The notes beneath the pieces were generated by a model. That model saw only the letters and a list, made by a program, of their open reading frames with translations. It was not told the origin of the DNA and searched no databases. A DNA stretch of 64,000 nt from a virus (Duplodnaviria; Caudoviricetes), in IMG/VR virus record IMGVR_UViG_3300030012_002336, positions 9,950 through 73,949 of that record; one strand, written 5' to 3'. Shown piece after piece: positions 1 to 64,000 of this stretch. Each line of letters opens with the position of its first letter. Position 1 is the stretch's first letter. Position numbers and translations under genes: made by a program.

Positions 1-1
1 C

Positions 2-235
2 ATGTGTATAGGTGGTCGTGAGTGGGAAAATAAAGAAGGTTATGTTAATAATGATCTTTACTTACCACGTATATCTAAAGATGGTATTGCAATGGAAGCA
101 TTAGATAAAGAAAACTCTAGATTACTTAAGTTTGATCGTGCTGTGCATGTAAAAGCTTTAGCTAAGAAAGAGACTTCTAATGATGAGACTCCATTTAAAG
201 CAGATTCAGGATCAGGTTCTGATTTTGAATTATAA
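2..235 (+). CDS. 3' part of a gene truncated by the window edge; possibly a single-stranded DNA-binding protein
   Basis: Frame is open from the window start. Acidic/Gly-Ser tail ending SGSGSDFEL, directly upstream of the primase. Confidence 0.35.
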   Translation: MCIGGREWENKEGYVNNDLYLPRISKDGIAMEALDKENSRLLKFDRAVHVKALAKKETSNDETPFKADSGSGSDFEL

Positions 236-237
236 TT

Positions 238-317
238 TTGCAGGATAATATTACCTAGTAAGAGGTGTATTGGCTGTCCTGCAACGGAGTGAATACCGCA
301 TAATATCAGTCAATACA
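238..317 (+). ncRNA. Candidate structured RNA (H-type pseudoknot with inserted hairpins)
   Basis: ttgcagga (238-245) pairs with tcctgcaa (277-284). tgtattggctg (266-276) pairs with cagtcaataca (307-317; 11 bp, one GU). Small hairpins acct/aggt and cgg/ccg also present. Confidence 0.4.
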
Positions 318-328
318 ATCAAGTTAAC

Positions 329-360
329 AATATAGGGGCACTTACTTGTCCCTATATTTT
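329..360 (+). terminator. Rho-independent terminator-like hairpin
   Basis: aatataggggca-cttact-tgtccctatatt stem-loop followed by Ts. Confidence 0.6.
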
Positions 361-369
361 ATTAATATT

Positions 370-1323
370 ATGATAAGTACTAAGAATCTCATATTAGATG
401 GATCTAAAGTTCCAAGTACATGGGTGTTTGAGTTCTATCTGGATCTACCAGAAAGACTGAATGGACAGAATGTGCAGATTAAATCTGTATTTCATCCGTC
501 AGAAAGAACTCCAAGCATGTGGATATTTGTGGACAAAGGTCAATATAAGTTTAAAGATTTTTCAACCGGTAAAGGTGGTAATAAAATTGATTTAGTTAAA
601 GAGTTATTTAATATGGATTATTCTAAAGCTATATTTAAAATAGGTCAAGATTATAATAAGTTTATTTCAGATAAAGGTGTATATACACAGTCTACATTAA
701 AACCAGAAGCAAAGTATAAAGTAGATGGTATAATGACAAGAGATTGGAATAAATATGATAAAAGATTTTGGTTGCAGTTTAATATAGGTGAAGAAATGTT
801 AGATAAATATAATGTAAAAGCACTTGAATATTATCATATGGTTAAAGAAGATAACAAGATAACTATTCAACAACCTTATATATATGGCTATTTTAGTAAG
901 AATGATATTTATAAGATCTATCAACCAAAAAATAAGAAGTTTAAATTTATTAAAGTTAAACCTCAACTTCAAGGTTTAGATCAATTAGAGTATAATCAAC
1001 CTTATCTTATTATATGTTCTTCTTTGAAAGATGCAATGTGTCTAAAACAATTTGGATATAACATTGAAGTTATTGCTCCTGACTCAGAGAATACTATAAT
1101 AAAACCGTATATAATTGAAAATCTTAAGAAAAAGTATAAAAAAGTTGTAACTTTATTTGATAATGATGTTGCAGGACATAATGCAGTTCACAAGTACAGA
1201 GAGCTGTATAACATTTCCGGCACATGGTTATACAGTAGCAAAGACATTGCTGATCTTGTAAAAGAGAAAGGTTTTAATGTTGCTCACAAAGAAATTAAAG
1301 TTAAACTTAAAAGTGTTTTATGA
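370..1323 (+). CDS. DNA primase (DnaG/TOPRIM type, crAss-like)
   Basis: N-terminal degenerate CHC2-like region (FHPSERTPS...FKDFSTGKGGN); TOPRIM SSLKD and FDND; C-terminal KDIAD. ATG at 370 is preferred over TTG at 346, which lies inside the hairpin. Confidence 0.8.
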   Translation: MISTKNLILDGSKVPSTWVFEFYLDLPERLNGQNVQIKSVFHPSERTPSMWIFVDKGQYKFKDFSTGKGGNKIDLVKELFNMDYSKAIFKIGQDYNKFISDKGVYTQSTLKPEAKYKVDGIMTRDWNKYDKRFWLQFNIGEEMLDKYNVKALEYYHMVKEDNKITIQQPYIYGYFSKNDIYKIYQPKNKKFKFIKVKPQLQGLDQLEYNQPYLIICSSLKDAMCLKQFGYNIEVIAPDSENTIIKPYIIENLKKKYKKVVTLFDNDVAGHNAVHKYRELYNISGTWLYSSKDIADLVKEKGFNVAHKEIKVKLKSVL

Positions 1324-1727
1324 AATGGTTTATACCAGGTAACGTACCAAGTAGTAAAAATGGCCGTAGATGGACAGGTAGATATTTTATATCTAGCAAA
1401 GCTACTGCAAAGTATAGGAAGGATACAAAACAATATTATGTTAAATTAAGAAAGAGTTTTACTGAAGAACTCTCTAAATATAAGTTACCGGTTAAAATAT
1501 CATTTAAATTCATCAGAGGTACCAAACATAAGTTTGATTATATTAATCCTGCACAGACAGTGCAAGATGATATGGTTAAAAACCATTGGATTGAAGATGA
1601 TAATTGTAAATACATTATACCTGTATTTGAACCTTATGAATATGATAAGGAAAATCCTGGTGTAGAAATTAAGTTAATAAAAGATGGAAACAAAATTAAA
1701 AAGAAACATAGCAGTTCAAGTGATTAA
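1320..1727 (+). CDS. RusA-like Holliday junction resolvase
   Basis: IPGNVPSSKN start; FDYINPAQTVQDDM...IEDDN acidic motifs; C-terminal PGVEIKL strand. Confidence 0.7.
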   Translation: MKWFIPGNVPSSKNGRRWTGRYFISSKATAKYRKDTKQYYVKLRKSFTEELSKYKLPVKISFKFIRGTKHKFDYINPAQTVQDDMVKNHWIEDDNCKYIIPVFEPYEYDKENPGVEIKLIKDGNKIKKKHSSSSD

Positions 1728-2061
1728 AGATCACAATATAGCAAAAATAGAAGTAGATTATAGTGGTGGTGGTGATGACGGATGCGTAGATGAAACTAGA
1801 TATGAAGACATTAATGGTAATAGTATTGATGTTAAATTAGATGGTGAAGTAGAAGCAGAGTGGGATGACTTATTATATGATACGTTAAGTCACCACATAG
1901 AATGGGATTGGATTAATAATGATGGAGGATACGGTCAAATGATAATTGATTGTAAAAAAACTCCATGGAAAGTTAATATCAATCATACACAACGTGTTTG
2001 TGAAGATCATTACTATGATGATATAGATTTTGATACTGATAATAAACAACATTTCTTTTAA
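1684..2061 (+). CDS. DUF6878-like acidic protein
   Basis: YSGGGDDG and WINNDGGYG motifs; adjacent to a DUF6915-like gene. Confidence 0.6.
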   Translation: METKLKRNIAVQVIKDHNIAKIEVDYSGGGDDGCVDETRYEDINGNSIDVKLDGEVEAEWDDLLYDTLSHHIEWDWINNDGGYGQMIIDCKKTPWKVNINHTQRVCEDHYYDDIDFDTDNKQHFF

Positions 2062-2408
2062 TGGCACATCCAAATATTCATGCCAAGTCTTCTGTAAAGA
2101 AGTTTGGTGGGTGTCCTGATGATTACATACATATACATAACTGGTTAGATGCAACAAAAAGTTGGGTGGGCAATCACTTACACAGAATGTTTCGTCATCA
2201 TAGTGAAGGTATATTTGAATGTGAAAGAAAATTTGGGCCAGTATTCACAAATTCAGATGGTAAACCTGTTTATACAAGATATGTTGCAGAGCAGCATGTA
2301 AGAGAGGATTGTAATAACTATATTCCCTCTGCAAAAGAATGGTTAGACAATATTCACAAGAAAAAGCTACCCTTGTGGATGATTAAAACAATGAAAATCA
2401 ATGATTAG
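2061..2408 (+). CDS. DUF6915-like His-rich protein
   Basis: MAHPxxHAKSSxKKFGG...DYxxIHxW.D...HRxxRHHSEGI...AEQHVREDC. Confidence 0.7.
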   Translation: MAHPNIHAKSSVKKFGGCPDDYIHIHNWLDATKSWVGNHLHRMFRHHSEGIFECERKFGPVFTNSDGKPVYTRYVAEQHVREDCNNYIPSAKEWLDNIHKKKLPLWMIKTMKIND

Positions 2409-2820
2409 TTTAAAAGAATATAAAAAATTAAGAGAACTCCTCCACGGATCTGAAGAAGATTATGAAGTGGCATGTGAGAATATAAAGAACATAAAAGAAA
2501 TAACATCTGTTATAAGAATGATGTTTGCTAAATCTTTGACGTTTGGTAAAAGGCAAGACTTTTGTCAAAAGTTTAATATAGATTACCATAATATCAAAGA
2601 ATGGAATAAAATGTTTAAAGATCTTGATAATACTTTAGGTATAAGAACTGAACAAGAAATCATAGAGTTTGAAATACATGAACAAATGCTCCCTGTTTTT
2701 ACAAGTACTTGGAGTTTTATTAAAGATGTTAAGATTGAACTTGATTGGGAACATAAAAAACCAATTAAAGAATTAACCAAAGCAGAAATGCGTGAAATAG
2801 AAGACATTATAAATGATTGA
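2401..2820 (+). CDS. Hypothetical protein
   Basis: 139-aa ORF overlapping both neighbours in an operon. Confidence 0.7.
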   Translation: MISLKEYKKLRELLHGSEEDYEVACENIKNIKEITSVIRMMFAKSLTFGKRQDFCQKFNIDYHNIKEWNKMFKDLDNTLGIRTEQEIIEFEIHEQMLPVFTSTWSFIKDVKIELDWEHKKPIKELTKAEMREIEDIIND

Positions 2821-3982
2821 TATACAAGATAAATTAGCAAGAGCTTGTAAGTCATTAATATTAAGAGAGCCCTTTTATGGGCTCTTTCTTATTGGACTTA
2901 ACAAGAAAATAAGAAAGGACGTCCCAACAGCGGGTGTCAGTAAAAATGGTATAGGTATACAACTATCTATTAACCCGGATTTCTTTATGGGATTACCAGA
3001 TGAACACCAGATAGGTCTACTTAAACATGAACTACTGCATGTATCATTTGGGCATCTTATGATGAGAGACTCTTATCCTAACAAGAAGTTGTTTAATATT
3101 GCTGCAGATCTTGAGATCAATCAGTATATAGATAGAAACATGCTTCCTGAAGGTGGTTTGACTTTAGATAGTTTTGCTGAACTAAAGTTACCAAAGAAAG
3201 CCGGTACTAAAAAGTATTATGATTTATTGGAACAAGAGTGCAAGGATAATCCTTGTCAGTCACTACAATCTATATTAGATCAGATGGATGGTGATAGTCA
3301 GTATGATCATAAGACATGGGAAGAGTTTGAAGATCTTACAGAAGCAGAGAAGAAGCTAGTTGAAAGACAAATTGAACATCAACTAAAAGAAACTGCAGAA
3401 CAAACTGAAAAGAGAAGAGGAACTATTCCAGGTGAGTTAGCTGAATTAATTAAAAAGCTAAGAACCATACATCCTCCATCATTTGATTGGAAGGGTTATT
3501 TAAAAAGATTTGTGGGTAACTCCGTGTTTACTTTCACAAAGAAGTTGAGAAGAAAATTCAACAAAAGGTATACAGATAATCCAGGTCTTAAGATCAAACA
3601 CAAAAATCATATATTGATTGGTGTTGATACTTCTGCATCTGTTAACACGAAGGAACTAGAACACTTTATGAGTGAAATGGTTCATGTTCAGAAAACAGGA
3701 CATCAGATAACTGTAGCACAATGTGACACAGGTATTAGTGATATATCCCCTTTCAATAGTAGAAAGGATTGGCAAATAAAAGGTAGAGGAGGTACATGCT
3801 TCCAACCGGTTATTGATCACTTCAATGAAATGAGAGGTAGATATACTGCCCTTATATATTTAACAGATGGTGAAGCACCTGCTCCAGAGAACTGTCCAAA
3901 GAACACATTATGGGTTCTTAGTGCAAGATCTCAGTGGACAGATCATTTACCAGGGAAAACAATACAATTAAACACGCATTAA
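2813..3982 (+). CDS. Zincin metallopeptidase + vWA domain protein (DUF2201-like)
   Basis: HELLH, NIAADLEINQ; MIDAS DTSAS; GRGGT and YLTDG. Confidence 0.85.
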   Translation: MIDIQDKLARACKSLILREPFYGLFLIGLNKKIRKDVPTAGVSKNGIGIQLSINPDFFMGLPDEHQIGLLKHELLHVSFGHLMMRDSYPNKKLFNIAADLEINQYIDRNMLPEGGLTLDSFAELKLPKKAGTKKYYDLLEQECKDNPCQSLQSILDQMDGDSQYDHKTWEEFEDLTEAEKKLVERQIEHQLKETAEQTEKRRGTIPGELAELIKKLRTIHPPSFDWKGYLKRFVGNSVFTFTKKLRRKFNKRYTDNPGLKIKHKNHILIGVDTSASVNTKELEHFMSEMVHVQKTGHQITVAQCDTGISDISPFNSRKDWQIKGRGGTCFQPVIDHFNEMRGRYTALIYLTDGEAPAPENCPKNTLWVLSARSQWTDHLPGKTIQLNTH

Positions 3983-3983
3983 A

Positions 3984-5246
3984 ATGGCACAAGTAAATTT
4001 AAATATTGATGAATTAAAAGGTTTTGTAAACCATATAATAAAGAATAATAGATTCTTACAAGAGCAAGGGAAGAACCCAGTTGCTGTAGAAGTAGTTGGT
4101 GAGTCAGGTATTGGTAAAACATCTGCTGTACTAGATCTAGCTAAAGAAAATGAATTAGATTTTGTTAAGCTTAATCTTGCACAGATAGAAGAATTAGGTG
4201 ACTTAGTTGGTTTTCCTGTTAGACAATTCCAAATGTATAGAGAGAAGCAAGTATCTAAGAAGATTGATGATCTTCAGTATACAGTAGCTCAGAGAGCTGC
4301 AGCATCTGCACAAGTTGCAGACTCTACTATAACCAAGAAAATTGGTCAGTGGGTAGATGAACTTGCAGTTGAAGAGTATCTTAGAAAAGGATGGAAGATG
4401 ACCGGTAAGAATAGAATGTCTTACTGTGCACCAGAGTGGATTGCTGATAAGAAGAAAGGTGGTATCCTACTTCTTGATGACTGGAACCGTGCAGATGTTA
4501 GATTTATTCAGGCTGTAATGGAGTTGGTTGACAGACAGCAGTATATATCATGGTCTTTACCGGCTGATTGGCATATTATACTAACTAGTAATCCAGATAA
4601 TGGAGACTACATGGTTAATAGTATTGACTCAGCACAAAAGACTAGATATATTACTGCTAACCTGAAGTTTGATGCAAATGTTTGGGCAAGATGGGCTGAA
4701 GAGCAGCACATAGATACACGTTGTATTAACTTCCTGTTACTGCATCCTGAGTTAGTAAATAAAGAAACTAATGCAAGATCCATCACAGCATTCTTCAACT
4801 CTATTTCAAGTTTTGAAAAGTTTGAAGATGACTTGAGCATGATCCAAATGATTGGTGAAGGTTCTGTTGGGGACACATTTGCTTCTATGTTTACTACATT
4901 TATTAACAACAAACTGGACAAGCTGGTCACACCTAAAGATATGTTGACACATGAAAACCAAGATTGGATTATTGGGGAACTAAATAGTGTTCTAGGAAAA
5001 GGTGACACATATAGAGCAGATATTGCATCTACTCTTGCGACAAGGTTGGCTAACTATTCAGTTGTTTATGCTAATGAAAATACTGTAACACCAAAGATTA
5101 ATGAAAGATTGATAGCATTATGTACTAAAGATGTATTTGCTAATGATCTAAAGTATCTTATTGTTAGAACTATTTTCAATGGTAATAAAACTAAGTTTAA
5201 CAAGATGATGATGAATCCAGAGATCATCAAAATGACAATGAAATAA
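3984..5246 (+). CDS. MoxR-like AAA+ ATPase
   Basis: Walker A GESGIGKT, Walker B LLLDDWNRA, sensor LTSNP, arginine finger AQKTR; follows the vWA gene. Confidence 0.85.
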   Translation: MAQVNLNIDELKGFVNHIIKNNRFLQEQGKNPVAVEVVGESGIGKTSAVLDLAKENELDFVKLNLAQIEELGDLVGFPVRQFQMYREKQVSKKIDDLQYTVAQRAAASAQVADSTITKKIGQWVDELAVEEYLRKGWKMTGKNRMSYCAPEWIADKKKGGILLLDDWNRADVRFIQAVMELVDRQQYISWSLPADWHIILTSNPDNGDYMVNSIDSAQKTRYITANLKFDANVWARWAEEQHIDTRCINFLLLHPELVNKETNARSITAFFNSISSFEKFEDDLSMIQMIGEGSVGDTFASMFTTFINNKLDKLVTPKDMLTHENQDWIIGELNSVLGKGDTYRADIASTLATRLANYSVVYANENTVTPKINERLIALCTKDVFANDLKYLIVRTIFNGNKTKFNKMMMNPEIIKMTMK

Positions 5247-5247
5247 G

Positions 5248-6306
5248 ATGGCAAAAGTTTATAATTGTACTTTCAGTGCTATAAAGGAACAGTTAGAAGA
5301 CTTTGGTTTAGATGGGCAGCCTGTATATCAGGTTGCTCTATCTAGACAAAGTTGGGATATGGGTGAAGCTATATTCTGTAACCTTAATAACACTTATAAA
5401 GTATTTCAAAAATATTTTGATAAGGAGATAGACGTAGTAGATCTAACTCAATATAAAAGAGCTTTTATATTTCCAGGATGTCCAGTATCATTACCTAGAC
5501 TAAAGGAAGCATTAAGAGAGCATAAGATTACTGTAACAAATGATTTTAATAAAGCTGATTGTTTTATAACTCATTATGATTATGGTCACTATCATAGTGA
5601 TGGTGAGTCAATTAGAATTAATAGTATGCTATTTAAAGCTATCAACTATGAAGCTATGGATATTAGTACAAGTATAAATTTAGCTGATAGAGCTAATGAA
5701 CCAAATGTAGATCCTAATATTCAAATTGTATTTGATGATAAGATGGCTGAGACATATAGCAGAAATAGTATTGACTATGATGCAAATTTATATGAGTCTT
5801 ATGTATTTACACCTTTAGCTGTTCAGATTGCTTATAGAATTAGACATGAACAAATACCTGTTATATATGCTGAGACATGTTTGAATGAGTCAGCAAATAA
5901 AAGAGTGCTTGATCAACAACTAATGGATGATATGATTAGAATGATTAAGGAGGGTAGTTCTGAGGAACAGGAGTTAGTAAAGAAAATGGTTCCTGCTATT
6001 GACTATAGAAAGAAAAAACACCTTCTATGGAATATGGCAAGAGAAGTTAATGGTTACATGTATAGATTTAATAGAGATAAAGATATGAACTATTGGATGG
6101 ACAAATCTAACTTTAATAAATATGGACGTGCAACTGCTGAAGATATGATTAAATATCTTGAAGAAGAAGAATGTCTTGATTCAGAATCATTTAGGTATCT
6201 TGAACCTATTGTTCGTAAAGAAATTTGTATTAGTAATAGAGAACTATATACATTTAAAGTACAAGTTAAAGAAGAGTATAGAAAATATTTAAAACCAAAA
6301 ACATGA
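5248..6306 (+). CDS. Hypothetical protein, possible BRCT-like domain
   Basis: FIFPGCPVSLPRLKEAL...ITVTNDFNKADCFIT; resembles a segment of the next ORF. Confidence 0.55.
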   Translation: MAKVYNCTFSAIKEQLEDFGLDGQPVYQVALSRQSWDMGEAIFCNLNNTYKVFQKYFDKEIDVVDLTQYKRAFIFPGCPVSLPRLKEALREHKITVTNDFNKADCFITHYDYGHYHSDGESIRINSMLFKAINYEAMDISTSINLADRANEPNVDPNIQIVFDDKMAETYSRNSIDYDANLYESYVFTPLAVQIAYRIRHEQIPVIYAETCLNESANKRVLDQQLMDDMIRMIKEGSSEEQELVKKMVPAIDYRKKKHLLWNMAREVNGYMYRFNRDKDMNYWMDKSNFNKYGRATAEDMIKYLEEEECLDSESFRYLEPIVRKEICISNRELYTFKVQVKEEYRKYLKPKT

Positions 6307-7565
6307 CAGATTTAAAACAATTATGGTTAATTGATATTGACCCAAGTAACTGTGACACAATAAATAATACTTTAGTAATGCAAAACGGTAGTATTAAAGT
6401 AAAACAATTGGGTCATTATATAGAATCAGATGATACTAGTGGTAGATATGGAGGTAGAGCTAAAAACCCAAAGATTAAAGAGATAATGAGTGGTATTGGA
6501 ACTATTACATCTGATGATCTTAAGAATGCTAATTCACTATTTAGATTTCCTAGACTTAGTTTATCAAGAGATAAAGTTAAGATACTACAAGAAAAGTTTG
6601 ATCTTAAGTTGAAAAGAGATTTTCATCAGGCAGACTATGGTATTGTATCTGAAAAGTATTTTGATGGATTATTTGTTACTAGGTGGCTTGCACAAGCAGA
6701 TCCTGCAGATGTACTTGCTTGGGCAGGAGTTTATCAAGATTGTTTTGAAGATGATCTTTATAATGAAATTGTAAATGCACTAAACAAAATACCTGCAGAT
6801 GCTCATGTTGTATTTGAGTCAGAGTGGTTTAGTTCATATTACCACGAGGGTGCTAGTAATCTTGATAGATATTCTAAGATGGCTGAAAAAGCAAGAGACA
6901 TAGGTAGAAATACTAAGTATCATTATTATATTGAATCATTAAATCAGTGGAATGATATACAGGCTAATTTATCTAAACTTGTTTGGGACAGTAATATTAA
7001 TGATATTGCTACAGAAGACTCTGAAGTATTAACAGAAGAGATGTACATACAACTTAAAACTATGCTTGGTTGGGAAAAGACTGAAAGTGGTTGTGGTTGG
7101 CAAGGTACTAGGGACAAAGAGAATATGAACTTAGCTTTGAGCATCATTGCTAATTGTAATATTCAAAAGTCTCATACATATTTAGCACTATTATTTTCAT
7201 TTTTAAGTGACTCTATGAAAGATTCATCTGTTTGGAATACTGTTAACTTTAAGTCCGTAAGGAAGAAGTTTTATAAGTATATACAACTAGGTGGTTGGAA
7301 CTGGTGTCATAATTATAATTACTTGATTGAATATCTAGTTAAAGATAATGCATTAACTGAAATTGCTTGGAAAGAAGTTGCTCAGAAGATGTATGATGAT
7401 GTATTATCATCTCAGATGGGTATTGATAGTAAAAATAATTTTAGTATCAGTCCTGATAGTATTCAACTAAATCCGGAACTTAAAGAGAAGATAATTCCAA
7501 CTCAAGAAGATCTACAGTATATGGAAGATCTTGTTGATATGCACACTGAATCACATAGATTATGA
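6303..7565 (+). CDS. Hypothetical protein, distant paralog of the previous ORF
   Basis: FRFPRLSLSRDKVKILQ...LKRDFHQADYGIV. Confidence 0.55.
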   Translation: MTDLKQLWLIDIDPSNCDTINNTLVMQNGSIKVKQLGHYIESDDTSGRYGGRAKNPKIKEIMSGIGTITSDDLKNANSLFRFPRLSLSRDKVKILQEKFDLKLKRDFHQADYGIVSEKYFDGLFVTRWLAQADPADVLAWAGVYQDCFEDDLYNEIVNALNKIPADAHVVFESEWFSSYYHEGASNLDRYSKMAEKARDIGRNTKYHYYIESLNQWNDIQANLSKLVWDSNINDIATEDSEVLTEEMYIQLKTMLGWEKTESGCGWQGTRDKENMNLALSIIANCNIQKSHTYLALLFSFLSDSMKDSSVWNTVNFKSVRKKFYKYIQLGGWNWCHNYNYLIEYLVKDNALTEIAWKEVAQKMYDDVLSSQMGIDSKNNFSISPDSIQLNPELKEKIIPTQEDLQYMEDLVDMHTESHRL

Positions 7566-8548
7566 TAGATAAAATCAAAGAAGATCTGTTTTACAAGGGA
7601 GAGTTTAGCTTCAGCTACTCTTCCTTAAACAGGTTATTATTTTCACCCAAACTCTTTTATAGAGATTATATTCTTAAAGAAAGGGAACTTAAGATGGAAA
7701 AACATCTTATTGAAGGTAGGTTAGTGCACTTACTTCTTCTTGAGCCAGACCGGTTTGATGAAGAGTTTAAAGTAGTGCCTACTAGAATTCCTTCAGACTC
7801 TCTTCGTAAAGTATTGTATGATATTAGTCAACACACTGATCTTACAGAGCTTAGCATTATAGATGATAAAATAATATTACAATCACTTAAAAATGTTGGT
7901 CTATATCAATCGTTAAAAGATGAGTCTAAACGTATTGCTAAAGTACGCACTCCAGAATGTGAAGATTATTATGGTTTCAAGACAAACTCAACAGGTTTAG
8001 AAGTTATTGATAATGACATATTAACTAGAGCAACAGAAAGAGTTGATATAATAAAGTCTAACAAAGATGTTATGGCTTTACTTATGGAACAAGGTACTGA
8101 TTGGGATTTAGATCATATTCAAGTATATAATGAGAAAAAATTAAACTGTAATTTAAATAATTACAAGTTTGGTTTAAAAGGTATTATAGATAAGTATATA
8201 GTTGATGATGAGTCAAAGACAATAACTATTGTAGATATTAAAACTACTGCAAAACCATTAGAAAACTTTGCAGAAACTGTAGATTTTTACAATTATTGGC
8301 TTCAAGCAGCTATATATTCATTACTTGTTATTAAAAATGTTGATGAAAACCAACAAGATTATAAAATTATTTTTAAATTTGTAGCTATAGATAAGTATGA
8401 TCAAGTCTATGCGTTTCCTGTATCAGAGTCAACATTACTAAGATGGATGAATGAATTAAATAGAGCATTAAAACTAGCAAATTATCATTACAGTGAAAGA
8501 AAATATGACTTACCATATGAATTTGCAAACGGTAATGTAATACTATGA
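7562..8548 (+). CDS. PD-(D/E)xK RecB-family exonuclease
   Basis: FSYSSL, GRLVHLLLLEP, KGIIDK...IVDIKTT, YWLQAAIY. Confidence 0.85.
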   Translation: MIDKIKEDLFYKGEFSFSYSSLNRLLFSPKLFYRDYILKERELKMEKHLIEGRLVHLLLLEPDRFDEEFKVVPTRIPSDSLRKVLYDISQHTDLTELSIIDDKIILQSLKNVGLYQSLKDESKRIAKVRTPECEDYYGFKTNSTGLEVIDNDILTRATERVDIIKSNKDVMALLMEQGTDWDLDHIQVYNEKKLNCNLNNYKFGLKGIIDKYIVDDESKTITIVDIKTTAKPLENFAETVDFYNYWLQAAIYSLLVIKNVDENQQDYKIIFKFVAIDKYDQVYAFPVSESTLLRWMNELNRALKLANYHYSERKYDLPYEFANGNVIL

Positions 8549-9099
8549 AGAAAATTTATGAATCTTATTTTCAAAAGAGCAAGGTGTTTTTGTACCCCTT
8601 GCTCAATATACCTAAAGGTGTTAGGTTTGTTCCTAGTCAAACATATTTAACTTGGGAAGATCAATTTACTCTATCTAAGTATAAATTAATATCACTTTAT
8701 AAGATTGATCCAGATTGTAAAGACTTTGAACTCTTTCATAAAGAAACATTAAAGGCTAATCCTTTTTATGAATATTATGAAAAAATAGATAAAGAGTCTC
8801 ACATATATGTATTTAATATATCTAATTATAAAAATGATTTAAATAAATTTATTAAAGGTCAGTATTCAAAAATGACAAAAAAAACTAAAAAAATAATTAC
8901 TAAGTTTTTTGGAAAGTCTGGCACTATATCAGAATATATTGAAAGTTATCTTTATCCTGAAAAATATTTTGAAACTTATTCAGATATACTTAATGTACCT
9001 GTAGAAGATTTAGAAAACGTAGGGGAGCTTTGTGATAAGCCAGATTTAGAAAGAGAAACATTTAAAAATATTTTGGTAGCACTAAGTTTATTTAAATAA
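8545..9099 (+). CDS. Hypothetical protein
   Basis: 184-aa ORF with ATGA overlap. Confidence 0.7.
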   Translation: MKKIYESYFQKSKVFLYPLLNIPKGVRFVPSQTYLTWEDQFTLSKYKLISLYKIDPDCKDFELFHKETLKANPFYEYYEKIDKESHIYVFNISNYKNDLNKFIKGQYSKMTKKTKKIITKFFGKSGTISEYIESYLYPEKYFETYSDILNVPVEDLENVGELCDKPDLERETFKNILVALSLFK

Positions 9100-9105
9100 T
9101 TTATA

Positions 9106-9113
9106 TATATTTG
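9106..9113 (+). promoter_or_regulatory. Bacteroidota-type -7 promoter element
   Basis: TATATTTG matches TAnnTTTG; intergenic, 22 nt before the ATG at 9136. Confidence 0.6.
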
Positions 9114-9135
9114 TAAAAACTAAAAATCAATAACT

Positions 9136-9567
9136 ATGGCTAATAAAGTAGAAAAATCAATGATGCTCGTTAAGAGTTCTTTTGGTCCAATGAAAAGCTT
9201 CAAGCTTATGCCCATCTCTAATGATTGTCCTTTTGTAGAATGTTTATTTTCACCATCTGAAAAAATTATGGTAATTATAACTAAAGTAAAGAAACAATCT
9301 TATCATATGGTTGCAAAATTAGATGATAATGGAGATGAAGTACCTGTTAAAGGTAAACCAAGAGCAAATGGAAAGAAAGTCAAAGAAGAAAGAAGAATGG
9401 TTGATACCTTCTCTGAGCACTATATAGTGACAGAAGAAGAGATTAGAGAGATAATCAATATGTTTGCAATCAATCCAAAGGCTTTTGATCTTGATGAATT
9501 TTTCAGTTTAGAAACTGGATCTAATCTTATTACTCCAAAAATGGAGCCTATAACTACAAAAGCGTGA
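9136..9567 (+). CDS. Hypothetical protein
   Basis: 143-aa ORF downstream of a promoter and A-rich leader. Confidence 0.75.
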   Translation: MANKVEKSMMLVKSSFGPMKSFKLMPISNDCPFVECLFSPSEKIMVIITKVKKQSYHMVAKLDDNGDEVPVKGKPRANGKKVKEERRMVDTFSEHYIVTEEEIREIINMFAINPKAFDLDEFFSLETGSNLITPKMEPITTKA

Positions 9568-9725
9568 TCAAGTTTATAAAAACATTAGCTGGTATGCTAC
9601 TATTAAGTTTACTAGTTATAGTATTTATAATACTTGTTATATTTAAAGTTATAGTTATTACTGTAACTTATATAGAAAACTCTTTGTGTGAAATGATAAA
9701 AAAATGTTTGGGCACTGATCTTTAG
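9564..9725 (+). CDS. Small membrane protein (53 aa, not in ORF track)
   Basis: GTGA overlap with the upstream stop; MIKFIKTLAGMLLLSLLVIVFIILVIFKVIVITVTY...GTDL*. Confidence 0.55.
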   Translation: MIKFIKTLAGMLLLSLLVIVFIILVIFKVIVITVTYIENSLCEMIKKCLGTDL

Positions 9726-9750
9726 TGCTTGGTTGTTTGTTTTCATTTTT

Positions 9751-9786
9751 AGGGAGGTTGTGTCATGGCAACCTCCTTTTTTTTTA
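9751..9786 (+). terminator. Rho-independent terminator
   Basis: ggaggttg-tgtcatgg-caacctcc followed by about 10 Ts. Confidence 0.85.
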
Positions 9787-9796
9787 AATTAAAATT

Positions 9797-10507
9797 ATGA
9801 ACGTAAAAGAAATACAAGAAAAATTTATGAATAAGCTCTCAGATGCTGCTGAGAGTCCATATGAAAGCTGGGTAGATGCACTTTGGAATACAGTAAATTC
9901 TAAAGCATTCTCTGATCCACTATTAGCGTTAGCTAAGGAAGTTGATAATGGTAAGAAGTTTACACCAAAATTTCCTGATTTACTTAAGGCATATGAGATG
10001 TGTCCATATAGAGATCTTAAAGTTGTTATTGTTGGACAAGATCCATACCCCCAAGAAGGAGTTGCTGACGGAATAGCATTTAGTTGTTCAAAGACTAACA
10101 AGGAACAGCCATCATTAAGATACATCTTTGATGAATTACAAAGACAGTATCCAGATGCAACCAGAGACTGTGATCTAAGTAGATGGTCTAAGCAAGGCGT
10201 GCTTATGTTAAACACAGCACTTACATGTGAAGTAGATAACATTGGCGCTCATGTTAATATATGGAAGCATTGGAGTCAATGTATATTTGGACATATTTTA
10301 ACTGATCATCCAAAGATACTTGAGTTTGTATTTATGGGTGCTAAAGCAAAACCTTTTGCAAAATATATTCCTAATGATCACAATAAACATTTTGTTGCAC
10401 ATCCTGCAGCTGCTGCATACCGTGGTGGTAAATGGGATTCAGACAATCTATTTAAAAAGATAAATGAAAACTTAATTAATAATGGTGAAGAACCAATAAA
10501 TTGGTAA
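9797..10507 (+). CDS. ung: Uracil-DNA glycosylase (family 1)
   Basis: VVIVGQDPY, GIAFS, PSLRYI, WSKQGVLMLNTALT, HP motif. Confidence 0.93.
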   Translation: MNVKEIQEKFMNKLSDAAESPYESWVDALWNTVNSKAFSDPLLALAKEVDNGKKFTPKFPDLLKAYEMCPYRDLKVVIVGQDPYPQEGVADGIAFSCSKTNKEQPSLRYIFDELQRQYPDATRDCDLSRWSKQGVLMLNTALTCEVDNIGAHVNIWKHWSQCIFGHILTDHPKILEFVFMGAKAKPFAKYIPNDHNKHFVAHPAAAAYRGGKWDSDNLFKKINENLINNGEEPINW

Positions 10508-10734
10508 CTATGAGTTCAAGAAGTAAATGGAAATTATATTATTTTGCATTATTTTTATGGTATTTATTTTTAGCCTCTCTTGTTGGTTGCGAAAAGCAAC
10601 TTGAAGAACAGATATGTTGTGATTGGGATGCTACAAATTTTGATCCTGAATATAATGGTCACAATGTAAATCAACTATACTTTACAAACAGTTCATTATG
10701 TAATGATGATGTTTGTATCTATGAAAACTATTAA
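10501..10734 (+). CDS. Small putative lipoprotein
   Basis: Basic N-terminus, hydrophobic helix, lipobox-like LVGC; likely start is the ATG at 10510. Confidence 0.5.
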   Translation: MVTMSSRSKWKLYYFALFLWYLFLASLVGCEKQLEEQICCDWDATNFDPEYNGHNVNQLYFTNSSLCNDDVCIYENY

Positions 10735-10736
10735 AT

Positions 10737-12641
10737 ATGAATCACTGGGTAATGGATTATGAAACCCTAGTGGACTGTTTTGTTGGTGTATTTAAACACT
10801 ACAAGACTGAAGAAACTAAAGTCTTTGCTATATGTAAACAGCGTAATGACTTTAGTAAGTTCCTAGAGTTTCTTAAAGAAAATACGGAAAATAAAGAGTG
10901 GCATATATCCTACAATGGATTAGCATTTGATGCACAGATCACTCATTATATTATAAAACATTACAAAGATTGGAAATCAATGAATGGAAAAGACATTGCT
11001 CGTGAGATATATTCTTATGCACAGAGTTGTATAGATAAAGCTCATAGTGGTGAGTTTCAAGAGTATCCTGAATGGCATATGTGTATTAAACAAATAGATG
11101 TATTTAAATTAAATCATTGGGATAACATGGCCAAGAGATCTAGTCTTAAATGGATAGAGTATACTATGGACTGGGATAACATCTTAGATATGCCTATACA
11201 TCATGATACAGAGATAAATACACAGGATCAGTTAGATCTAGTTATTGAATACTGTATTAATGATGTAGAAGCAACTAAGGAGATCTTTAATAGATGTAAA
11301 CCTTTGATTGCATTAAGAAAGAACTTAACTGAAAAGTATAATATTAATTTGTTTAGTGCATCTGAACCAAGAATAAGTAAAGAAATCTTTGCTTACTATC
11401 TTAGTAAAGAACTAGATATGCCACGGTATGAAGTTAAGAAGTTAAGAACATTTAGAAATGTAATTAAAGTTAAAGATCTTATACTAGAATATATTAAGTT
11501 TGATACAGTAGAGTTTAAATCTTTACTAGAAAGGTTTAGAACAGTTGAAGTTAATCCTAATTATACTAAAGGTGGATTTAGATCTTCCGTTGTATATAAA
11601 GGTGTAAAGACTGACTTTGGATTAGGTGGTGCTCATGGTGCTACTGCACCTGGAGTATATGAGTCTGATACTAAGAGAGTTATAATGTCTTCTGATGTTA
11701 CTAGCTTCTATCCTAACTTAGCTATTGTTAATAAGTATGCACCGGCTCATATACCTAAAGAAAAGTTTTGTGAATTATATCAATGGTTCTTTGATGAAAG
11801 AAAGAAGATACCAAAAAGTGATCCAATGAACTATGTATATAAAATTATCTTAAACTCAACTTACGGGTTAAGTAATGATAAGAACTCTTTTCTATATGAT
11901 CCTCAGTTTACTATGTTTATTACTGTTAATGGTCAACTTACACTAATGATGTTGTATGAAATGATTATGACTAGGATACCAGATGCTGTAGCACTTATGC
12001 AAAATACTGATGGTGTAGAAACTATTATACCACGTGAGCACATAGATGCTTATATGGAAGTTTGCAAAGAGTGGGAACAGATAACCGGTCTTAATCTTGA
12101 ACATGATCAGTATAGTAAACTAGTATTAGCTGATGTAAATAACTATATAGCTGTTGATACTAATGGTAAGTCTAAATGTAAAGGTAGATTTGAATATGAA
12201 GGTTTAGCTCTTCATAAGAACAAGTCTAAACTAATCATTCCAAAAGCATTATATGCTTACTTTGTTGATGGAACTTTACCAGAACATACAATAAAACATA
12301 ATAGAAATATTTTAGATTATTGTATTGGAGCTAAATCTAAGGGTGCATGGAGACAGCACTCTGTATATGTTAAGGATGGTGTTGCACATAAAGATGTGCT
12401 ACAAAAAATTAACAGATACTACATCTCTAACAAAGGTTGTAAGATAGTTAAAATAAATAAAAGTGATAATAGAGAAATTCAATTAGAGTCTGGACAATGG
12501 GTCCAAACTGTAATGAATAAGATAGAAAATAAAAAATGGTCAGACTATGACATTAATGAGAAATATTATCTAAATGCAATTGAGAAAGAGATTAATAATA
12601 TAATTGGTGTGAAAAATAATCAATTATTATTGTTTGAATAA
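10737..12641 (+). CDS. polB: DNA polymerase family B (crAss-like) with 3'-5' exonuclease
   Basis: Exonuclease motifs DYET, YNGLAFD, YCIND; polymerase motifs DVTSFYPN, KIILNSTYG, NTDG. Confidence 0.93.
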   Translation: MNHWVMDYETLVDCFVGVFKHYKTEETKVFAICKQRNDFSKFLEFLKENTENKEWHISYNGLAFDAQITHYIIKHYKDWKSMNGKDIAREIYSYAQSCIDKAHSGEFQEYPEWHMCIKQIDVFKLNHWDNMAKRSSLKWIEYTMDWDNILDMPIHHDTEINTQDQLDLVIEYCINDVEATKEIFNRCKPLIALRKNLTEKYNINLFSASEPRISKEIFAYYLSKELDMPRYEVKKLRTFRNVIKVKDLILEYIKFDTVEFKSLLERFRTVEVNPNYTKGGFRSSVVYKGVKTDFGLGGAHGATAPGVYESDTKRVIMSSDVTSFYPNLAIVNKYAPAHIPKEKFCELYQWFFDERKKIPKSDPMNYVYKIILNSTYGLSNDKNSFLYDPQFTMFITVNGQLTLMMLYEMIMTRIPDAVALMQNTDGVETIIPREHIDAYMEVCKEWEQITGLNLEHDQYSKLVLADVNNYIAVDTNGKSKCKGRFEYEGLALHKNKSKLIIPKALYAYFVDGTLPEHTIKHNRNILDYCIGAKSKGAWRQHSVYVKDGVAHKDVLQKINRYYISNKGCKIVKINKSDNREIQLESGQWVQTVMNKIENKKWSDYDINEKYYLNAIEKEINNIIGVKNNQLLLFE

Positions 12642-12659
12642 GTTTTATTATTATATTTG
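12630..12659 (+). promoter_or_regulatory. Bacteroidota-type promoter (TTG-N19-TATATTTG)
   Basis: TTG at 12630-12632 and TATATTTG at 12652-12659. Confidence 0.6.
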
Positions 12660-12660
12660 C

Positions 12661-12686
12661 AATGGGTACGGCTTCCGTGCCCATTT
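12661..12686 (+). terminator. Stem-loop after polB (terminator or 5' stabilising hairpin)
   Basis: aatgggtacgg-ctt-ccgtgcccatt. Confidence 0.5.
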
Positions 12687-12700
12687 AAAACCAATAAATT

Positions 12701-13516
12701 ATGGGATATACAAGACCAAGAAAAACTACTAAAGATTATTTGGTAGCAGCACCGCTACCTAATCATGGAAAAACTTATACAGTTATTCCTCATAAAGATG
12801 TTATAGAGACAACTAAAACTCTATTAGACAACAGTGGATTTCAAATCACTAAAGAACTTTACAGAGCAAACATGAATGCTAAAGTAGCACAAGGTGTTTA
12901 TCACCTTGCTTCAAATCAAGATGAAGAAATGGGGATGATGTTTGCTTGGACTAATTCTTATGATAAAAGTACACGTTTTCAGTGTGCTGTAGGAGCTTTC
13001 GTAAATGTATGTAGTAATGGTATGTTATGTGGAGACATGGCAAACTATGCTAGAAAACATACAGGTAAAGCAGATCATGATATTCATACTCAAATAAGTT
13101 CACAAATTAAGTCAGCTAATAAGTATTATACTAAGTTAATTGATGATAAGAATCAAATGAGAAAAATATTCTTACCTAAAAAAGATCAAGCAGAATTAGT
13201 TGGAAGATTATTCTTAGATGAAGAGATTATTGATTCATCACAAGTTTCTTGTATAAAAGCAGAAATGAAAGAACCATCTTATGATTATAAAGCTGATCTT
13301 AATAATGCTTGGACATTCTACAATCATATAACACATGCACTTAAAAAGTCACATCCACGTACATGGATGAGTGATCAAGTTAAGTTTCATGAGTTTATGA
13401 CTGCAGAATTACTTAGTCAAGCAGCACTTAAGGAGCAGGATACTAGTTGGCCTGTAGATTTTATAGCAGATATGGAAGCTCAAGAGTATGATACATTTGA
13501 AGAGTTTAAGATATAA
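12701..13516 (+). CDS. DUF932/DUF945-like protein
   Basis: NSYDKS...GAFVNVCSNGM, RKHTG, NAWTFYNHIT. Confidence 0.7.
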   Translation: MGYTRPRKTTKDYLVAAPLPNHGKTYTVIPHKDVIETTKTLLDNSGFQITKELYRANMNAKVAQGVYHLASNQDEEMGMMFAWTNSYDKSTRFQCAVGAFVNVCSNGMLCGDMANYARKHTGKADHDIHTQISSQIKSANKYYTKLIDDKNQMRKIFLPKKDQAELVGRLFLDEEIIDSSQVSCIKAEMKEPSYDYKADLNNAWTFYNHITHALKKSHPRTWMSDQVKFHEFMTAELLSQAALKEQDTSWPVDFIADMEAQEYDTFEEFKI

Positions 13517-14352
13517 TGCCAATAAAATATCAAAAAACTAGAACATTAGTTACTAAGACAAATAACAATAGTAGTGACTGCATAGCACCAAATATAATTT
13601 ATGGGTGCTTTGGAGGCTGTGTAGACACCTATTGTTATATGTCTAGGTTTAATGGTGATAGAGTATTTGTTAACAAAAATGTTAATGATATATTTAATTC
13701 CGTAGTAGAATGGGAAAAATCTTATAATAAAGTTCCTAATCAACAGGATCCTGTTTATACTATGGTGGACATTGCTTGTAATTCAGATTTAGTTTTGATG
13801 CAGAAGCATATGCCAGAACCACTTCATGATTATCTTAAAAGGTATGATGATCATCAGCAGCTTAATAGTACTATGGCTACTAAGTATCCGAGTCTACTTA
13901 AGTTAGATGTAAATCATTTTAATAAAAGGCCACGTGTGCGTGTTAGTCTTATGCCTCAAGAGTATTCTAATATTCTAGAACCTAAAATGCAGAAGATATC
14001 ATCAAGAATAGATGATGTTAATAGATTAAAGGATCTAGGATGGGAAGTACACTTAAACTATTCACCTCTTGTATTTTATCCAGGATGGAGTAAAGAGTAT
14101 GAAAGTTTATTTAAAGAAGTAAAAGATAAAGCCGGTGAGAATAAATGTGAAGTTATTGCACTTACTAATCATGTTCATCAAATGAATAGAAGTAGTGAAG
14201 AAGCAAGAGAGTTAATGAAATATTCTGATGAGATCAAAAATGCTAACGGTATAATGCGTTATCCAATACGCCAGAAAACAAGAGCTTTAGCTAATTTTAA
14301 AATGATCTACAGTAAATATTTTAATTTACAAACTATTAGATACATATTTTAA
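13516..14352 (+). CDS. Spore photoproduct lyase-family radical SAM protein
   Basis: GCFGGCVDTYCY cluster motif; DIACNSD resembles SplB EASCTSD; RVRVSL; SPLVFYPGW. Confidence 0.8.
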   Translation: MPIKYQKTRTLVTKTNNNSSDCIAPNIIYGCFGGCVDTYCYMSRFNGDRVFVNKNVNDIFNSVVEWEKSYNKVPNQQDPVYTMVDIACNSDLVLMQKHMPEPLHDYLKRYDDHQQLNSTMATKYPSLLKLDVNHFNKRPRVRVSLMPQEYSNILEPKMQKISSRIDDVNRLKDLGWEVHLNYSPLVFYPGWSKEYESLFKEVKDKAGENKCEVIALTNHVHQMNRSSEEARELMKYSDEIKNANGIMRYPIRQKTRALANFKMIYSKYFNLQTIRYIF

Positions 14353-14353
14353 A

Positions 14354-14440
14354 ATGACTGATGATCAAAAAGAAGCTATTGTCAGATTAATATTAGTAAT
14401 AATATTATTAATAGTATTTGTACTAGTTCAATTGAAATGA
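14354..14440 (+). CDS. 28-aa single-TM peptide (not in ORF track)
   Basis: MTDDQKEAIVRLILVIILLIVFVLVQLK*; starts 1 nt after the SPL stop and is followed by a hairpin. Confidence 0.5.
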   Translation: MTDDQKEAIVRLILVIILLIVFVLVQLK

Positions 14441-14441
14441 A

Positions 14442-14508
14442 AGGGGGTCTTGGTAGCGTTAACCCCCTCTCTGTTCTCTGTAAAATTCAACCTGCACGAT
14501 TACAGAGA
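14442..14508. terminator. Two stem-loops where the + and - transcription units converge
   Basis: agggggt...accccct (14442-14468) and tctctgtaa...ttacagaga (14475-14508). Confidence 0.5.
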
Positions 14509-14524
14509 TATATAAGAAGTGTTA

Positions 14525-14659
14525 TTATCTACCTTGACCTCTATACTTTTTAGTATAGTTGCTACCTCCCTTATTGAATGTAGTTCTACTCTTAGCATGT
14601 CTGCCATGAGACTTTCTACTATTAGGTGAAAATGTAAATGTATTTTTCCTTGCCGCCAT
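14525..14659 (-). CDS. 44-aa basic protein with C-terminal KYRGQGR (not in ORF track)
   Basis: MAARKNTFTFSPNSRKSHGRHAKSRTTFNKGGSNYTKKYRGQGR*; TAATG overlap with the upstream gene. Confidence 0.75.
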   Translation of the reverse strand: MAARKNTFTFSPNSRKSHGRHAKSRTTFNKGGSNYTKKYRGQGR

Positions 14660-15039
14660 TATGCTCTTGTAAAGAATGCATATACTACATTTGTAACTGC
14701 AGTATCATACTTTAATTTTGCACCTGTTCCATCTTCAACTACAAAAAATGCAAAATCACCAACTCCTAATTTAGTTAAGTTAGTGCTTCCACCATTATCA
14801 GTAACAAGTATATTACCAGTTCCAGTACCGCCACCATTAGTTCCTGTATTATGAACAAATAAATATGTATCACCTTGACTTGTAGGAATAATTGACTGAT
14901 TTAAAGAAGCATATGTCGTTATACCAGCTGAAGTTACTGTGCTTTCTTGTACAGTAATAACAGGATTTAAGGTTATAGACACAGGATCACTTTGACCAGT
15001 TATAGTACCTGTAAGATTAAATAAAGTTTGTAAATTCAT
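14659..15039 (-). CDS. Small beta-sandwich protein, paralog 1 (putative virion protein)
   Basis: TYLFVHNTG...LTKLGVGDFAFF. Confidence 0.6.
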   Translation of the reverse strand: MNLQTLFNLTGTITGQSDPVSITLNPVITVQESTVTSAGITTYASLNQSIIPTSQGDTYLFVHNTGTNGGGTGTGNILVTDNGGSTNLTKLGVGDFAFFVVEDGTGAKLKYDTAVTNVVYAFFTRA

Positions 15040-15062
15040 TTTATTATTATTTTATATTATTA

Positions 15063-15467
15063 TTAATGTCTTTTTAGATAAGCATAAACGTATGTAGTAA
15101 CTGAGTTATCATATACAGCCTTTAAACCTGCTTGTGCTATCAAAGGTATAAACATTGCATCACCAACATTTAAATGTGCTATATTTGTTCCAGCACCATT
15201 TGTAAGTATAACTTTACCCCCAGTACTAAGATCTCCATTTGCACCAACATTTCTAACATATACATACTGTGTAGAACCTCCAGCTGCTGGTGCAGCAGAT
15301 GTTCCTAGTATTTCAAAAGGTGTACCATTTACGGTATTTCTTGATGCAGATGTTAGAGAAGGATTTTCAACGTTTAATTCAAAGTCAGTAAAATTAATAC
15401 CTACTGAATCACTTTGACCTGTTAAACTTCCGTTTAAACTTAAACTAAATTTTACTTTATCAGCCAT
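15063..15467 (-). CDS. Small beta-sandwich protein, paralog 2 (putative virion protein)
   Basis: YVYVRNVG...IAHLNVGDAMFIP; shares TGQSD with paralog 1. Confidence 0.6.
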   Translation of the reverse strand: MADKVKFSLSLNGSLTGQSDSVGINFTDFELNVENPSLTSASRNTVNGTPFEILGTSAAPAAGGSTQYVYVRNVGANGDLSTGGKVILTNGAGTNIAHLNVGDAMFIPLIAQAGLKAVYDNSVTTYVYAYLKRH

Positions 15468-15485
15468 TTTTTTAAATTTTAAATA

Positions 15486-15887
15486 TTATTGTTTCTTCTT
15501 ATTAAATTTTTCAACAGATCTACCACCAAAATAGGCACCAATCACTGTTATTAATACTAACTGTAGAAGATCAGTCCACTTTTCTTCTACTGTAAATGTT
15601 AATGCACCAGCATCAATAAAGATCAATAACATAGTACATACTATCAAAAATATAAGAACCATAGGTCTTACATTTTTACTTAACCAACTATCAGAATTCA
15701 TATCTGCCGTCCAACGGTCAGTTATATTTTTTTCCATTTGAGCTTCATGATTCATGATTAGCTCTTTTAGTTTTCTTTTAGCGTCTAGTTTTTCTTCGTC
15801 TGTTGTTACTAAGTTATCTATTACACCACCAACTGATTCTATCAAGTTACTTCCGGCACTTGAAAAAATCTTTTTTAGTATACCCAT
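15486..15887 (-). CDS. Holin, 3TM (GTA_holin_3TM-like) family
   Basis: RWTADMNSDSWLSKNVRP, TM helices, YFGGRSVEK. Confidence 0.8.
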   Translation of the reverse strand: MGILKKIFSSAGSNLIESVGGVIDNLVTTDEEKLDAKRKLKELIMNHEAQMEKNITDRWTADMNSDSWLSKNVRPMVLIFLIVCTMLLIFIDAGALTFTVEEKWTDLLQLVLITVIGAYFGGRSVEKFNKKKQ

Positions 15888-15903
15888 ACTCTAAGTTTTA
15901 AAT

Positions 15904-16050
15904 TTATAATACACCGTTAGGGCCCACAGATTTTGATATAGGTGAGTGATATTCACCACCACACATCATCATGTTAGATCCACCGCATTTATACATTTTC
16001 TTTTTTTTCTTGTCTTTCTTTTTTTTCTTTTTTTTATACATCATCATCAT
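15904..16050 (-). CDS. 48-aa poly-Lys protein (not in ORF track)
   Basis: MMMMYKKKKKKKDKKKKKMYKCGGSNMMMCGGEYHSPISKSVGPNGVL*; ATGA overlap; AAA/AAG codon periodicity. Confidence 0.7.
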   Translation of the reverse strand: MMMMYKKKKKKKDKKKKKMYKCGGSNMMMCGGEYHSPISKSVGPNGVL

Positions 16051-16280
16051 AATAAACTATTTGGTCCCATTTGCATTCCATATGGACAACCACAACCTTG
16101 TACCTGTCCACCTTCAGCTTTTTTAAAGCTCTTTAATGTTTTAGCTAAGTTACATCTACGTTTTGCTTTTGTAGATGGAGGACTCTTACAATATTCTGAG
16201 ATACTTTTTCCTTCAGCTTTAGCAGCTGCAGTCAAAGCACCTGGCTTCTTTATTGCTTTTTTTATCCAATTCTTAGCCAT
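16047..16280 (-). CDS. Small basic phage protein (WIxKAIKKPGAL type)
   Basis: NWIKKAIKKPGAL...RCNLAKTLK; ends in GPNSLL. Confidence 0.75.
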   Translation of the reverse strand: MAKNWIKKAIKKPGALTAAAKAEGKSISEYCKSPPSTKAKRRCNLAKTLKSFKKAEGGQVQGCGCPYGMQMGPNSLL

Positions 16281-16507
16281 TACTTCTTTTCAAAGAATCT
16301 ATCATAGGCACCTTCCTTAACTGTTTTTACAAAAAGTTCAAATTGATCTTTTGTGAATTCAGTGTAACCTTCATCTTCTCCTCCAACAATTACCTTATCA
16401 GATTCAGTTGAGATGTCAATTGCTGGACAACTCTTACAGCTAGCACAAAAAGTCATTTGTGATCTGTTTGCACTAATTTTTACATTTTTTAATCCTTCTA
16501 ATTCCAT
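16280..16507 (-). CDS. DUF397-like small protein
   Basis: SCPAIDI...VIVG...FTKDQFELFVKTVKEG pattern. Confidence 0.5.
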   Translation of the reverse strand: MELEGLKNVKISANRSQMTFCASCKSCPAIDISTESDKVIVGGEDEGYTEFTKDQFELFVKTVKEGAYDRFFEKK

Positions 16508-16511
16508 TGGT

Positions 16512-16880
16512 TTATACTTTTTTAAATTTAGCGTAATTAACTACACATGCAGCAGTATCAGAAATTAATTCTAATCCTTCTCCACCATCACAACATAAAA
16601 ACATGAAGCTACCTGGAAAGAGTTTAGCATATGTATTGTTTGCCACATCTTGAACAGTTACAAAATTGGCAAGATCTGTATTTTGAATGAATATATAAGT
16701 ATCAGCAGCAGTATTTGGAATAATCTCTGTAGCAGATGTTGGTATTGACATAGATTTTGATTCTACATCAGTATTATCAAAATTTACAGTGTCTAAAACT
16801 GTGCTATTTAAACTAAATATACCACTAACTGTGTCAGCAGTATTAAGGTTTAATGAGAGATTAAGTGCTTGTGTTGCCAT
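16512..16880 (-). CDS. Small beta-sandwich protein, paralog 3 (putative virion protein)
   Basis: TYIFIQNTD...YAKLFPGSFMFL. Confidence 0.6.
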   Translation of the reverse strand: MATQALNLSLNLNTADTVSGIFSLNSTVLDTVNFDNTDVESKSMSIPTSATEIIPNTAADTYIFIQNTDLANFVTVQDVANNTYAKLFPGSFMFLCCDGGEGLELISDTAACVVNYAKFKKV

Positions 16881-17062
16881 TATATTTCAAATCCAAAGTT
16901 AAAAATCATAAATCTAAACTTTTTACAACTGCTGCCTGTGTTTTTACATTTCCAGCAAGGACAGTACATTAATTCAAATATTGTCCATGTACCTAGTCTA
17001 AAATTTATCTCATACTTTTCTTTCTTATTTCCTGATCTCCAGGAATTAATCCAATTTATCAT
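16880..17062 (-). CDS. Hypothetical 60-aa beta-rich protein
   Basis: First gene after the putative late promoter; TAATG coupling to the next gene. Confidence 0.6.
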   Translation of the reverse strand: MINWINSWRSGNKKEKYEINFRLGTWTIFELMYCPCWKCKNTGSSCKKFRFMIFNFGFEI

Positions 17063-17087
17063 AATAAAATAATTTATGTTATATTAT

Positions 17088-17098
17088 TAATATACAAA
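17088..17098 (-). promoter_or_regulatory. Putative phage late promoter TTTGTATATTA
   Basis: Identical 11-mer recurs intergenically at 23611 and 25938. Confidence 0.55.
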
Positions 17099-17112
17099 AA
17101 AATAAGTGAAAA

Positions 17113-18186
17113 TTAAAGTATGATATAGTTTATTCCAAACTTGAAATCATGCCAGTCACGGTTCCAATATTTATTATATTTTCCCTCAATAAAAATACCT
17201 AAGTTCTTATTGATCTTATAACCAAATATTAAACCACCAGAATAATCTATCCAATTGCCACCATTAAAATTATGATAAGAGTATTCACCCCCTGTATCCA
17301 AATGCACGGGTAGTAGGTTCGCCCAAGAATGAAACCATATTGTTTTAGTGTAGTGATAGTAGTCTAAACCAACTACTAGAGAATGACACCACTGAACAGG
17401 TAATGCATCCTTTTTTGATTTCACATAATCATTAAGAACTTGGGGGACCACTACCTCTTCCCATACTTCACTACTTGTAGCCACGACCGCTCCACTAGGG
17501 TCTAAGTAGCTTATTCCTGTTGGGTCAAACCCAATTGTGTAGCCTTCTTCTAAAGCAAGGTTTGTGTAGTGTATGTTTCCGTTAGATAGCACCCACTCAG
17601 ACAAAGGGTCATAACCGTAAGGTTCTGATATTCTTTGTACAGCTCCTGCAGTAACTGATAGTTTTCTACCTATCTTTTGTCTATATCGTTGTGACGCTTC
17701 CATGTATTCTACATCAGCAAAGCCGTCTTGTAAGTACTCTATCTTAACCACCCATCTATCTGCCAAGTATCGTAAAAAGTGATGTTGGTCTACATAAGAG
17801 TCACCCTGTTGTCTTTTGTAATCTGCCTCAAACAAAAACTCAAATCCTCTAGTTCGTCCAATAGTAGCGGCATCAGAGTATGATGTTTCTGTACCATCTT
17901 TGAATGTGTTAGCTTTATTCTCGTATCCAAATCTTTGTATTTTTCTTACACCTACAGTAAAAGCATAGTCAAATGGAGTTTTTATTACATCGGTTTGAAG
18001 TCCATCTAATATAGAATATGTATTCTGATCTGAAATAGAAGTACCACCATTTACTGCAGCATAGAATGTAGAGAACTTAAAAGTTTTCTTAAGTCCTGTT
18101 TTAAACTTGCTATCCTGAGCACAACACTTTTTAGGTGCTATACAAGACAATAATAGTAATAATATGGTCAGTAGTATTTTTTTCAT
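17113..18186 (-). CDS. Predicted outer-membrane beta-barrel protein
   Basis: Signal peptide; alternating aromatic/hydrophobic strands; C-terminal beta-signal-like FKFGINYIIL. Confidence 0.65.
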   Translation of the reverse strand: MKKILLTILLLLLSCIAPKKCCAQDSKFKTGLKKTFKFSTFYAAVNGGTSISDQNTYSILDGLQTDVIKTPFDYAFTVGVRKIQRFGYENKANTFKDGTETSYSDAATIGRTRGFEFLFEADYKRQQGDSYVDQHHFLRYLADRWVVKIEYLQDGFADVEYMEASQRYRQKIGRKLSVTAGAVQRISEPYGYDPLSEWVLSNGNIHYTNLALEEGYTIGFDPTGISYLDPSGAVVATSSEVWEEVVVPQVLNDYVKSKKDALPVQWCHSLVVGLDYYHYTKTIWFHSWANLLPVHLDTGGEYSYHNFNGGNWIDYSGGLIFGYKINKNLGIFIEGKYNKYWNRDWHDFKFGINYIIL

Positions 18187-21170
18187 TATAGTTTAATTAT
18201 CTTCTTAGTTATTCTTATTTTATCATATGTGATAATCAAATTATACATACCATTAGGATAATCTGATAAATCAACTCTTTTTATATTGTCTACTTCAATA
18301 ATCTCACCTACTATATTGTACAATTCTACATCAATATTTAATCTTGTTTCTATTGTAAATGTATTTGCTGTTGGATTAGGGTATACAATAATATCACTAC
18401 CGGATAGTTCATCAATATTAACTGGCCATCCTTCTTCACAATAATTATACATAGATTGACAGGTCTCATCCCATATCTCAGTACAACAATAGTTATCTAT
18501 ATCTATAACCCAAGCATAACAAGGATCGTTTAACCAATAAGGTTCTCCAGGCCCACCATAGCAACCAGCATCATAAAGACAAATACTATTGTCTGGTAAG
18601 TTAACTAGCGGATCATAGTTGTATGCATTAGGATCAGCACATCCTTCTATTATAACTACACAGCTACCATCATCAAAGCAAGCATCTTCATCATAGTTTA
18701 GTGCAGTGGTATCAGTACAACCTCCAAGATAACAACAAGAGTTATCTAAAGTATTTGCTAGCGGATCAAAGTTAAGAGCTGTTGTATCTGTACAACCATA
18801 TACAAATTCTATACAAGTACCATTATCTGTGTTAGCAGCTGGATCATAGTTAAATGCTGTGCTATCTATACACCCATATATTACAGGTACACATGAACCA
18901 TTGTCTGTATTAGCTGTAGCGTCATAGTTAAAAGCAGTAGGGTCTGTACAACCGTATACTATACCAATACAACTGCCATCATCATCAGTTGCTTCCGGCA
19001 TATAGTTAATAGCAGCTACACTAGTGCATCCTAGTATTTCAAGCTCATCACAAATTCCATCTGAGTCAGCATCATTTATACATATATCACTGCAGTTATA
19101 ATACTGATCAGGATAAGTACATCCTCCACTATCTGCATTTGCACCTGGATTATAGTTGCATGCTGAAGAGTCAGTGCAACCTAAATATATACAAGCACCA
19201 TCATCCTCATTTGCATCTGCATTGTAGTTCCAAGCTGTATTATCAGTACACCCAACTACAAGAGCTACACAAGAATCATCATCTACATTAGCTTCTGGAT
19301 TGTAGTTAAATGCTAAATCATTTGTGCAACCTTCTACTACAGGTTCACATGATCCGTCATCAGTATTTGCATCTTCATTATAGTTAAATGCTGTTGGGTC
19401 TAAACAACCAACAACTGTAGGTATACAGTATGTACCACAAAAAGGTATGTCTATATACTTTGTCCAGAAAGGAGATGTAAAGTTTTGTAGAGCACCTTGA
19501 CCGTTATCTGCAAATGGATTATAACCTTCATACATTAGTTCAACACCATTAGCATTAGTTAGCTTAAATGAATTGTGCCAGGTTTGAAACTCTACTTCTT
19601 GAGGTGGTTGCTGTGGCCCTCCTACCTCAAAGTAATATACTTCAACTGGCACACCTGGATCTAGTATAAGACCAAATGTTTGTTCATAAGATCCTGGGCC
19701 CATTGTATATGTACCTATTATGAGACCATTCTGCATAATTCCCAAGTAAGAATTACCCCAACCATCACCTCCTGCATCACCTATCCATAGTTCATAGTTG
19801 CAGTCTGGAACTAAATCCATTATAGTTGCATTAGGATCATAGTTAAAAGCATTTGGGTTAGTGCATCCATAAGTGTGTAATGTAGCACATGACTCATCAT
19901 CTTCATTAGCTTCCGGGTTAAACTCAACATAGTCATCATCTATACAACCAGGTATTGCTGGTATAGTAGGACAAGGGTTTGCATTTTGTGCTCCTGAATA
20001 TAATACATCACCAAAGCCTGCATTATCCATATTCCATAAAGTATCTCCAGCACAATCATAAACTACAATTGTGCCATCCATGTTACCACCTGAAGAAGAC
20101 CCTGCCATACCATCACCATAAGTATCTGTAACAATTAATTCCCATGGTGCAATTTGATCTACACAAAAAGTATAAGTATATGTTTGACCTATATCTTGAA
20201 AGTTATATGATCCACTAGGCATTTCCATGCCTTGTCCAGAATTGGTAACCATTGTCCAACCTGTTTCTCCTGGCCAGTTGTCAAACATAATCTCCATTGT
20301 AATTTGATATTGAGATGTAGTATCACAAGATGTTCCTGTGCAAGTACCATCATCAAATGTTGCCCATGGGTTATAAGCTATTTGTGTGGGATCTGTACAG
20401 CCAGCAATGCATGGAGATGGTGTATAAGCTATTGTATCAGACACAGAACCATCTATAAATTCTAATACACAGTAGTGCTCTACACTCCAGTTAGGTGGCA
20501 TTTGTCCATTACCTGCTATAAATCCAAAGTTATTTACAGGAGCTGGTGGAAAGCTTATAGGACCTAAACCTTCTTCATTTGATACAAGAATATTAGTTAC
20601 TTCACAATTAGGATTGTAGTCATCTAATGTCCATTCAAATATTATTTGTGTTTGTGTTCCACCACCTATACATATATCATATACATTAGATGTAAGAATC
20701 CCATCACAACCTGGATACTCACATGAGCCATCATCCACAGTTGCAGCAGGATTAAAGTTTATTGCTAAAGAATCTAAACATCCAGCAATAGGGGGTGCAC
20801 AAGGAGCTATAGTTAATGTATCTACTAATTGTAATCCAAAGTCACCTTCTGCATAGAATAGTGTATCTTGACATTCATTTTGTATAAGAAACCAACCATC
20901 AGTTCCTCCCCATTGAGAAGCTCCAAGACCATCACCATAGTCATCATCTAATTCAATAATATACTCTCCTGCTAATACATTTATAACTGTATCATATAGT
21001 GTAAGTTCTGCTAGAGAAGAGTCTGTAGCAGCTATAGCAGCACCGCTAATATCATATATAGACCATGAAGTTTCTTCTGGATAGTCATCTGTTTGTAGTT
21101 GAACATTTATCCAAGATTCTTGCGTAAATACTAGTATTGGTACTAGTAAAAAGAATATTAGTTTTTTCAT
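18186..21170 (-). CDS. Secreted Cys/Asp-rich repeat protein with T9SS type A C-terminal sorting domain
   Basis: Signal peptide; about 14 GCTDxxAxNYxPxAxxDDGSC repeats; DxxGDG domains; CTD IIVYPNPT...PNGMYNL...KKIIKL. Confidence 0.85.
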   Translation of the reverse strand: MKKLIFFLLVPILVFTQESWINVQLQTDDYPEETSWSIYDISGAAIAATDSSLAELTLYDTVINVLAGEYIIELDDDYGDGLGASQWGGTDGWFLIQNECQDTLFYAEGDFGLQLVDTLTIAPCAPPIAGCLDSLAINFNPAATVDDGSCEYPGCDGILTSNVYDICIGGGTQTQIIFEWTLDDYNPNCEVTNILVSNEEGLGPISFPPAPVNNFGFIAGNGQMPPNWSVEHYCVLEFIDGSVSDTIAYTPSPCIAGCTDPTQIAYNPWATFDDGTCTGTSCDTTSQYQITMEIMFDNWPGETGWTMVTNSGQGMEMPSGSYNFQDIGQTYTYTFCVDQIAPWELIVTDTYGDGMAGSSSGGNMDGTIVVYDCAGDTLWNMDNAGFGDVLYSGAQNANPCPTIPAIPGCIDDDYVEFNPEANEDDESCATLHTYGCTNPNAFNYDPNATIMDLVPDCNYELWIGDAGGDGWGNSYLGIMQNGLIIGTYTMGPGSYEQTFGLILDPGVPVEVYYFEVGGPQQPPQEVEFQTWHNSFKLTNANGVELMYEGYNPFADNGQGALQNFTSPFWTKYIDIPFCGTYCIPTVVGCLDPTAFNYNEDANTDDGSCEPVVEGCTNDLAFNYNPEANVDDDSCVALVVGCTDNTAWNYNADANEDDGACIYLGCTDSSACNYNPGANADSGGCTYPDQYYNCSDICINDADSDGICDELEILGCTSVAAINYMPEATDDDGSCIGIVYGCTDPTAFNYDATANTDNGSCVPVIYGCIDSTAFNYDPAANTDNGTCIEFVYGCTDTTALNFDPLANTLDNSCCYLGGCTDTTALNYDEDACFDDGSCVVIIEGCADPNAYNYDPLVNLPDNSICLYDAGCYGGPGEPYWLNDPCYAWVIDIDNYCCTEIWDETCQSMYNYCEEGWPVNIDELSGSDIIVYPNPTANTFTIETRLNIDVELYNIVGEIIEVDNIKRVDLSDYPNGMYNLIITYDKIRITKKIIKL
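18575..19420 (-). repeat. Array of about 10 GCTD...DDGSC peptide repeats
   Basis: Visible in the translation of the 994-aa ORF; period about 25-27 aa. Confidence 0.85.
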
Positions 21171-21173
21171 ATG

Positions 21174-21497
21174 TTAAAATTTATTAGCAAGTAGTTCATC
21201 AATATATGCTTGCACTTCTTTTGCATCTGCCTTCATAGTAAATGATATATCTGCTTGATATCTTTTTACTTCTTCACCATCATCAAATATTATAATTGTA
21301 GGAACTACTGCTATATTATGCTTTTCTTGTTGTTTTGGTTTGTCTGCTATATCTACATATGCTATATCACAGTCTACTAAATCATTACACCATTCTACAT
21401 CATTTGTAGAGTTCCACCCTGCATTATATTGAATAACTTCTACCTGCCCATAGACAATAGAAGACATTAAACAAAATATAAAAAATATATTTTTCAT
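21174..21497 (-). CDS. Exported thioredoxin-fold protein lacking CxxC
   Basis: Signal peptide; YNAGWNSTN at the WCxxC position; NIAVVPTIIIFDDGEEVKR cis-Pro motif. Confidence 0.7.
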   Translation of the reverse strand: MKNIFFIFCLMSSIVYGQVEVIQYNAGWNSTNDVEWCNDLVDCDIAYVDIADKPKQQEKHNIAVVPTIIIFDDGEEVKRYQADISFTMKADAKEVQAYIDELLANKF

Positions 21498-21775
21498 TTT
21501 AATCTATCTATTTTATCCTCTATACGTTTTAAATCTTCTTTTATTTCCTCAACATCATCTTGAGTATTTTGAATTGTTAAACGTATATTTTTATCTTTCA
21601 TATCAAACTCCATTCTTGTCACATCTGGATTTGGTGGTATAGGTAGTTCTTTAGCCTCAGCAATATCTGCCTGTAGAACAAACCACATACTTACTAAAGT
21701 AGTAATTAAAAAACCTATTCCACCAAGTGTCTTTAGGCTTATTTCAAATTTTGAATCTTCTGATAGTTCTTTCAT
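21494..21775 (-). CDS. Single-TM coiled-coil protein
   Basis: Hydrophobic helix at residues ~17-34; C-terminal heptads VEEIKEDLKRIEDKIDRL. Confidence 0.7.
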   Translation of the reverse strand: MKELSEDSKFEISLKTLGGIGFLITTLVSMWFVLQADIAEAKELPIPPNPDVTRMEFDMKDKNIRLTIQNTQDDVEEIKEDLKRIEDKIDRLK

Positions 21776-22170
21776 TTTATACCTCCTTTTCTCATATAAC
21801 CATTACCTGAAAATATAATCATCTTATCTTTATTTGCACCTCCTCTTTTCTTTGGTGATGACTTAGGCCCTGGATTTGATGTTTTTAATTTTCTTACATT
21901 ATTTGTCATTGAAGTCAATTGATTTTGATTTTCTAAAAGTTTGTTTTGACTCTCAATTAGTTGGTTATTGAGTTGAAGTTGTTTAATAATCTCTTTTTGA
22001 TTATTCATTATAGATTGCTGATTGAGTTCAGCTTGCTCTTGTGGTGTAGGCATTCTATTAGGATCTGGTTGTGGGATATTAACAAAATCAGTTATAGGTG
22101 GTCTTCCAATTCTAGAAACCTTTCTAGGACTGTCTCCTCCTGTTCTATATTTTATTGTACGTCTATACAT
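21772..22170 (-). CDS. Basic/Gln-rich protein with GG motifs
   Basis: Probable start MYRRTIKYRTGG; also KKRGG and MRKGG. Confidence 0.6.
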   Translation of the reverse strand: MYRRTIKYRTGGDSPRKVSRIGRPPITDFVNIPQPDPNRMPTPQEQAELNQQSIMNNQKEIIKQLQLNNQLIESQNKLLENQNQLTSMTNNVRKLKTSNPGPKSSPKKRGGANKDKMIIFSGNGYMRKGGIK

Positions 22171-22558
22171 CCCAATCAACACCTATATTTCCAGTATTTA
22201 CACCAAATAATTCTGTATTAGGTAAAATTTCTAATACTCTAGAGCTTCCTGGGTTATTATCTGTAAGGAACGCTAATATTCCATCTGCAAGTTTAAAAGA
22301 AAAAGTGCTAGGAAGAGCTCCACTATCATTATTAATTGTAAAACTACAATCTTTTTTAGTATGTTCAAAGAATGTTCCATTATGGCCAGCTTCTTTAATT
22401 GTAACAATTAATTTATTTCCAGCATTGTGTTTTATTATTACATTATTATCACACGGTATTGATAGTATATCACTACTATCAGTATCATGAATTATGATAA
22501 ATTTTGGAAGAGCTGGAGTTAGTTGCTCAAATGATCTTGTGTCTTTACTATATCCCAT
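22163..22558 (-). CDS. Hypothetical protein (paralog of the next ORF)
   Basis: LPKFIII...DILSIPCDNNVIIK. Confidence 0.65.
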   Translation of the reverse strand: MGYSKDTRSFEQLTPALPKFIIIHDTDSSDILSIPCDNNVIIKHNAGNKLIVTIKEAGHNGTFFEHTKKDCSFTINNDSGALPSTFSFKLADGILAFLTDNNPGSSRVLEILPNTELFGVNTGNIGVDWDV

Positions 22559-22577
22559 TTTTTAAATTTTTATATTG

Positions 22578-22988
22578 TTAAGCGTTAGCATTAAAATCTA
22601 TAGCTAATCCTGTTACATTTACAGAAGATGGTATAGTACTTAAATTATCCCCATCTAATCTTATTACCCCACCATTAGCCCCATCATTTGGATTAGTAGT
22701 TCCAACTCCTGCAATAACGTTTGTTAAATCTCTTATTAATCTACCCCTATCTCCAGCAGCACATGTTAGCTTAATTGCTACATCTTTAATATCTGCACCA
22801 ATATTAGCATGACCAGCATCTAAACAAATTATACTTACGGTTGTAGTATTACTTGACTCTGCTTTTATAAACACTTTATTATTCAATCCAATTGGAACTA
22901 TTATTGTGTCTCTTAGAGTAGAACCAACATTTGTAGTATGTTTAGCTATTAAATATTTAGGTAAATGTCTTGTTTTTAACTTATCCAT
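22578..22988 (-). CDS. Hypothetical protein (paralog of the previous ORF)
   Basis: LPKYLIA...DTIIVPIGLNNKVFIK. Confidence 0.65.
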   Translation of the reverse strand: MDKLKTRHLPKYLIAKHTTNVGSTLRDTIIVPIGLNNKVFIKAESSNTTTVSIICLDAGHANIGADIKDVAIKLTCAAGDRGRLIRDLTNVIAGVGTTNPNDGANGGVIRLDGDNLSTIPSSVNVTGLAIDFNANA

Positions 22989-23000
22989 AATTATAAATTT

Positions 23001-23564
23001 TTATAGTACACCATTTGCTCCAGTTGCTCCTCTACGGCCACCGCCTCTAGAACCTATAGCTTTATTATATTCAGAAACTTCACTTGCCAAACTTCTTTGT
23101 TTTGCTGTATTTCTGCTTTCAGCTGCTGCTCTTGCTACTTCAGATGCTAATGCTTGTGATTGATTCCTTTGTACAGTAGCTAGGTCTCTTGGATCAGCTA
23201 AACGAACATTAATTGGACTTTTTGCTCCAGGTGGTGTATATTGAACAATACCCTTTCCTGGTCCTTTTGCTAGACTAGCAGATTTAAATGTTCTTGGATC
23301 TACTCTATTAACTAATTTTGGTAATGGTTCTGGTTTAAATTTTGTTTGTTTTACATTAGGTTTTTCTAATGTATCTCTTTTAATAGGGTTTCTAGTACCT
23401 GCTGTTTTAAACCTCTGAGAAAATTTACTAAAAGGAAGCTTAGTTTGAGGCTTTATTAGTAACTGGGCATTTAAGTTATTACTTGGTGTAATACTTTGTA
23501 ATGCATCATTTGTTCTTTGACCATGAGATTGTTTCTCTTGGTTTGCTCTTTTTCTTGACGCCAT
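23001..23564 (-). CDS. Basic, likely disordered protein ending in GANGVL
   Basis: K/R/P/Q-rich 187 aa; first gene after the late motif at 23611. Confidence 0.7.
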   Translation of the reverse strand: MASRKRANQEKQSHGQRTNDALQSITPSNNLNAQLLIKPQTKLPFSKFSQRFKTAGTRNPIKRDTLEKPNVKQTKFKPEPLPKLVNRVDPRTFKSASLAKGPGKGIVQYTPPGAKSPINVRLADPRDLATVQRNQSQALASEVARAAAESRNTAKQRSLASEVSEYNKAIGSRGGGRRGATGANGVL

Positions 23565-23587
23565 AACTTTAATTAATTAATTATTAT

Positions 23588-23595
23588 TATATTTG
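23588..23595 (+). promoter_or_regulatory. Bacteroidota-type -7 promoter element for the nrdJ islet
   Basis: TATATTTG 40 nt upstream of ATG 23636. Confidence 0.55.
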
Positions 23596-23610
23596 CTTTT
23601 CTTATATAGA

Positions 23611-23621
23611 TAATATACAAA
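23611..23621 (-). promoter_or_regulatory. Putative phage late promoter TTTGTATATTA
   Basis: Recurrent motif upstream of a - strand operon. Confidence 0.55.
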
Positions 23622-23635
23622 AAAAACTTTGAAAT

Positions 23636-23821
23636 ATGAAAACACATGAATTTAAAATAGAATTTCTAACAGATAGTCCACTATTAGGACTACATATGAC
23701 ACAATTTGATAGAAAGAATAGTGATACCTTAAGATGGAATCCAACCATGAAAATCTCTTTAGGTTTTCTATTTTTTCATTTTACTTACATAAATACAGAT
23801 TATACAATAGAAAAGGATTAA
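23636..23821 (+). CDS. Hypothetical 61-aa protein
   Basis: ORF between the promoter and nrdJ; beta-rich, SLGFLFFHF. Confidence 0.55.
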   Translation: MKTHEFKIEFLTDSPLLGLHMTQFDRKNSDTLRWNPTMKISLGFLFFHFTYINTDYTIEKD

Positions 23822-23890
23822 ATTTTCACTATATTATTATTACCTGACTATCTCAGGTATCTCAATTATTAACTACTAAATACAATAAAA

Positions 23891-25750
23891 ATGGAATTGA
23901 ATAACAAGATTCTAAGTGATATCACTGTCCATATGAAATATGCACGGTATAATCCTGAATTAAAAAGAAGAGAGACCTGGGAAGAACTGGTCACTAGAAA
24001 TATGAATATGCACCTTAAAAGATATCCTAAACTGTCAGATGATATAAAAGGGGCCTATGACTATGTACTTGATAAAAAAGTACTACCATCTATGAGATCT
24101 ATGCAGTTTGGTGGCAAACCAATAGAAATTTCTCCTAATAGAATATATAACTGTGCTTATCTTCCTATAGATAGTGTAGATGCATTTAGTGAAACTATGT
24201 TTTTACTACTTGGAGGAACCGGTGTTGGTTACTCTGTACAAAGACATCATGTAGATAAACTACCACTAATTAATAAACCATATAAAAAAAGAACAAGACG
24301 TTACCTAATTGGTGACTCTATAGAGGGCTGGGCAGATGCTATTAAGATGTTAATGAAATCTTATTTAAATGGTAAAAGCTCACGTATAGTATTTGACTAT
24401 TCAGATATCAGACCAAAAGGTGCTAGACTAGTAACATCAGGTGGTAAAGCTCCTGGACCACAACCATTAAAAGAATGTATACTTAAGATTACAGGTGTTC
24501 TTCAAAATAAAGAAGATGGTGATTCACTTAGTACACTTGAAGCACATGATATCATATGTTACATAGCTGATGCTGTATTAGCTGGTGGTATTAGACGTGC
24601 TGCTCTTATTAGCTTATTTAGTGCTGATGATGATGAAATGATATCTTGCAAGTCTGGTGCATGGTGGGAACTTAACCCTCAGCGTGGTAGAGCTAATAAC
24701 TCTGCTGTTCTTATGAGACATAAGATAACTAAATCTTTCTTTATGGATCTATGGAAAAGAGTTGAGTTAAGTAAAGCCGGTGAACCTGGTATCTACTTTA
24801 ATAATGATAAAGACTGGGGTACAAACCCATGTTGTGAAATTGCTTTACGTCCTTTTCAGTTCTGTAACTTATGTGAAGTTAATGTAAGTAATATTGAGTC
24901 TCAAGAAGATCTTGAACTAAGAGTCAAAGCTGCTGCATTTATAGGGACACTTCAAGCAGGATATACTAACTTCCACTATCTCAGACCAGTATGGCAAGAG
25001 ACTACAGAAAAAGATGCACTAATTGGTGTATCTATGACTGGTATAGGATCTGGTAGAATACTTGGTTATGATATGGAAGCTGCTGCTAAAGTGGTTAATA
25101 AAGAGAATTCACGTGTTGCTAAATTAATTGGTATCAGAAGAGCTGCTAGAACAACAACAGTAAAACCTGCTGGTACAACATCATTAACATTAGGGACTAG
25201 CTCTGGTATACATGCATGGCATAATGATTACTACATTAGAAGAATACGTGTAGGTAAGAATGAAGCTATATATACATACCTTGCTAACAATCATCCTGCT
25301 CTTGTAGAGGATTGTGTGTTCCGTGGTCATGATACTGCTGTAATAAGCATACCTCAATCAGCACCTAAAGGTTCTATTCTTAGAACTGAGTCTGCTTTTC
25401 AATTGCTTGAAAGAGTAAAAAGAGTGGCAACTGAGTGGGTGAAGACTGGACATAGATCTGGATCTAATACTCATAATGTATCTGCTACTATCAGTTTAAA
25501 AGATGAAGACTGGGAGTTAGCTGGTGACTGGATGTGGAAAAATAGAGATCATTACAATGGTCTAGCTGTTCTTCCATATGACGGAGGTACTTATACCCAA
25601 GCTCCTTTTGAAGATATTTCTAAAGAAAAGTATGATGAAATGGCTAAGTCATTAATGGATATTGATCTATCTCAGATCATTGAAGAAAATGATGAAACCA
25701 ATCTAACAGGAGAGCTAGCATGTGCTGGTGGTAATTGTGAAGTCAAGTAA
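23891..25750 (+). CDS. nrdJ: Class II (adenosylcobalamin-dependent) ribonucleotide reductase
   Basis: RRETWEE, YNCAY, GGTGVGYS, GGIRRAA, TNPCCEI, CNLCEVN, TVKPAGT, C-terminal CAGGNC; no beta-subunit gene nearby. Confidence 0.92.
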   Translation: MELNNKILSDITVHMKYARYNPELKRRETWEELVTRNMNMHLKRYPKLSDDIKGAYDYVLDKKVLPSMRSMQFGGKPIEISPNRIYNCAYLPIDSVDAFSETMFLLLGGTGVGYSVQRHHVDKLPLINKPYKKRTRRYLIGDSIEGWADAIKMLMKSYLNGKSSRIVFDYSDIRPKGARLVTSGGKAPGPQPLKECILKITGVLQNKEDGDSLSTLEAHDIICYIADAVLAGGIRRAALISLFSADDDEMISCKSGAWWELNPQRGRANNSAVLMRHKITKSFFMDLWKRVELSKAGEPGIYFNNDKDWGTNPCCEIALRPFQFCNLCEVNVSNIESQEDLELRVKAAAFIGTLQAGYTNFHYLRPVWQETTEKDALIGVSMTGIGSGRILGYDMEAAAKVVNKENSRVAKLIGIRRAARTTTVKPAGTTSLTLGTSSGIHAWHNDYYIRRIRVGKNEAIYTYLANNHPALVEDCVFRGHDTAVISIPQSAPKGSILRTESAFQLLERVKRVATEWVKTGHRSGSNTHNVSATISLKDEDWELAGDWMWKNRDHYNGLAVLPYDGGTYTQAPFEDISKEKYDEMAKSLMDIDLSQIIEENDETNLTGELACAGGNCEVK

Positions 25751-25889
25751 ATTTAGTCCATATTTTTACAAGGACAAAGACGGTAATACAGTCATGACCG
25801 TAGCATATCATCTAAAAAGAGGATATTGTTGTGGAAGTGGCTGTAAACACTGTCCTTTTAAAACAAAAGACCCAAAGCAAAAGCGCTGA
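25737..25889 (+). CDS. DUF5522-like Cys-rich 50-aa protein (not in ORF track)
   Basis: GTG start; MTVAYHLKRGYCCGSGCKHCPF motif. Confidence 0.75.
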   Translation: MKSSKFSPYFYKDKDGNTVMTVAYHLKRGYCCGSGCKHCPFKTKDPKQKR

Positions 25890-25937
25890 TCATTATCATT
25901 ATATATATGTAATTGGTAACATTTACTCTCATATAAA

Positions 25938-25948
25938 TAATATACAAA
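25938..25948 (-). promoter_or_regulatory. Putative phage late promoter TTTGTATATTA
   Basis: Third exact copy; points antisense into the nrdJ islet. Confidence 0.45.
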
Positions 25949-25981
25949 TCTAATATTAAGTATATGTTAAGGAATTGTTAA

Positions 25982-28900
25982 CTATTTGTTACCTGTATAT
26001 ACATCTGTTTCATCATCAAAGTTTCTCCATCTTTGAATTGAATATGCCCAAGGAGTTATATCACCTATTTCTTTAATATACTTAGGCAAACCTCTTTTAT
26101 TACCTCTTTGATAGAAGAATCTTTTATCTCTTTTAAGTTTTCTAAGAAGATTATCATCAAAATATTTTGCATATTGTATGTATGGTATATGGTGCAAGGT
26201 TGTTGCCACATCCACCATTTCTCCTATAACTCTAGTAATTGGAAGTGGATCCGTAGTTTTCATAGTTATCAAGTCAGGTAAATTAAAAGGTGTAAAGAAT
26301 AATACTTCTTTTGCTAACTTTCTTAATGAGTATCTTGCAAAATAACGGAATCTTCTTAAAAAAGTTCCTTTGTCATGCGGGTTATCACCTCCAAATAAGA
26401 AAGCGGCTAAAGCTAAAGATGTTGCTATTACAAGATAATCATATAAAACCTTATATGCATTTCTCCTTCTAACCAAAGATATATTAGGATTTTGTGCATC
26501 AAAAGTTGCCTTAGCAGTTCCTTTATATATTTGTGCTACAAAGTTACCAAGAGCTCTTTGTCTACCTTCTACCCAACCTAAGTTTTCATCAAAATACAAT
26601 GGAGAATACGCTGCTCTACCTAAAGGAGCAACCCACTTACCAAACTGCATTGCAAGCTCACCAAGGAAACTTGCCTGTAATTGTGTTTTATCATCATAAG
26701 CATAGTTACCATGTGCTTGTATATTAAGCTCTCTTATATCATTTCTTATTTTTGCATAGAATTTTTCAAGCTGTTGTTTTGTCTCAACAGGAGTTGCAAT
26801 TCTTTGATCACCATTTTCAGTAACACTAAGAGTTCTATTTTTAGTATCCATATAGTGTGTAAATCTACCACCTTCAGCAGCAATATCTAACTTATATTCA
26901 CCTGTTGTTGAGTCAAAAATACCAATGTTTAATAAAGACTTTTCTTCTAATACTTTACCATCTTTATCTCTAACTTGCATCTTAATAGTATCTAAATAAG
27001 CTCTACCTAATATTGTTTGAACCTTATATTCTACACCATTATTCAAAGCAAAAGCTATATTTGCAGCACTTTCAAAAACACCTGCTTGTTGTGCTCTTTG
27101 TCTCCCAATCTCTGCAACTTCTGCATAACTATCCATCATTCTCCAATAATCAACTGATGCCCAGTATTCATTAGGAGCTTTTATTTTGTCAAATCTACCT
27201 GCACCAGTAAGCCATGCATATGAACTTCTATGCCCCAGTTTAGCAAATAAACTAGGAAGTGCAGTGTCATAATAAGCTTTTGTTGCTCTAACAACAGACC
27301 CTCTAGTTACCCAATTTTGCCCTACAGCTTCTCTCCATGTTGCATTTGTACCTTGAATCTCGTTACCAATGTTGGCAAGAGGGCTTGACCCAACATACAA
27401 GAATGATGTAAAAAATTTAAAGCCATTTAATATCTTAGGCATATTAGCTTCTTGTCTACCCTTTCCTATATTTCTATAGAATGTATTTTTCATCCACGTT
27501 CTATATCTTTCTGGAAGTTTTGATTCTGATGCTGGTTTAGTTGCTAAACCTTCTGTGCTTGCTCCTCCTGGTTCAAGTGGATCATACAAACGGTTAGTTC
27601 CAACACCAGGAACAATACCTGCTACAGCATCTGTATAACCTTTATTACCTATTAAACCTCCTGGTTGATATTTTGCTGCATCAATTATATCTTGTACTCC
27701 GTTTAAAAAACCTTTTATTTGACTCATGTTATCATAATGATTAGCCATAGTCATAAAATCTATTAAATTACTAGCAGCATTTAAGCTCATTTCATTTTTT
27801 GTAGGTGCATCTTCTAATAACATTATCCTTTGATCTATTTTTTCAATCTCTTCTTTATATTCTTGAGATGTTATTTCATCATTATTTCTTTTAACTATAA
27901 GTTCTTCTTTTAACTCATATAGTTTTTCAATAGCATTATCATCTTTTGCATTTCCAACATACATGATTGGAGGAAGTTCTATATGCACACCAGCAATTTT
28001 ATCAAAAGCAGAGCTTGCAGCCATAGTAGGTTTTAATGGATTTAATCTTGATTTAGCAAATTTCTTTCTTGTATCTTTCTTTGTAAAATTCCACCCACCC
28101 ATTTTTTCATACATCCTTGTAAAAAAAGATCCCTCATTGCTTAAATTATTAAAAAACTTATTAAATATTAAAGGACTTTTGCCATTAAATGATTGTTTAG
28201 CAGAAGCAGGAAGCATGTTTAAATACTCTTCCATCAAATTTGTATACATTAAATAGAATTCTTTTTTAGCTACACCTAGCTGATCATTTGGATCAACTTC
28301 CATTATAGCTTTATACTTTGGATTTACAAGATTATCCCCATTTTGTGATACATCTCTAGGAATCCTAGTTAACTCTCCATCTACAACTTTTCTATCAAAA
28401 TCTTTTGGGGGTAAAATTTCTACAACACCTGTTGGTCCACCACCTAGAAAGTCATATTCCATTTTTTGATAATCTTTATCAGGTTTATCTTTCCATTTGT
28501 TTCTCCACTTTTGATACTTATATCTACTAACATCAGATTTCTTTTGCCATTTACCACTAATAGTATTAAAATATGCAACTTCTGCTCTAGCTTTTTTATA
28601 AGCATCAGTATGTTTATGATAGTCACCATCTCTATATGTATATACACCATCAACTTTTTCTACAGTTTCTGGAGCATAAAATTTTGCAGCTCTTACTTTA
28701 GCTTTATGAACTTTAATATTATGAGCTTTATCCTTATCTGTTAAAAGACTTGCATCTTTAATTATATATTCTAACGGTTCCCCTAAAGCATCTCTAGTAT
28801 CTTTTGTTTCTCTGTCCCATATAGCTTGATAATTTTTCCAATCTGTTTTTTGTACAATATTACCAGTAAAGTCTCCATTCTCTTTAAACTCATACATGTA

Positions 28901-31759
28901 ATGAAAGAAATCTTTTGCAAATCTTTTTTGACCTAATATATTTGTTGAAGGTTGCAACCTTTCTAACTTCTGAATAACCGGTAAAACTTCATTCTCAATC
29001 CTTTTTTCAACCGTATTCATCCCATTTATCTTGGTTGATTTAAATAATTGATCAGCTAATGCTAATAAAGGATTATCTGATCCTGCAACTGTACCAAGAT
29101 AATAATCACTGCTTGTTTGATCTTGTATAAAATTTAAAAGATCATCTAATGCTGCTTCATCAAACCTATCAGACTCTCTATTATAGAATGGATTATTAGT
29201 ATTGTTCATTATATAGAGTTTGATTGCAGACTTTTTACCTTCAAGCAACAGAGATTTTTTATTCTTTCCAGTACCCATCAACTTATTAAGTTGTCTTTTT
29301 ACTTTATCTCTTAGCTTATTCTCTGAATCAGAAAATTTTATATCATTAGGCTCTATACCAAGTTCTTCAAGACTAGCTGAAGCATCTGCTAAGCTGCTAA
29401 ATGAATCAATAAAGTTCCCAAAAAAGTCAAGTGCACTTAAATAATCTTTATAGTTTGCCATTTTTTTAGGATCATTTATATAATTCGCCATCTTATCAAT
29501 TTCTTTTGATGCATTTGTTAACATCTTTTCATAGGTAAGATCAAAAGCTCCTGCTTCTAAACCGTGTGAAATAAGACTATTATTTATATCAATAAACTTA
29601 AGTGTCTTTGCAGCAACAGAGCCATCATCATTTAAAACTTTTTGTGAATTGATTGCACGTGTAGCTTTTTGTAAATTTATAAATTCAACTCTATAATCTT
29701 CTAATACTTTTGCACGTAACTTATTTGTAGCTATTCCTTCAAAAACCTCACGGTTGCTAAGATCTTTAGCTGCAGCTTCATAAGCATTTGATTCTATTTC
29801 TTCATCTGATAATTTAGATAATTCTTCTGATAAATTTTCTGATGCATCTTCTACACTTCTATCTCGTGTAAGAGGATTTACAATAAGATCTGCATAATCT
29901 GCATAGTCGGCTATATTATAAGGAGCAGGCATATCTACATTTACAACTTTACTATCATCATAATTAATGTTAATTGTTTTGGATTTTTCATTAACAATAT
30001 ATCCTAAGTTTTGTAATATTCTTGATTGAACATTATTTCTTATAGCATTTAACATTATTCTTGTAATTCCTTCAGGAAATAATTTAGCTAATGCACTATT
30101 TTTTTCTAGACTTAATAGTGTTGTGCTATCTTGTGGTCGGTTATAGGTAATATTTATTGGGGTTACAGTACCGTTTTCTTCAATAGCTAAAATACTTATT
30201 GTACTAGCAACATTAGTTTTAGGATCTGCAATAACTACTGATGGTAACAAAACAGCACCTATTTCTTGTAATCCTTCTACTCTAGCTTCTAAAGCGGTAT
30301 ATAATTTTTGTATATCTTCTTTATTAAGAGTTTTGAGTTTAAATTGTTCAACCCCTTCTACACCTTTTTTAAGAATAACGGATTCAAGTATTACATTTAT
30401 ATCATCTATTCTAAAATCTCTTGCTTTAATACCAGCATCTATAACAGCTCCTAGTTTATCTATAATAGATGGATATTTTTCTTGTACTTTATCTATGTTA
30501 TAATATTTTCCATCTTGATAATCACGTATTATTATAGGATTTGATAATTCTTTTAGGTAGTCACTAGCTGTAAAACTTTCCACCTGTCTTTTACTTTCTC
30601 TACTTGCATATGTAAGTCTATCAACTATATCTTTTTGTTTATCAGTTGCTTCTTCATTTATTTGAGTTATTAATGCAGATCTATTATCAGACAATGCAAA
30701 CTGAACTGCTGTATTTTTAATTACCTCATCATTTAAATTAAACTTTAAATCTTTTGTATTTAATAACTTAGTTATATCTGATATAGTACTTGTAGACTTG
30801 ATATCTGCTACAGAAAGATTAGCTCCAGATATATATTTAAATAAATTTTTTACAACATTGCCAATAAACTTTAGCAAGTCCATTACTCTTTGCTTCCAAG
30901 TGTTTGTGGGCTCTTGTTCAAACTGCTTATTAAAGTTATTACTTAATGCTTTAGTTAAGAACTCTCTTTCCAAGTTTTCTTGAGTGTAGTTTTGATATAT
31001 CTCTTGTGTTTCTTCTAGTAGCTGCGGATATATATTTTTAGCCTCAGATAATAAATTTTTATATAAAGCATTATTCTCTGTCTCCACCGTGTTTACAAAC
31101 GGATGTAGTATTTCTTCAGCAACTGTCTCCGGGCTTACACTACCTTTTACAATCTTAACTGTATTATCAACATAGTAAGCTTTAACATTAAAGAATGATG
31201 ATCCATAACTTAATTCTTTTTGTTCTTCACTAAGATTATCATAATATGCTCGTGCCTCTTGTCTGCTAACTACATCTATATCAAGCTGAGGAAACATTTT
31301 TAACATATGATCTATAACATCTAGTGAGTGAGCATCATTATCTCTAGATAGAATCATATTAGATTTATTAAACTTAGAAGCATCTATTTCTAAAACTAAA
31401 CCATCTCCCATAAACTTTACACTATAACTTGAAGGCGGAACACTCCAAACTTTCATAAGTCTATATATCTTTTGAGTGTTTTTAGTTTGATCTGGTTTAA
31501 CCATATACATATCACCAACTCTTGTTACTAAATTTCTATTTGAAAAATTATTTAGTAATATATTTTTATATGAGTTTTGATCAACAGACATAGCCTCTTC
31601 CTTTTGTCTCAAGAATGTATTTACATCTTGCAAAGAAGGCAGGGCCTCTGTGTTATTACTTTCTTGCCACTTAGTCATAATGCTATCTACAACTATAGGG
31701 TTCTTATACTTAGCATTTATAGCTTTCCATTGGGCTGTATTTCTATTAAAACATGTCAT
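25982..31759 (-). CDS. Giant virion/ejection protein (crAss-like RNAP-adjacent cargo)
   Basis: 1925 aa, directly downstream of the vRNAP gene; degenerate zincin EEILH; HGNY...MQFGKW region and hydrophobic C-terminal segment. Confidence 0.65.
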   Translation of the reverse strand: MTCFNRNTAQWKAINAKYKNPIVVDSIMTKWQESNNTEALPSLQDVNTFLRQKEEAMSVDQNSYKNILLNNFSNRNLVTRVGDMYMVKPDQTKNTQKIYRLMKVWSVPPSSYSVKFMGDGLVLEIDASKFNKSNMILSRDNDAHSLDVIDHMLKMFPQLDIDVVSRQEARAYYDNLSEEQKELSYGSSFFNVKAYYVDNTVKIVKGSVSPETVAEEILHPFVNTVETENNALYKNLLSEAKNIYPQLLEETQEIYQNYTQENLEREFLTKALSNNFNKQFEQEPTNTWKQRVMDLLKFIGNVVKNLFKYISGANLSVADIKSTSTISDITKLLNTKDLKFNLNDEVIKNTAVQFALSDNRSALITQINEEATDKQKDIVDRLTYASRESKRQVESFTASDYLKELSNPIIIRDYQDGKYYNIDKVQEKYPSIIDKLGAVIDAGIKARDFRIDDINVILESVILKKGVEGVEQFKLKTLNKEDIQKLYTALEARVEGLQEIGAVLLPSVVIADPKTNVASTISILAIEENGTVTPINITYNRPQDSTTLLSLEKNSALAKLFPEGITRIMLNAIRNNVQSRILQNLGYIVNEKSKTININYDDSKVVNVDMPAPYNIADYADYADLIVNPLTRDRSVEDASENLSEELSKLSDEEIESNAYEAAAKDLSNREVFEGIATNKLRAKVLEDYRVEFINLQKATRAINSQKVLNDDGSVAAKTLKFIDINNSLISHGLEAGAFDLTYEKMLTNASKEIDKMANYINDPKKMANYKDYLSALDFFGNFIDSFSSLADASASLEELGIEPNDIKFSDSENKLRDKVKRQLNKLMGTGKNKKSLLLEGKKSAIKLYIMNNTNNPFYNRESDRFDEAALDDLLNFIQDQTSSDYYLGTVAGSDNPLLALADQLFKSTKINGMNTVEKRIENEVLPVIQKLERLQPSTNILGQKRFAKDFFHYMYEFKENGDFTGNIVQKTDWKNYQAIWDRETKDTRDALGEPLEYIIKDASLLTDKDKAHNIKVHKAKVRAAKFYAPETVEKVDGVYTYRDGDYHKHTDAYKKARAEVAYFNTISGKWQKKSDVSRYKYQKWRNKWKDKPDKDYQKMEYDFLGGGPTGVVEILPPKDFDRKVVDGELTRIPRDVSQNGDNLVNPKYKAIMEVDPNDQLGVAKKEFYLMYTNLMEEYLNMLPASAKQSFNGKSPLIFNKFFNNLSNEGSFFTRMYEKMGGWNFTKKDTRKKFAKSRLNPLKPTMAASSAFDKIAGVHIELPPIMYVGNAKDDNAIEKLYELKEELIVKRNNDEITSQEYKEEIEKIDQRIMLLEDAPTKNEMSLNAASNLIDFMTMANHYDNMSQIKGFLNGVQDIIDAAKYQPGGLIGNKGYTDAVAGIVPGVGTNRLYDPLEPGGASTEGLATKPASESKLPERYRTWMKNTFYRNIGKGRQEANMPKILNGFKFFTSFLYVGSSPLANIGNEIQGTNATWREAVGQNWVTRGSVVRATKAYYDTALPSLFAKLGHRSSYAWLTGAGRFDKIKAPNEYWASVDYWRMMDSYAEVAEIGRQRAQQAGVFESAANIAFALNNGVEYKVQTILGRAYLDTIKMQVRDKDGKVLEEKSLLNIGIFDSTTGEYKLDIAAEGGRFTHYMDTKNRTLSVTENGDQRIATPVETKQQLEKFYAKIRNDIRELNIQAHGNYAYDDKTQLQASFLGELAMQFGKWVAPLGRAAYSPLYFDENLGWVEGRQRALGNFVAQIYKGTAKATFDAQNPNISLVRRRNAYKVLYDYLVIATSLALAAFLFGGDNPHDKGTFLRRFRYFARYSLRKLAKEVLFFTPFNLPDLITMKTTDPLPITRVIGEMVDVATTLHHIPYIQYAKYFDDNLLRKLKRDKRFFYQRGNKRGLPKYIKEIGDITPWAYSIQRWRNFDDETDVYTGNK

Positions 31760-31761
31760 AT

Positions 31762-34700
31762 CTATTTACCTTTACATTTTTTAATATCCTCCATAAATTC
31801 CTCTTTTGTATCATATAGTTGTTTAGGATCTTGATACAAAGCTATCAAATCTTCTGCACTTCTCACACCTAAACCACCTAAATTTTCTGCTACAGCAATG
31901 TTTTGTTTTTCTGACTCTGTAAGTTTATCATACTCTTCAGTCAAAAACTTAACATCCTCATTTTGTTCACCGGGTATTTCAAGAGCATCTTCTTTTAATC
32001 CTGTTAAATCTATTTCTAACTCTTCTTGTGCTTCTTCTAATTCCTCTGCAGTAAAGTCAAAATCTTTAAATATATCAAGCTGCCCTTGTTCTTCAGTTGT
32101 TTTTACTTCTTTTGGTTTAACATCTGCTCCTCTCTCATTTTTAAAGCCTTGCTCAGTAGCACTTATAGCATCACCTAATTGCCCTAACTGATTAGTATCT
32201 TCTTCAGCTAGTCCTTCTACTAAGCTAGTAGGATCAGTTTCCATAAACTCTTGCATAGGTATGTCATTCTCTAATCTGTCTTTTCTATTTTCCATCAATA
32301 AGCTAAACGCAGGTCTTTTACTTGTAAATACATCACCTATATCTGTTGCACTATCTACACCTAAAGATTCAGTTTCAGTATATATAGCATTAACACCTAA
32401 TATTTCACTTACTCTACCATCTGTTTCTGATTTTAAATTATACATTAAAGTTTGTTGATCAGCACCTCTATCTAAAATCTTTGGTACAGTAACACTTGTT
32501 AACACTTCTGTAATAAATGTTGTCTCTTTTCCTGACCCTGTTTTAATTTTTCTAACAAGTGGGAATTTAATTAAGTCATAATCTTTATTATTAATTGTAA
32601 GATTAACAACCTCAAAACCCTTTCCTTTTAATTGTTTTTTATTTAAACTCAATCTCTTTTTAAAAGCCTCAACACTAAGTTGTTTACCATATTGTTTTTT
32701 CTTTTGAGCTTCATACTTTCTTATAAGTCTACCTTTGAGTTTTCTATCTTGAGCAGGGCCAAGTTTTGCAAATAAGTTTACATAAGTTTCACCTAGACCT
32801 GAATCAAATTGAACTGCTCCACCTTGAACTGCTGCAGGTTGTTTTTCTGCAACTTCTTCTGTAGTTTTCTTTACAAGAGTTAAATAACCTTTTAGTCTTG
32901 AATCTGTATTAGACATTGCATCATAATACTCTTTAGTATATCCTGTTAAAATAGAAAATTTTGATGAAAAGTTTTTTACTCTTTTTTGTTTCTTAGTTAA
33001 TCTTATTATATCAGTAATTTCATATGGAGTACCCTCTGTACCTATTCGTATAATATGACCCTTCTTTGCATTAGCATATAGTTTATTCTCTGTAGATATT
33101 GCTTTTATCTGACCAGAAGCTAATCCCTCTTCTAATGATATGTCTTTTTTATATCTACTATCTTCAGCAGCTATATTATAGTTTAAACTTGACTCATCTT
33201 TAAATTCTTTCAATGCTAGTCTTGCATTACCTGCCCTACTAACTTTTAAATTAAAACTATTTTTATGTGATAGCAATATACTTTTTACAACTTGATTAGT
33301 TATTTCATTTAACGTTGCTCCAAAAACTTCTCTATACCTTGTATCATCTAATGTTTCTGATTTTAAAAGACTGTGTGCGGGGCTTACAGCACTAATAATA
33401 TCCTTCAACATTACAGGAGGCATAACATTTATAAAAGAATCTCTTGCAAAAGTAAAGCCATCTTTAACTAATAAATAGTTTAATAGATGGTTCATGTCTT
33501 GATAATTTTGTTCATCTTTTGTATAGATGTTTGCTATATCACGTCCTATCTCTACCATCATTGCATCTGGAACTGTCTTCCAAGTATTTGCAACAATCCT
33601 ATCAATCATTTGCTTATTATTAGGATTATCATATGTAATAGGTTTTAAGAAGTCATATAAGAAGTAACTATCAGGATTATTTTTCATAAGCCTTCTCATT
33701 ACATCCATAATAATTAATGGTGTATTCTCACTTGCTTCAGGATATATAATACCATTATCTAGTGTTACTAACCTTTTTCCATCACCTCTAGTTTTTAGTC
33801 TATGTATAAAAGACTTTGCTGTTAAATATGATATTATACTTTTCTTTATTTCACCTCTACTCTCAACAGATCTTGCAGCACCTTTATAGTGAGAAAGAAC
33901 TATATCAGTTATTTGTTCAAAAGGTTTTGTTTTAGAAATAAACACAGAAGGAGTAACTTTATTAATCATACTTGCCATTCTATATAATGTTGTCAAATAT
34001 GGTTGTGTTTTAACTCCACCAATATTATTTATCTGACCAAAGAACTTTCTAAAGTCTACAGGTACACTACTGTTTTTAAAATCACTATCTGATTTATTTA
34101 TATCTAAGTCATCTAAAGATTTTAAAGATCTTTCTAAGTCTAAAGTTGATGATCCTATACCATCTATAAAGTTTGGTAGAGCAATAAACTTATTTGTTGC
34201 TAGTTTAATTCTTTCTAAAGTTAAAAATTGTTGTAAAACTTTAAGCTCTGCCTCTTCTAATTTTTCATATGCTTCTGAGCCAACCTCAACTTCACCTGTA
34301 AATGTTTTACTTAAAGTTTTTACACCTCCAACATACTCCCATGCATTTAATTGCTCTGTTAAAACTTCTGTTGACATACGTAAAGTAGCAGCATTTTCTA
34401 GAAGGAATGGTTTATCAGTTGTCATTGCTTCTATCTTTTTTTCTATAATTTTAGAAATATTAGCGGGTTCATTATTTCTAATTTTACTACTATACATTCT
34501 ATATACATCTTTGATTGTAGGATGATTAACCATCATTACAGGAATTCTAATTGGCATACCAAGTGCTACACCATTTGCTACTGTAGATAGTGCTTGTTTA
34601 TTAAGACCTAAGAAATATGCTATATTATATTTAGCATTGTCTGTCATCCCTGTAATCTCTGCAGATCCCATAAACGCTCTTCTTATAAGTTCATTTTGAT

Positions 34701-37700
34701 TTTTTGGATCTAAAATATAAGGATTTGTAAATTCATTATAGTCCTGACCATCTATAACTAGTTTACCAAACTGTGATCCATCTCTTAAATCTAAACCATA
34801 TTCTGAAAATATATGAAAGTTCAAGTTTTGTGGAACTATAGAACCAATGTTCTTTGCACCATCATGAAAACTATCATATATTCTTAGTATATCATTTAAG
34901 AAATCTGTATCAGTTGAAGAATCAAAAATTCTTTTTCTATTAGCAAAAGACTTAACTTGACTTTCTAAGTTGGTAAGTAAATCAGTTAATGGATCTATAG
35001 AAGTAGGCTCATTAGCAACACCAACACTACTATATTCAGAAGGTGCTTCCATTCTTGGATTAGACTGCAATGCTATTTTAGTATCTAAAAGTATATTATT
35101 ATTTGCTGCCTCATAAGGCTCTATTTTAAATTTATTTTTATAATCAATATACTCTTCTTTTGACTTTGGCTTATTTAACTGATGCAGTGCTCCTAAAATT
35201 TCTTCTTGACTTATATCTACTTTTATATATTTAGGACCAAACTCATCTTCTTTTTTATTATATGTAAAGTCTTCTGCTTTTGCAAATCTTAATTTTGATT
35301 CTTTTGCAATCCATCCTGGTGCTGTTTGATCTTCATTTTCTCTAAGCCACTCAGTCCACATAACTTCCACCTCATCCTCTTCATATAAAAGTTTGAATTC
35401 TTCTTCAAGTGCTCCTGGATTTTTTCTTTTATACTTTCTAAGAGCAAGATTATATATAGATCCTGATCTTTGCACCTCTCTTTCTACAAAGTTTAAGTAC
35501 TCTTCATATAATGTGTCCTCTGATTTATTATTTACACCCTTAGTTGATCTATTAGGATCTACTGGCACACCATCACCATACTCAATAATTTTGCCACCTT
35601 TTATATATACATCTTTTTCATGATTATATACTTGATCAATATCAAGGTCACGCCCAGAACGTTTCATATAAGATTGAGAAATCATACCTGATGATGCCAT
35701 CCACGCTGGTAAAAAGTCTACTATCTTACCATAAGCAGCAGAGTGAGCATCCTGTGCAGGTACAGTAGCAGTATATAAATCACCTACTTCATCTGGTATA
35801 ACTTCATCATCTTTTATTTGACTCATGTAAGATCTTTGAGGTGCAACAATCATTTCATGATATCTTAAATCACTCTTTGATCCATCTTTATTTAACTTAA
35901 CCACACTACCTCTTAAACCATCTATAAATAAATCTCCTACTTCTAATGGCTTATCTAAAACTTGATCTAGATATTCTTTTGTAATGTTATCTTCTCTTTT
36001 TAAGTTCAAAGGCTGACCTGTTCTTGTTAATGTTAAAGCTTCTCTTTGATCTGATGGTTTTAATTCATAACCTCTAACAACCTCCCAAGCTACAGGTATA
36101 CCATCTTCTATAAGTTTTACTCTCTTAACTCTAGCTCCTAATGCATTTGTAATTAATGTTGTATTAAAGCCAGGAACTCTTTCATTAAATGTGCTATTAA
36201 AGAATGTTAAAAATAATTGTTCAAACTTTGTTGAAGTTAAACTATTATTAAGATCAGGTGAGTTTTTAAATAACTCTACCATTTGATTATTTGCTTGAGA
36301 TGCTTCTAAAGATGATATTGCATAGTCTTTAAAAGTTTGTAAGTCTGGTGTCATTTTACCCAGATCTCTAGCTTCTTCAAGTGCTACAATAGCTTCATCT
36401 AAGGTAAATATTAAATTCATTTTAGATAGTAAAGAAGACTTAGCTTTTTCTCCCTCTACCTTATTATATATACCTCTTAGTTTTCCTAAAGTCATTGACT
36501 CACCAAATACATTTATATCTGCACTATTATCTTGTTCAGATGAAACTATAATTTTCATTTGTTTAAGATTGCTAATTGTATTTTTTCCGGCAACTTGCTT
36601 TTGTTGTTGATACATAAAGTTTGCATCAAGATATGTAATTGAGTTAGTTAAATCTTTAGGGCTTAATGTTTCACTTAGTGTAGAAATATCTTCAAAGCTT
36701 AATACTTTACTCTTTTCTGCTTTAGATGCAGAAGCAGGAGTAGCTAAAGCAACAACTTCTTGATTAGCTTCTATTGCTTTTAAGTTTTCATGAATAGCAA
36801 AAAACTCTGGATTTGTTATAGATGGTGTTGTAAAATTTGTAGAAGGGTCTCCAACTATCTGATCTGATAAAAACATAATAGACATTTTATCATAAATCTT
36901 ACCATCACCATAAGCAAACTTTTCACTTTGAACTTGACCACCTAAAGAAAGTAATCCATTCACCCCTTCAGATCCTAAAATTTCACTAACGTTAATAATT
37001 TCTCCTTGCTCAATTCTGTTTATTAATTCTAGTTTAGCTTTAGAAGTACCAACCCCATAGTTTAAATACTTTGCACCTTTCATTGTTGCAAATATCAAAC
37101 CATCAGTTTCTTCCATACCTTTAAATTTTCTATCTTCAAAAATAACTTGAGCAATAGAATTTTTACCCATAGTATGAGTAATACCAAACTCAGGTGCTAT
37201 AGTTTCAAAAGCTACATCTCTACCAGTTATTGCAAACTGTTTGTTTCTTTTGTTCTCAACTGTTGCATCTGCTAAACTTTTATTTGTATTACCAAGTAAA
37301 GCTTTATTTATTGTAGACGCATTTAAATAAGCATTAAAAAATATTTGTCTTAGATTATGTAGTTGTTGACCTGCAACTAAATTTAAATCTTGAATGACAG
37401 TACCTGCTACAGGCTCACCTGCTGATGTATTTAAATTACCAGAGATATTAGTAGTTACTAGCTTTAAAATATCCTCATTTACTATCATATCATTAAACAT
37501 AGTAAACTTATTCTCAAGTGTTTCCCTCACCTGATATTTTAATTGATCTAATGACGTGGCAGGAACATCTTGGATAAATGTTGTTTCTTTAAGTGCCTCA
37601 TTAAAAGTATATAGTTCATTTGTTTTTGGATTTTTTGTTACAAGTAAATCCTCAACTCCTGTTATAATAGAATCATCTTCTATAAATTCATCAGTAGATT

Positions 37701-40700
37701 CTGTAAATAAACTAACCTGTTCTTCAGATAACTTATCTAAATAATACACGGTATATTTATCTTTGCTATTTTCTTTTAAAAAGTTTCTTATTGTAGCATT
37801 ATCAGTATAGTATGTTTTATTACCTCTTTTAAATGAAAAAGCTTTACTAAGTCCAACAGCACTGGTTTTTACTTCACCACCTAGTAGTTTTTCCAAAATC
37901 TCATCATAGTTAAAATTATCTATTGATCCAGCTCCAAGATTATCTAGTGAGTAATTCTTTTCATTAATTTTAACCAACACTTTTTCTCCTTGTGGATAAC
38001 CTTCTTTTTTTGCTGTAGCACTTTTTCTAAGAATAACTGTTGTACCTAGACCTTCTAATCCTTGTTGTTGTACTTTATTTAGATATGGTGCTTTAAAGCT
38101 TTTATCTATACCTAACCTTGCTTTTTGTAGAGTAAAGTATTCTCTTGTCTTTTTAAATCTTCTCCATCTACCATTCTCTGTATCATTATAACCTTGTATA
38201 TCTCCTGGTATAAACGTTTCACCACCCTGATATCTTTCTTGATATTCTCTTTGTATTTCATAAGCTTCTGCTCTTATCTTATCAAAAACTCTATCTACAG
38301 TTTCTAATGTAATATTAGACTTTCCATTTTTAAACTCTACAGTTTTAACTATAGGCATATTAATGTAATCTAATGTACTATTAGCTTCTAGAATCCTAGG
38401 ATAAATTCTTGCTGTTGCATATCTTGCTATTCTTACACCCACATCACTCTCTTCTCGGTATTCTTTTAAATCTAACTTACCAGTCTGTGGTACAAAGTCT
38501 ATAAAGTAACCATTTATAACAGAAGCTATTAGATCTCTCCCGCCAAAGTTAGAAGCATCTACACCCGGCTTTCTATTAACATCTAAGTTATTATTCATAA
38601 CATAGTATCCTTCATCAGTTCTACTAAACTTACCTACCTTATATCCTGCAACTCTGCTTATTCTTAACTCATTATTCTCAGCCATATCTCTAATATCAGG
38701 ACTATTAACAAGTAGTTCATTTTCATAGAAAGGATCTGCTTTTAAATTATCTAAATAATTAGTATCATTCAACTGTCTAATTAACTTCATATGTACAGAA
38801 GCTAATTGTTGTGAGTATATTCTTTTACCTGAAGGAGTTATATGTGTAGAGGCTCCAACAGTTTCATTAAATGCAGCATCTATTCTACCTAATCTTGCAA
38901 ATCTACCAGCACTTCCAGGATCTTTCTCAGATGTTTCTTCAATATTTTTCCCTTGTAAAAATGCATCAGTATATTTTGTAAATAAAACAGGAATAGACTG
39001 ATTATTTGCATCTGTTTTATTTAGTCCAGCTATTATAGCATTTATATCAGTTGCTGTAACTGTTTCTAATCTACCAAACTGACGTAAAAATTTTCTTTGG
39101 TTTGTGTTAGGACTTTGTATGTTTGATAAAATTGCATATCTTAAAAACCCAGGAGTAAAATTAATACCAGTTGTTCTAAATATTTCAGATTGAATACTAC
39201 CTGCAGCTGTACTTATTTTTTCTTCTAATACTTTATCTGTAATTGACTTTCTCCCCATTAACTTTGTAAGATCTTTTAAAGCTCCAACTGCCTCAGATCT
39301 AAACTGAGCATTATTTTTTAACTCTGGATATCTTGCAGCAAATGCATTATTCCATCTTTCCATAGTCTGATTTGCATCATCCTTTTTAGTTGCTGACATT
39401 ATTTGTAATGCTCCTGTTTCTTGATCTAACTGATCATAAGAATAATCTACTCTAGTTTGATTTTTAAAATGATTAATAAAATCTTGATAGAATAAAGGAT
39501 TTTGAATTTGCTTTGGTATTGTAAAACCATCTTGCATAATATCTTGCCTAGTTAGCCCTATCTTATCAAGCACTCTTTCAACAATAGCAAAAGTTTGCTC
39601 TGAGTCATTAGAGAATCTAACTAAAGATTCTAATACATCAACCTCTGTAAATGCATCTGATGTAGCCTTCATTAATCCTTCATAACCAGTTTGGAAATGA
39701 ACTGTTTGCACAACACTTCTACCAAACATATCTTTTGAAGTATATGTTGTAGTTGCAATTAAATTACGCATATACTGACTAAATGATTTTAATCCACCAA
39801 TTTCATCTTGTGACTTTTCATATTCAGCAATACTTTTTATATTATTAGTTCCTACACCTGGTTCTATAACTTGATCAGAAGTTCTTTCTATAATAACATC
39901 CATTCCTCTTAGGTATGTTGAAACCGCATTAATAATATCACCACGTACAGAAAAAGGTCTTGTTTGAAGCAGAGAAGCATATACATCTTTTATTTGTTTT
40001 TCTTGATTTATATAATCTTCTGGGCTTAATTCTTCTTGCAATACAGTAGGATTGTAAGTTTCTATATAATCTGCAACTGCATTTTCTAATATATTTAAAG
40101 GGTTATATGGCCCTGTAATATTCTCAATATAGTCATTATATATACGTGCAATATTTGCAACTAACTGATTTTGCATATTAGGATCAAAGTATGTATTAAC
40201 AGACTTTCTTATAGTAGTACCATCATCTCTCTTTATAAATAGTCTCTTAGATCCATTTCTAATATTTTTAAATGCTAATCTATTTACACCAACAGCATAT
40301 GCACTAGTTTCAGGTCTAGTAAATTGGTTATCTACAATATCTGCATACTTAAAACCACCAGATAAAATTTTATCATATAAGGCTTGTATATCAAATGGAG
40401 ACTTAGTTCTAAATAAACCTCTTATAAAGTCTAATACCTTTTTAAAGAATATTACTATCTTACCAGTAAAAGTTTTCTTCTTATTTGCATAGTCTTGGAA
40501 GTTATCCCATATAAACTCTTCAACTAGTCTATCTGTAGCTTGTTTATCAGTAGCTCTTACACGTGCATAATCCTCTAATTTCCAATTAGTTATCTCATCT
40601 TTAAGGTTCTTACCATCTGCTTTAAGTTGCTTTAAGTATTTAGATTTTTCTTCTTTTATATATCCTTGCTGTTGTTCATCTGTAAGTAGTAATCTCCATA

Positions 40701-43700
40701 CACCGTGACCTGCTTCATGATATGCAAACTGTGTAACCTCTGGTAAATATATAATACCACCTTCTACTCTAGCACCCACAGTAGCCATGTTTAAGCCAAA
40801 AGCAGCAACAGTTTCTTGATTATCTACAAGTCTATCTTTTAATACTTTAAGATCCTCTACAGTAAAGAACTCAGGTAAGATGGTTTCCATCTCACTTATA
40901 AAGTCTTCTCTATTTACTGCTTGTAAGCCATCTAATAGCTCACCTCTTTCTAATACTTTATTTGCAACATCATCACCTAAATTGTCAAATCTTTTTAACT
41001 GTCTCTCTAATTCTATTCTCTCTGTGTCAAGCTTAATTACTCTAGGATCTTTTAATACAGCCTCGTCTAATTTTTTATGTAGAGTAACCGCTTTTATATT
41101 TGGATTTTCAGATTTTATTAGCTCTACTTTCTCTAGTTTTAACTCTTTAACCAGATCTGTATACTGTTCAGTAATATCATCAAGTTTGTTTTGTATTCTT
41201 TCTTCTTCAGTCATATTATCTTCATATGACTCTAATAAAATATCTTGCATTTCAATATTATCATCTATTTCTGTTTCTCTTAATAAACGTATAAACTTCT
41301 CATTAGAATCATTATTATTAACTTGTTTATTATCTAAATATTGATGAACTTGATTTACAAAATTAATATCTACTTCACTATACTCATACATCTGACCATC
41401 TAACATATTAGCAAGATCATCTATTGCAGCAGCATATTTTTCAGCTATGTTATCAGTAAGTTCAGTGATATTATCTTCTGTTTGTTTATTTTCTTGATTA
41501 GCTCCTTCATCTACAACCTTATTCTTTGGAACATTATCTGATGGTTTCATAGCTACAGCTTGTTCTCTAGAAGATTTTATACCTGTGCTCTCTAGTGTAA
41601 TATTTAAACCTCTACCTCTTCTTATATTTCTAACCACCTCTGCAGTAACTAAACTATTTAACTCATTATTTAATTGATCTACAGTAAGGTCTTTATCTAA
41701 ATTCTTTACAAAATTATCTAAGGTTAATTTAAAATTTTGTATAGGTCTATAATTTTCATATCCCTTGATATTCTTTCCATTTTTAATAAAGTAGTCCTGG
41801 ACTTGCTTAAATCCTTTATTTACTTGATCTAAAAACTCTTGCATTGTTTTAGCCTCAGCAAGTAATTTGTTTGCCTCTTTGTTAAACATAACCTTAGCTC
41901 TACCTTTCTTACCTACACTCTCATCTATCAAATTTCTATATGTTACTTGGATGTATCCATTTTCATTAAATTCTATACCAATAATAGTACCTGGATCATA
42001 TTCTATATAAAAATCTCTTTGTAGTTTATTATTAAATTCAGCAATAGGCTGTAAGTCTTTAACACTTTCATCAGTATTTCTATCTGCATCAATCTTTTGT
42101 TGCATTTCTTTTATCTCAGTAAATACTTCATCTAGCTTACTTACTTCTTGCTTCATAGGTCTTAGCCTAAAAAAGGTTATAGTTCCATTAGGTTCTTTTA
42201 CCGCCATAGAATATCTACCTATAGGCACATCTGCAAGAGTAGTATTAGAATTACCATTATTAAAATTATTCTTAATATATTCTACTAACTCTCTTTGAAT
42301 CTCTGAACGTGCATTGCCCTCTGCAGTAGTATAGTAATCAAAAGTTGGAGTAATCTTACCCTCACTATATGTGTTATATTTATCTATAATAAAAATTTGA
42401 TTATTTATTTTAGTGTATTTAAGATTTTCAAGTAAATTTTGTGCAGGCTTATTGTTAACTTGATATCCTGGACTACCTGCAGTTGCTTGTACATTTATAG
42501 GAACTGATGATAATGGTACATCTACAGTATTTTTATCACCTAATTTAGATCTTAGCAGATCGTTTATTTCTATTAGTGTTTGATAATTACTTTGAATTTG
42601 TTTATAAGCGTTTGGATTACCTTCGGTTATAAATAATTTTTCTGCTTGTAATGCATTTATGGTAGAACCATTAATAATTTTACCATTATCTAATAATGTT
42701 ACCAAACCTAAATTTCTTAACTTAGCAATAGGTTGATTATCTAAAACTAGAGTAACCTCAAACTCATTCATACCAAAGGCAAGATCATTATTTGGTTTAT
42801 TCTTTTTATCAAAATTATTGTTCTTATCAAACTCTGGAAACTTAACTTCACCCTTTTCTGCCCTCTTTAATGTTTCTTGATACTTTTCATATTGAGGATT
42901 TCTATCTATTGTTAATATAGCATTATTAAGTTTTTCTTGTGTTGTTGTGCTAAGCACTCTTTCAAATGCTAGTTGTGCCTCAGTAGTAGAAAGTGTTTCT
43001 GCATTAGGATCTACAAACTTACCAAACTTCACAAAACCTGGGTTAAAAGGGTAGAACTTTACTCCATTATCTATAGGAATCTTTTTAATTGATTCAGATA
43101 TAGGTCTATCAGTTTTACCTATAATAGTCCACTCTTGATCAGTCCAATCTTTTTTAGTTTTAATAAAGTCTTTTCTCTTCTTAGAATATGGTTTACCTAT
43201 ATCTTCACTATGTACTATATATAAATTTTTATTTTTATTAAATGTACTCTCTGTTGATCTTACAATCCATACATTCTTAGGATCTCCTTTTCTTACAAGT
43301 CTATCACCTGTTTGAAAAGTTTCTCCAAATAAATCTTCAATTACAAAAGGATTTATAGGACTATACTCATTAATTCTTTTAGCTGCCAACTTTGCTTGAT
43401 CTAAAGTTTTATATGAACCTATATCATCTGGTGATATATCTTTTATTCTACCAAAAATATTATTTCCACTAGCATCAACAACAGCATAAATAAATCTATC
43501 TTGCTTGCCAGTCTCAGATATTCTTGTTTGCTTTATGAAGATACCGTCATAAGCTGTGTCTTTTATTTCAATATTATCTGATTCTGTAGGTACATCTTCT
43601 TTAGTAGCTTTTTTATTAAACTCAACTGTAGATACAAATCTTAACTCTGTTTCATATTTTTCAATTATATCAAATACAACTAACTTATTGTTTGGATCAA

Positions 43701-46700
43701 CAATCCAATTATCAAAATCCCTAGCCCCTGTTTTTTTATAGTTTTCACTCTGTTTATATTTTTGAAATAAATCATATCTTGCACCAAGTATTTGAAAACC
43801 ACCATCACCTAGTGCTAGCTTCTTTTTTTTCCAATCTGAATAATCTAAAGATGGTCTATCTGAATTTGCATATAAAGCATAAATATCTTTCATTAAGGTT
43901 TGAGTAGATTTATTATCAGAATAAAAATTATCTCTTGCAACAACTGCTGCTGTTATTTCTTCAGAGTTAACTGTATCCTCTTCAGGAATAGTAACTTCTT
44001 CATCTTTTAAAGACTGCTGATAAGGATCTGTTTCTGATTGTAAACTTGTTAATTCCTCTTCTACTGTAGTACTTTCTTCTTCAGTGACCTCTTCTTTAGT
44101 TGTATTTGTTTTAGCTAGAAGCTCTTTATATGAATTTTCTAATTTTTTTATTTCTGCCATTTCAGCCATGTCTTCTGTAATAACACCTTTATCAAAACCA
44201 AAATATTCAGTAGGCAATTTATTCTCTTTAATAAAAGCTTCTACTTGTTCTGGAACAGGTTGTACTTGACTTAGACCTTGGATATCACCTAATTTAGATA
44301 ATTGATTTAAAAATGTCCTTTGAGCATCAGTTATTATAGTTTTGTTAACTCTTCTTATAGTTGCATTCTCACCTGTATATTTATTATACATAGCTTTATG
44401 TACAATAGCCATCTCTTGAGCAAACCTTTCTGCATTAATAGGATTAGCAAAAAAGTTTATAGCATCATTATATCTTTTAGATTGAATATCTAAAGTTGTA
44501 AAATCTATAATTTTATCTATATTTTCTGAAAGATTTGCATTAGCCACAGTACCTTGTCTATAGAAAGCAATCTTTTGAAAGTATTGTGCTATTAAATCTT
44601 TTAATTTATTAACAGGACCTTGAGGTAAATCACTAACATCTAAACCTGACTTCAAAGCTTGTACATTTATTGGATCAAATAAAATAGGTTTTATTTTTTC
44701 TAGTAAATCTAACTTTGCTTTTTTAAAATCTAAATCTTCTTTTGTTTCAGGAGTAACCTCAGTATTTGCCAAAGTTTCTTTTAAAAATAAAATCTCTTTA
44801 GCCATAGATCTTTCTGATAATAAAACATCTAATTCAGAAGCCTCTAAATTAGTCACAACCGGAACCTGAGTTAATGATTGCAATATATCTGCTTTTCTTT
44901 TTACATAATTTTTAAAAGAGTCTCCAGCAAATAAAGCCATATCTCTCATAAACTCCCAACCTTGATAATTAAAATATGCAGCATTATACTCATCAGAACC
45001 TGGTTCAAATTGCGTATATAAATATGGATTAGGTAATCTATTATCTAGTCTAAGTTTTTCTTTCTTTAAGACTTTAGCATTTTCAATTGCTTCATCTAAT
45101 CTTTTTCTTATTTTTACAGGATCTGCATTTTTATCATCTACAATATTTACTATCTCTTGATCATCTAATTGTTTATAGCTTTCCATTTGATCTATAAAAA
45201 CTTGATGATTTCTATTTTTAATATTTGCATTAATTGCATTGAACATCATCTTATGCACAGTATCAAAATACTTTTTTACTTTACCCTCAGTTGTGTATTG
45301 AAATGCTAATTTATCTGCTAAAATTTGTGAAGTAGCATCCATTGTTTGTGGATGATAAAAATTAACAACATCATTATAAATGCTATTGTCCATATCAGCT
45401 TGAGCTCTTCTATATTTATCTGTATTCTTTTTTATATCAGCATAGTCTTTATTAACTTTTGTATTAACATAATCAGGAATTGCATTAAATACTATAGATT
45501 GAGGTATTGCTGTTGCACCTCTCATAAAAAAACCAGATAAGAATACTTTTAAACCTTGTGGTGACCATTGTTTTTCTATTCCTTTTTGTGCATATTTAGA
45601 ATACTCTTGTGGTGAAGAAAGTAAATTTTTAACTTCAGTAGATAATTGATCCATGGGAGACTTACCAATACTCATTCTATTTGCATTCTCCCAAATATTA
45701 TCTGTTAAGCCCATAGCCTTTTTTACTTCTGCGTAAGGCATACTACTAAACATCTCCTCATAATATGCACTAATACCATCAGCAATTGCTTCTTGTGATA
45801 CTTCTTGAACACCTTCTGGTATACCTAATAATGTAAATCTCAATGCACCCCCAGCTAAGCCTTTTGCAATACCTCCAGGTCCAGCAGCTTTTATGTTTTT
45901 TAAAAAACCTTTAACACCTTGCTTCTTAGCAGCTACAGCTACAATAGGTTTTCCTGGAGTTCCTGGTTTGAACGCCCTACCTGCAGCAGTTCTTATTGTA
46001 GAACCCCTTGCTCCATCTACACCTGTCTCTATTGCATCACCTGTTAGCCTACGGAAACCTCTCATTGCTGTTCCAATAAGAAGTTTATTACTTAAATATA
46101 TAAGTGGAAAGTTATTAAACAAAGTCTTTAATCCTGCTCTCTTACCTGCTTCTACAGTTGTTAACATTTCATCAGGTGTCAAAGGTCTACCTAGTTTCTC
46201 TTCTTCTATTTTCTTTGTTGCTTCTTGTACTCTTAATTCTTCTATACCAGCTTCCATTTTTGACTCTGCTAAAGCTAAGTTTATTGATCTAAGATCTCTA
46301 TAAAAACCACCAAATGTTCTTTGTATTTTTGCAAGTTGTGATAAATTATCACCAACACTTGCTGCAGATTTTAAACTAGCAAAAGCTCTCATTGTTTCAG
46401 GAGCAAAAAAGTTTGCTAAACCTCTACCAGCACCTGCAAACCCTGCTTTACTTGCTTGAAAAAAGTTTTTTGCATTTTTAACATTATTTAATGTTTGACT
46501 AAAATTTGAAATTTGAGATGTGTATCTTCTAGTATCTGCAGCAATAGATGGAATTTTTCTTAATCTATCAATATTTCTAGCAGTGCCAGCAGCTTTAGTA
46601 GATAAACTACCACCTCCTGTAAATGGAGCTGTTACTGCAGCTGCTCCCCACAATGTTAATTCTTCTGCAGCTATACCTCCTATTATACCAAATGTATATG

Positions 46701-47439
46701 CACTATTAACAAAAAAATCATTAATATGACCTTTCATAGTACCTGGATTATTTGTCATGCCTATTCTCATATTATCAGTTAAGGCCCTAGCACCTTGAAA
46801 GTCAGATATAAAAGGTTCTCCATAAAACATATCTTTTATTGATCTTATACTTGAACCCATAGCAGGACCAAATATACCTTTAAATGCACCCCAACTTCTA
46901 GCCAGTTCCTCTTGATTAGTCATATTTTGATTATAATATCTTTCATTATCACCAAAAGGATTAAAACCTAATCTTGAAAATGCAGGAGTTGAATAATATC
47001 TATCTAAATTAGTTGCCTGTGTATTAAGTTTTAAAGAGTGTGTATAGTTAGGAGTTAAACTATCTTCAAAACCAACTGATCCATCAATTATCTGACGGTA
47101 TCTTGCTTCTCTTTGTTGTACATCAGTGCCTTGAAAATCACCAAGTGACTCAGTATATGGGTTAAAATTTGGCGTTACTTTCCCAGGATAAGGATTACTC
47201 ATACTATTATTAGGACCAAAGAATGGAACAAACTGAGTAAACTCTTTTGCTTCTTCTATTAGCATTTCAGTTGCTGGATCTATAGGTCCAACATTACCAA
47301 ATTCAAAAGCATCAGATGCCATTTTTTGAAATGTATCTATTGGAGGTAAATCAACTCTAGCGTCTTGAAAATTAACATCAGGCTGCTCAAATGAATCCCC
47401 TAAGAGATTGTTATCTGTTAAGTTTATTTTTTCTGACAT
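31762..47439 (-). CDS. Giant virion-packaged DNA-dependent RNA polymerase (crAss-like, double-psi beta-barrel) fused to other domains
   Basis: DxDxD motif GRDLDID (35635-35649), ETDG, VPAQ, MTDNAK; zincin HEAGH (40705-40719); N-terminal EGVQEVSQ helical/hydrophobic region. Confidence 0.8.
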   Translation of the reverse strand: MSEKINLTDNNLLGDSFEQPDVNFQDARVDLPPIDTFQKMASDAFEFGNVGPIDPATEMLIEEAKEFTQFVPFFGPNNSMSNPYPGKVTPNFNPYTESLGDFQGTDVQQREARYRQIIDGSVGFEDSLTPNYTHSLKLNTQATNLDRYYSTPAFSRLGFNPFGDNERYYNQNMTNQEELARSWGAFKGIFGPAMGSSIRSIKDMFYGEPFISDFQGARALTDNMRIGMTNNPGTMKGHINDFFVNSAYTFGIIGGIAAEELTLWGAAAVTAPFTGGGSLSTKAAGTARNIDRLRKIPSIAADTRRYTSQISNFSQTLNNVKNAKNFFQASKAGFAGAGRGLANFFAPETMRAFASLKSAASVGDNLSQLAKIQRTFGGFYRDLRSINLALAESKMEAGIEELRVQEATKKIEEEKLGRPLTPDEMLTTVEAGKRAGLKTLFNNFPLIYLSNKLLIGTAMRGFRRLTGDAIETGVDGARGSTIRTAAGRAFKPGTPGKPIVAVAAKKQGVKGFLKNIKAAGPGGIAKGLAGGALRFTLLGIPEGVQEVSQEAIADGISAYYEEMFSSMPYAEVKKAMGLTDNIWENANRMSIGKSPMDQLSTEVKNLLSSPQEYSKYAQKGIEKQWSPQGLKVFLSGFFMRGATAIPQSIVFNAIPDYVNTKVNKDYADIKKNTDKYRRAQADMDNSIYNDVVNFYHPQTMDATSQILADKLAFQYTTEGKVKKYFDTVHKMMFNAINANIKNRNHQVFIDQMESYKQLDDQEIVNIVDDKNADPVKIRKRLDEAIENAKVLKKEKLRLDNRLPNPYLYTQFEPGSDEYNAAYFNYQGWEFMRDMALFAGDSFKNYVKRKADILQSLTQVPVVTNLEASELDVLLSERSMAKEILFLKETLANTEVTPETKEDLDFKKAKLDLLEKIKPILFDPINVQALKSGLDVSDLPQGPVNKLKDLIAQYFQKIAFYRQGTVANANLSENIDKIIDFTTLDIQSKRYNDAINFFANPINAERFAQEMAIVHKAMYNKYTGENATIRRVNKTIITDAQRTFLNQLSKLGDIQGLSQVQPVPEQVEAFIKENKLPTEYFGFDKGVITEDMAEMAEIKKLENSYKELLAKTNTTKEEVTEEESTTVEEELTSLQSETDPYQQSLKDEEVTIPEEDTVNSEEITAAVVARDNFYSDNKSTQTLMKDIYALYANSDRPSLDYSDWKKKKLALGDGGFQILGARYDLFQKYKQSENYKKTGARDFDNWIVDPNNKLVVFDIIEKYETELRFVSTVEFNKKATKEDVPTESDNIEIKDTAYDGIFIKQTRISETGKQDRFIYAVVDASGNNIFGRIKDISPDDIGSYKTLDQAKLAAKRINEYSPINPFVIEDLFGETFQTGDRLVRKGDPKNVWIVRSTESTFNKNKNLYIVHSEDIGKPYSKKRKDFIKTKKDWTDQEWTIIGKTDRPISESIKKIPIDNGVKFYPFNPGFVKFGKFVDPNAETLSTTEAQLAFERVLSTTTQEKLNNAILTIDRNPQYEKYQETLKRAEKGEVKFPEFDKNNNFDKKNKPNNDLAFGMNEFEVTLVLDNQPIAKLRNLGLVTLLDNGKIINGSTINALQAEKLFITEGNPNAYKQIQSNYQTLIEINDLLRSKLGDKNTVDVPLSSVPINVQATAGSPGYQVNNKPAQNLLENLKYTKINNQIFIIDKYNTYSEGKITPTFDYYTTAEGNARSEIQRELVEYIKNNFNNGNSNTTLADVPIGRYSMAVKEPNGTITFFRLRPMKQEVSKLDEVFTEIKEMQQKIDADRNTDESVKDLQPIAEFNNKLQRDFYIEYDPGTIIGIEFNENGYIQVTYRNLIDESVGKKGRAKVMFNKEANKLLAEAKTMQEFLDQVNKGFKQVQDYFIKNGKNIKGYENYRPIQNFKLTLDNFVKNLDKDLTVDQLNNELNSLVTAEVVRNIRRGRGLNITLESTGIKSSREQAVAMKPSDNVPKNKVVDEGANQENKQTEDNITELTDNIAEKYAAAIDDLANMLDGQMYEYSEVDINFVNQVHQYLDNKQVNNNDSNEKFIRLLRETEIDDNIEMQDILLESYEDNMTEEERIQNKLDDITEQYTDLVKELKLEKVELIKSENPNIKAVTLHKKLDEAVLKDPRVIKLDTERIELERQLKRFDNLGDDVANKVLERGELLDGLQAVNREDFISEMETILPEFFTVEDLKVLKDRLVDNQETVAAFGLNMATVGARVEGGIIYLPEVTQFAYHEAGHGVWRLLLTDEQQQGYIKEEKSKYLKQLKADGKNLKDEITNWKLEDYARVRATDKQATDRLVEEFIWDNFQDYANKKKTFTGKIVIFFKKVLDFIRGLFRTKSPFDIQALYDKILSGGFKYADIVDNQFTRPETSAYAVGVNRLAFKNIRNGSKRLFIKRDDGTTIRKSVNTYFDPNMQNQLVANIARIYNDYIENITGPYNPLNILENAVADYIETYNPTVLQEELSPEDYINQEKQIKDVYASLLQTRPFSVRGDIINAVSTYLRGMDVIIERTSDQVIEPGVGTNNIKSIAEYEKSQDEIGGLKSFSQYMRNLIATTTYTSKDMFGRSVVQTVHFQTGYEGLMKATSDAFTEVDVLESLVRFSNDSEQTFAIVERVLDKIGLTRQDIMQDGFTIPKQIQNPLFYQDFINHFKNQTRVDYSYDQLDQETGALQIMSATKKDDANQTMERWNNAFAARYPELKNNAQFRSEAVGALKDLTKLMGRKSITDKVLEEKISTAAGSIQSEIFRTTGINFTPGFLRYAILSNIQSPNTNQRKFLRQFGRLETVTATDINAIIAGLNKTDANNQSIPVLFTKYTDAFLQGKNIEETSEKDPGSAGRFARLGRIDAAFNETVGASTHITPSGKRIYSQQLASVHMKLIRQLNDTNYLDNLKADPFYENELLVNSPDIRDMAENNELRISRVAGYKVGKFSRTDEGYYVMNNNLDVNRKPGVDASNFGGRDLIASVINGYFIDFVPQTGKLDLKEYREESDVGVRIARYATARIYPRILEANSTLDYINMPIVKTVEFKNGKSNITLETVDRVFDKIRAEAYEIQREYQERYQGGETFIPGDIQGYNDTENGRWRRFKKTREYFTLQKARLGIDKSFKAPYLNKVQQQGLEGLGTTVILRKSATAKKEGYPQGEKVLVKINEKNYSLDNLGAGSIDNFNYDEILEKLLGGEVKTSAVGLSKAFSFKRGNKTYYTDNATIRNFLKENSKDKYTVYYLDKLSEEQVSLFTESTDEFIEDDSIITGVEDLLVTKNPKTNELYTFNEALKETTFIQDVPATSLDQLKYQVRETLENKFTMFNDMIVNEDILKLVTTNISGNLNTSAGEPVAGTVIQDLNLVAGQQLHNLRQIFFNAYLNASTINKALLGNTNKSLADATVENKRNKQFAITGRDVAFETIAPEFGITHTMGKNSIAQVIFEDRKFKGMEETDGLIFATMKGAKYLNYGVGTSKAKLELINRIEQGEIINVSEILGSEGVNGLLSLGGQVQSEKFAYGDGKIYDKMSIMFLSDQIVGDPSTNFTTPSITNPEFFAIHENLKAIEANQEVVALATPASASKAEKSKVLSFEDISTLSETLSPKDLTNSITYLDANFMYQQQKQVAGKNTISNLKQMKIIVSSEQDNSADINVFGESMTLGKLRGIYNKVEGEKAKSSLLSKMNLIFTLDEAIVALEEARDLGKMTPDLQTFKDYAISSLEASQANNQMVELFKNSPDLNNSLTSTKFEQLFLTFFNSTFNERVPGFNTTLITNALGARVKRVKLIEDGIPVAWEVVRGYELKPSDQREALTLTRTGQPLNLKREDNITKEYLDQVLDKPLEVGDLFIDGLRGSVVKLNKDGSKSDLRYHEMIVAPQRSYMSQIKDDEVIPDEVGDLYTATVPAQDAHSAAYGKIVDFLPAWMASSGMISQSYMKRSGRDLDIDQVYNHEKDVYIKGGKIIEYGDGVPVDPNRSTKGVNNKSEDTLYEEYLNFVEREVQRSGSIYNLALRKYKRKNPGALEEEFKLLYEEDEVEVMWTEWLRENEDQTAPGWIAKESKLRFAKAEDFTYNKKEDEFGPKYIKVDISQEEILGALHQLNKPKSKEEYIDYKNKFKIEPYEAANNNILLDTKIALQSNPRMEAPSEYSSVGVANEPTSIDPLTDLLTNLESQVKSFANRKRIFDSSTDTDFLNDILRIYDSFHDGAKNIGSIVPQNLNFHIFSEYGLDLRDGSQFGKLVIDGQDYNEFTNPYILDPKNQNELIRRAFMGSAEITGMTDNAKYNIAYFLGLNKQALSTVANGVALGMPIRIPVMMVNHPTIKDVYRMYSSKIRNNEPANISKIIEKKIEAMTTDKPFLLENAATLRMSTEVLTEQLNAWEYVGGVKTLSKTFTGEVEVGSEAYEKLEEAELKVLQQFLTLERIKLATNKFIALPNFIDGIGSSTLDLERSLKSLDDLDINKSDSDFKNSSVPVDFRKFFGQINNIGGVKTQPYLTTLYRMASMINKVTPSVFISKTKPFEQITDIVLSHYKGAARSVESRGEIKKSIISYLTAKSFIHRLKTRGDGKRLVTLDNGIIYPEASENTPLIIMDVMRRLMKNNPDSYFLYDFLKPITYDNPNNKQMIDRIVANTWKTVPDAMMVEIGRDIANIYTKDEQNYQDMNHLLNYLLVKDGFTFARDSFINVMPPVMLKDIISAVSPAHSLLKSETLDDTRYREVFGATLNEITNQVVKSILLSHKNSFNLKVSRAGNARLALKEFKDESSLNYNIAAEDSRYKKDISLEEGLASGQIKAISTENKLYANAKKGHIIRIGTEGTPYEITDIIRLTKKQKRVKNFSSKFSILTGYTKEYYDAMSNTDSRLKGYLTLVKKTTEEVAEKQPAAVQGGAVQFDSGLGETYVNLFAKLGPAQDRKLKGRLIRKYEAQKKKQYGKQLSVEAFKKRLSLNKKQLKGKGFEVVNLTINNKDYDLIKFPLVRKIKTGSGKETTFITEVLTSVTVPKILDRGADQQTLMYNLKSETDGRVSEILGVNAIYTETESLGVDSATDIGDVFTSKRPAFSLLMENRKDRLENDIPMQEFMETDPTSLVEGLAEEDTNQLGQLGDAISATEQGFKNERGADVKPKEVKTTEEQGQLDIFKDFDFTAEELEEAQEELEIDLTGLKEDALEIPGEQNEDVKFLTEEYDKLTESEKQNIAVAENLGGLGVRSAEDLIALYQDPKQLYDTKEEFMEDIKKCKGK

Positions 47440-50400
47440 TATAAATTATTCTTTTTATATGCATTTTCATCAGCAATATTCTGTGTTGCTACATTAATCA
47501 TATATTGTTCTAAAGCTGCTTTTAATTCAAGAATTTCATCAGCTCTATATATTCTTTCATCTGGTATAATTTGAGCAGGAACTACTGCTAAAGCATCATC
47601 ACTCCATTTATAGTCTTGAACCCTTGCTTTAAACTGACCACCTCCAATATGTTCTATAATAGCTGTACCAGCATTTGGTAATTGCATTTTATATATTTGC
47701 TCATCAGTAGTCATTATATATTTAGCTAATTGATCTACAGCATATGATGAATCCATATTTCTATTTTGATCTAAATCTTTTCTCATATACATTACTATAC
47801 CATTAGTCATAATCTTTTGATATGCTTCCAAACCATCTTTACTTAATTTAACTTTATAATTACCTTGTAGTGTTTCTGCTGGTTCTCCAAATGATATTCC
47901 ATCTTTATTTACAATTGCTCCAAGCATGTCTTCTATAATTGGTCCTGATTGTACATTAGGTTGTAATTTATATGCTGTAAAAGAATAGTCACCATCAGGC
48001 CCTAACTCATTAGATCCTGTCTTACTCCATGAAATATCAAAAATAGATCTTCTAGTATCATTCTTCTGAGCCATTAATAAATAATCTATCATTTGTTCCA
48101 TAATTTGATTTGCAGCAATATTATTTTTGTCATTTATTAAAGCATTAACATCAGCTCCAAAACCTGTTTCACTAGTTTTTGGTATACTAGCTTGCCAATC
48201 TTTACCAGGAACCCTACTTCTTAATACTTCAGCCATGTTTAAAAGAAAATGTGTTGCATCTGTAGGAACTCTTTCACCATCTACCATTTGATATTTAGCA
48301 TATGTATTATCAAAATAAGCATCCATAATAGGATCTAACTTTACATCTTGCCCCATTTGTGGTAAATTGCCACTTATAAAATCTTTATAATTAAATGAAT
48401 ACTTACCAGGAGCATCACCTTCTCTCATTAGTATTTGTAAATTTTGTAGCATACCTACATTATCAGCATCTGATAATCTTTCTTCTCCTTCTGCATTATC
48501 TGAACTACTTTCACCATCATAAATCTCATAAGCTAACTCTCTTAATGCTTCTATTTTTTCATCATTAGATTTTTCATCTCTTAAGAGACTCCCTATCATA
48601 GTACGTCTTGTGGCATATGGTGCAAAAACCCATGTACCAGGGTTATTATCAATTCCCAAACCTAATGGAAATCCATCTCCCGAAGGTTGTTCCTCCCAAA
48701 AGAAAGATTGTGCAAGTAGTGGATTCTTTTCAAATATATCTATTTTGTCTCTATCATTAAAAGAATACTCTTTTGTAATTCTTCCAGGTTGAGCTTTTGT
48801 AGAAAACACAGCATATTTATGATTTTTATTTAAATAATCTAAAACATCCTGAATATTACCATCATTAGTTGCCATTGCTACTACTTGATCAGCAAAAGTT
48901 TCTTTATCTACAATTACATATGTACTATCACTATAATTATTATACCTACCTGAACCGTCAGTATTAGGTGATAATATTGAACTTATACTTTCTCCATTTA
49001 GTCCCATCTTTAATTGCTTTTCAGTCTGTACTAAAGGAGGAAAACCTTTTTGATTAACAGCATTGTCTGTTACATTCTCTGATTGTAAGTTTTTTAAAAT
49101 TCTATTATATTCTTTTTCAGCATTTACAAATAACCCTTTTTCTACATCTAATGCACCTAAGATATTTACAAGACTCATATAAGCTTGAGGCTTTTGATTA
49201 AATATAGGTGACCCAGAATTTAAAAGTATATCTTGTTCAATTATAGGGCCATTAGGATCACCAGGTATTACACTTCTATATCCTGATGTTAATGTGCTAT
49301 CTACTTTTGCTCTAAAGTGATTAACAAATGCATCTTTATTTGTTTCATTAACAGCTAATGAATAGTCTTTTATCAAATCATCAACACTTCCAGTTTTATA
49401 AATTGTATCTGATCCAGTGGCTGTATTATTAACAACAGGATATCTAAACTGAGTTCCTAAACTATCAGGAACTACATATGGAGAATTTTGAAACTCATCT
49501 GACATTGAACCTATTTTTAAAATAAAGTCATTTGTTAATAGATCTATTTTGCTCATCTGATCATTTCTATCAATCTGCATTTTATCTAATATATTAAACT
49601 CTTGCTTTTCTATATTTTCTGCTAAGTCTTCATTATAATTTTTAAAATCAAATGCTTTTGGTTTTGCATCTTTAAAGCTATCATATATAGATCCAGTAAG
49701 ACCGTCTGCTATATTCTTTAAATCTTGACTATACTTTGCAGTTTTTCTAGCTTCTGCTCCTCTTAATGCTATTTCATTTAATCTATTTTGAGCTTTAAAA
49801 CCTTCTAAAGCCCACTGAAAGTCTTGTTGTTTTTTTAACTTTGCTAATTCATTAACTTTAAAAGTCTGTTTTGCACCAATTCTACTATAAGCACTTCCAG
49901 CTTCTTTTAACTTAGGTCCTACTGTTAATATACTATATGCTTGATATGCTGTTGATAAAAGTTTATCTAAATCATTAGCCGGTGCTTTTAATGTTTGTAC
50001 TTGTCTTTGTATTAGATCTTTATTTTTTTTTGCTAAATCTAATTCAAATGCTTTTTGCATTATTATATTTTCAGAAGGGCTACCTGGTATTATATTATAT
50101 TTTTGTTTATACTCTTCCCAACTTTTTTTCTCACCCTCTAAATTGTTTTCTAAAGACTCAGCCTCGGATAAATCCATTATTCCAGCATCTACAGCTTGAT
50201 TTATATAATCTTGTGCCCAAAATTCATATGCATTTTGCTCACTACCATATTCTGCAATATTATCTGGATTAGTAGCAAAATTTCTTGCATTTACATATGC
50301 TTCTGTCTGCATACCTAATTGAACTTTAGGATCTGTAAGCATAGTATTTTTTAAATAATTAAATGTATCATCAACAGTTATAGGTATAGGTTCACCATCT

Positions 50401-51083
50401 CTATCTAACTTATAATCTTTACCATTATCAGCTAGCTCATATCCTATAATTCTATTAGTTAATGCAGTTCCATTTGTTGTAGTTATCATCCAATCTCCAT
50501 TAGGAGTTGTTTGTTCAAAAGTTAAACCAGATGCTTTTAAAGATTCAAATGCCCTTTCAAAATAGTTTGGATTATCAACATAAGAAGGTAACCCCATATT
50601 CCTAGCACCTTGAGTTGTAGCATTTTTAAAATCATCTATGTGCATGTTTAATCTATCCACACCTATTTGCCACCATTTATTATTATCTTCTGGGTTAGGA
50701 GAGTTGAAATAAAAGTTAGCTTTTTCCATTTGATCACTAACTCTTTTAGTAAAGGCCATGTCCTTTCTTATATCTTGATCATCATAAAAAGGTCTAAATA
50801 AACCTTTAGCTGCATCAACATTTTGTTGTAATGATAAGTCTAAACCTGCTATTTGTTTTAACCCTTCAGTTAATCTATTTGCATACTGATCTCTTCTCTC
50901 AATATTCTCTTCTCTTGTTAGAGGTGCGTTAACAACATCATTATATAAATTATTTAATGATCTAAAGTTTGTATCATACCTATCTTGTCTGATAGTTAAT
51001 ACATCAGATAGAAACTTATAGTCCGGCTTAAACGGCTCTAAATTCGGTATGTAATCCTGTACTCCAGGTAAATATGTAGCCAT
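47439..51083 (-). CDS. Large virion cargo/ejection protein
   Basis: 1214 aa, helical N-terminus; translationally coupled to the vRNAP gene. Confidence 0.55.
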   Translation of the reverse strand: MATYLPGVQDYIPNLEPFKPDYKFLSDVLTIRQDRYDTNFRSLNNLYNDVVNAPLTREENIERRDQYANRLTEGLKQIAGLDLSLQQNVDAAKGLFRPFYDDQDIRKDMAFTKRVSDQMEKANFYFNSPNPEDNNKWWQIGVDRLNMHIDDFKNATTQGARNMGLPSYVDNPNYFERAFESLKASGLTFEQTTPNGDWMITTTNGTALTNRIIGYELADNGKDYKLDRDGEPIPITVDDTFNYLKNTMLTDPKVQLGMQTEAYVNARNFATNPDNIAEYGSEQNAYEFWAQDYINQAVDAGIMDLSEAESLENNLEGEKKSWEEYKQKYNIIPGSPSENIIMQKAFELDLAKKNKDLIQRQVQTLKAPANDLDKLLSTAYQAYSILTVGPKLKEAGSAYSRIGAKQTFKVNELAKLKKQQDFQWALEGFKAQNRLNEIALRGAEARKTAKYSQDLKNIADGLTGSIYDSFKDAKPKAFDFKNYNEDLAENIEKQEFNILDKMQIDRNDQMSKIDLLTNDFILKIGSMSDEFQNSPYVVPDSLGTQFRYPVVNNTATGSDTIYKTGSVDDLIKDYSLAVNETNKDAFVNHFRAKVDSTLTSGYRSVIPGDPNGPIIEQDILLNSGSPIFNQKPQAYMSLVNILGALDVEKGLFVNAEKEYNRILKNLQSENVTDNAVNQKGFPPLVQTEKQLKMGLNGESISSILSPNTDGSGRYNNYSDSTYVIVDKETFADQVVAMATNDGNIQDVLDYLNKNHKYAVFSTKAQPGRITKEYSFNDRDKIDIFEKNPLLAQSFFWEEQPSGDGFPLGLGIDNNPGTWVFAPYATRRTMIGSLLRDEKSNDEKIEALRELAYEIYDGESSSDNAEGEERLSDADNVGMLQNLQILMREGDAPGKYSFNYKDFISGNLPQMGQDVKLDPIMDAYFDNTYAKYQMVDGERVPTDATHFLLNMAEVLRSRVPGKDWQASIPKTSETGFGADVNALINDKNNIAANQIMEQMIDYLLMAQKNDTRRSIFDISWSKTGSNELGPDGDYSFTAYKLQPNVQSGPIIEDMLGAIVNKDGISFGEPAETLQGNYKVKLSKDGLEAYQKIMTNGIVMYMRKDLDQNRNMDSSYAVDQLAKYIMTTDEQIYKMQLPNAGTAIIEHIGGGQFKARVQDYKWSDDALAVVPAQIIPDERIYRADEILELKAALEQYMINVATQNIADENAYKKNNL

Positions 51084-51088
51084 AATAC

Positions 51089-51099
51089 TAAGATACTAA
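51089..51099 (-). promoter_or_regulatory. Variant of the late promoter motif (TTAGTATCTTA)
   Basis: 2 mismatches to TTTGTATATTA; intergenic, 5 nt before the ATG. Confidence 0.35.
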
Positions 51100-51142
51100 A
51101 ATTTTATAAGTTTTTCTTTTTTTCATTTTACACTTTTTAAGT

Positions 51143-54100
51143 TTAACGTCTTGTTCTTTTTAAAAAGTCATTAAGTGCCATACCACTTTTAGCAAGTCTT
51201 AACTCTCTACCTCTTCTAGATATATTATCATAACCACTATTTTTAACAGCATCTGCATCAGTGTTTGTACTTTGATTATTAAAGGTTTTATTCCACTCAA
51301 TAAAATTAGGAAGCTGCTCTTCAGGTATACCTTTTAGTATTGCATCATGATACCAATCTAGGTATTGACTTTTTGAATCTCCAGGACTTATATAGTTAGG
51401 ATCTTTATTAAACTCCTTTGGATTTACAATATCAATGAATCCCCCTGTGCCAGGCATAACATTAAAGTTAGGATACAAAGTGTTCATATTATATGTATTC
51501 GCTGCATTAGTATACATATTTTGCATTTGCTTTGTAATCTCTGCATTAGCTTTTCTTAATGAGTTGTCATAGTTTTGTTCTGTTAATACAGTATTATCAT
51601 ATAACTTTTTTAATTCAGTATTATTTAATAACTGTGTTTTATACTTAATTTCTGCATTCTTTGCATCTACTGTATTAGCTATAGTTATATTATCATTCTG
51701 CACTCTATTCATTACATCAGCTATTTGTGCTGCTGCTTTACCCTGAGCTTTTGCTTGTACAGCTGCCGCTCTTTGTGGCCCGGAAAAAGCAGACGCAGTA
51801 TCTGCAGCAATAACAGCTTGTTCACCTATTGCAGCTATTTCTCTTTCTGGATCTTTGAATACAGGATCAAGTAAATTTTCATTATACTTGGGTGCCCATG
51901 GATAATACTTTTTAAGACTCATTTTAGCATCTAAAGCATTAGCCAAACCCATCTTATCTTGTAACCAAAACTCGGGATCTGGAGGTGTTGTAACATCAAT
52001 ATCTGGCACATCTATTTCTTTCAAACCTCCTTGACATATACATCCCTCTCCTGTTTCTGGATTATAAGGAATAAATGTACCACCTTGCTCATCACATTGG
52101 GCTTTTATCTCTGCAGCGTTAGCACAGTCAGTAGTTTCTGTTATAGCATTTTCTATATTAAAAAGAAAATCATTTCCCATATATGAACTCATTTTAGAAG
52201 CATTAGCATCTGCATCTAACTGATTAGTATCAATATTTTGATTTGTATTTATATCAAAATTTTGACCAGGCATTTTACTTAATATAGCACCAGAATTAAT
52301 TGCAGCCATCATATGAGCTCCTTCTTCTTCATTAAATGCCGGAATAGGATTACCATCTACATCAACTAAACCAAGTTTTTGATACTCTTGATTGTAATAC
52401 CAGTTTTTACCTACACGTTCTCCTTTTCTCCAAACGTTACCTCTATATTTTTTACATCTTTTATTTCTAATATCATCTTCTGTACATGTATCATCCTTAG
52501 TCCATTTAAATTGACTATCCCAATTTGGATCATCTCTATATAAAGGATTATCTTTTGCTTTTTGATTTAATGCATCAGCAACTCTATTATGATGAGCGTA
52601 CATTCTGTGAAACTCTTCTTCTGATAAAGGTTCAAAGTTTGGATTTTTCTTTAAAAATTTTGAATCTCCACTTTTCTGATCTTCTATATATGTTTTATAT
52701 ATTTGATATCTTTTATTTCTATAAGCTTCTTGTTCAGGACTCATATACCAATCACTCCAACTATCATAACCATCATAATTTTTTTGTATAGTTTGAATAT
52801 CTCTCTCAGATACATTTACAGATTTTCTCTCTACTTCATTATAATTTTGTGCATATGCTTTTAAAATTAACTCATAAGTATCAGGATCAGTATTTTTTAA
52901 TCTTGCAAGCTCAATCTTATTACTAATAATTGTTCCATCTCCTAACTCTATTGGAAATGCATTTTTATTTAAAGATTCTGTTAACTCTTCTCCTGTTGCT
53001 GCTTTTGGAAGCTCACCTCCTTCACTCATTGTCTCTAATGTATCTCCTGCAGCAAAAGAAGATCCCACATAATAAGGACTTGTTTTATCTGTATAGTTAA
53101 GATTACTTTCATCTGTAAAATTTAAATCATCATCTTTCTCTGCATAAGGATTTTGATTTTGTTGCAACTTTTGAAAAAGCTCCATTATTTCTTTATTATT
53201 ATCCTTTACATAGTTTTCTTGATTATCTAAAGCATTATCTAATTCATCTTCTTCTCTAGCAATAGTATTTTCTATTCTATTCTCATAAACTTGTTTATAT
53301 GCCTCTAAATAAGCAGCATTTGGTTCAGAAGGTGGAGGATTACCATCTTTAATATGTTTAACCCAATACTCTACTGTAGCTTCATCAATATTTTCTTGTT
53401 GAGATTGAGAATTAGTAAGGTTTGTTTGTATTATTAAATCTCTTTCTTGTTTAGCTAACTTTGCTAACTCTGCATTTAATCTTTTTAACTCTTCATTAAA
53501 ATCAGTTAACTTTGATATTTGTTGTTGATTAGTAACAGTTTTATCATTATTATTAGTTTGTATAATAGAAGCTTCTAAAGGTGTAGTGCTTGTTAAAGGT
53601 TGACCATCATAAGTTTGAGTAGGAACATTAAAGTTAGGAATATTTAATCCTGCAGTACTCATATTATCCATTGGGAAAAACATATCAGGCATATCATATT
53701 CACCTCTAGTTTGATATTTATCTAACTCACCTCCCTCTTCTAAGTCAGCAAGTGGCATAGTATCCATATCAGGAGTTTGCATATCTGTTTCTAATTCCCT
53801 ATTATCTAACTTTATAGGATCATTAATAACTCTATTTTCTTCAGTTTTTTCTATTTGTCTTTGTATATTTTGAACTTGAGCTTTTAACTCCATAACCTTT
53901 TCTCTTACCTCTATAGGTAATTGCATAATAGCTTTTAACTCTGCTTGCTCTTTAGTTATGTTTTCTACTTTTTGACTAAATTCAATTGGATTAACTCCTT
54001 GTTTTTGCAAGTAAGGATATGATGCTAAAGGTACACCATCTTCAAACTCTTTCTTTGCTTCTTGTAAAAAAGCTAATTGAGATAAAGATTCTTTATTTTT

Positions 54101-54631
54101 CTGCAGCATGTACTCTGCTGTATCTTTTGATATTTTATCTGAAGCTTCATCATCTAAAATAGATATATATTTATTTAATTCATATTTCTTTGATACATCT
54201 GCAGGAGTCATTTTCTTTTTAGACTCTATACCCATTTCAGCTAGCTCACTTTGATTAAGCTTCATAGATGCAGTGTCTGAATAAATAAATGACTGAGGTG
54301 GCAAATTCAAAGGTGTACCTCCCTCTGAATGTCTTTTTCCAGATATATTATATAATTCAAAATCACCATCATTATTCATATCAGTAAGAGCAGTCTCACC
54401 TCTTTCTGCTTCAAGATTAGCTTCATCTCTAGGCACAGGACCTAAAGTATTACTTACTTTACCAAACGGCTCTGCAGACATGTTATACATGTCATCATAA
54501 ATTTGATTATCTGTAATTAATCCATAGCTAGAATCTTGTTGACCAGTTGATCCACCATACATAGATTTCTTGACAACTTTTCCATCAACTAAAGCAAAAC
54601 CTTCTGGTAATTTATTAATTTTTACTTTCAT
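51143..54631 (-). CDS. Large virion cargo protein with EAExGE / GxxHxEGG domain and GG linkers
   Basis: NLEAERGE...GKRHSEGGTPL...FIYSD; coiled coils. Confidence 0.6.
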   Translation of the reverse strand: MKVKINKLPEGFALVDGKVVKKSMYGGSTGQQDSSYGLITDNQIYDDMYNMSAEPFGKVSNTLGPVPRDEANLEAERGETALTDMNNDGDFELYNISGKRHSEGGTPLNLPPQSFIYSDTASMKLNQSELAEMGIESKKKMTPADVSKKYELNKYISILDDEASDKISKDTAEYMLQKNKESLSQLAFLQEAKKEFEDGVPLASYPYLQKQGVNPIEFSQKVENITKEQAELKAIMQLPIEVREKVMELKAQVQNIQRQIEKTEENRVINDPIKLDNRELETDMQTPDMDTMPLADLEEGGELDKYQTRGEYDMPDMFFPMDNMSTAGLNIPNFNVPTQTYDGQPLTSTTPLEASIIQTNNNDKTVTNQQQISKLTDFNEELKRLNAELAKLAKQERDLIIQTNLTNSQSQQENIDEATVEYWVKHIKDGNPPPSEPNAAYLEAYKQVYENRIENTIAREEDELDNALDNQENYVKDNNKEIMELFQKLQQNQNPYAEKDDDLNFTDESNLNYTDKTSPYYVGSSFAAGDTLETMSEGGELPKAATGEELTESLNKNAFPIELGDGTIISNKIELARLKNTDPDTYELILKAYAQNYNEVERKSVNVSERDIQTIQKNYDGYDSWSDWYMSPEQEAYRNKRYQIYKTYIEDQKSGDSKFLKKNPNFEPLSEEEFHRMYAHHNRVADALNQKAKDNPLYRDDPNWDSQFKWTKDDTCTEDDIRNKRCKKYRGNVWRKGERVGKNWYYNQEYQKLGLVDVDGNPIPAFNEEEGAHMMAAINSGAILSKMPGQNFDINTNQNIDTNQLDADANASKMSSYMGNDFLFNIENAITETTDCANAAEIKAQCDEQGGTFIPYNPETGEGCICQGGLKEIDVPDIDVTTPPDPEFWLQDKMGLANALDAKMSLKKYYPWAPKYNENLLDPVFKDPEREIAAIGEQAVIAADTASAFSGPQRAAAVQAKAQGKAAAQIADVMNRVQNDNITIANTVDAKNAEIKYKTQLLNNTELKKLYDNTVLTEQNYDNSLRKANAEITKQMQNMYTNAANTYNMNTLYPNFNVMPGTGGFIDIVNPKEFNKDPNYISPGDSKSQYLDWYHDAILKGIPEEQLPNFIEWNKTFNNQSTNTDADAVKNSGYDNISRRGRELRLAKSGMALNDFLKRTRR

Positions 54632-54633
54632 AA

Positions 54634-57609
54634 TTATAGTATTTCTATATCTGCTCCTGCAGCAATTAGTGCTTTATAAGTATTAATATCTATTTCAGCC
54701 TCACCACCAGTGCCATAAAATGATCCTCCATACAACGCTTGACTTTGTGGCTCATACTCTTCATCATCTCTTTGTGACTGAGGTGTATATTCTTCATCAT
54801 CTCTCTGAGATTGTGGTGTATACTCTTCATCATTTCTTTGAGATTGTGGAATATATTCTTCTCTTGAAACAGATTGTGGAGTATATTCTTGTGAATCGCT
54901 AGTACTTGAGGTAGTATTTTGTTCTACTACAGGTATACTATTTTGTTCACTGTTTGGAGTAGTAACAACCTCTTCATCTTCTTCTACTACTTGCCTAGAT
55001 GGAGCGGGTGGTCTACTTTGTATAGAACCAGGTGCTGACTGCCTAATAATTGTTTCTTGATTATTACCACCAACAGAATCTACAGTTCTTGGTACAATTG
55101 TAGCAGCTGCTTCATTATTATCCCTCTTAGCATTAAGAACAATTTCATTAAGCATACCGCCTTGAATAGGAGCCATTGTATCTGTTAATAAAACTTCATC
55201 TAACATATAAGGAGTAGATGGTGATCTAACTGGAGCTTGTTGATTTAAATATACTATATCTTCTTCTTCTTCTGGATCTTCTTCTATTTCTTTAAGTTTA
55301 AGATTTTTAAAATATTCATCAGCTTCTGCTTGCTCTTCTTTTCTAATGTTATAAGCCTCTCTAGAAACCATTCTATTAAAGTCTCTTTCATTTTCAGCAT
55401 CTATAGCTTCTTGATCTAAATTAGGATATCTTGATTCATTTACTCTATCAGATAAAGCTAATAAAGATTCTATTACATCTTCATCATAATTTCCATATAC
55501 AGTATCAAATGGTCCTCGCCCAGGTAAATCATCTTTATATCCAAATCCTGAACCTTTATCTATATCATAATCAATAGCTGCTGGCCCTCTATAGCCTTCT
55601 AAAAATCTATAATATCCTTCAGCTACATCAGGATCTAAATTTCCACTAGCTAACTGCCCTCTCATACGTCTTGCCATTTCATCATCTACAATAATTCTAC
55701 CAAAGCCTTCATTAGGTGCTTTTAACCAATCAGGTAATTCAGAAATAGCTGGATTATAACCAACAGTTCTATTCTCATCCTTATAAGCCATAGTTTCATT
55801 ATATTGATCAGAATAATTATTTCCATCTGATGTAGTATTAGTTCCACTAAACTGATTAAGAACTTGATTTTGCTCATCTTCAGTTAAATCATCAAACCCT
55901 TCATATCTATTTGCAATAAAATCTGAGCTAGATGAATCTGATGTAACTTCCTCTTCCTCTCCATTACCTTCCTGAAGATAAGGTAACTCAAACCCATATC
56001 TACCCAATCTACTAATAACTTTATCATCAGGTCTAAATATACCTGTATTAACATCATAGTCACCTTTTGAACCAGAAAGATCAGCATCAGTAGGAGCAAA
56101 TACATTATCTGCTAAATATCCTAAACCTAGTTGTTGTCTTCTTTTTCTTTCTGCTCTATCACGGAAATAATTAGTAATAGGCTTTGCTAAAGTAACTGCA
56201 GTTGTTCCAATCTTATCTAATGTATTTATAACCTTTTGTCCAAAACTACCAGATCTATTTGCTTTTCTAATAGCTCTTTTATCTTCTCTAGTCATTCTAT
56301 CAAAATCCGCATCATCATCAGGACTTACAGTATATACTGCATCACCATCTCTTTCTAATTCTACATCATCTGTTGTTCCATCAAACATACTATCTTCTGG
56401 ATCTTCTTCTTGTGGATCATAATATTCTATATTATCTGAATCATCTTCTTCAACATCCATATCAAAATCAGGATTAAAATTGTACATACCTTCTTCATAG
56501 GTACCTTCTGCTGTATCAAATTCATAATTATCCATATCTGATGCATCTTCTGTTAAGTCAACATCTTCAAATGGATCAGCATCTGCATCAAAATCATCTC
56601 CATCTTGTGCTTTATGTAATATACCGCCATATCTTTCTTCAATTAACTCATCATCATCATAGCTAGAAAAATCTGAGTCTATTCCTGCTTCCTCAGCTAC
56701 AATATCAAATCTAGGAGCACCATAAAAAGCAGTCATATCATAAGGTGCTGGCGGTTCTAATTCAAAATCTGGAAATGAAGTTGGATAATAGATTATAGGA
56801 TCCATTGGAATACTTTCTAAAGATATTGGTTCTGTAATACCTTTAAGGGAGATAGGAAACTCCTGCATCTCTCCATCAACTTCTTTAAAATAAGAAATAG
56901 GATTTCCTTCTTCATCATAATTTATATATTGAGCATCTGGATATTCAAACATCTCTAATCTATCACCCAACTTCATTGTTTGTCTTTTCTTTTTAAAATT
57001 ACGTTTTCCTGTTTTTCTATATTCTTCTAAATCTACTTTTTCTTTTTGATATAATTCAGGATACATTTCAGCTCTGTAATCTAACTCTCTTTGTATTAGC
57101 CACTCATCATACTCATCTGGAGTTTGCATAAATTTGGTAGGATCATTAGGGAATTGTTTTTGTAACTCTGCATTAATTAAAAACTTACCTGTTGGATCAA
57201 TTGGATAAGGAGGTTTAGCTTGTTTAGATAAATCATTATCTCTCCAGTATTGAATAGATTCACCTACTGCACCTATAAAATCTAAAAAAGGATTATCACC
57301 AACACTAGATAATAAATAAGGATTACTCATCCTAAAATTTTGTCCCATTATTTGATTAGGTGCATTAAATTGTCTTTCTTCCTCTCTTAGTGTATTATTA
57401 AATTTTACAGAATTAGGATCTAAATTAGAGTCATCTTGATTAAATTGTATTGCTCTAATATCAAAATCTTCAGAATATTTACTATATGCTTCTTCTGCTT
57501 TTGCAAGATCACTTTCACAAAGTCCACCACCTTTTTGTGTACACCATTGATCAAAATCTAATTTGACTTCTCCTCTATCTTGATATGTTTCTAAATAATT
57601 TTTATACAT
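54634..57609 (-). CDS. Highly acidic large protein with GG linkers (putative internal virion protein)
   Basis: 991 aa, D/E-rich; ERYGGILHKAQDG, GRYGFELPYLQEG. Confidence 0.6.
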   Translation of the reverse strand: MYKNYLETYQDRGEVKLDFDQWCTQKGGGLCESDLAKAEEAYSKYSEDFDIRAIQFNQDDSNLDPNSVKFNNTLREEERQFNAPNQIMGQNFRMSNPYLLSSVGDNPFLDFIGAVGESIQYWRDNDLSKQAKPPYPIDPTGKFLINAELQKQFPNDPTKFMQTPDEYDEWLIQRELDYRAEMYPELYQKEKVDLEEYRKTGKRNFKKKRQTMKLGDRLEMFEYPDAQYINYDEEGNPISYFKEVDGEMQEFPISLKGITEPISLESIPMDPIIYYPTSFPDFELEPPAPYDMTAFYGAPRFDIVAEEAGIDSDFSSYDDDELIEERYGGILHKAQDGDDFDADADPFEDVDLTEDASDMDNYEFDTAEGTYEEGMYNFNPDFDMDVEEDDSDNIEYYDPQEEDPEDSMFDGTTDDVELERDGDAVYTVSPDDDADFDRMTREDKRAIRKANRSGSFGQKVINTLDKIGTTAVTLAKPITNYFRDRAERKRRQQLGLGYLADNVFAPTDADLSGSKGDYDVNTGIFRPDDKVISRLGRYGFELPYLQEGNGEEEEVTSDSSSSDFIANRYEGFDDLTEDEQNQVLNQFSGTNTTSDGNNYSDQYNETMAYKDENRTVGYNPAISELPDWLKAPNEGFGRIIVDDEMARRMRGQLASGNLDPDVAEGYYRFLEGYRGPAAIDYDIDKGSGFGYKDDLPGRGPFDTVYGNYDEDVIESLLALSDRVNESRYPNLDQEAIDAENERDFNRMVSREAYNIRKEEQAEADEYFKNLKLKEIEEDPEEEEDIVYLNQQAPVRSPSTPYMLDEVLLTDTMAPIQGGMLNEIVLNAKRDNNEAAATIVPRTVDSVGGNNQETIIRQSAPGSIQSRPPAPSRQVVEEDEEVVTTPNSEQNSIPVVEQNTTSSTSDSQEYTPQSVSREEYIPQSQRNDEEYTPQSQRDDEEYTPQSQRDDEEYEPQSQALYGGSFYGTGGEAEIDINTYKALIAAGADIEIL
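54740..54892 (-). repeat. 33-bp coding tandem repeat (EEYxPQSQRDD, about 5 copies)
   Basis: EYTPQSVSREEYIPQSQRNDEEYTPQSQRDDEEYTPQSQRDDEEYEPQSQ. Confidence 0.85.
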
Positions 57610-57633
57610 GTTGAAATATGCAGTTTACTATAA

Positions 57634-57644
57634 TAATATACTAA
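57634..57644 (-). promoter_or_regulatory. Variant of the late promoter motif (TTAGTATATTA)
   Basis: 1 mismatch to TTTGTATATTA; intergenic, upstream of ATG 57609. Confidence 0.5.
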
Positions 57645-57665
57645 ATAATATTGACAATCACTAAA

Positions 57666-60600
57666 TTATATTCTTGCTAATGAATGTAAGTAACTTAATA
57701 CATTACCACCCGTCTTTTTAGTTGGTAAGTGATACATCTTATTTAATTTTTTAAAAATATGATTTGCTCTCTTTTCTTTTGGTCCTCCATCAAAAGAACC
57801 TTTTATATAATCTTCATAAAATTTTATTTGTTGGTTTAAATTTAAATTTAACTGCCCTCCCTTTTTATAGTTAACATCATCTAAATTATATTCAAAATTA
57901 AATCTAATATCTTTTAAATTTAATTTTTTATTAGGTTTATTAGCTAATCCTAATTTATATAATTCTTTTAAAACTGTAGGTGATATTTTTTCACCTTCTA
58001 AATTTTTCTTATAGTCTTTAAATAATCTACTATACCTTCTTATTGAACCCCCTTTTCTTCTGTAGGCATTTATATATTTTTGAACATCTTCTCTACCTTC
58101 TAATGTTTTTACTTTCTTTTCAAATTTATCATCATTACGCAAAATTAACATGTTTACATAATCCTTAGTCTCTTTAGGTAAATCATCAACCCAAGTCATA
58201 TCATCACTATAGATATCTACACCTGCATCTTTCTTTTTATTTAAAAACTCATTAAAGTTAGTAGAGCCCCAATTGTAAGCTGCTAATGTTTTAGCTAGTC
58301 TTACAGTTTGATCTTGATTACCTTTATTAATCCATGGTCTATTATATAAACTATTCATATACCACTTTTGAACAGCCATGGCATCTCTATAATCCATTAA
58401 ATCTATATCTTTATCTCCTGTAGCATTTATATAGTCTGTTAAAGTATCTGGCATTATCTGTGTTAAACCTTTAGCTCCTTTAGGAGAAACAGCTTCAGGT
58501 TTTAATGCAGACTCTGCCATAGCTTGTAATAATAATATATCTTTTCCAACTTCTGTTGAGTCATCTCTATCTATACCAACTGGTAAACCATCATCATCTC
58601 TGTCTTTAAATGTATCTTGTAATGTTATTGGTCCATAGGATTCACCTCCATCATCATACCTTGCACCACCAGATTGCTGATCTAACATAAAAGGAGAAGC
58701 AAGAGGAATAGCTGCAGGTAACTTATTTAATTGTTTACTTAAAAAATCTATGTTGCTTGGATCCTTTGACATAAACTGTGGTATCCTAGGCATATAAGGG
58801 GGATTTGCTGTAACACCCGGAACATCATCAATAGCTGTTAGATACTTATTAAGCAAGCTAGGTGTTATCTCATCATAAGTATTTTTAATAAATCCTCTTT
58901 GTAACATATCACCTCTTAATTCAGCTAAGTATGGTAGACCTTCTCTACTTGTTCCTATACGGTTAGTTCTACTTACTACTAATTGTGAAAGATCTTTAGG
59001 ATTAGGCTCCAACATTTTTGAAAAATAATTATATGATTTTTCTGTTCCTTGAGTCTTACCTAAGTTTCTTAACACATAATCTACTTGACGAGGACTCATG
59101 TCTTTTATATTGGAGGTCAGATTACTTAGAACATTATCCGGCTTACTTCCTGGACCTATTCTATAATTAGGATCAACTCTTAAACCTTTTTGTATAGCTC
59201 TATCTATATCTGTATTATATGCAAAAGATCTCCCCTTATATTCTGGATATATTTCATTTAAATCTTTTTTAAGTTTGTTAGCAAGTGTCTGTCTAATATT
59301 AGGATTATCAAAGTGTTTAGGATGTATTTTTCCAAGATTATAAGGTAAATATTGAGTAATTCCTGATTGAATAAAATGACCTATTTCATGGTCTGTAACA
59401 GGTATATTAGCTGTACTATTATAAGGTAAATTTTTATTTAAACGTACTCTTGGAAAACCTGCGTCTATTGCACCAATTTTATTATTTATAATGCTCTTTT
59501 TAAGCATTGATTTAGTAGCATCAGAAGGAGTAAAAAAAGTAAATTGTCCAAGATTATCAGTAATATTTACTATTCTCATTTGTGCTGCATCAGCTATCAT
59601 GTCATCTATTGTACTATTTACCAAAAGTTCATATTGATTTACTTTACCCGGTTCAGTAACAGGTCTTTTAGAAAATAATTTACCTGGACCTATAATTTCT
59701 TCATCAATTAAAGCCGTCATTCTTTTTCTAAATTCATCTGTTTGCATTCTGTTTTGAAGGTCAGTAATTCTTGAATTTGCTAGTTTTGAATAATTGTAAT
59801 TGTACCTTATAGATTCTTCTAACAGCGCACCTTGTTCTGCAGATGTTACTTTAAGAACGCCTGGAGAAGCAGATGGTGCTGGATTTGCATTTTTTAATAA
59901 AGGAGAAAATTTAACTTTACTAGCAACGTTTGCTACTTCAAGACCACCAAAAGTAATACCAGCTAAATCTAAAGCTACATTAGCTCCTGTACGTAATGAA
60001 GGATCCTCAGCAAAATCTTTAACATCTCCTGGTAAATTATATCCACCATATAAACCACCTGTTAAGTTTAATGCATTTCCTATTGTAACTCTACCTGCTG
60101 TACCTGGTATTGTTGTGGCTAATGCTGCAGGAGCAGCAATTCCAAGAGATGCTATAGTTGGTACTCCTATAGCTGAATATAATGGAGCATTAGCTACAAT
60201 CTCACCCCATTCCATTCCAAAAGGTGCACTTCCTGGCGCCTGTCCTGTTGCATCCATTGATGCTCTTGCAATAGGATTATTTTCATATTGACTTCTATTA
60301 TAATAAGGATTTAAAAAAGATCTTTCATAAGGTAAGCCAAAAAAATCTTTAGAAGTATTTCTATTACCAAAAACAGATACTTCATCTAACATTCCTAAAT
60401 TGTAAAGATCTCTATATTTCTGTGTTCCCGGCACAGCTGAAACAAGAGGTACACCGTCATCTGTATAACCTGTTATTGGATATTCTTTATTCCCTACTTC
60501 TACTTCACCTTGATCTTGATATGATGGTAGTTCTGTACCATATTTAGCAGTAGCTACATCTATATCATCTCCTATTTCATTTGCATCTGCTACAGAGTTA

Positions 60601-63600
60601 TTTATAAATCTAATATTACTATCTCTATCATTACCTGTGTTTTCTGGATCTGCTATACGGTATTGATCTTCTTCAGGAACTCTATATCTATATAGTAGTC
60701 TTTGTAATGATAATGGATATTTTTTACTAGTTGTTTTCATATCAGGATCATATGTTTGTAAATATTCATCCCAATTTTCCTTAGTCATTTGTTCTTTTCT
60801 ATAATCATATATACCTTTCTCAAGCATATCTAATCTTACAGCATTTAAATCCGCATAAGCTTCATTCGTTGTTTCTGGAGCTAAATGACCACCATAATCT
60901 CTTTGGCTATCTGCCATACCAGCAGACATTTCATCTATATACAAATTAGCATTATTTAAGTCACTAAGTATTTCATTATCTCTTTCTGATAAAAATTTAT
61001 CACGTCCTGTTACATGAGCTAATTCATGCGCATATGTACTAGTCCAATCATCCATTCCAGAATAGCTATCTGTTTCCACAGAACCATGTTTAACAGTAGA
61101 TTTTGATAAATAGTCATTAATATCTTTTGGCATCACTATAGCTGCCATAAGATTTTCAAATCTAGGATCATCAGGATCTTCACCAGCATCTATTAACATT
61201 TGCCTTTTATTTTCTTCAGACATTCTTCCTTGCTCTGTCTTATCATAATAAGGAGTTATTAAAGATAATGCATGAGGGCCTTGTAAATCTTGAAAAGCAT
61301 ATCCAAGTCTTCTTTGTTCACTAAGGGTCAATCCATCAAAATATGAGTCAAAAAAATCTTTTGGATCCTTTCCATCTGCAATCCATTGATCTTTTTTTGC
61401 TTCTATATTTTTTAATTGATCAATAGCATATTTTTGTCCTTCAGTTGCATCTAAAAAAGTAAAATTAGTTAGTCTAGGATATACAGCATTAAAAACAGTT
61501 TCAGCATTTACTTTTAAATCTTTAAAAGATTGTTTATCAGGATCTTCTTTTGAAGTATAACTACCAGTATCAATATCATAATCATATAATAGTGTACTAT
61601 AATTTTGTGGCCCTTTTGTTCTAGGTTGTGTAGCTGAATATTGTCCAAATTCAGTATCATCTGAAAAATCTCCTCTTATTCTTTGACTAATTAAAGACTC
61701 TGGATCATTTAATCCTGAATAATAATCAACCATACTTTCAACATAATTTATATCTGTATCTTGTAAAGGTGTTGGATTATTCATCATAAAATCAGAAGTT
61801 ATAGGATTTGGATAAACTCTTAATGGATTACGTAAACCTTCTGTATTAATTTCCACAGGATCCGTTAAAAAGTCTTCTTGTATTTTTTCATTTAATCCAT
61901 CTTGTGCTTTTGGTAAAGAACCTCCATCAACCTTTTTTAAATAATCACTTAATGCTTTACTACCATAGTAAACACCTTTTAAAAGTTTAGGGATACCACT
62001 TACAAAACCTATAGGAGCAGTTCCTCCCATAGGTGTAATATCACCATAATCTACACCTAGCATTAAATCACCATCTTCGTTTCTTACATAACCTGCAAGT
62101 TCTTCTATTTTAGATCTTTGGTCACCACTAAGTTCCATGTTTGCATGAAATGCAGAAAAGTCTACTTCATCTATTTCACCATCTGAATCTAATCCATTTT
62201 GTGCTTTAGGTAATGCACCACCAAACTTTGCTACATTTGTAGGCATAGATGAAGTATCAGTAAATATATTTAAATTATTTAATAAATCTTCATCCTCATA
62301 CATATCTAGCATTAACTGACTTTTATGAAACTTTGTAGGATTGTTACGTAAATGATCTATATGATCTTGTGTAAATTTAAAATTAGGATCATTAAAATCA
62401 TACATGCCGGCATCATATAACTCATATCTAATTGTATCAATATCAGATTTAACATTATATGGATCATAATCATGTCGTTGTACTTCATTCAATTCTTGAT
62501 TTGGATCTAAATTAAATTTAAACTTTTTTGCTAATTTAATTTCTTCTGGTGACATGTCTATATTAGGATTTATAGTCACTTTATTTGGTGAATAATTTCC
62601 ATAATAACCTAGGTTAAAGAGAGCGTCATCATCATATACATCTTTCTTTGGATTTTTACCAATGTTTACATTTAAAGCATGAGATATTTCATTAACAATA
62701 CTGCCTGGTAATATATCATGAACATAACCATCTCTTTCTTTAATGTAATCCATTTGAGCATCATTAAAAGAGGCTAAGTTTGCATAAGGTTTATATAAAG
62801 TTCCTGTATCATAATAATCTAAAGTAAACTCACTTAAAGGATCATCTAACATATTTTGAAACTCTGAAGGATCTTGTTCTTCAATTAATAAACTAGAAAG
62901 CTGTTCTTTTTTAGCATCAATTACTGCTTGTTGTTTTTCTGGATCTCCAGGATAAAGATTTTCAAGTCTAGTTTTTAATAAAGGAGAATCTAAATATTCA
63001 GTAAAATAATTTATAGCTTTTGCTTTTGCAGCATCTCCTCTTTCTGTTCGTTCACCTTCTCTATAATCTATCAATCTTCTTCTACCTTTATCTATAAAGT
63101 ACTTGTTTCTCTCTGGTTCAAGTCCTTTATATTCATAATAAAATCTACTAGCTTCATTATCTAACCTATTTTTAAAATCTTTTTTTGATTCACCTTTTCT
63201 TTTATTTTCTTTATAACTTATATTTTCTTTTTGTTGTTCAATCCAATTTCTAAATTTAACATCCATATCTTCATCATCCCAATCTCTATTTTCAATGATT
63301 TCATCTAAATCAGGATAAATTTCTCTTATGTCTGTATTTAAATCAAAAAAACTAGTTTCAGTTCCATCCTGTGCTTCTTCAGAAGATTCTGTTTCAACAG
63401 GTTCTACTTCAACTGGTTCTACATCAACAGTTTCTTCAGGAGGATCAACTGCTGCCATTGGTTCTGATGTAACAGTTTCTGTCTTTTCAGTTTCAATTGC
63501 TGCATCAACCGGATCCTCTGAAGGTCCTACATATATTTCTTTATCTGGATCATTTTTACCTAATGATCCAGTTACACTTTGATCTTCTCTTAATCCTGTA

Positions 63601-64000
63601 TAAGTTGCTGTATCTTTAGCTAAACTAACACCTCCTGCTGTCCATCCTGGAGGTCCAGGAAAAGCTGAACCAGTATTTAAAGCCGTGTTTTCTAAATGTT
63701 TTCTTAATCCATCTTGATCACCTGTAATAGCAGCATAACCAGCTCTACCTGCTGAAATTAATGCGTTTGGTACATCAAGAAAAATTCCATAACCTGGGGC
63801 TAAACCTCCTGTTGTTAAAGCTGTTTGAAGTGCATCTAGCTTTTGAGTTGTAGTTAAATTTTTGCCAGTTATATCATCTACTTGTTCATCAGTAAGATTC
63901 AACTTTTTTTGTGTTTCATAATTCTGCATTATATCAAAACCTACTTGTGCTTTAGGTAGTTCAGATCCATACTTTGCTTGTTCAAAATCATTTTCTTGAT
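57666..64000 (-). CDS. Giant modular virion protein (5' truncated): three zincin-like modules plus an SLT lytic transglycosylase
   Basis: Frame is open to the window end (QENDFEQAKYGSELPKAQVGFDIM...). NEISH, HELAH, HEIGH; SLT motifs AES...GAKGLTQIMPDT...AAYNWG...ETKDYV. Confidence 0.8.
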   Translation of the reverse strand, partial: QENDFEQAKYGSELPKAQVGFDIMQNYETQKKLNLTDEQVDDITGKNLTTTQKLDALQTALTTGGLAPGYGIFLDVPNALISAGRAGYAAITGDQDGLRKHLENTALNTGSAFPGPPGWTAGGVSLAKDTATYTGLREDQSVTGSLGKNDPDKEIYVGPSEDPVDAAIETEKTETVTSEPMAAVDPPEETVDVEPVEVEPVETESSEEAQDGTETSFFDLNTDIREIYPDLDEIIENRDWDDEDMDVKFRNWIEQQKENISYKENKRKGESKKDFKNRLDNEASRFYYEYKGLEPERNKYFIDKGRRRLIDYREGERTERGDAAKAKAINYFTEYLDSPLLKTRLENLYPGDPEKQQAVIDAKKEQLSSLLIEEQDPSEFQNMLDDPLSEFTLDYYDTGTLYKPYANLASFNDAQMDYIKERDGYVHDILPGSIVNEISHALNVNIGKNPKKDVYDDDALFNLGYYGNYSPNKVTINPNIDMSPEEIKLAKKFKFNLDPNQELNEVQRHDYDPYNVKSDIDTIRYELYDAGMYDFNDPNFKFTQDHIDHLRNNPTKFHKSQLMLDMYEDEDLLNNLNIFTDTSSMPTNVAKFGGALPKAQNGLDSDGEIDEVDFSAFHANMELSGDQRSKIEELAGYVRNEDGDLMLGVDYGDITPMGGTAPIGFVSGIPKLLKGVYYGSKALSDYLKKVDGGSLPKAQDGLNEKIQEDFLTDPVEINTEGLRNPLRVYPNPITSDFMMNNPTPLQDTDINYVESMVDYYSGLNDPESLISQRIRGDFSDDTEFGQYSATQPRTKGPQNYSTLLYDYDIDTGSYTSKEDPDKQSFKDLKVNAETVFNAVYPRLTNFTFLDATEGQKYAIDQLKNIEAKKDQWIADGKDPKDFFDSYFDGLTLSEQRRLGYAFQDLQGPHALSLITPYYDKTEQGRMSEENKRQMLIDAGEDPDDPRFENLMAAIVMPKDINDYLSKSTVKHGSVETDSYSGMDDWTSTYAHELAHVTGRDKFLSERDNEILSDLNNANLYIDEMSAGMADSQRDYGGHLAPETTNEAYADLNAVRLDMLEKGIYDYRKEQMTKENWDEYLQTYDPDMKTTSKKYPLSLQRLLYRYRVPEEDQYRIADPENTGNDRDSNIRFINNSVADANEIGDDIDVATAKYGTELPSYQDQGEVEVGNKEYPITGYTDDGVPLVSAVPGTQKYRDLYNLGMLDEVSVFGNRNTSKDFFGLPYERSFLNPYYNRSQYENNPIARASMDATGQAPGSAPFGMEWGEIVANAPLYSAIGVPTIASLGIAAPAALATTIPGTAGRVTIGNALNLTGGLYGGYNLPGDVKDFAEDPSLRTGANVALDLAGITFGGLEVANVASKVKFSPLLKNANPAPSASPGVLKVTSAEQGALLEESIRYNYNYSKLANSRITDLQNRMQTDEFRKRMTALIDEEIIGPGKLFSKRPVTEPGKVNQYELLVNSTIDDMIADAAQMRIVNITDNLGQFTFFTPSDATKSMLKKSIINNKIGAIDAGFPRVRLNKNLPYNSTANIPVTDHEIGHFIQSGITQYLPYNLGKIHPKHFDNPNIRQTLANKLKKDLNEIYPEYKGRSFAYNTDIDRAIQKGLRVDPNYRIGPGSKPDNVLSNLTSNIKDMSPRQVDYVLRNLGKTQGTEKSYNYFSKMLEPNPKDLSQLVVSRTNRIGTSREGLPYLAELRGDMLQRGFIKNTYDEITPSLLNKYLTAIDDVPGVTANPPYMPRIPQFMSKDPSNIDFLSKQLNKLPAAIPLASPFMLDQQSGGARYDDGGESYGPITLQDTFKDRDDDGLPVGIDRDDSTEVGKDILLLQAMAESALKPEAVSPKGAKGLTQIMPDTLTDYINATGDKDIDLMDYRDAMAVQKWYMNSLYNRPWINKGNQDQTVRLAKTLAAYNWGSTNFNEFLNKKKDAGVDIYSDDMTWVDDLPKETKDYVNMLILRNDDKFEKKVKTLEGREDVQKYINAYRRKGGSIRRYSRLFKDYKKNLEGEKISPTVLKELYKLGLANKPNKKLNLKDIRFNFEYNLDDVNYKKGGQLNLNLNQQIKFYEDYIKGSFDGGPKEKRANHIFKKLNKMYHLPTKKTGGNVLSYLHSLARI

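What the first reader, a model, noticed from the sequence alone, without database searches (positions are those of the whole stretch)
51143..64000. Recurring bipartite 'xK(Y/F)GGxLPKAQxG' linker divides three giant proteins into modules: candidate polyprotein processing/packaging code
Seen in the 57666+ ORF: AKYGSELPKAQVG (63939-63977), EEAQDG (~63370), AKFGGALPKAQNG (~62193-62232), VDGGSLPKAQDG (~61896-61931), AKYGTELPSYQDQG (~60508-60549), QQSGGARYDDGG (~58645-58680), then RRKGG, YKKGG, KKTGG. In the 991-aa ORF: ERYGGILHKAQDG, GRYGFELPYLQEG, ALYGGSFYGTGG. In the 1162-aa ORF: SMYGG, LEEGGELDKYQTRG, MSEGGELPKAATG, SRRGRELRLAKSG. Half-sites also occur in the small basic late proteins (YKCGG, KAEGG, YRTGG, MRKGG). 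In the largest ORF the motifs fall between the recognisable domains. I did not see the bipartite form in the replication proteins, the vRNAP, or the 1214-aa and 1925-aa proteins. Inference: recognition sites for a phage maturation protease and/or capsid-docking signals, letting the phage load a chain of interchangeable effector domains and release them as separate injected proteins. By analogy with T4 gp21 and phiKZ gp175 processing, but with a different, Gly-directed motif.
Basis: partly seen in the sequence, partly recalled or inferred. Interest (0 to 1): 0.88.

Follow-up and report, generated by a model that had tools for sequence, protein, structure and literature searches.

The report
Junction motif in phage cargo proteins
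Three giant proteins that a marine crass-like phage probably carries in its particle and injects are built from swappable modules, and a short, near-invariant peptide (…K-Y-G-G-x-L-P-K-A-Q-x-G…) marks the joints; this peptide recurs across a large uncultured phage group and seems undescribed, but its job (docking tag or cutting site) is still open.

Summary
Eight full copies of a ~13-residue motif, [K/R][Y/F]GGxLPKAQxG, lie in the three consecutive minus-strand ORFs. None occurs elsewhere in six frames (shuffles expect 0.003).

A scan for the strict form found at least 119 IMG/VR stretches, 114 in frame in long ORFs. In cellular genomes nearly all matches look like chance.

Carriers belong to a low-GC, crass-like phage clade (Crass_capsid and ring proteins in an 83%-identical, 98%-complete relative). 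A T9SS-tailed phage protein suggests a Bacteroidota host. The three ORFs occupy the cargo-protein position: after a muzzle-like giant, before the RNA-polymerase-like giants.

The motif lies in predicted disordered linkers or just after short basic N-terminal leaders, never at a C-terminus. Codon use shows protein-level selection. Homology blocks break at it, and modules are swapped there between relatives. HExxH zincin-like modules are about 45-fold enriched in carrier proteins.

No protease, cleavage or binding partner was shown. My best reading (0.38) is a module-start recognition tag for loading and ordering cargo in the virion. Self-processing sites for the embedded zincins is the main rival (0.27).

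This looks like a new variant of crassvirus cargo and polyvalent proteins. Interest 0.62.

The parts
57666..63998 (-). P0001, class-A cargo-type giant protein. 2110 aa are held and the N-terminus is cut by the contig end. Modules are separated by the motif. It carries two HExxH modules, an SLT lytic transglycosylase, and a conserved C-terminal tail.
   Evidence: Translation. SLT PF01464 at aa 1816-1925, E 9e-12. Relatives are 2191 aa. Module map.
63939..63977 (-). Motif copy 1, AKYGSELPKAQVG (P0001 aa 8-20).
   Evidence: The module that follows (aa 1-115) recurs in the P0003 homologue of L002, at that protein's motif site.
63363..63380 (-). Remnant joint EEAQDG (P0001 aa 207-212).
   Evidence: Conserved in L001. 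The module downstream is 74-76% identical to L003 but differs in L001.
62193..62231 (-). Motif copy 2, AKFGGALPKAQNG (P0001 aa 590-602).
   Evidence: 0 mismatches to the strict DNA pattern. It is the right edge of the block shared with L003.
61896..61931 (-). Motif copy 3, VDGGSLPKAQDG (P0001 aa 690-701).
   Evidence: The position is kept in homologues P0004, P0008 and P0009, upstream of the zincin-like module.
60549..61895 (-). Module IV of P0001 (aa 702-1150), zincin-like: HELAH at 61014-61028 and NEAYAD at 60849-60866.
   Evidence: Flanked by motifs on both sides in five homologues of 48-77% identity over the aligned module, with 160-181 aa from HExxH to the motif. The fold is not confirmed: AF2 mean pLDDT 40.6 and no PDB sequence relative.
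60507..60548 (-). Motif copy 4, AKYGTELPSYQDQG (P0001 aa 1151-1164).
   Evidence: Orthologous copies in L001, P0004-P0006 and P0008-P0010.
59376..59390 (-). Second HExxH (HEIGH, P0001 aa 1537-1541), in module V.
58224..58553 (-). SLT lytic transglycosylase domain of P0001. The Gly-rich joint QQSGGARYDDGG (58644-58679) precedes it.
   Evidence: In relative L066 a strict motif lies 13 aa before a LysM-SLT module.
54634..57609 (-). P0002, class-B cargo-type protein (991 aa). It starts with MYKNYLETYQDRGEV, which resembles the second half of the motif. It ends with the conserved tail GG-EAEIDINTYKALIAAGADIEIL (54637-54708).
   Evidence: No Pfam or PHROG family. The same kind of tail ends about two dozen relatives.
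56599..56637 (-). Motif copy 5, ERYGGILHKAQDG (P0002 aa 325-337).
   Evidence: 1 mismatch.
55966..56004 (-). Motif copy 6, GRYGFELPYLQEG (P0002 aa 536-548).
   Evidence: It ends a module (aa ~459-550) shared with proteins of L002, L003, L059, L075, L107 and L118.
51143..54631 (-). P0003, class-C cargo-type protein (1162 aa). It has the N-terminal leader MKVKINKLPEGF, a conserved N-domain (aa 59-272, 53816-54457), a variable middle, and a conserved C-module.
   Evidence: 929 relatives of the N-domain at E<=1e-10, all unnamed or 'hypothetical'. AF2 gives pLDDT >90 for aa 59-270. No PDB fold match at E<=0.001.
53702..53743 (-). Motif copy 7, LEEGGELDKYQTRG (P0003 aa 297-310), right after the N-domain.
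   Evidence: It lies in a segment with pLDDT <50 (aa 274-330). A motif variant follows the N-domain in most rows of the 27-sequence alignment, by my reading of it. A relaxed regex finds one in 46 of 120 database relatives, against 2.4 in shuffles.
52991..53029 (-). Motif copy 8, MSEGGELPKAATG (P0003 aa 535-547).
   Evidence: 2 mismatches.

Best explanation
WHAT IT IS. The peptide [F/Y/K]-K-x-G-G-x-L-P-K-A-Q-x-G is a short linear motif of the virion cargo (ejection) proteins of a marine, crass-like phage clade. It marks the start of each module of these mosaic giant proteins. It occurs either inside a disordered linker, after a GG hinge, or right after a short basic N-terminal leader.

HOW IT MOST LIKELY WORKS. 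I think it is most likely a recognition tag read non-covalently by one conserved component of the particle or its assembly machinery. Candidates are the portal, the tail-barrel ring proteins, the muzzle, the inner capsid wall, or the conserved P0003 N-domain. Many different interchangeable effector modules could then be loaded, held in register and fed out in order through the tail. Cleavage at or near the tag may be coupled to this but is not required.

SHOWN. The motif exists and is strongly conserved at protein level. It lies at module starts, in predicted disorder. Modules are mosaic at the motif. The genes sit in the cargo position of a crass-like genome.

INFERRED. These proteins are packaged and ejected (from synteny and from the SLT, LysM, ART-PolyVal and 'virion structural protein' family hits). 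The motif is read by a partner. The partner is a virion component.
For: 1. Conservation that needs a conserved reader.
- The strict form was found in 119 or more IMG/VR stretches, 114 in frame, giving 141 copies in 116 ORFs.
- In the same clade, portals are 21-95% identical and the 1214-aa homologues have a median of 33%.
- Synonymous codon use in 121 copies equals the background, so selection acts on the peptide and not on the DNA.
- A motif profile finds 128 representative proteins at E<=0.001 among 1.84 billion. Nearly all have 2-5 matched stretches; 7 of the 128 have one.

2. Position.
- The P0003 copy lies in a segment with pLDDT <50, next to a domain with pLDDT >90.
- 13 of 149 copies lie within 40 aa of the first Met, after basic leaders. 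None of 147 lies within 30 aa of a stop.
- 113 of 120 P0003-family proteins start with such a leader plus [L/V/I]P.
- N-terminal copies lack the GG, so the core is LPKAQxG.

3. Other conserved terminal peptides also follow a GG hinge: …LIAAGADIEIL and …GPNGVL at C-termini. This fits GG as a hinge before a ligand peptide.

4. Context.
- The 98%-complete relative has Crass_capsid, CrAss_Ring_1 and CrAss_Ring_2.
- The carrier genes follow a 1600-2600 aa 'virion structural protein' and precede homologues of the 1214 and 5225 aa proteins.
- This is the position of cargo proteins gp45 and gp46 in crAss001.

5. Precedent. In crAss001, short segments of cargo protein gp45 dock on the tail-barrel rings (residues 214-245). 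An unassigned 14-residue segment docks on the muzzle, and a domain docks on the portal (PMC10172136, section 10 read).

6. Spacing between copies has a median of 325 aa (quartiles 230-585), which is module-sized.
Against: - No partner was identified.
- The cultured relatives I could check lack the motif: crAss001, Cellulophaga phages phi14:2 and phi17:2, and Flavobacterium phage FpV4. The crAss001 docking precedent therefore involves other sequences.
- The strong enrichment of HExxH modules in the same proteins is not explained by a docking role. It fits the processing rival.
- In relatives L080 and L105 the motif also occurs in small basic proteins encoded beside a holin-type gene. Whether these are packaged is unknown.
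- In the representative set, 7 of 265 core copies lie within 30 aa of a protein end. Some of these entries may be gene fragments, and I could not tell.
Confidence: 0.38

Rival explanations
1. Polyprotein processing code. The motif is the cleavage site at which the giant proteins are cut into separate effectors. The protease would be the zincin-like HExxH modules embedded in the same proteins, as Iyer et al. proposed in general terms for the peptidase domains of polyvalent proteins, or an unrecognised phage protease. N-terminal copies would be propeptide sites.
For: - HExxH occurs 49 times in 173,533 aa of carrier-cluster proteins, against 1.1 expected from composition. The other ORFs of the same loci have 3, against 2.4 expected.
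- In the independent representative set there are 61, against 2.1 expected, and 46 of 128 proteins have at least one.
- Many HExxH are followed 40-60 aa later by (P)xE..A(R/D).
- One such module hits Peptidase_M91 (E 8.6e-5) and SprT-like (E 1.5e-3), both below the curated cut-offs.
- In P0001 and four of its five homologues (three, if P0011's loose LGSGGLVQYQTEG is not counted) a motif lies on both sides of the module. In all six it follows the HExxH at a conserved 160-181 aa.
- Modules with different destinations share one chain: SLT, LysM and NlpC/P60 against ART-PolyVal and SET. This is the argument for processing in PMC5512222 (passages read).
- Motifs sit at module joints and after N-terminal leaders.
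Against: - No cleavage data exist.
- The motif is nearly invariant while the HExxH modules are very diverse. That is odd for an enzyme and its site.
- Conserved residues lie mostly on one side of any GG bond, and the residue after Q is variable. This is unusual for a protease site.
- Separately encoded proteins keep the tag at their N-termini. A pure separator would not need that.
- The Pfam scans reported no MPTase-PolyVal family. No protease family appeared in 25 late ORFs of the relative.
- The zincin fold could not be confirmed.
Confidence: 0.27
2. Host-envelope targeting peptide. The motif binds a conserved component of the host cell envelope, such as peptidoglycan or a periplasmic or outer-membrane protein. 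This would hold wall-degrading and channel-forming modules in place during entry, and small basic proteins during lysis.
For: - Many modules next to the motif act on the cell wall: SLT 3, LysM 3, PG_binding_1 1 and NlpC/P60 1 of 41 carriers, plus endolysin and lytic-tail PHROGs.
- In L080 and L105 the motif occurs in small basic proteins next to a homologue of the window's GTA_holin_3TM-type gene.
- A conserved host molecule would explain an invariant motif across diverse phages.
- One strict copy lies in the tape-measure protein of a lambda-like siphovirus tail module (L027).
Against: - Other modules are cytoplasmic-type effectors (ART-PolyVal, SET).
- Related phages of Bacteroidota hosts (Cellulophaga, Flavobacterium, Bacteroides) lack the motif.
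- The siphovirus copy may be one of the few chance in-frame matches. 5 of 119 stretches were out of frame, which suggests about one in-frame chance hit.
Confidence: 0.15
3. Passive joint. The motif is only a flexible hinge that tolerates recombination. It would be kept because exchanges between phages happen at shared linker sequence.
For: - Homology blocks break at the motif and modules are exchanged there.
- It lies in predicted disorder.
- It is rich in Gly.
Against: - Codon use at the six conserved residue types matches the background. No DNA-level sequence is being kept.
- A hinge does not need an invariant L-P-K-A-Q.
- The motif is kept at orthologous positions over 52-85% identity and at N-termini of separate proteins.
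- Part of the enrichment arises because the shared motif itself extends alignments.
Confidence: 0.08

Closest known systems
Crassvirus cargo proteins (crAss001 gp45 'C1' and gp46 'C2'; Bayfield et al. 2023, PMC10172136)
   Same: - The genes sit in the same place: after the ring and muzzle genes and before the RNA-polymerase-associated giants of a crass-like genome.
- Both are presumed packaged and ejected.
- In crAss001, short cargo segments dock on the tail barrel, muzzle and portal.
- gp45 also starts with a short basic leader followed by Pro and a GG-x-x-GQQ stretch (sequence printed; my reading).
   Different: - crAss001 gp44-gp50 have no copy of the motif. Nor has the cargo region of phi14:2.
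- No sequence homology could be shown: BLASTP not significant; hhalign E 0.14; Pfam crAss_CARG1 matched 0 of 27. There is only a language-model lead of 0.91.
- The window's proteins are far larger and mosaic.
Polyvalent proteins of phages and conjugative elements (Iyer et al. 2017, PMC5512222)
   Same: - They are giant multi-domain proteins in late or virion context.
- They combine cell-wall enzymes, peptidase-like modules and, in relatives, ART-PolyVal (E 3e-12) and SET.
- Rapid domain shuffling occurs.
- Self-processing by embedded metallopeptidases has been proposed (passages read).
   Different: - The paper's main text has no occurrence of 'linker' or 'glycine'. No junction motif is described in what I could read; its supplementary alignments could not be seen.
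- The Pfam scans reported no MPTase-PolyVal family for P0001-P0003 or the 41 carriers.
Capsid-targeting sequences and prohead-protease processing of internal proteins in T4 (gp21) and phiKZ (gp175). Recalled from memory; no paper was read.
   Same: - A short N-terminal tag sits on proteins destined for the inside of the particle.
- In phiKZ, internal proteins have multiple sites.
- Targeting and cleavage can be coupled.
   Different: - As I recall, those sites are 3-residue Glu-directed motifs read by a dedicated prohead protease.
- Here the motif has 10-13 residues.
- No prohead protease was found in the relative's late region.
- Cleavage is unproven.
Sortase LPXTG sorting signal and double-glycine (GG) processing sites of leader peptides and of adenovirus or ASFV polyproteins. 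Recalled from memory.
   Same: There is a superficial likeness: an L-P-x-x core, and a GG pair before a conserved stretch.
   Different: - The motif is never C-terminal (0 of 147).
- In the copies printed I saw no hydrophobic or basic anchor after it (my reading; not measured).
- The host is probably Gram-negative Bacteroidota.
- N-terminal copies lack GG.
- No cysteine-protease family appeared among the Pfam hits.

Membership tests
Crassvirales-type virion cargo proteins | Encoded in a crass-like genome (crass capsid, tail ring proteins). | tested here: met
   The window lacks the head genes because the contig ends. The 83%-identical, 98%-complete relative G001 has Crass_capsid (E 7e-33), CrAss_Ring_2 (E 5e-15) and CrAss_Ring_1 (E 2e-9).
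Crassvirales-type virion cargo proteins | Position between the muzzle-type giant gene and the RNA-polymerase-associated giants. | tested here: met
   The gene order [phrog_9863][phrog_34036][1600-2600 aa virion structural protein][carriers][1214-aa homologue][5225-aa homologue] is seen across loci. crAss001 has gp43-gp44-gp45-gp46-gp47. That the 5225-aa protein is an RNA polymerase is not verified: it has no Pfam hit.
Crassvirales-type virion cargo proteins | Sequence membership in Pfam crAss_CARG1 (PF25725). | tested here: not met
   0 of 27 P0003-family N-terminal regions match at E<=1. P0003 has no Pfam family at E<=0.01. There is only an ESM-Atlas feature hit of 0.91.
Crassvirales-type virion cargo proteins | Presence in purified virions. 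| not testable with these tools
   No cultured member was found. P0003 has no tblastn match in 50,697 phage records. Relatives hit PHROGs named 'virion structural protein' and 'internal virion protein'.
Polyvalent proteins (Iyer et al. 2017) | Several unrelated effector domains in one phage polypeptide. | tested here: met
   P0001 has SLT plus two HExxH modules. Relatives have LysM, SLT, ART-PolyVal, SET, NlpC/P60 and PG_binding_1.
Polyvalent proteins (Iyer et al. 2017) | Signature MPTase-PolyVal or LPD domains. | tested here: inconclusive
   No MPTase-PolyVal family was reported. ART-PolyVal was found in 1 of 41 carriers. LPD26 appears only at E 0.3. The HExxH modules are unclassified: M91 and SprT-like hits fall below their cut-offs.
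T4/phiKZ-type targeting-and-processing signals | A dedicated prohead protease gene. | tested here: not met
   No protease family was found in 10 late ORFs by PHROGs or in 25 late ORFs by Pfam of G001. The early genes of G001 were not scanned.
T4/phiKZ-type targeting-and-processing signals | A short N-terminal tag on internal proteins. | tested here: met
   13 of 149 motif copies lie within 40 aa of the first Met. A leader plus [L/V/I]P starts 113 of 120 P0003-family proteins.
T4/phiKZ-type targeting-and-processing signals | Cleavage at the signal in mature virions. | not testable with these tools
   This needs proteomics of virions.
Sortase LPXTG signals | C-terminal position, followed by a hydrophobic stretch and a basic tail. 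| tested here: not met
   0 of 147 copies lie within 30 aa of a stop. What follows the motif is not enriched in basic residues.

The most novel reading that the evidence does not exclude
The motif is the cognate self-cleavage code of the zincin-like modules embedded in these giant proteins. The phage would load a few self-processing polyproteins into its particle. On maturation or after ejection these would cut themselves at LPKAQxG joints into a changing set of periplasmic and cytoplasmic effectors. This would be the first defined processing code for phage polyvalent or cargo proteins, and a bacterial-virus counterpart of eukaryotic viral polyproteins.
Probability: 0.25. Interest if true: 0.82.

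Novelty: new variant of a known kind. Interest (0 to 1): 0.62.

Why it matters
Crass-like phages and other podophages carry megadaltons of cargo protein, and how such proteins are selected, ordered and released is an open question. Whether polyvalent proteins are processed is also an untested proposal.

A near-invariant, 10-13-residue peptide at every module start gives both questions a concrete experimental handle. It can be mutated, used as bait, or searched for as a neo-terminus in viral metaproteomes.

It also defines a practical rule for cutting these unannotatable giant ORFs into modules. The P0003 N-domain alone has 929 unnamed relatives. Finally, it shows where recombination exchanges effector modules between phages.

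Tried and rejected
- DNA- or RNA-level element or recombination signal: rejected. Synonymous codon use in 121 copies equals the background.
Almost all were GC-rich, short or out-of-frame chance hits. Only L157, L161 (2 copies), L182, L212 and L221 look real, and they look like phage contigs binned into MAGs.
- Named relatives: no motif in crAss001 30-79 kb, phi17:2 5-50 kb or FpV4 15-64 kb, or phi14:2 51-76 kb (0 matches at up to 3 mismatches). phi14:2 1-50 kb was fetched but not scanned. phi17:2 gp042 has two HExxH modules and a degenerate NGNLTYAQAGG. Leptolyngbya phage Lbo-JY46 has one N-terminal copy.
- Homology of P0003 to crAss001 gp45: not shown.
- Homology of the Lbo-JY46 protein to the P0003 N-domain: not shown.
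- Fold of the P0003 N-domain: good model, but no PDB match at E<=0.001.
- Zincin module IV: phmmer against PDB found nothing meaningful. The AF2 model had mean pLDDT 40.6, so no fold search was made.
- Complex prediction of the P0003 N-domain (aa 59-272) with the P0001 motif segment (aa 572-616): score 0.02 against a mark of 0.32. The verdict was no answer, which is neither support nor evidence against.
- Protease hunt in the late genes of G001: none found. I did not search specific cysteine-protease or prohead-protease families genome-wide, and the early genes of G001 were not scanned.
- Literature: string searches for LPKAQ and five related words found 9 and 13 papers, none on phages. A keyword search on marine crass-like virion proteolysis found nothing relevant. 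Papers that show the motif only as a logo or in supplements would be missed, and supplements are closed.
- tblastn of P0001 and P0003 against the phage collection gave only an SLT hit and nothing, respectively.

Full report
WHAT IS THERE.

The last 13 kb of the window hold three consecutive minus-strand ORFs. P0001 spans 57666-63998 (2110 aa held) and runs off the contig end. P0002 spans 54634-57609 (991 aa). P0003 spans 51143-54631 (1162 aa). The window is bases 9950-73949 of a 73,949-bp virus contig without terminal overlap. Joining the contig ends gives no start codon for P0001. An 83%-identical relative has a 2191-aa ORF, so about 80-90 residues are missing here.

Eight full copies of a ~13-residue motif, consensus [K/R][Y/F]GGxLPKAQxG, lie in these three ORFs (coordinates in 'parts').

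- A regex written after seeing the copies finds 8, against 0.003 in shuffles, and 0 in the four other large late proteins.
- The plain word LPKAQ occurs 3 times against 0.003 expected.
- The back-translated DNA pattern with up to 3 mismatches hits 5 times, all in these ORFs, against 0.04 expected.
- Bare [K/R]xGG half-sites are only mildly enriched: 6 against 1.9.

THE MOTIF IS NOT PRIVATE TO THIS PHAGE.

The strict pattern (GGxLPKAQxG) was scanned over IMG/VR. 114 are in frame in long ORFs, giving 141 copies in 116 ORFs with up to 3 per ORF. The flanks prefer F/Y/K at -3, K at -2 and Y/E/D/N at -1. Carrier loci have a median GC of 0.32.

Those matches are almost all GC-rich and lie in short or wrong frames, as expected by chance. 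Only five low-GC loci with long ORFs look real.

A 32-column profile of 106 copies found 128 representative proteins at E<=0.001 (24 at <=1e-10) among 1.84 billion. Most are 1000-3300 aa long. All but 7 have 2-5 matched stretches. Single copies cannot reach significance there, so this is a lower bound.

Synonymous codon use at the conserved positions equals the background of the same ORFs. The peptide is what is conserved, not the DNA.

WHAT KIND OF PHAGE AND WHAT KIND OF PROTEINS.

Clustering the ORFs of all loci shows a conserved gene order. Two small 'virion structural proteins' come first (phrog_9863, phrog_34036). Then comes a 1600-2600 aa 'virion structural protein' (phrog_37948/15100), then the motif carriers, then homologues of the window's 1214-aa and 5225-aa proteins.

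The relative G001 (114 kb, 98% complete) encodes Crass_capsid, CrAss_Ring_1, CrAss_Ring_2 and an HU-type protein upstream of this block. Its portal family is about 23% identical to Crassvirales portals, 27% to Cellulophaga phage phi17:2 and 33% to Leptolyngbya phage Lbo-JY46.

The three ORFs therefore occupy the place of the cargo proteins gp45 and gp46 of crAss001, between the muzzle gene and the RNA-polymerase-associated giants (PMC10172136).

Family hits on 41 carriers are those of ejected, polyvalent-type proteins:
- Pfam: SLT 3, LysM 3, DUF5872 2, and ART-PolyVal, SET, NlpC/P60, PG_binding_1 and Peptidase_M91 1 each.
- PHROGs: 'virion structural protein' 5, 'lytic tail protein' 3, 'internal virion protein with endolysin domain' 1.

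P0001 itself has an SLT domain.

A 994-aa protein of the window ends in a T9SS sorting domain (Por_Secre_tail, E 6e-12). This points to a Bacteroidota host; that T9SS is specific to that phylum is established knowledge, not tested here. Database relatives come from Tara Oceans and other metagenomes, and none carries a name.

That the 5225-aa protein is a virion RNA polymerase rests on position only. It has no Pfam hit and I saw no clear catalytic signature.

WHERE THE MOTIF SITS.

1. In disorder. In the AF2 model of P0003 aa 1-330 (27-sequence alignment), residues 59-270 have pLDDT >90. Residues 274-330, which contain the motif at 297-310, are below 50.

2. At module edges.
- P0001 aa 196-617 is 74% identical to aa 329-758 of an otherwise unrelated 2572-aa protein of L003. 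The block is bounded by EEAQDG and by AKFGGALPKAQNG.
- P0001 aa 1-115 recurs inside the P0003 homologue of L002, right after that protein's own motif variant.
- P0003 keeps its N-domain (to aa ~299) and its C-module (aa ~831-1085) in dozens of loci, while the middle is replaced.
- The P0002 module at aa 459-550 ends at its motif.
- Over 114 proteins, 181 of 1,492 clustered homology-block ends lie within +/-15 aa of a motif, against 65 expected. Part of this arises because the shared motif itself extends alignments.

3. At orthologous positions. Five homologues of P0001 module IV (48-77% identical over the aligned module) all keep a motif 160-181 aa after the HExxH, and three or four also keep one before the module. 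The motif's own letters drift, for example SLPKAQDG, SLIKAQNG and DLPLAQNG.

4. At N-termini but not at C-termini.
- 13 of 149 copies whose frame start is in the locus lie within 40 aa of the first Met, after leaders such as MKKYKITSIPQL- or MLKKVRIKR-. These copies lack the GG.
- 0 of 147 copies lie within 30 aa of a stop.
- The P0003 family starts with M(A)K[V/I][K/R]I-N-K-LP… in 113 of 120 database relatives.
- In the representative set, 7 of 265 core copies lie near a protein end, but gene fragments cannot be told apart there.

Spacing between successive copies has a median of 325 aa.

A THIRD REGULARITY: EMBEDDED ZINCIN-LIKE MODULES.

HExxH occurs 49 times in the carrier cluster (expected 1.1). 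The other ORFs of the same loci have 3 (expected 2.4). In the independent representative set there are 61, against 2.1 expected, and 46 of 128 proteins have at least one.

Many HExxH are followed 40-60 residues later by a (P)xE..A(R/D) element. P0001 has two such modules: HELAH…NEAYAD and HEIGH. One module of a relative touches Peptidase_M91 and SprT-like, below their cut-offs.

I could not confirm the fold. There is no PDB sequence relative and the AF2 model was poor (pLDDT 40.6).

Pfam and PHROG scans of the late genes of G001 found no prohead protease.

OTHER CONSERVED PEPTIDES IN THE SAME PROTEINS.

The three ORFs represent three classes, each with its own conserved C-terminal tail:
- P0001 class: …YDKLNR…PNYI….
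- P0002 class: GG-E-x-E-x-D-…-LIAAGADIEIL.
- P0003 class: …KG-x-E-x-K-K…PFY-x-GKMG.

Small basic proteins of the window and of L080 and L105 end in GG…GPNGVL. In L080 and L105 some of them also carry the motif or KMYGG repeats. A GG pair thus often precedes a conserved short peptide, which fits GG as a hinge.

INTERPRETATION.

A near-invariant peptide in disorder, across phages whose portals fall to 21% identity, needs a conserved reader.

I favour (0.38) a non-covalent recognition tag at the start of each cargo module, used to load and order cargo in the particle. The reasons are these:
- The core is kept at the N-termini of separately encoded proteins.
- It is never C-terminal.
- Other hinge-plus-peptide elements occur in the same proteins.
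- In crAss001, short cargo segments do dock on the tail rings, muzzle and portal.

The main rival (0.27) is a processing code read by the embedded zincin-like modules. That would fit the proposal of Iyer et al. for polyvalent proteins and would explain the HExxH enrichment. Against it, the modules are diverse while the motif is invariant, and nothing shows cleavage.

A host-envelope ligand (0.15) and a passive joint (0.08) are less likely. The two leading readings can be combined, as in T4-type targeting sequences (recalled from memory).

NOVELTY.

String searches of the paper library for LPKAQ and related words found no phage paper. The two most relevant papers do not mention such a motif in their main texts. 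Supplements could not be read.

The cultured relatives I checked lack the motif.

I file this as a new variant of known kinds, namely crassvirus cargo proteins and polyvalent proteins. What is new is a junction or leader motif that has not been described.

Noticed in passing
window 15904-16050, 16047-16280 and 23001-23564 (minus strand); L080 5495-7087; L105 8920-10494: 13 small, mostly basic ORFs end in a conserved C-terminal tail, GG-x(1-6)-G-(P/S/A)-N-x-(V/I/L)-L-stop, for example …GPNGVL. This is 13 of the 7,619 ORFs examined. They lie near a holin-type gene.
   Followed up: partly
window 18186-21170 (minus strand): A 994-aa phage protein with a signal-peptide-like N-terminus ends in a T9SS C-terminal sorting domain (Por_Secre_tail, E 6e-12). 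This suggests a Bacteroidota host and a phage protein exported by the host's type IX system. L080 has an 1151-aa homologue made of many Cys-containing repeats.
   Followed up: partly
window 17113-18186 and 15486-15887 (minus strand): A 357-aa protein with a lipoprotein- or signal-like N-terminus has no Pfam family and is conserved in L080. A 133-aa GTA_holin_3TM protein (E 1.5e-5) lies nearby. Together they look like a lysis or envelope gene cluster between the replication and cargo blocks.
   Followed up: partly
window 53816-54457 (P0003 aa 59-272): This domain folds confidently (pLDDT >90) but has no PDB match at E<=0.001. Across 27 homologues the residues R68, E74, E76, E79, H101, S118 and D119 are invariant. 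It has 929 unnamed relatives in metagenomes. It could be an enzyme or a docking domain.
   Followed up: partly
window 54637-54708; the C-termini of about two dozen relatives: P0002-class proteins end in a conserved, helix-like C-terminal tail, GG-E-x-E-x-D-…-LIAAGADIEIL. The P0001 and P0003 classes have their own conserved tails.
   Followed up: partly
It has only one DxDxD-type string (RDLDID, near aa 3931). Its identity rests on gene order alone.
   Followed up: partly
L027 760-3003: A strict motif copy (FRDGGILPKAQGG) lies in the tape-measure protein of a lambda-like siphovirus tail module (minor tail proteins and a J-like fibre follow). It is either a chance in-frame match or a sign that the motif crosses phage lineages.
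   Followed up: partly
L246 37868-39322 (Leptolyngbya phage Lbo-JY46, protein XAI97384): This 484-aa protein of a cultured phage starts with MKIRIIGLPKAQIG…. It is the only copy of the motif core that I found in a named phage. The locus has GC 0.33.
   Followed up: partly
L244 35154-37388 (Cellulophaga phage phi17:2 gp042, 'tail protein'): It has two HExxH modules of the same type as in P0001, separated by a degenerate motif-like stretch (NGNLTYAQAGG). This is a cultured phage in which processing of such a protein could be tested.
   Followed up: no
window 63929-64000 and the contig ends: The contig ends inside P0001. The head, tail and packaging genes that lie upstream in the 114-kb relative are missing from this 74-kb record.
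   Followed up: yes
G001:C1:46250-49012: The portal match in the relative was reported with one TAG inside the matched stretch. I did not look at whether this is just the stop at the gene's end.
   Followed up: no
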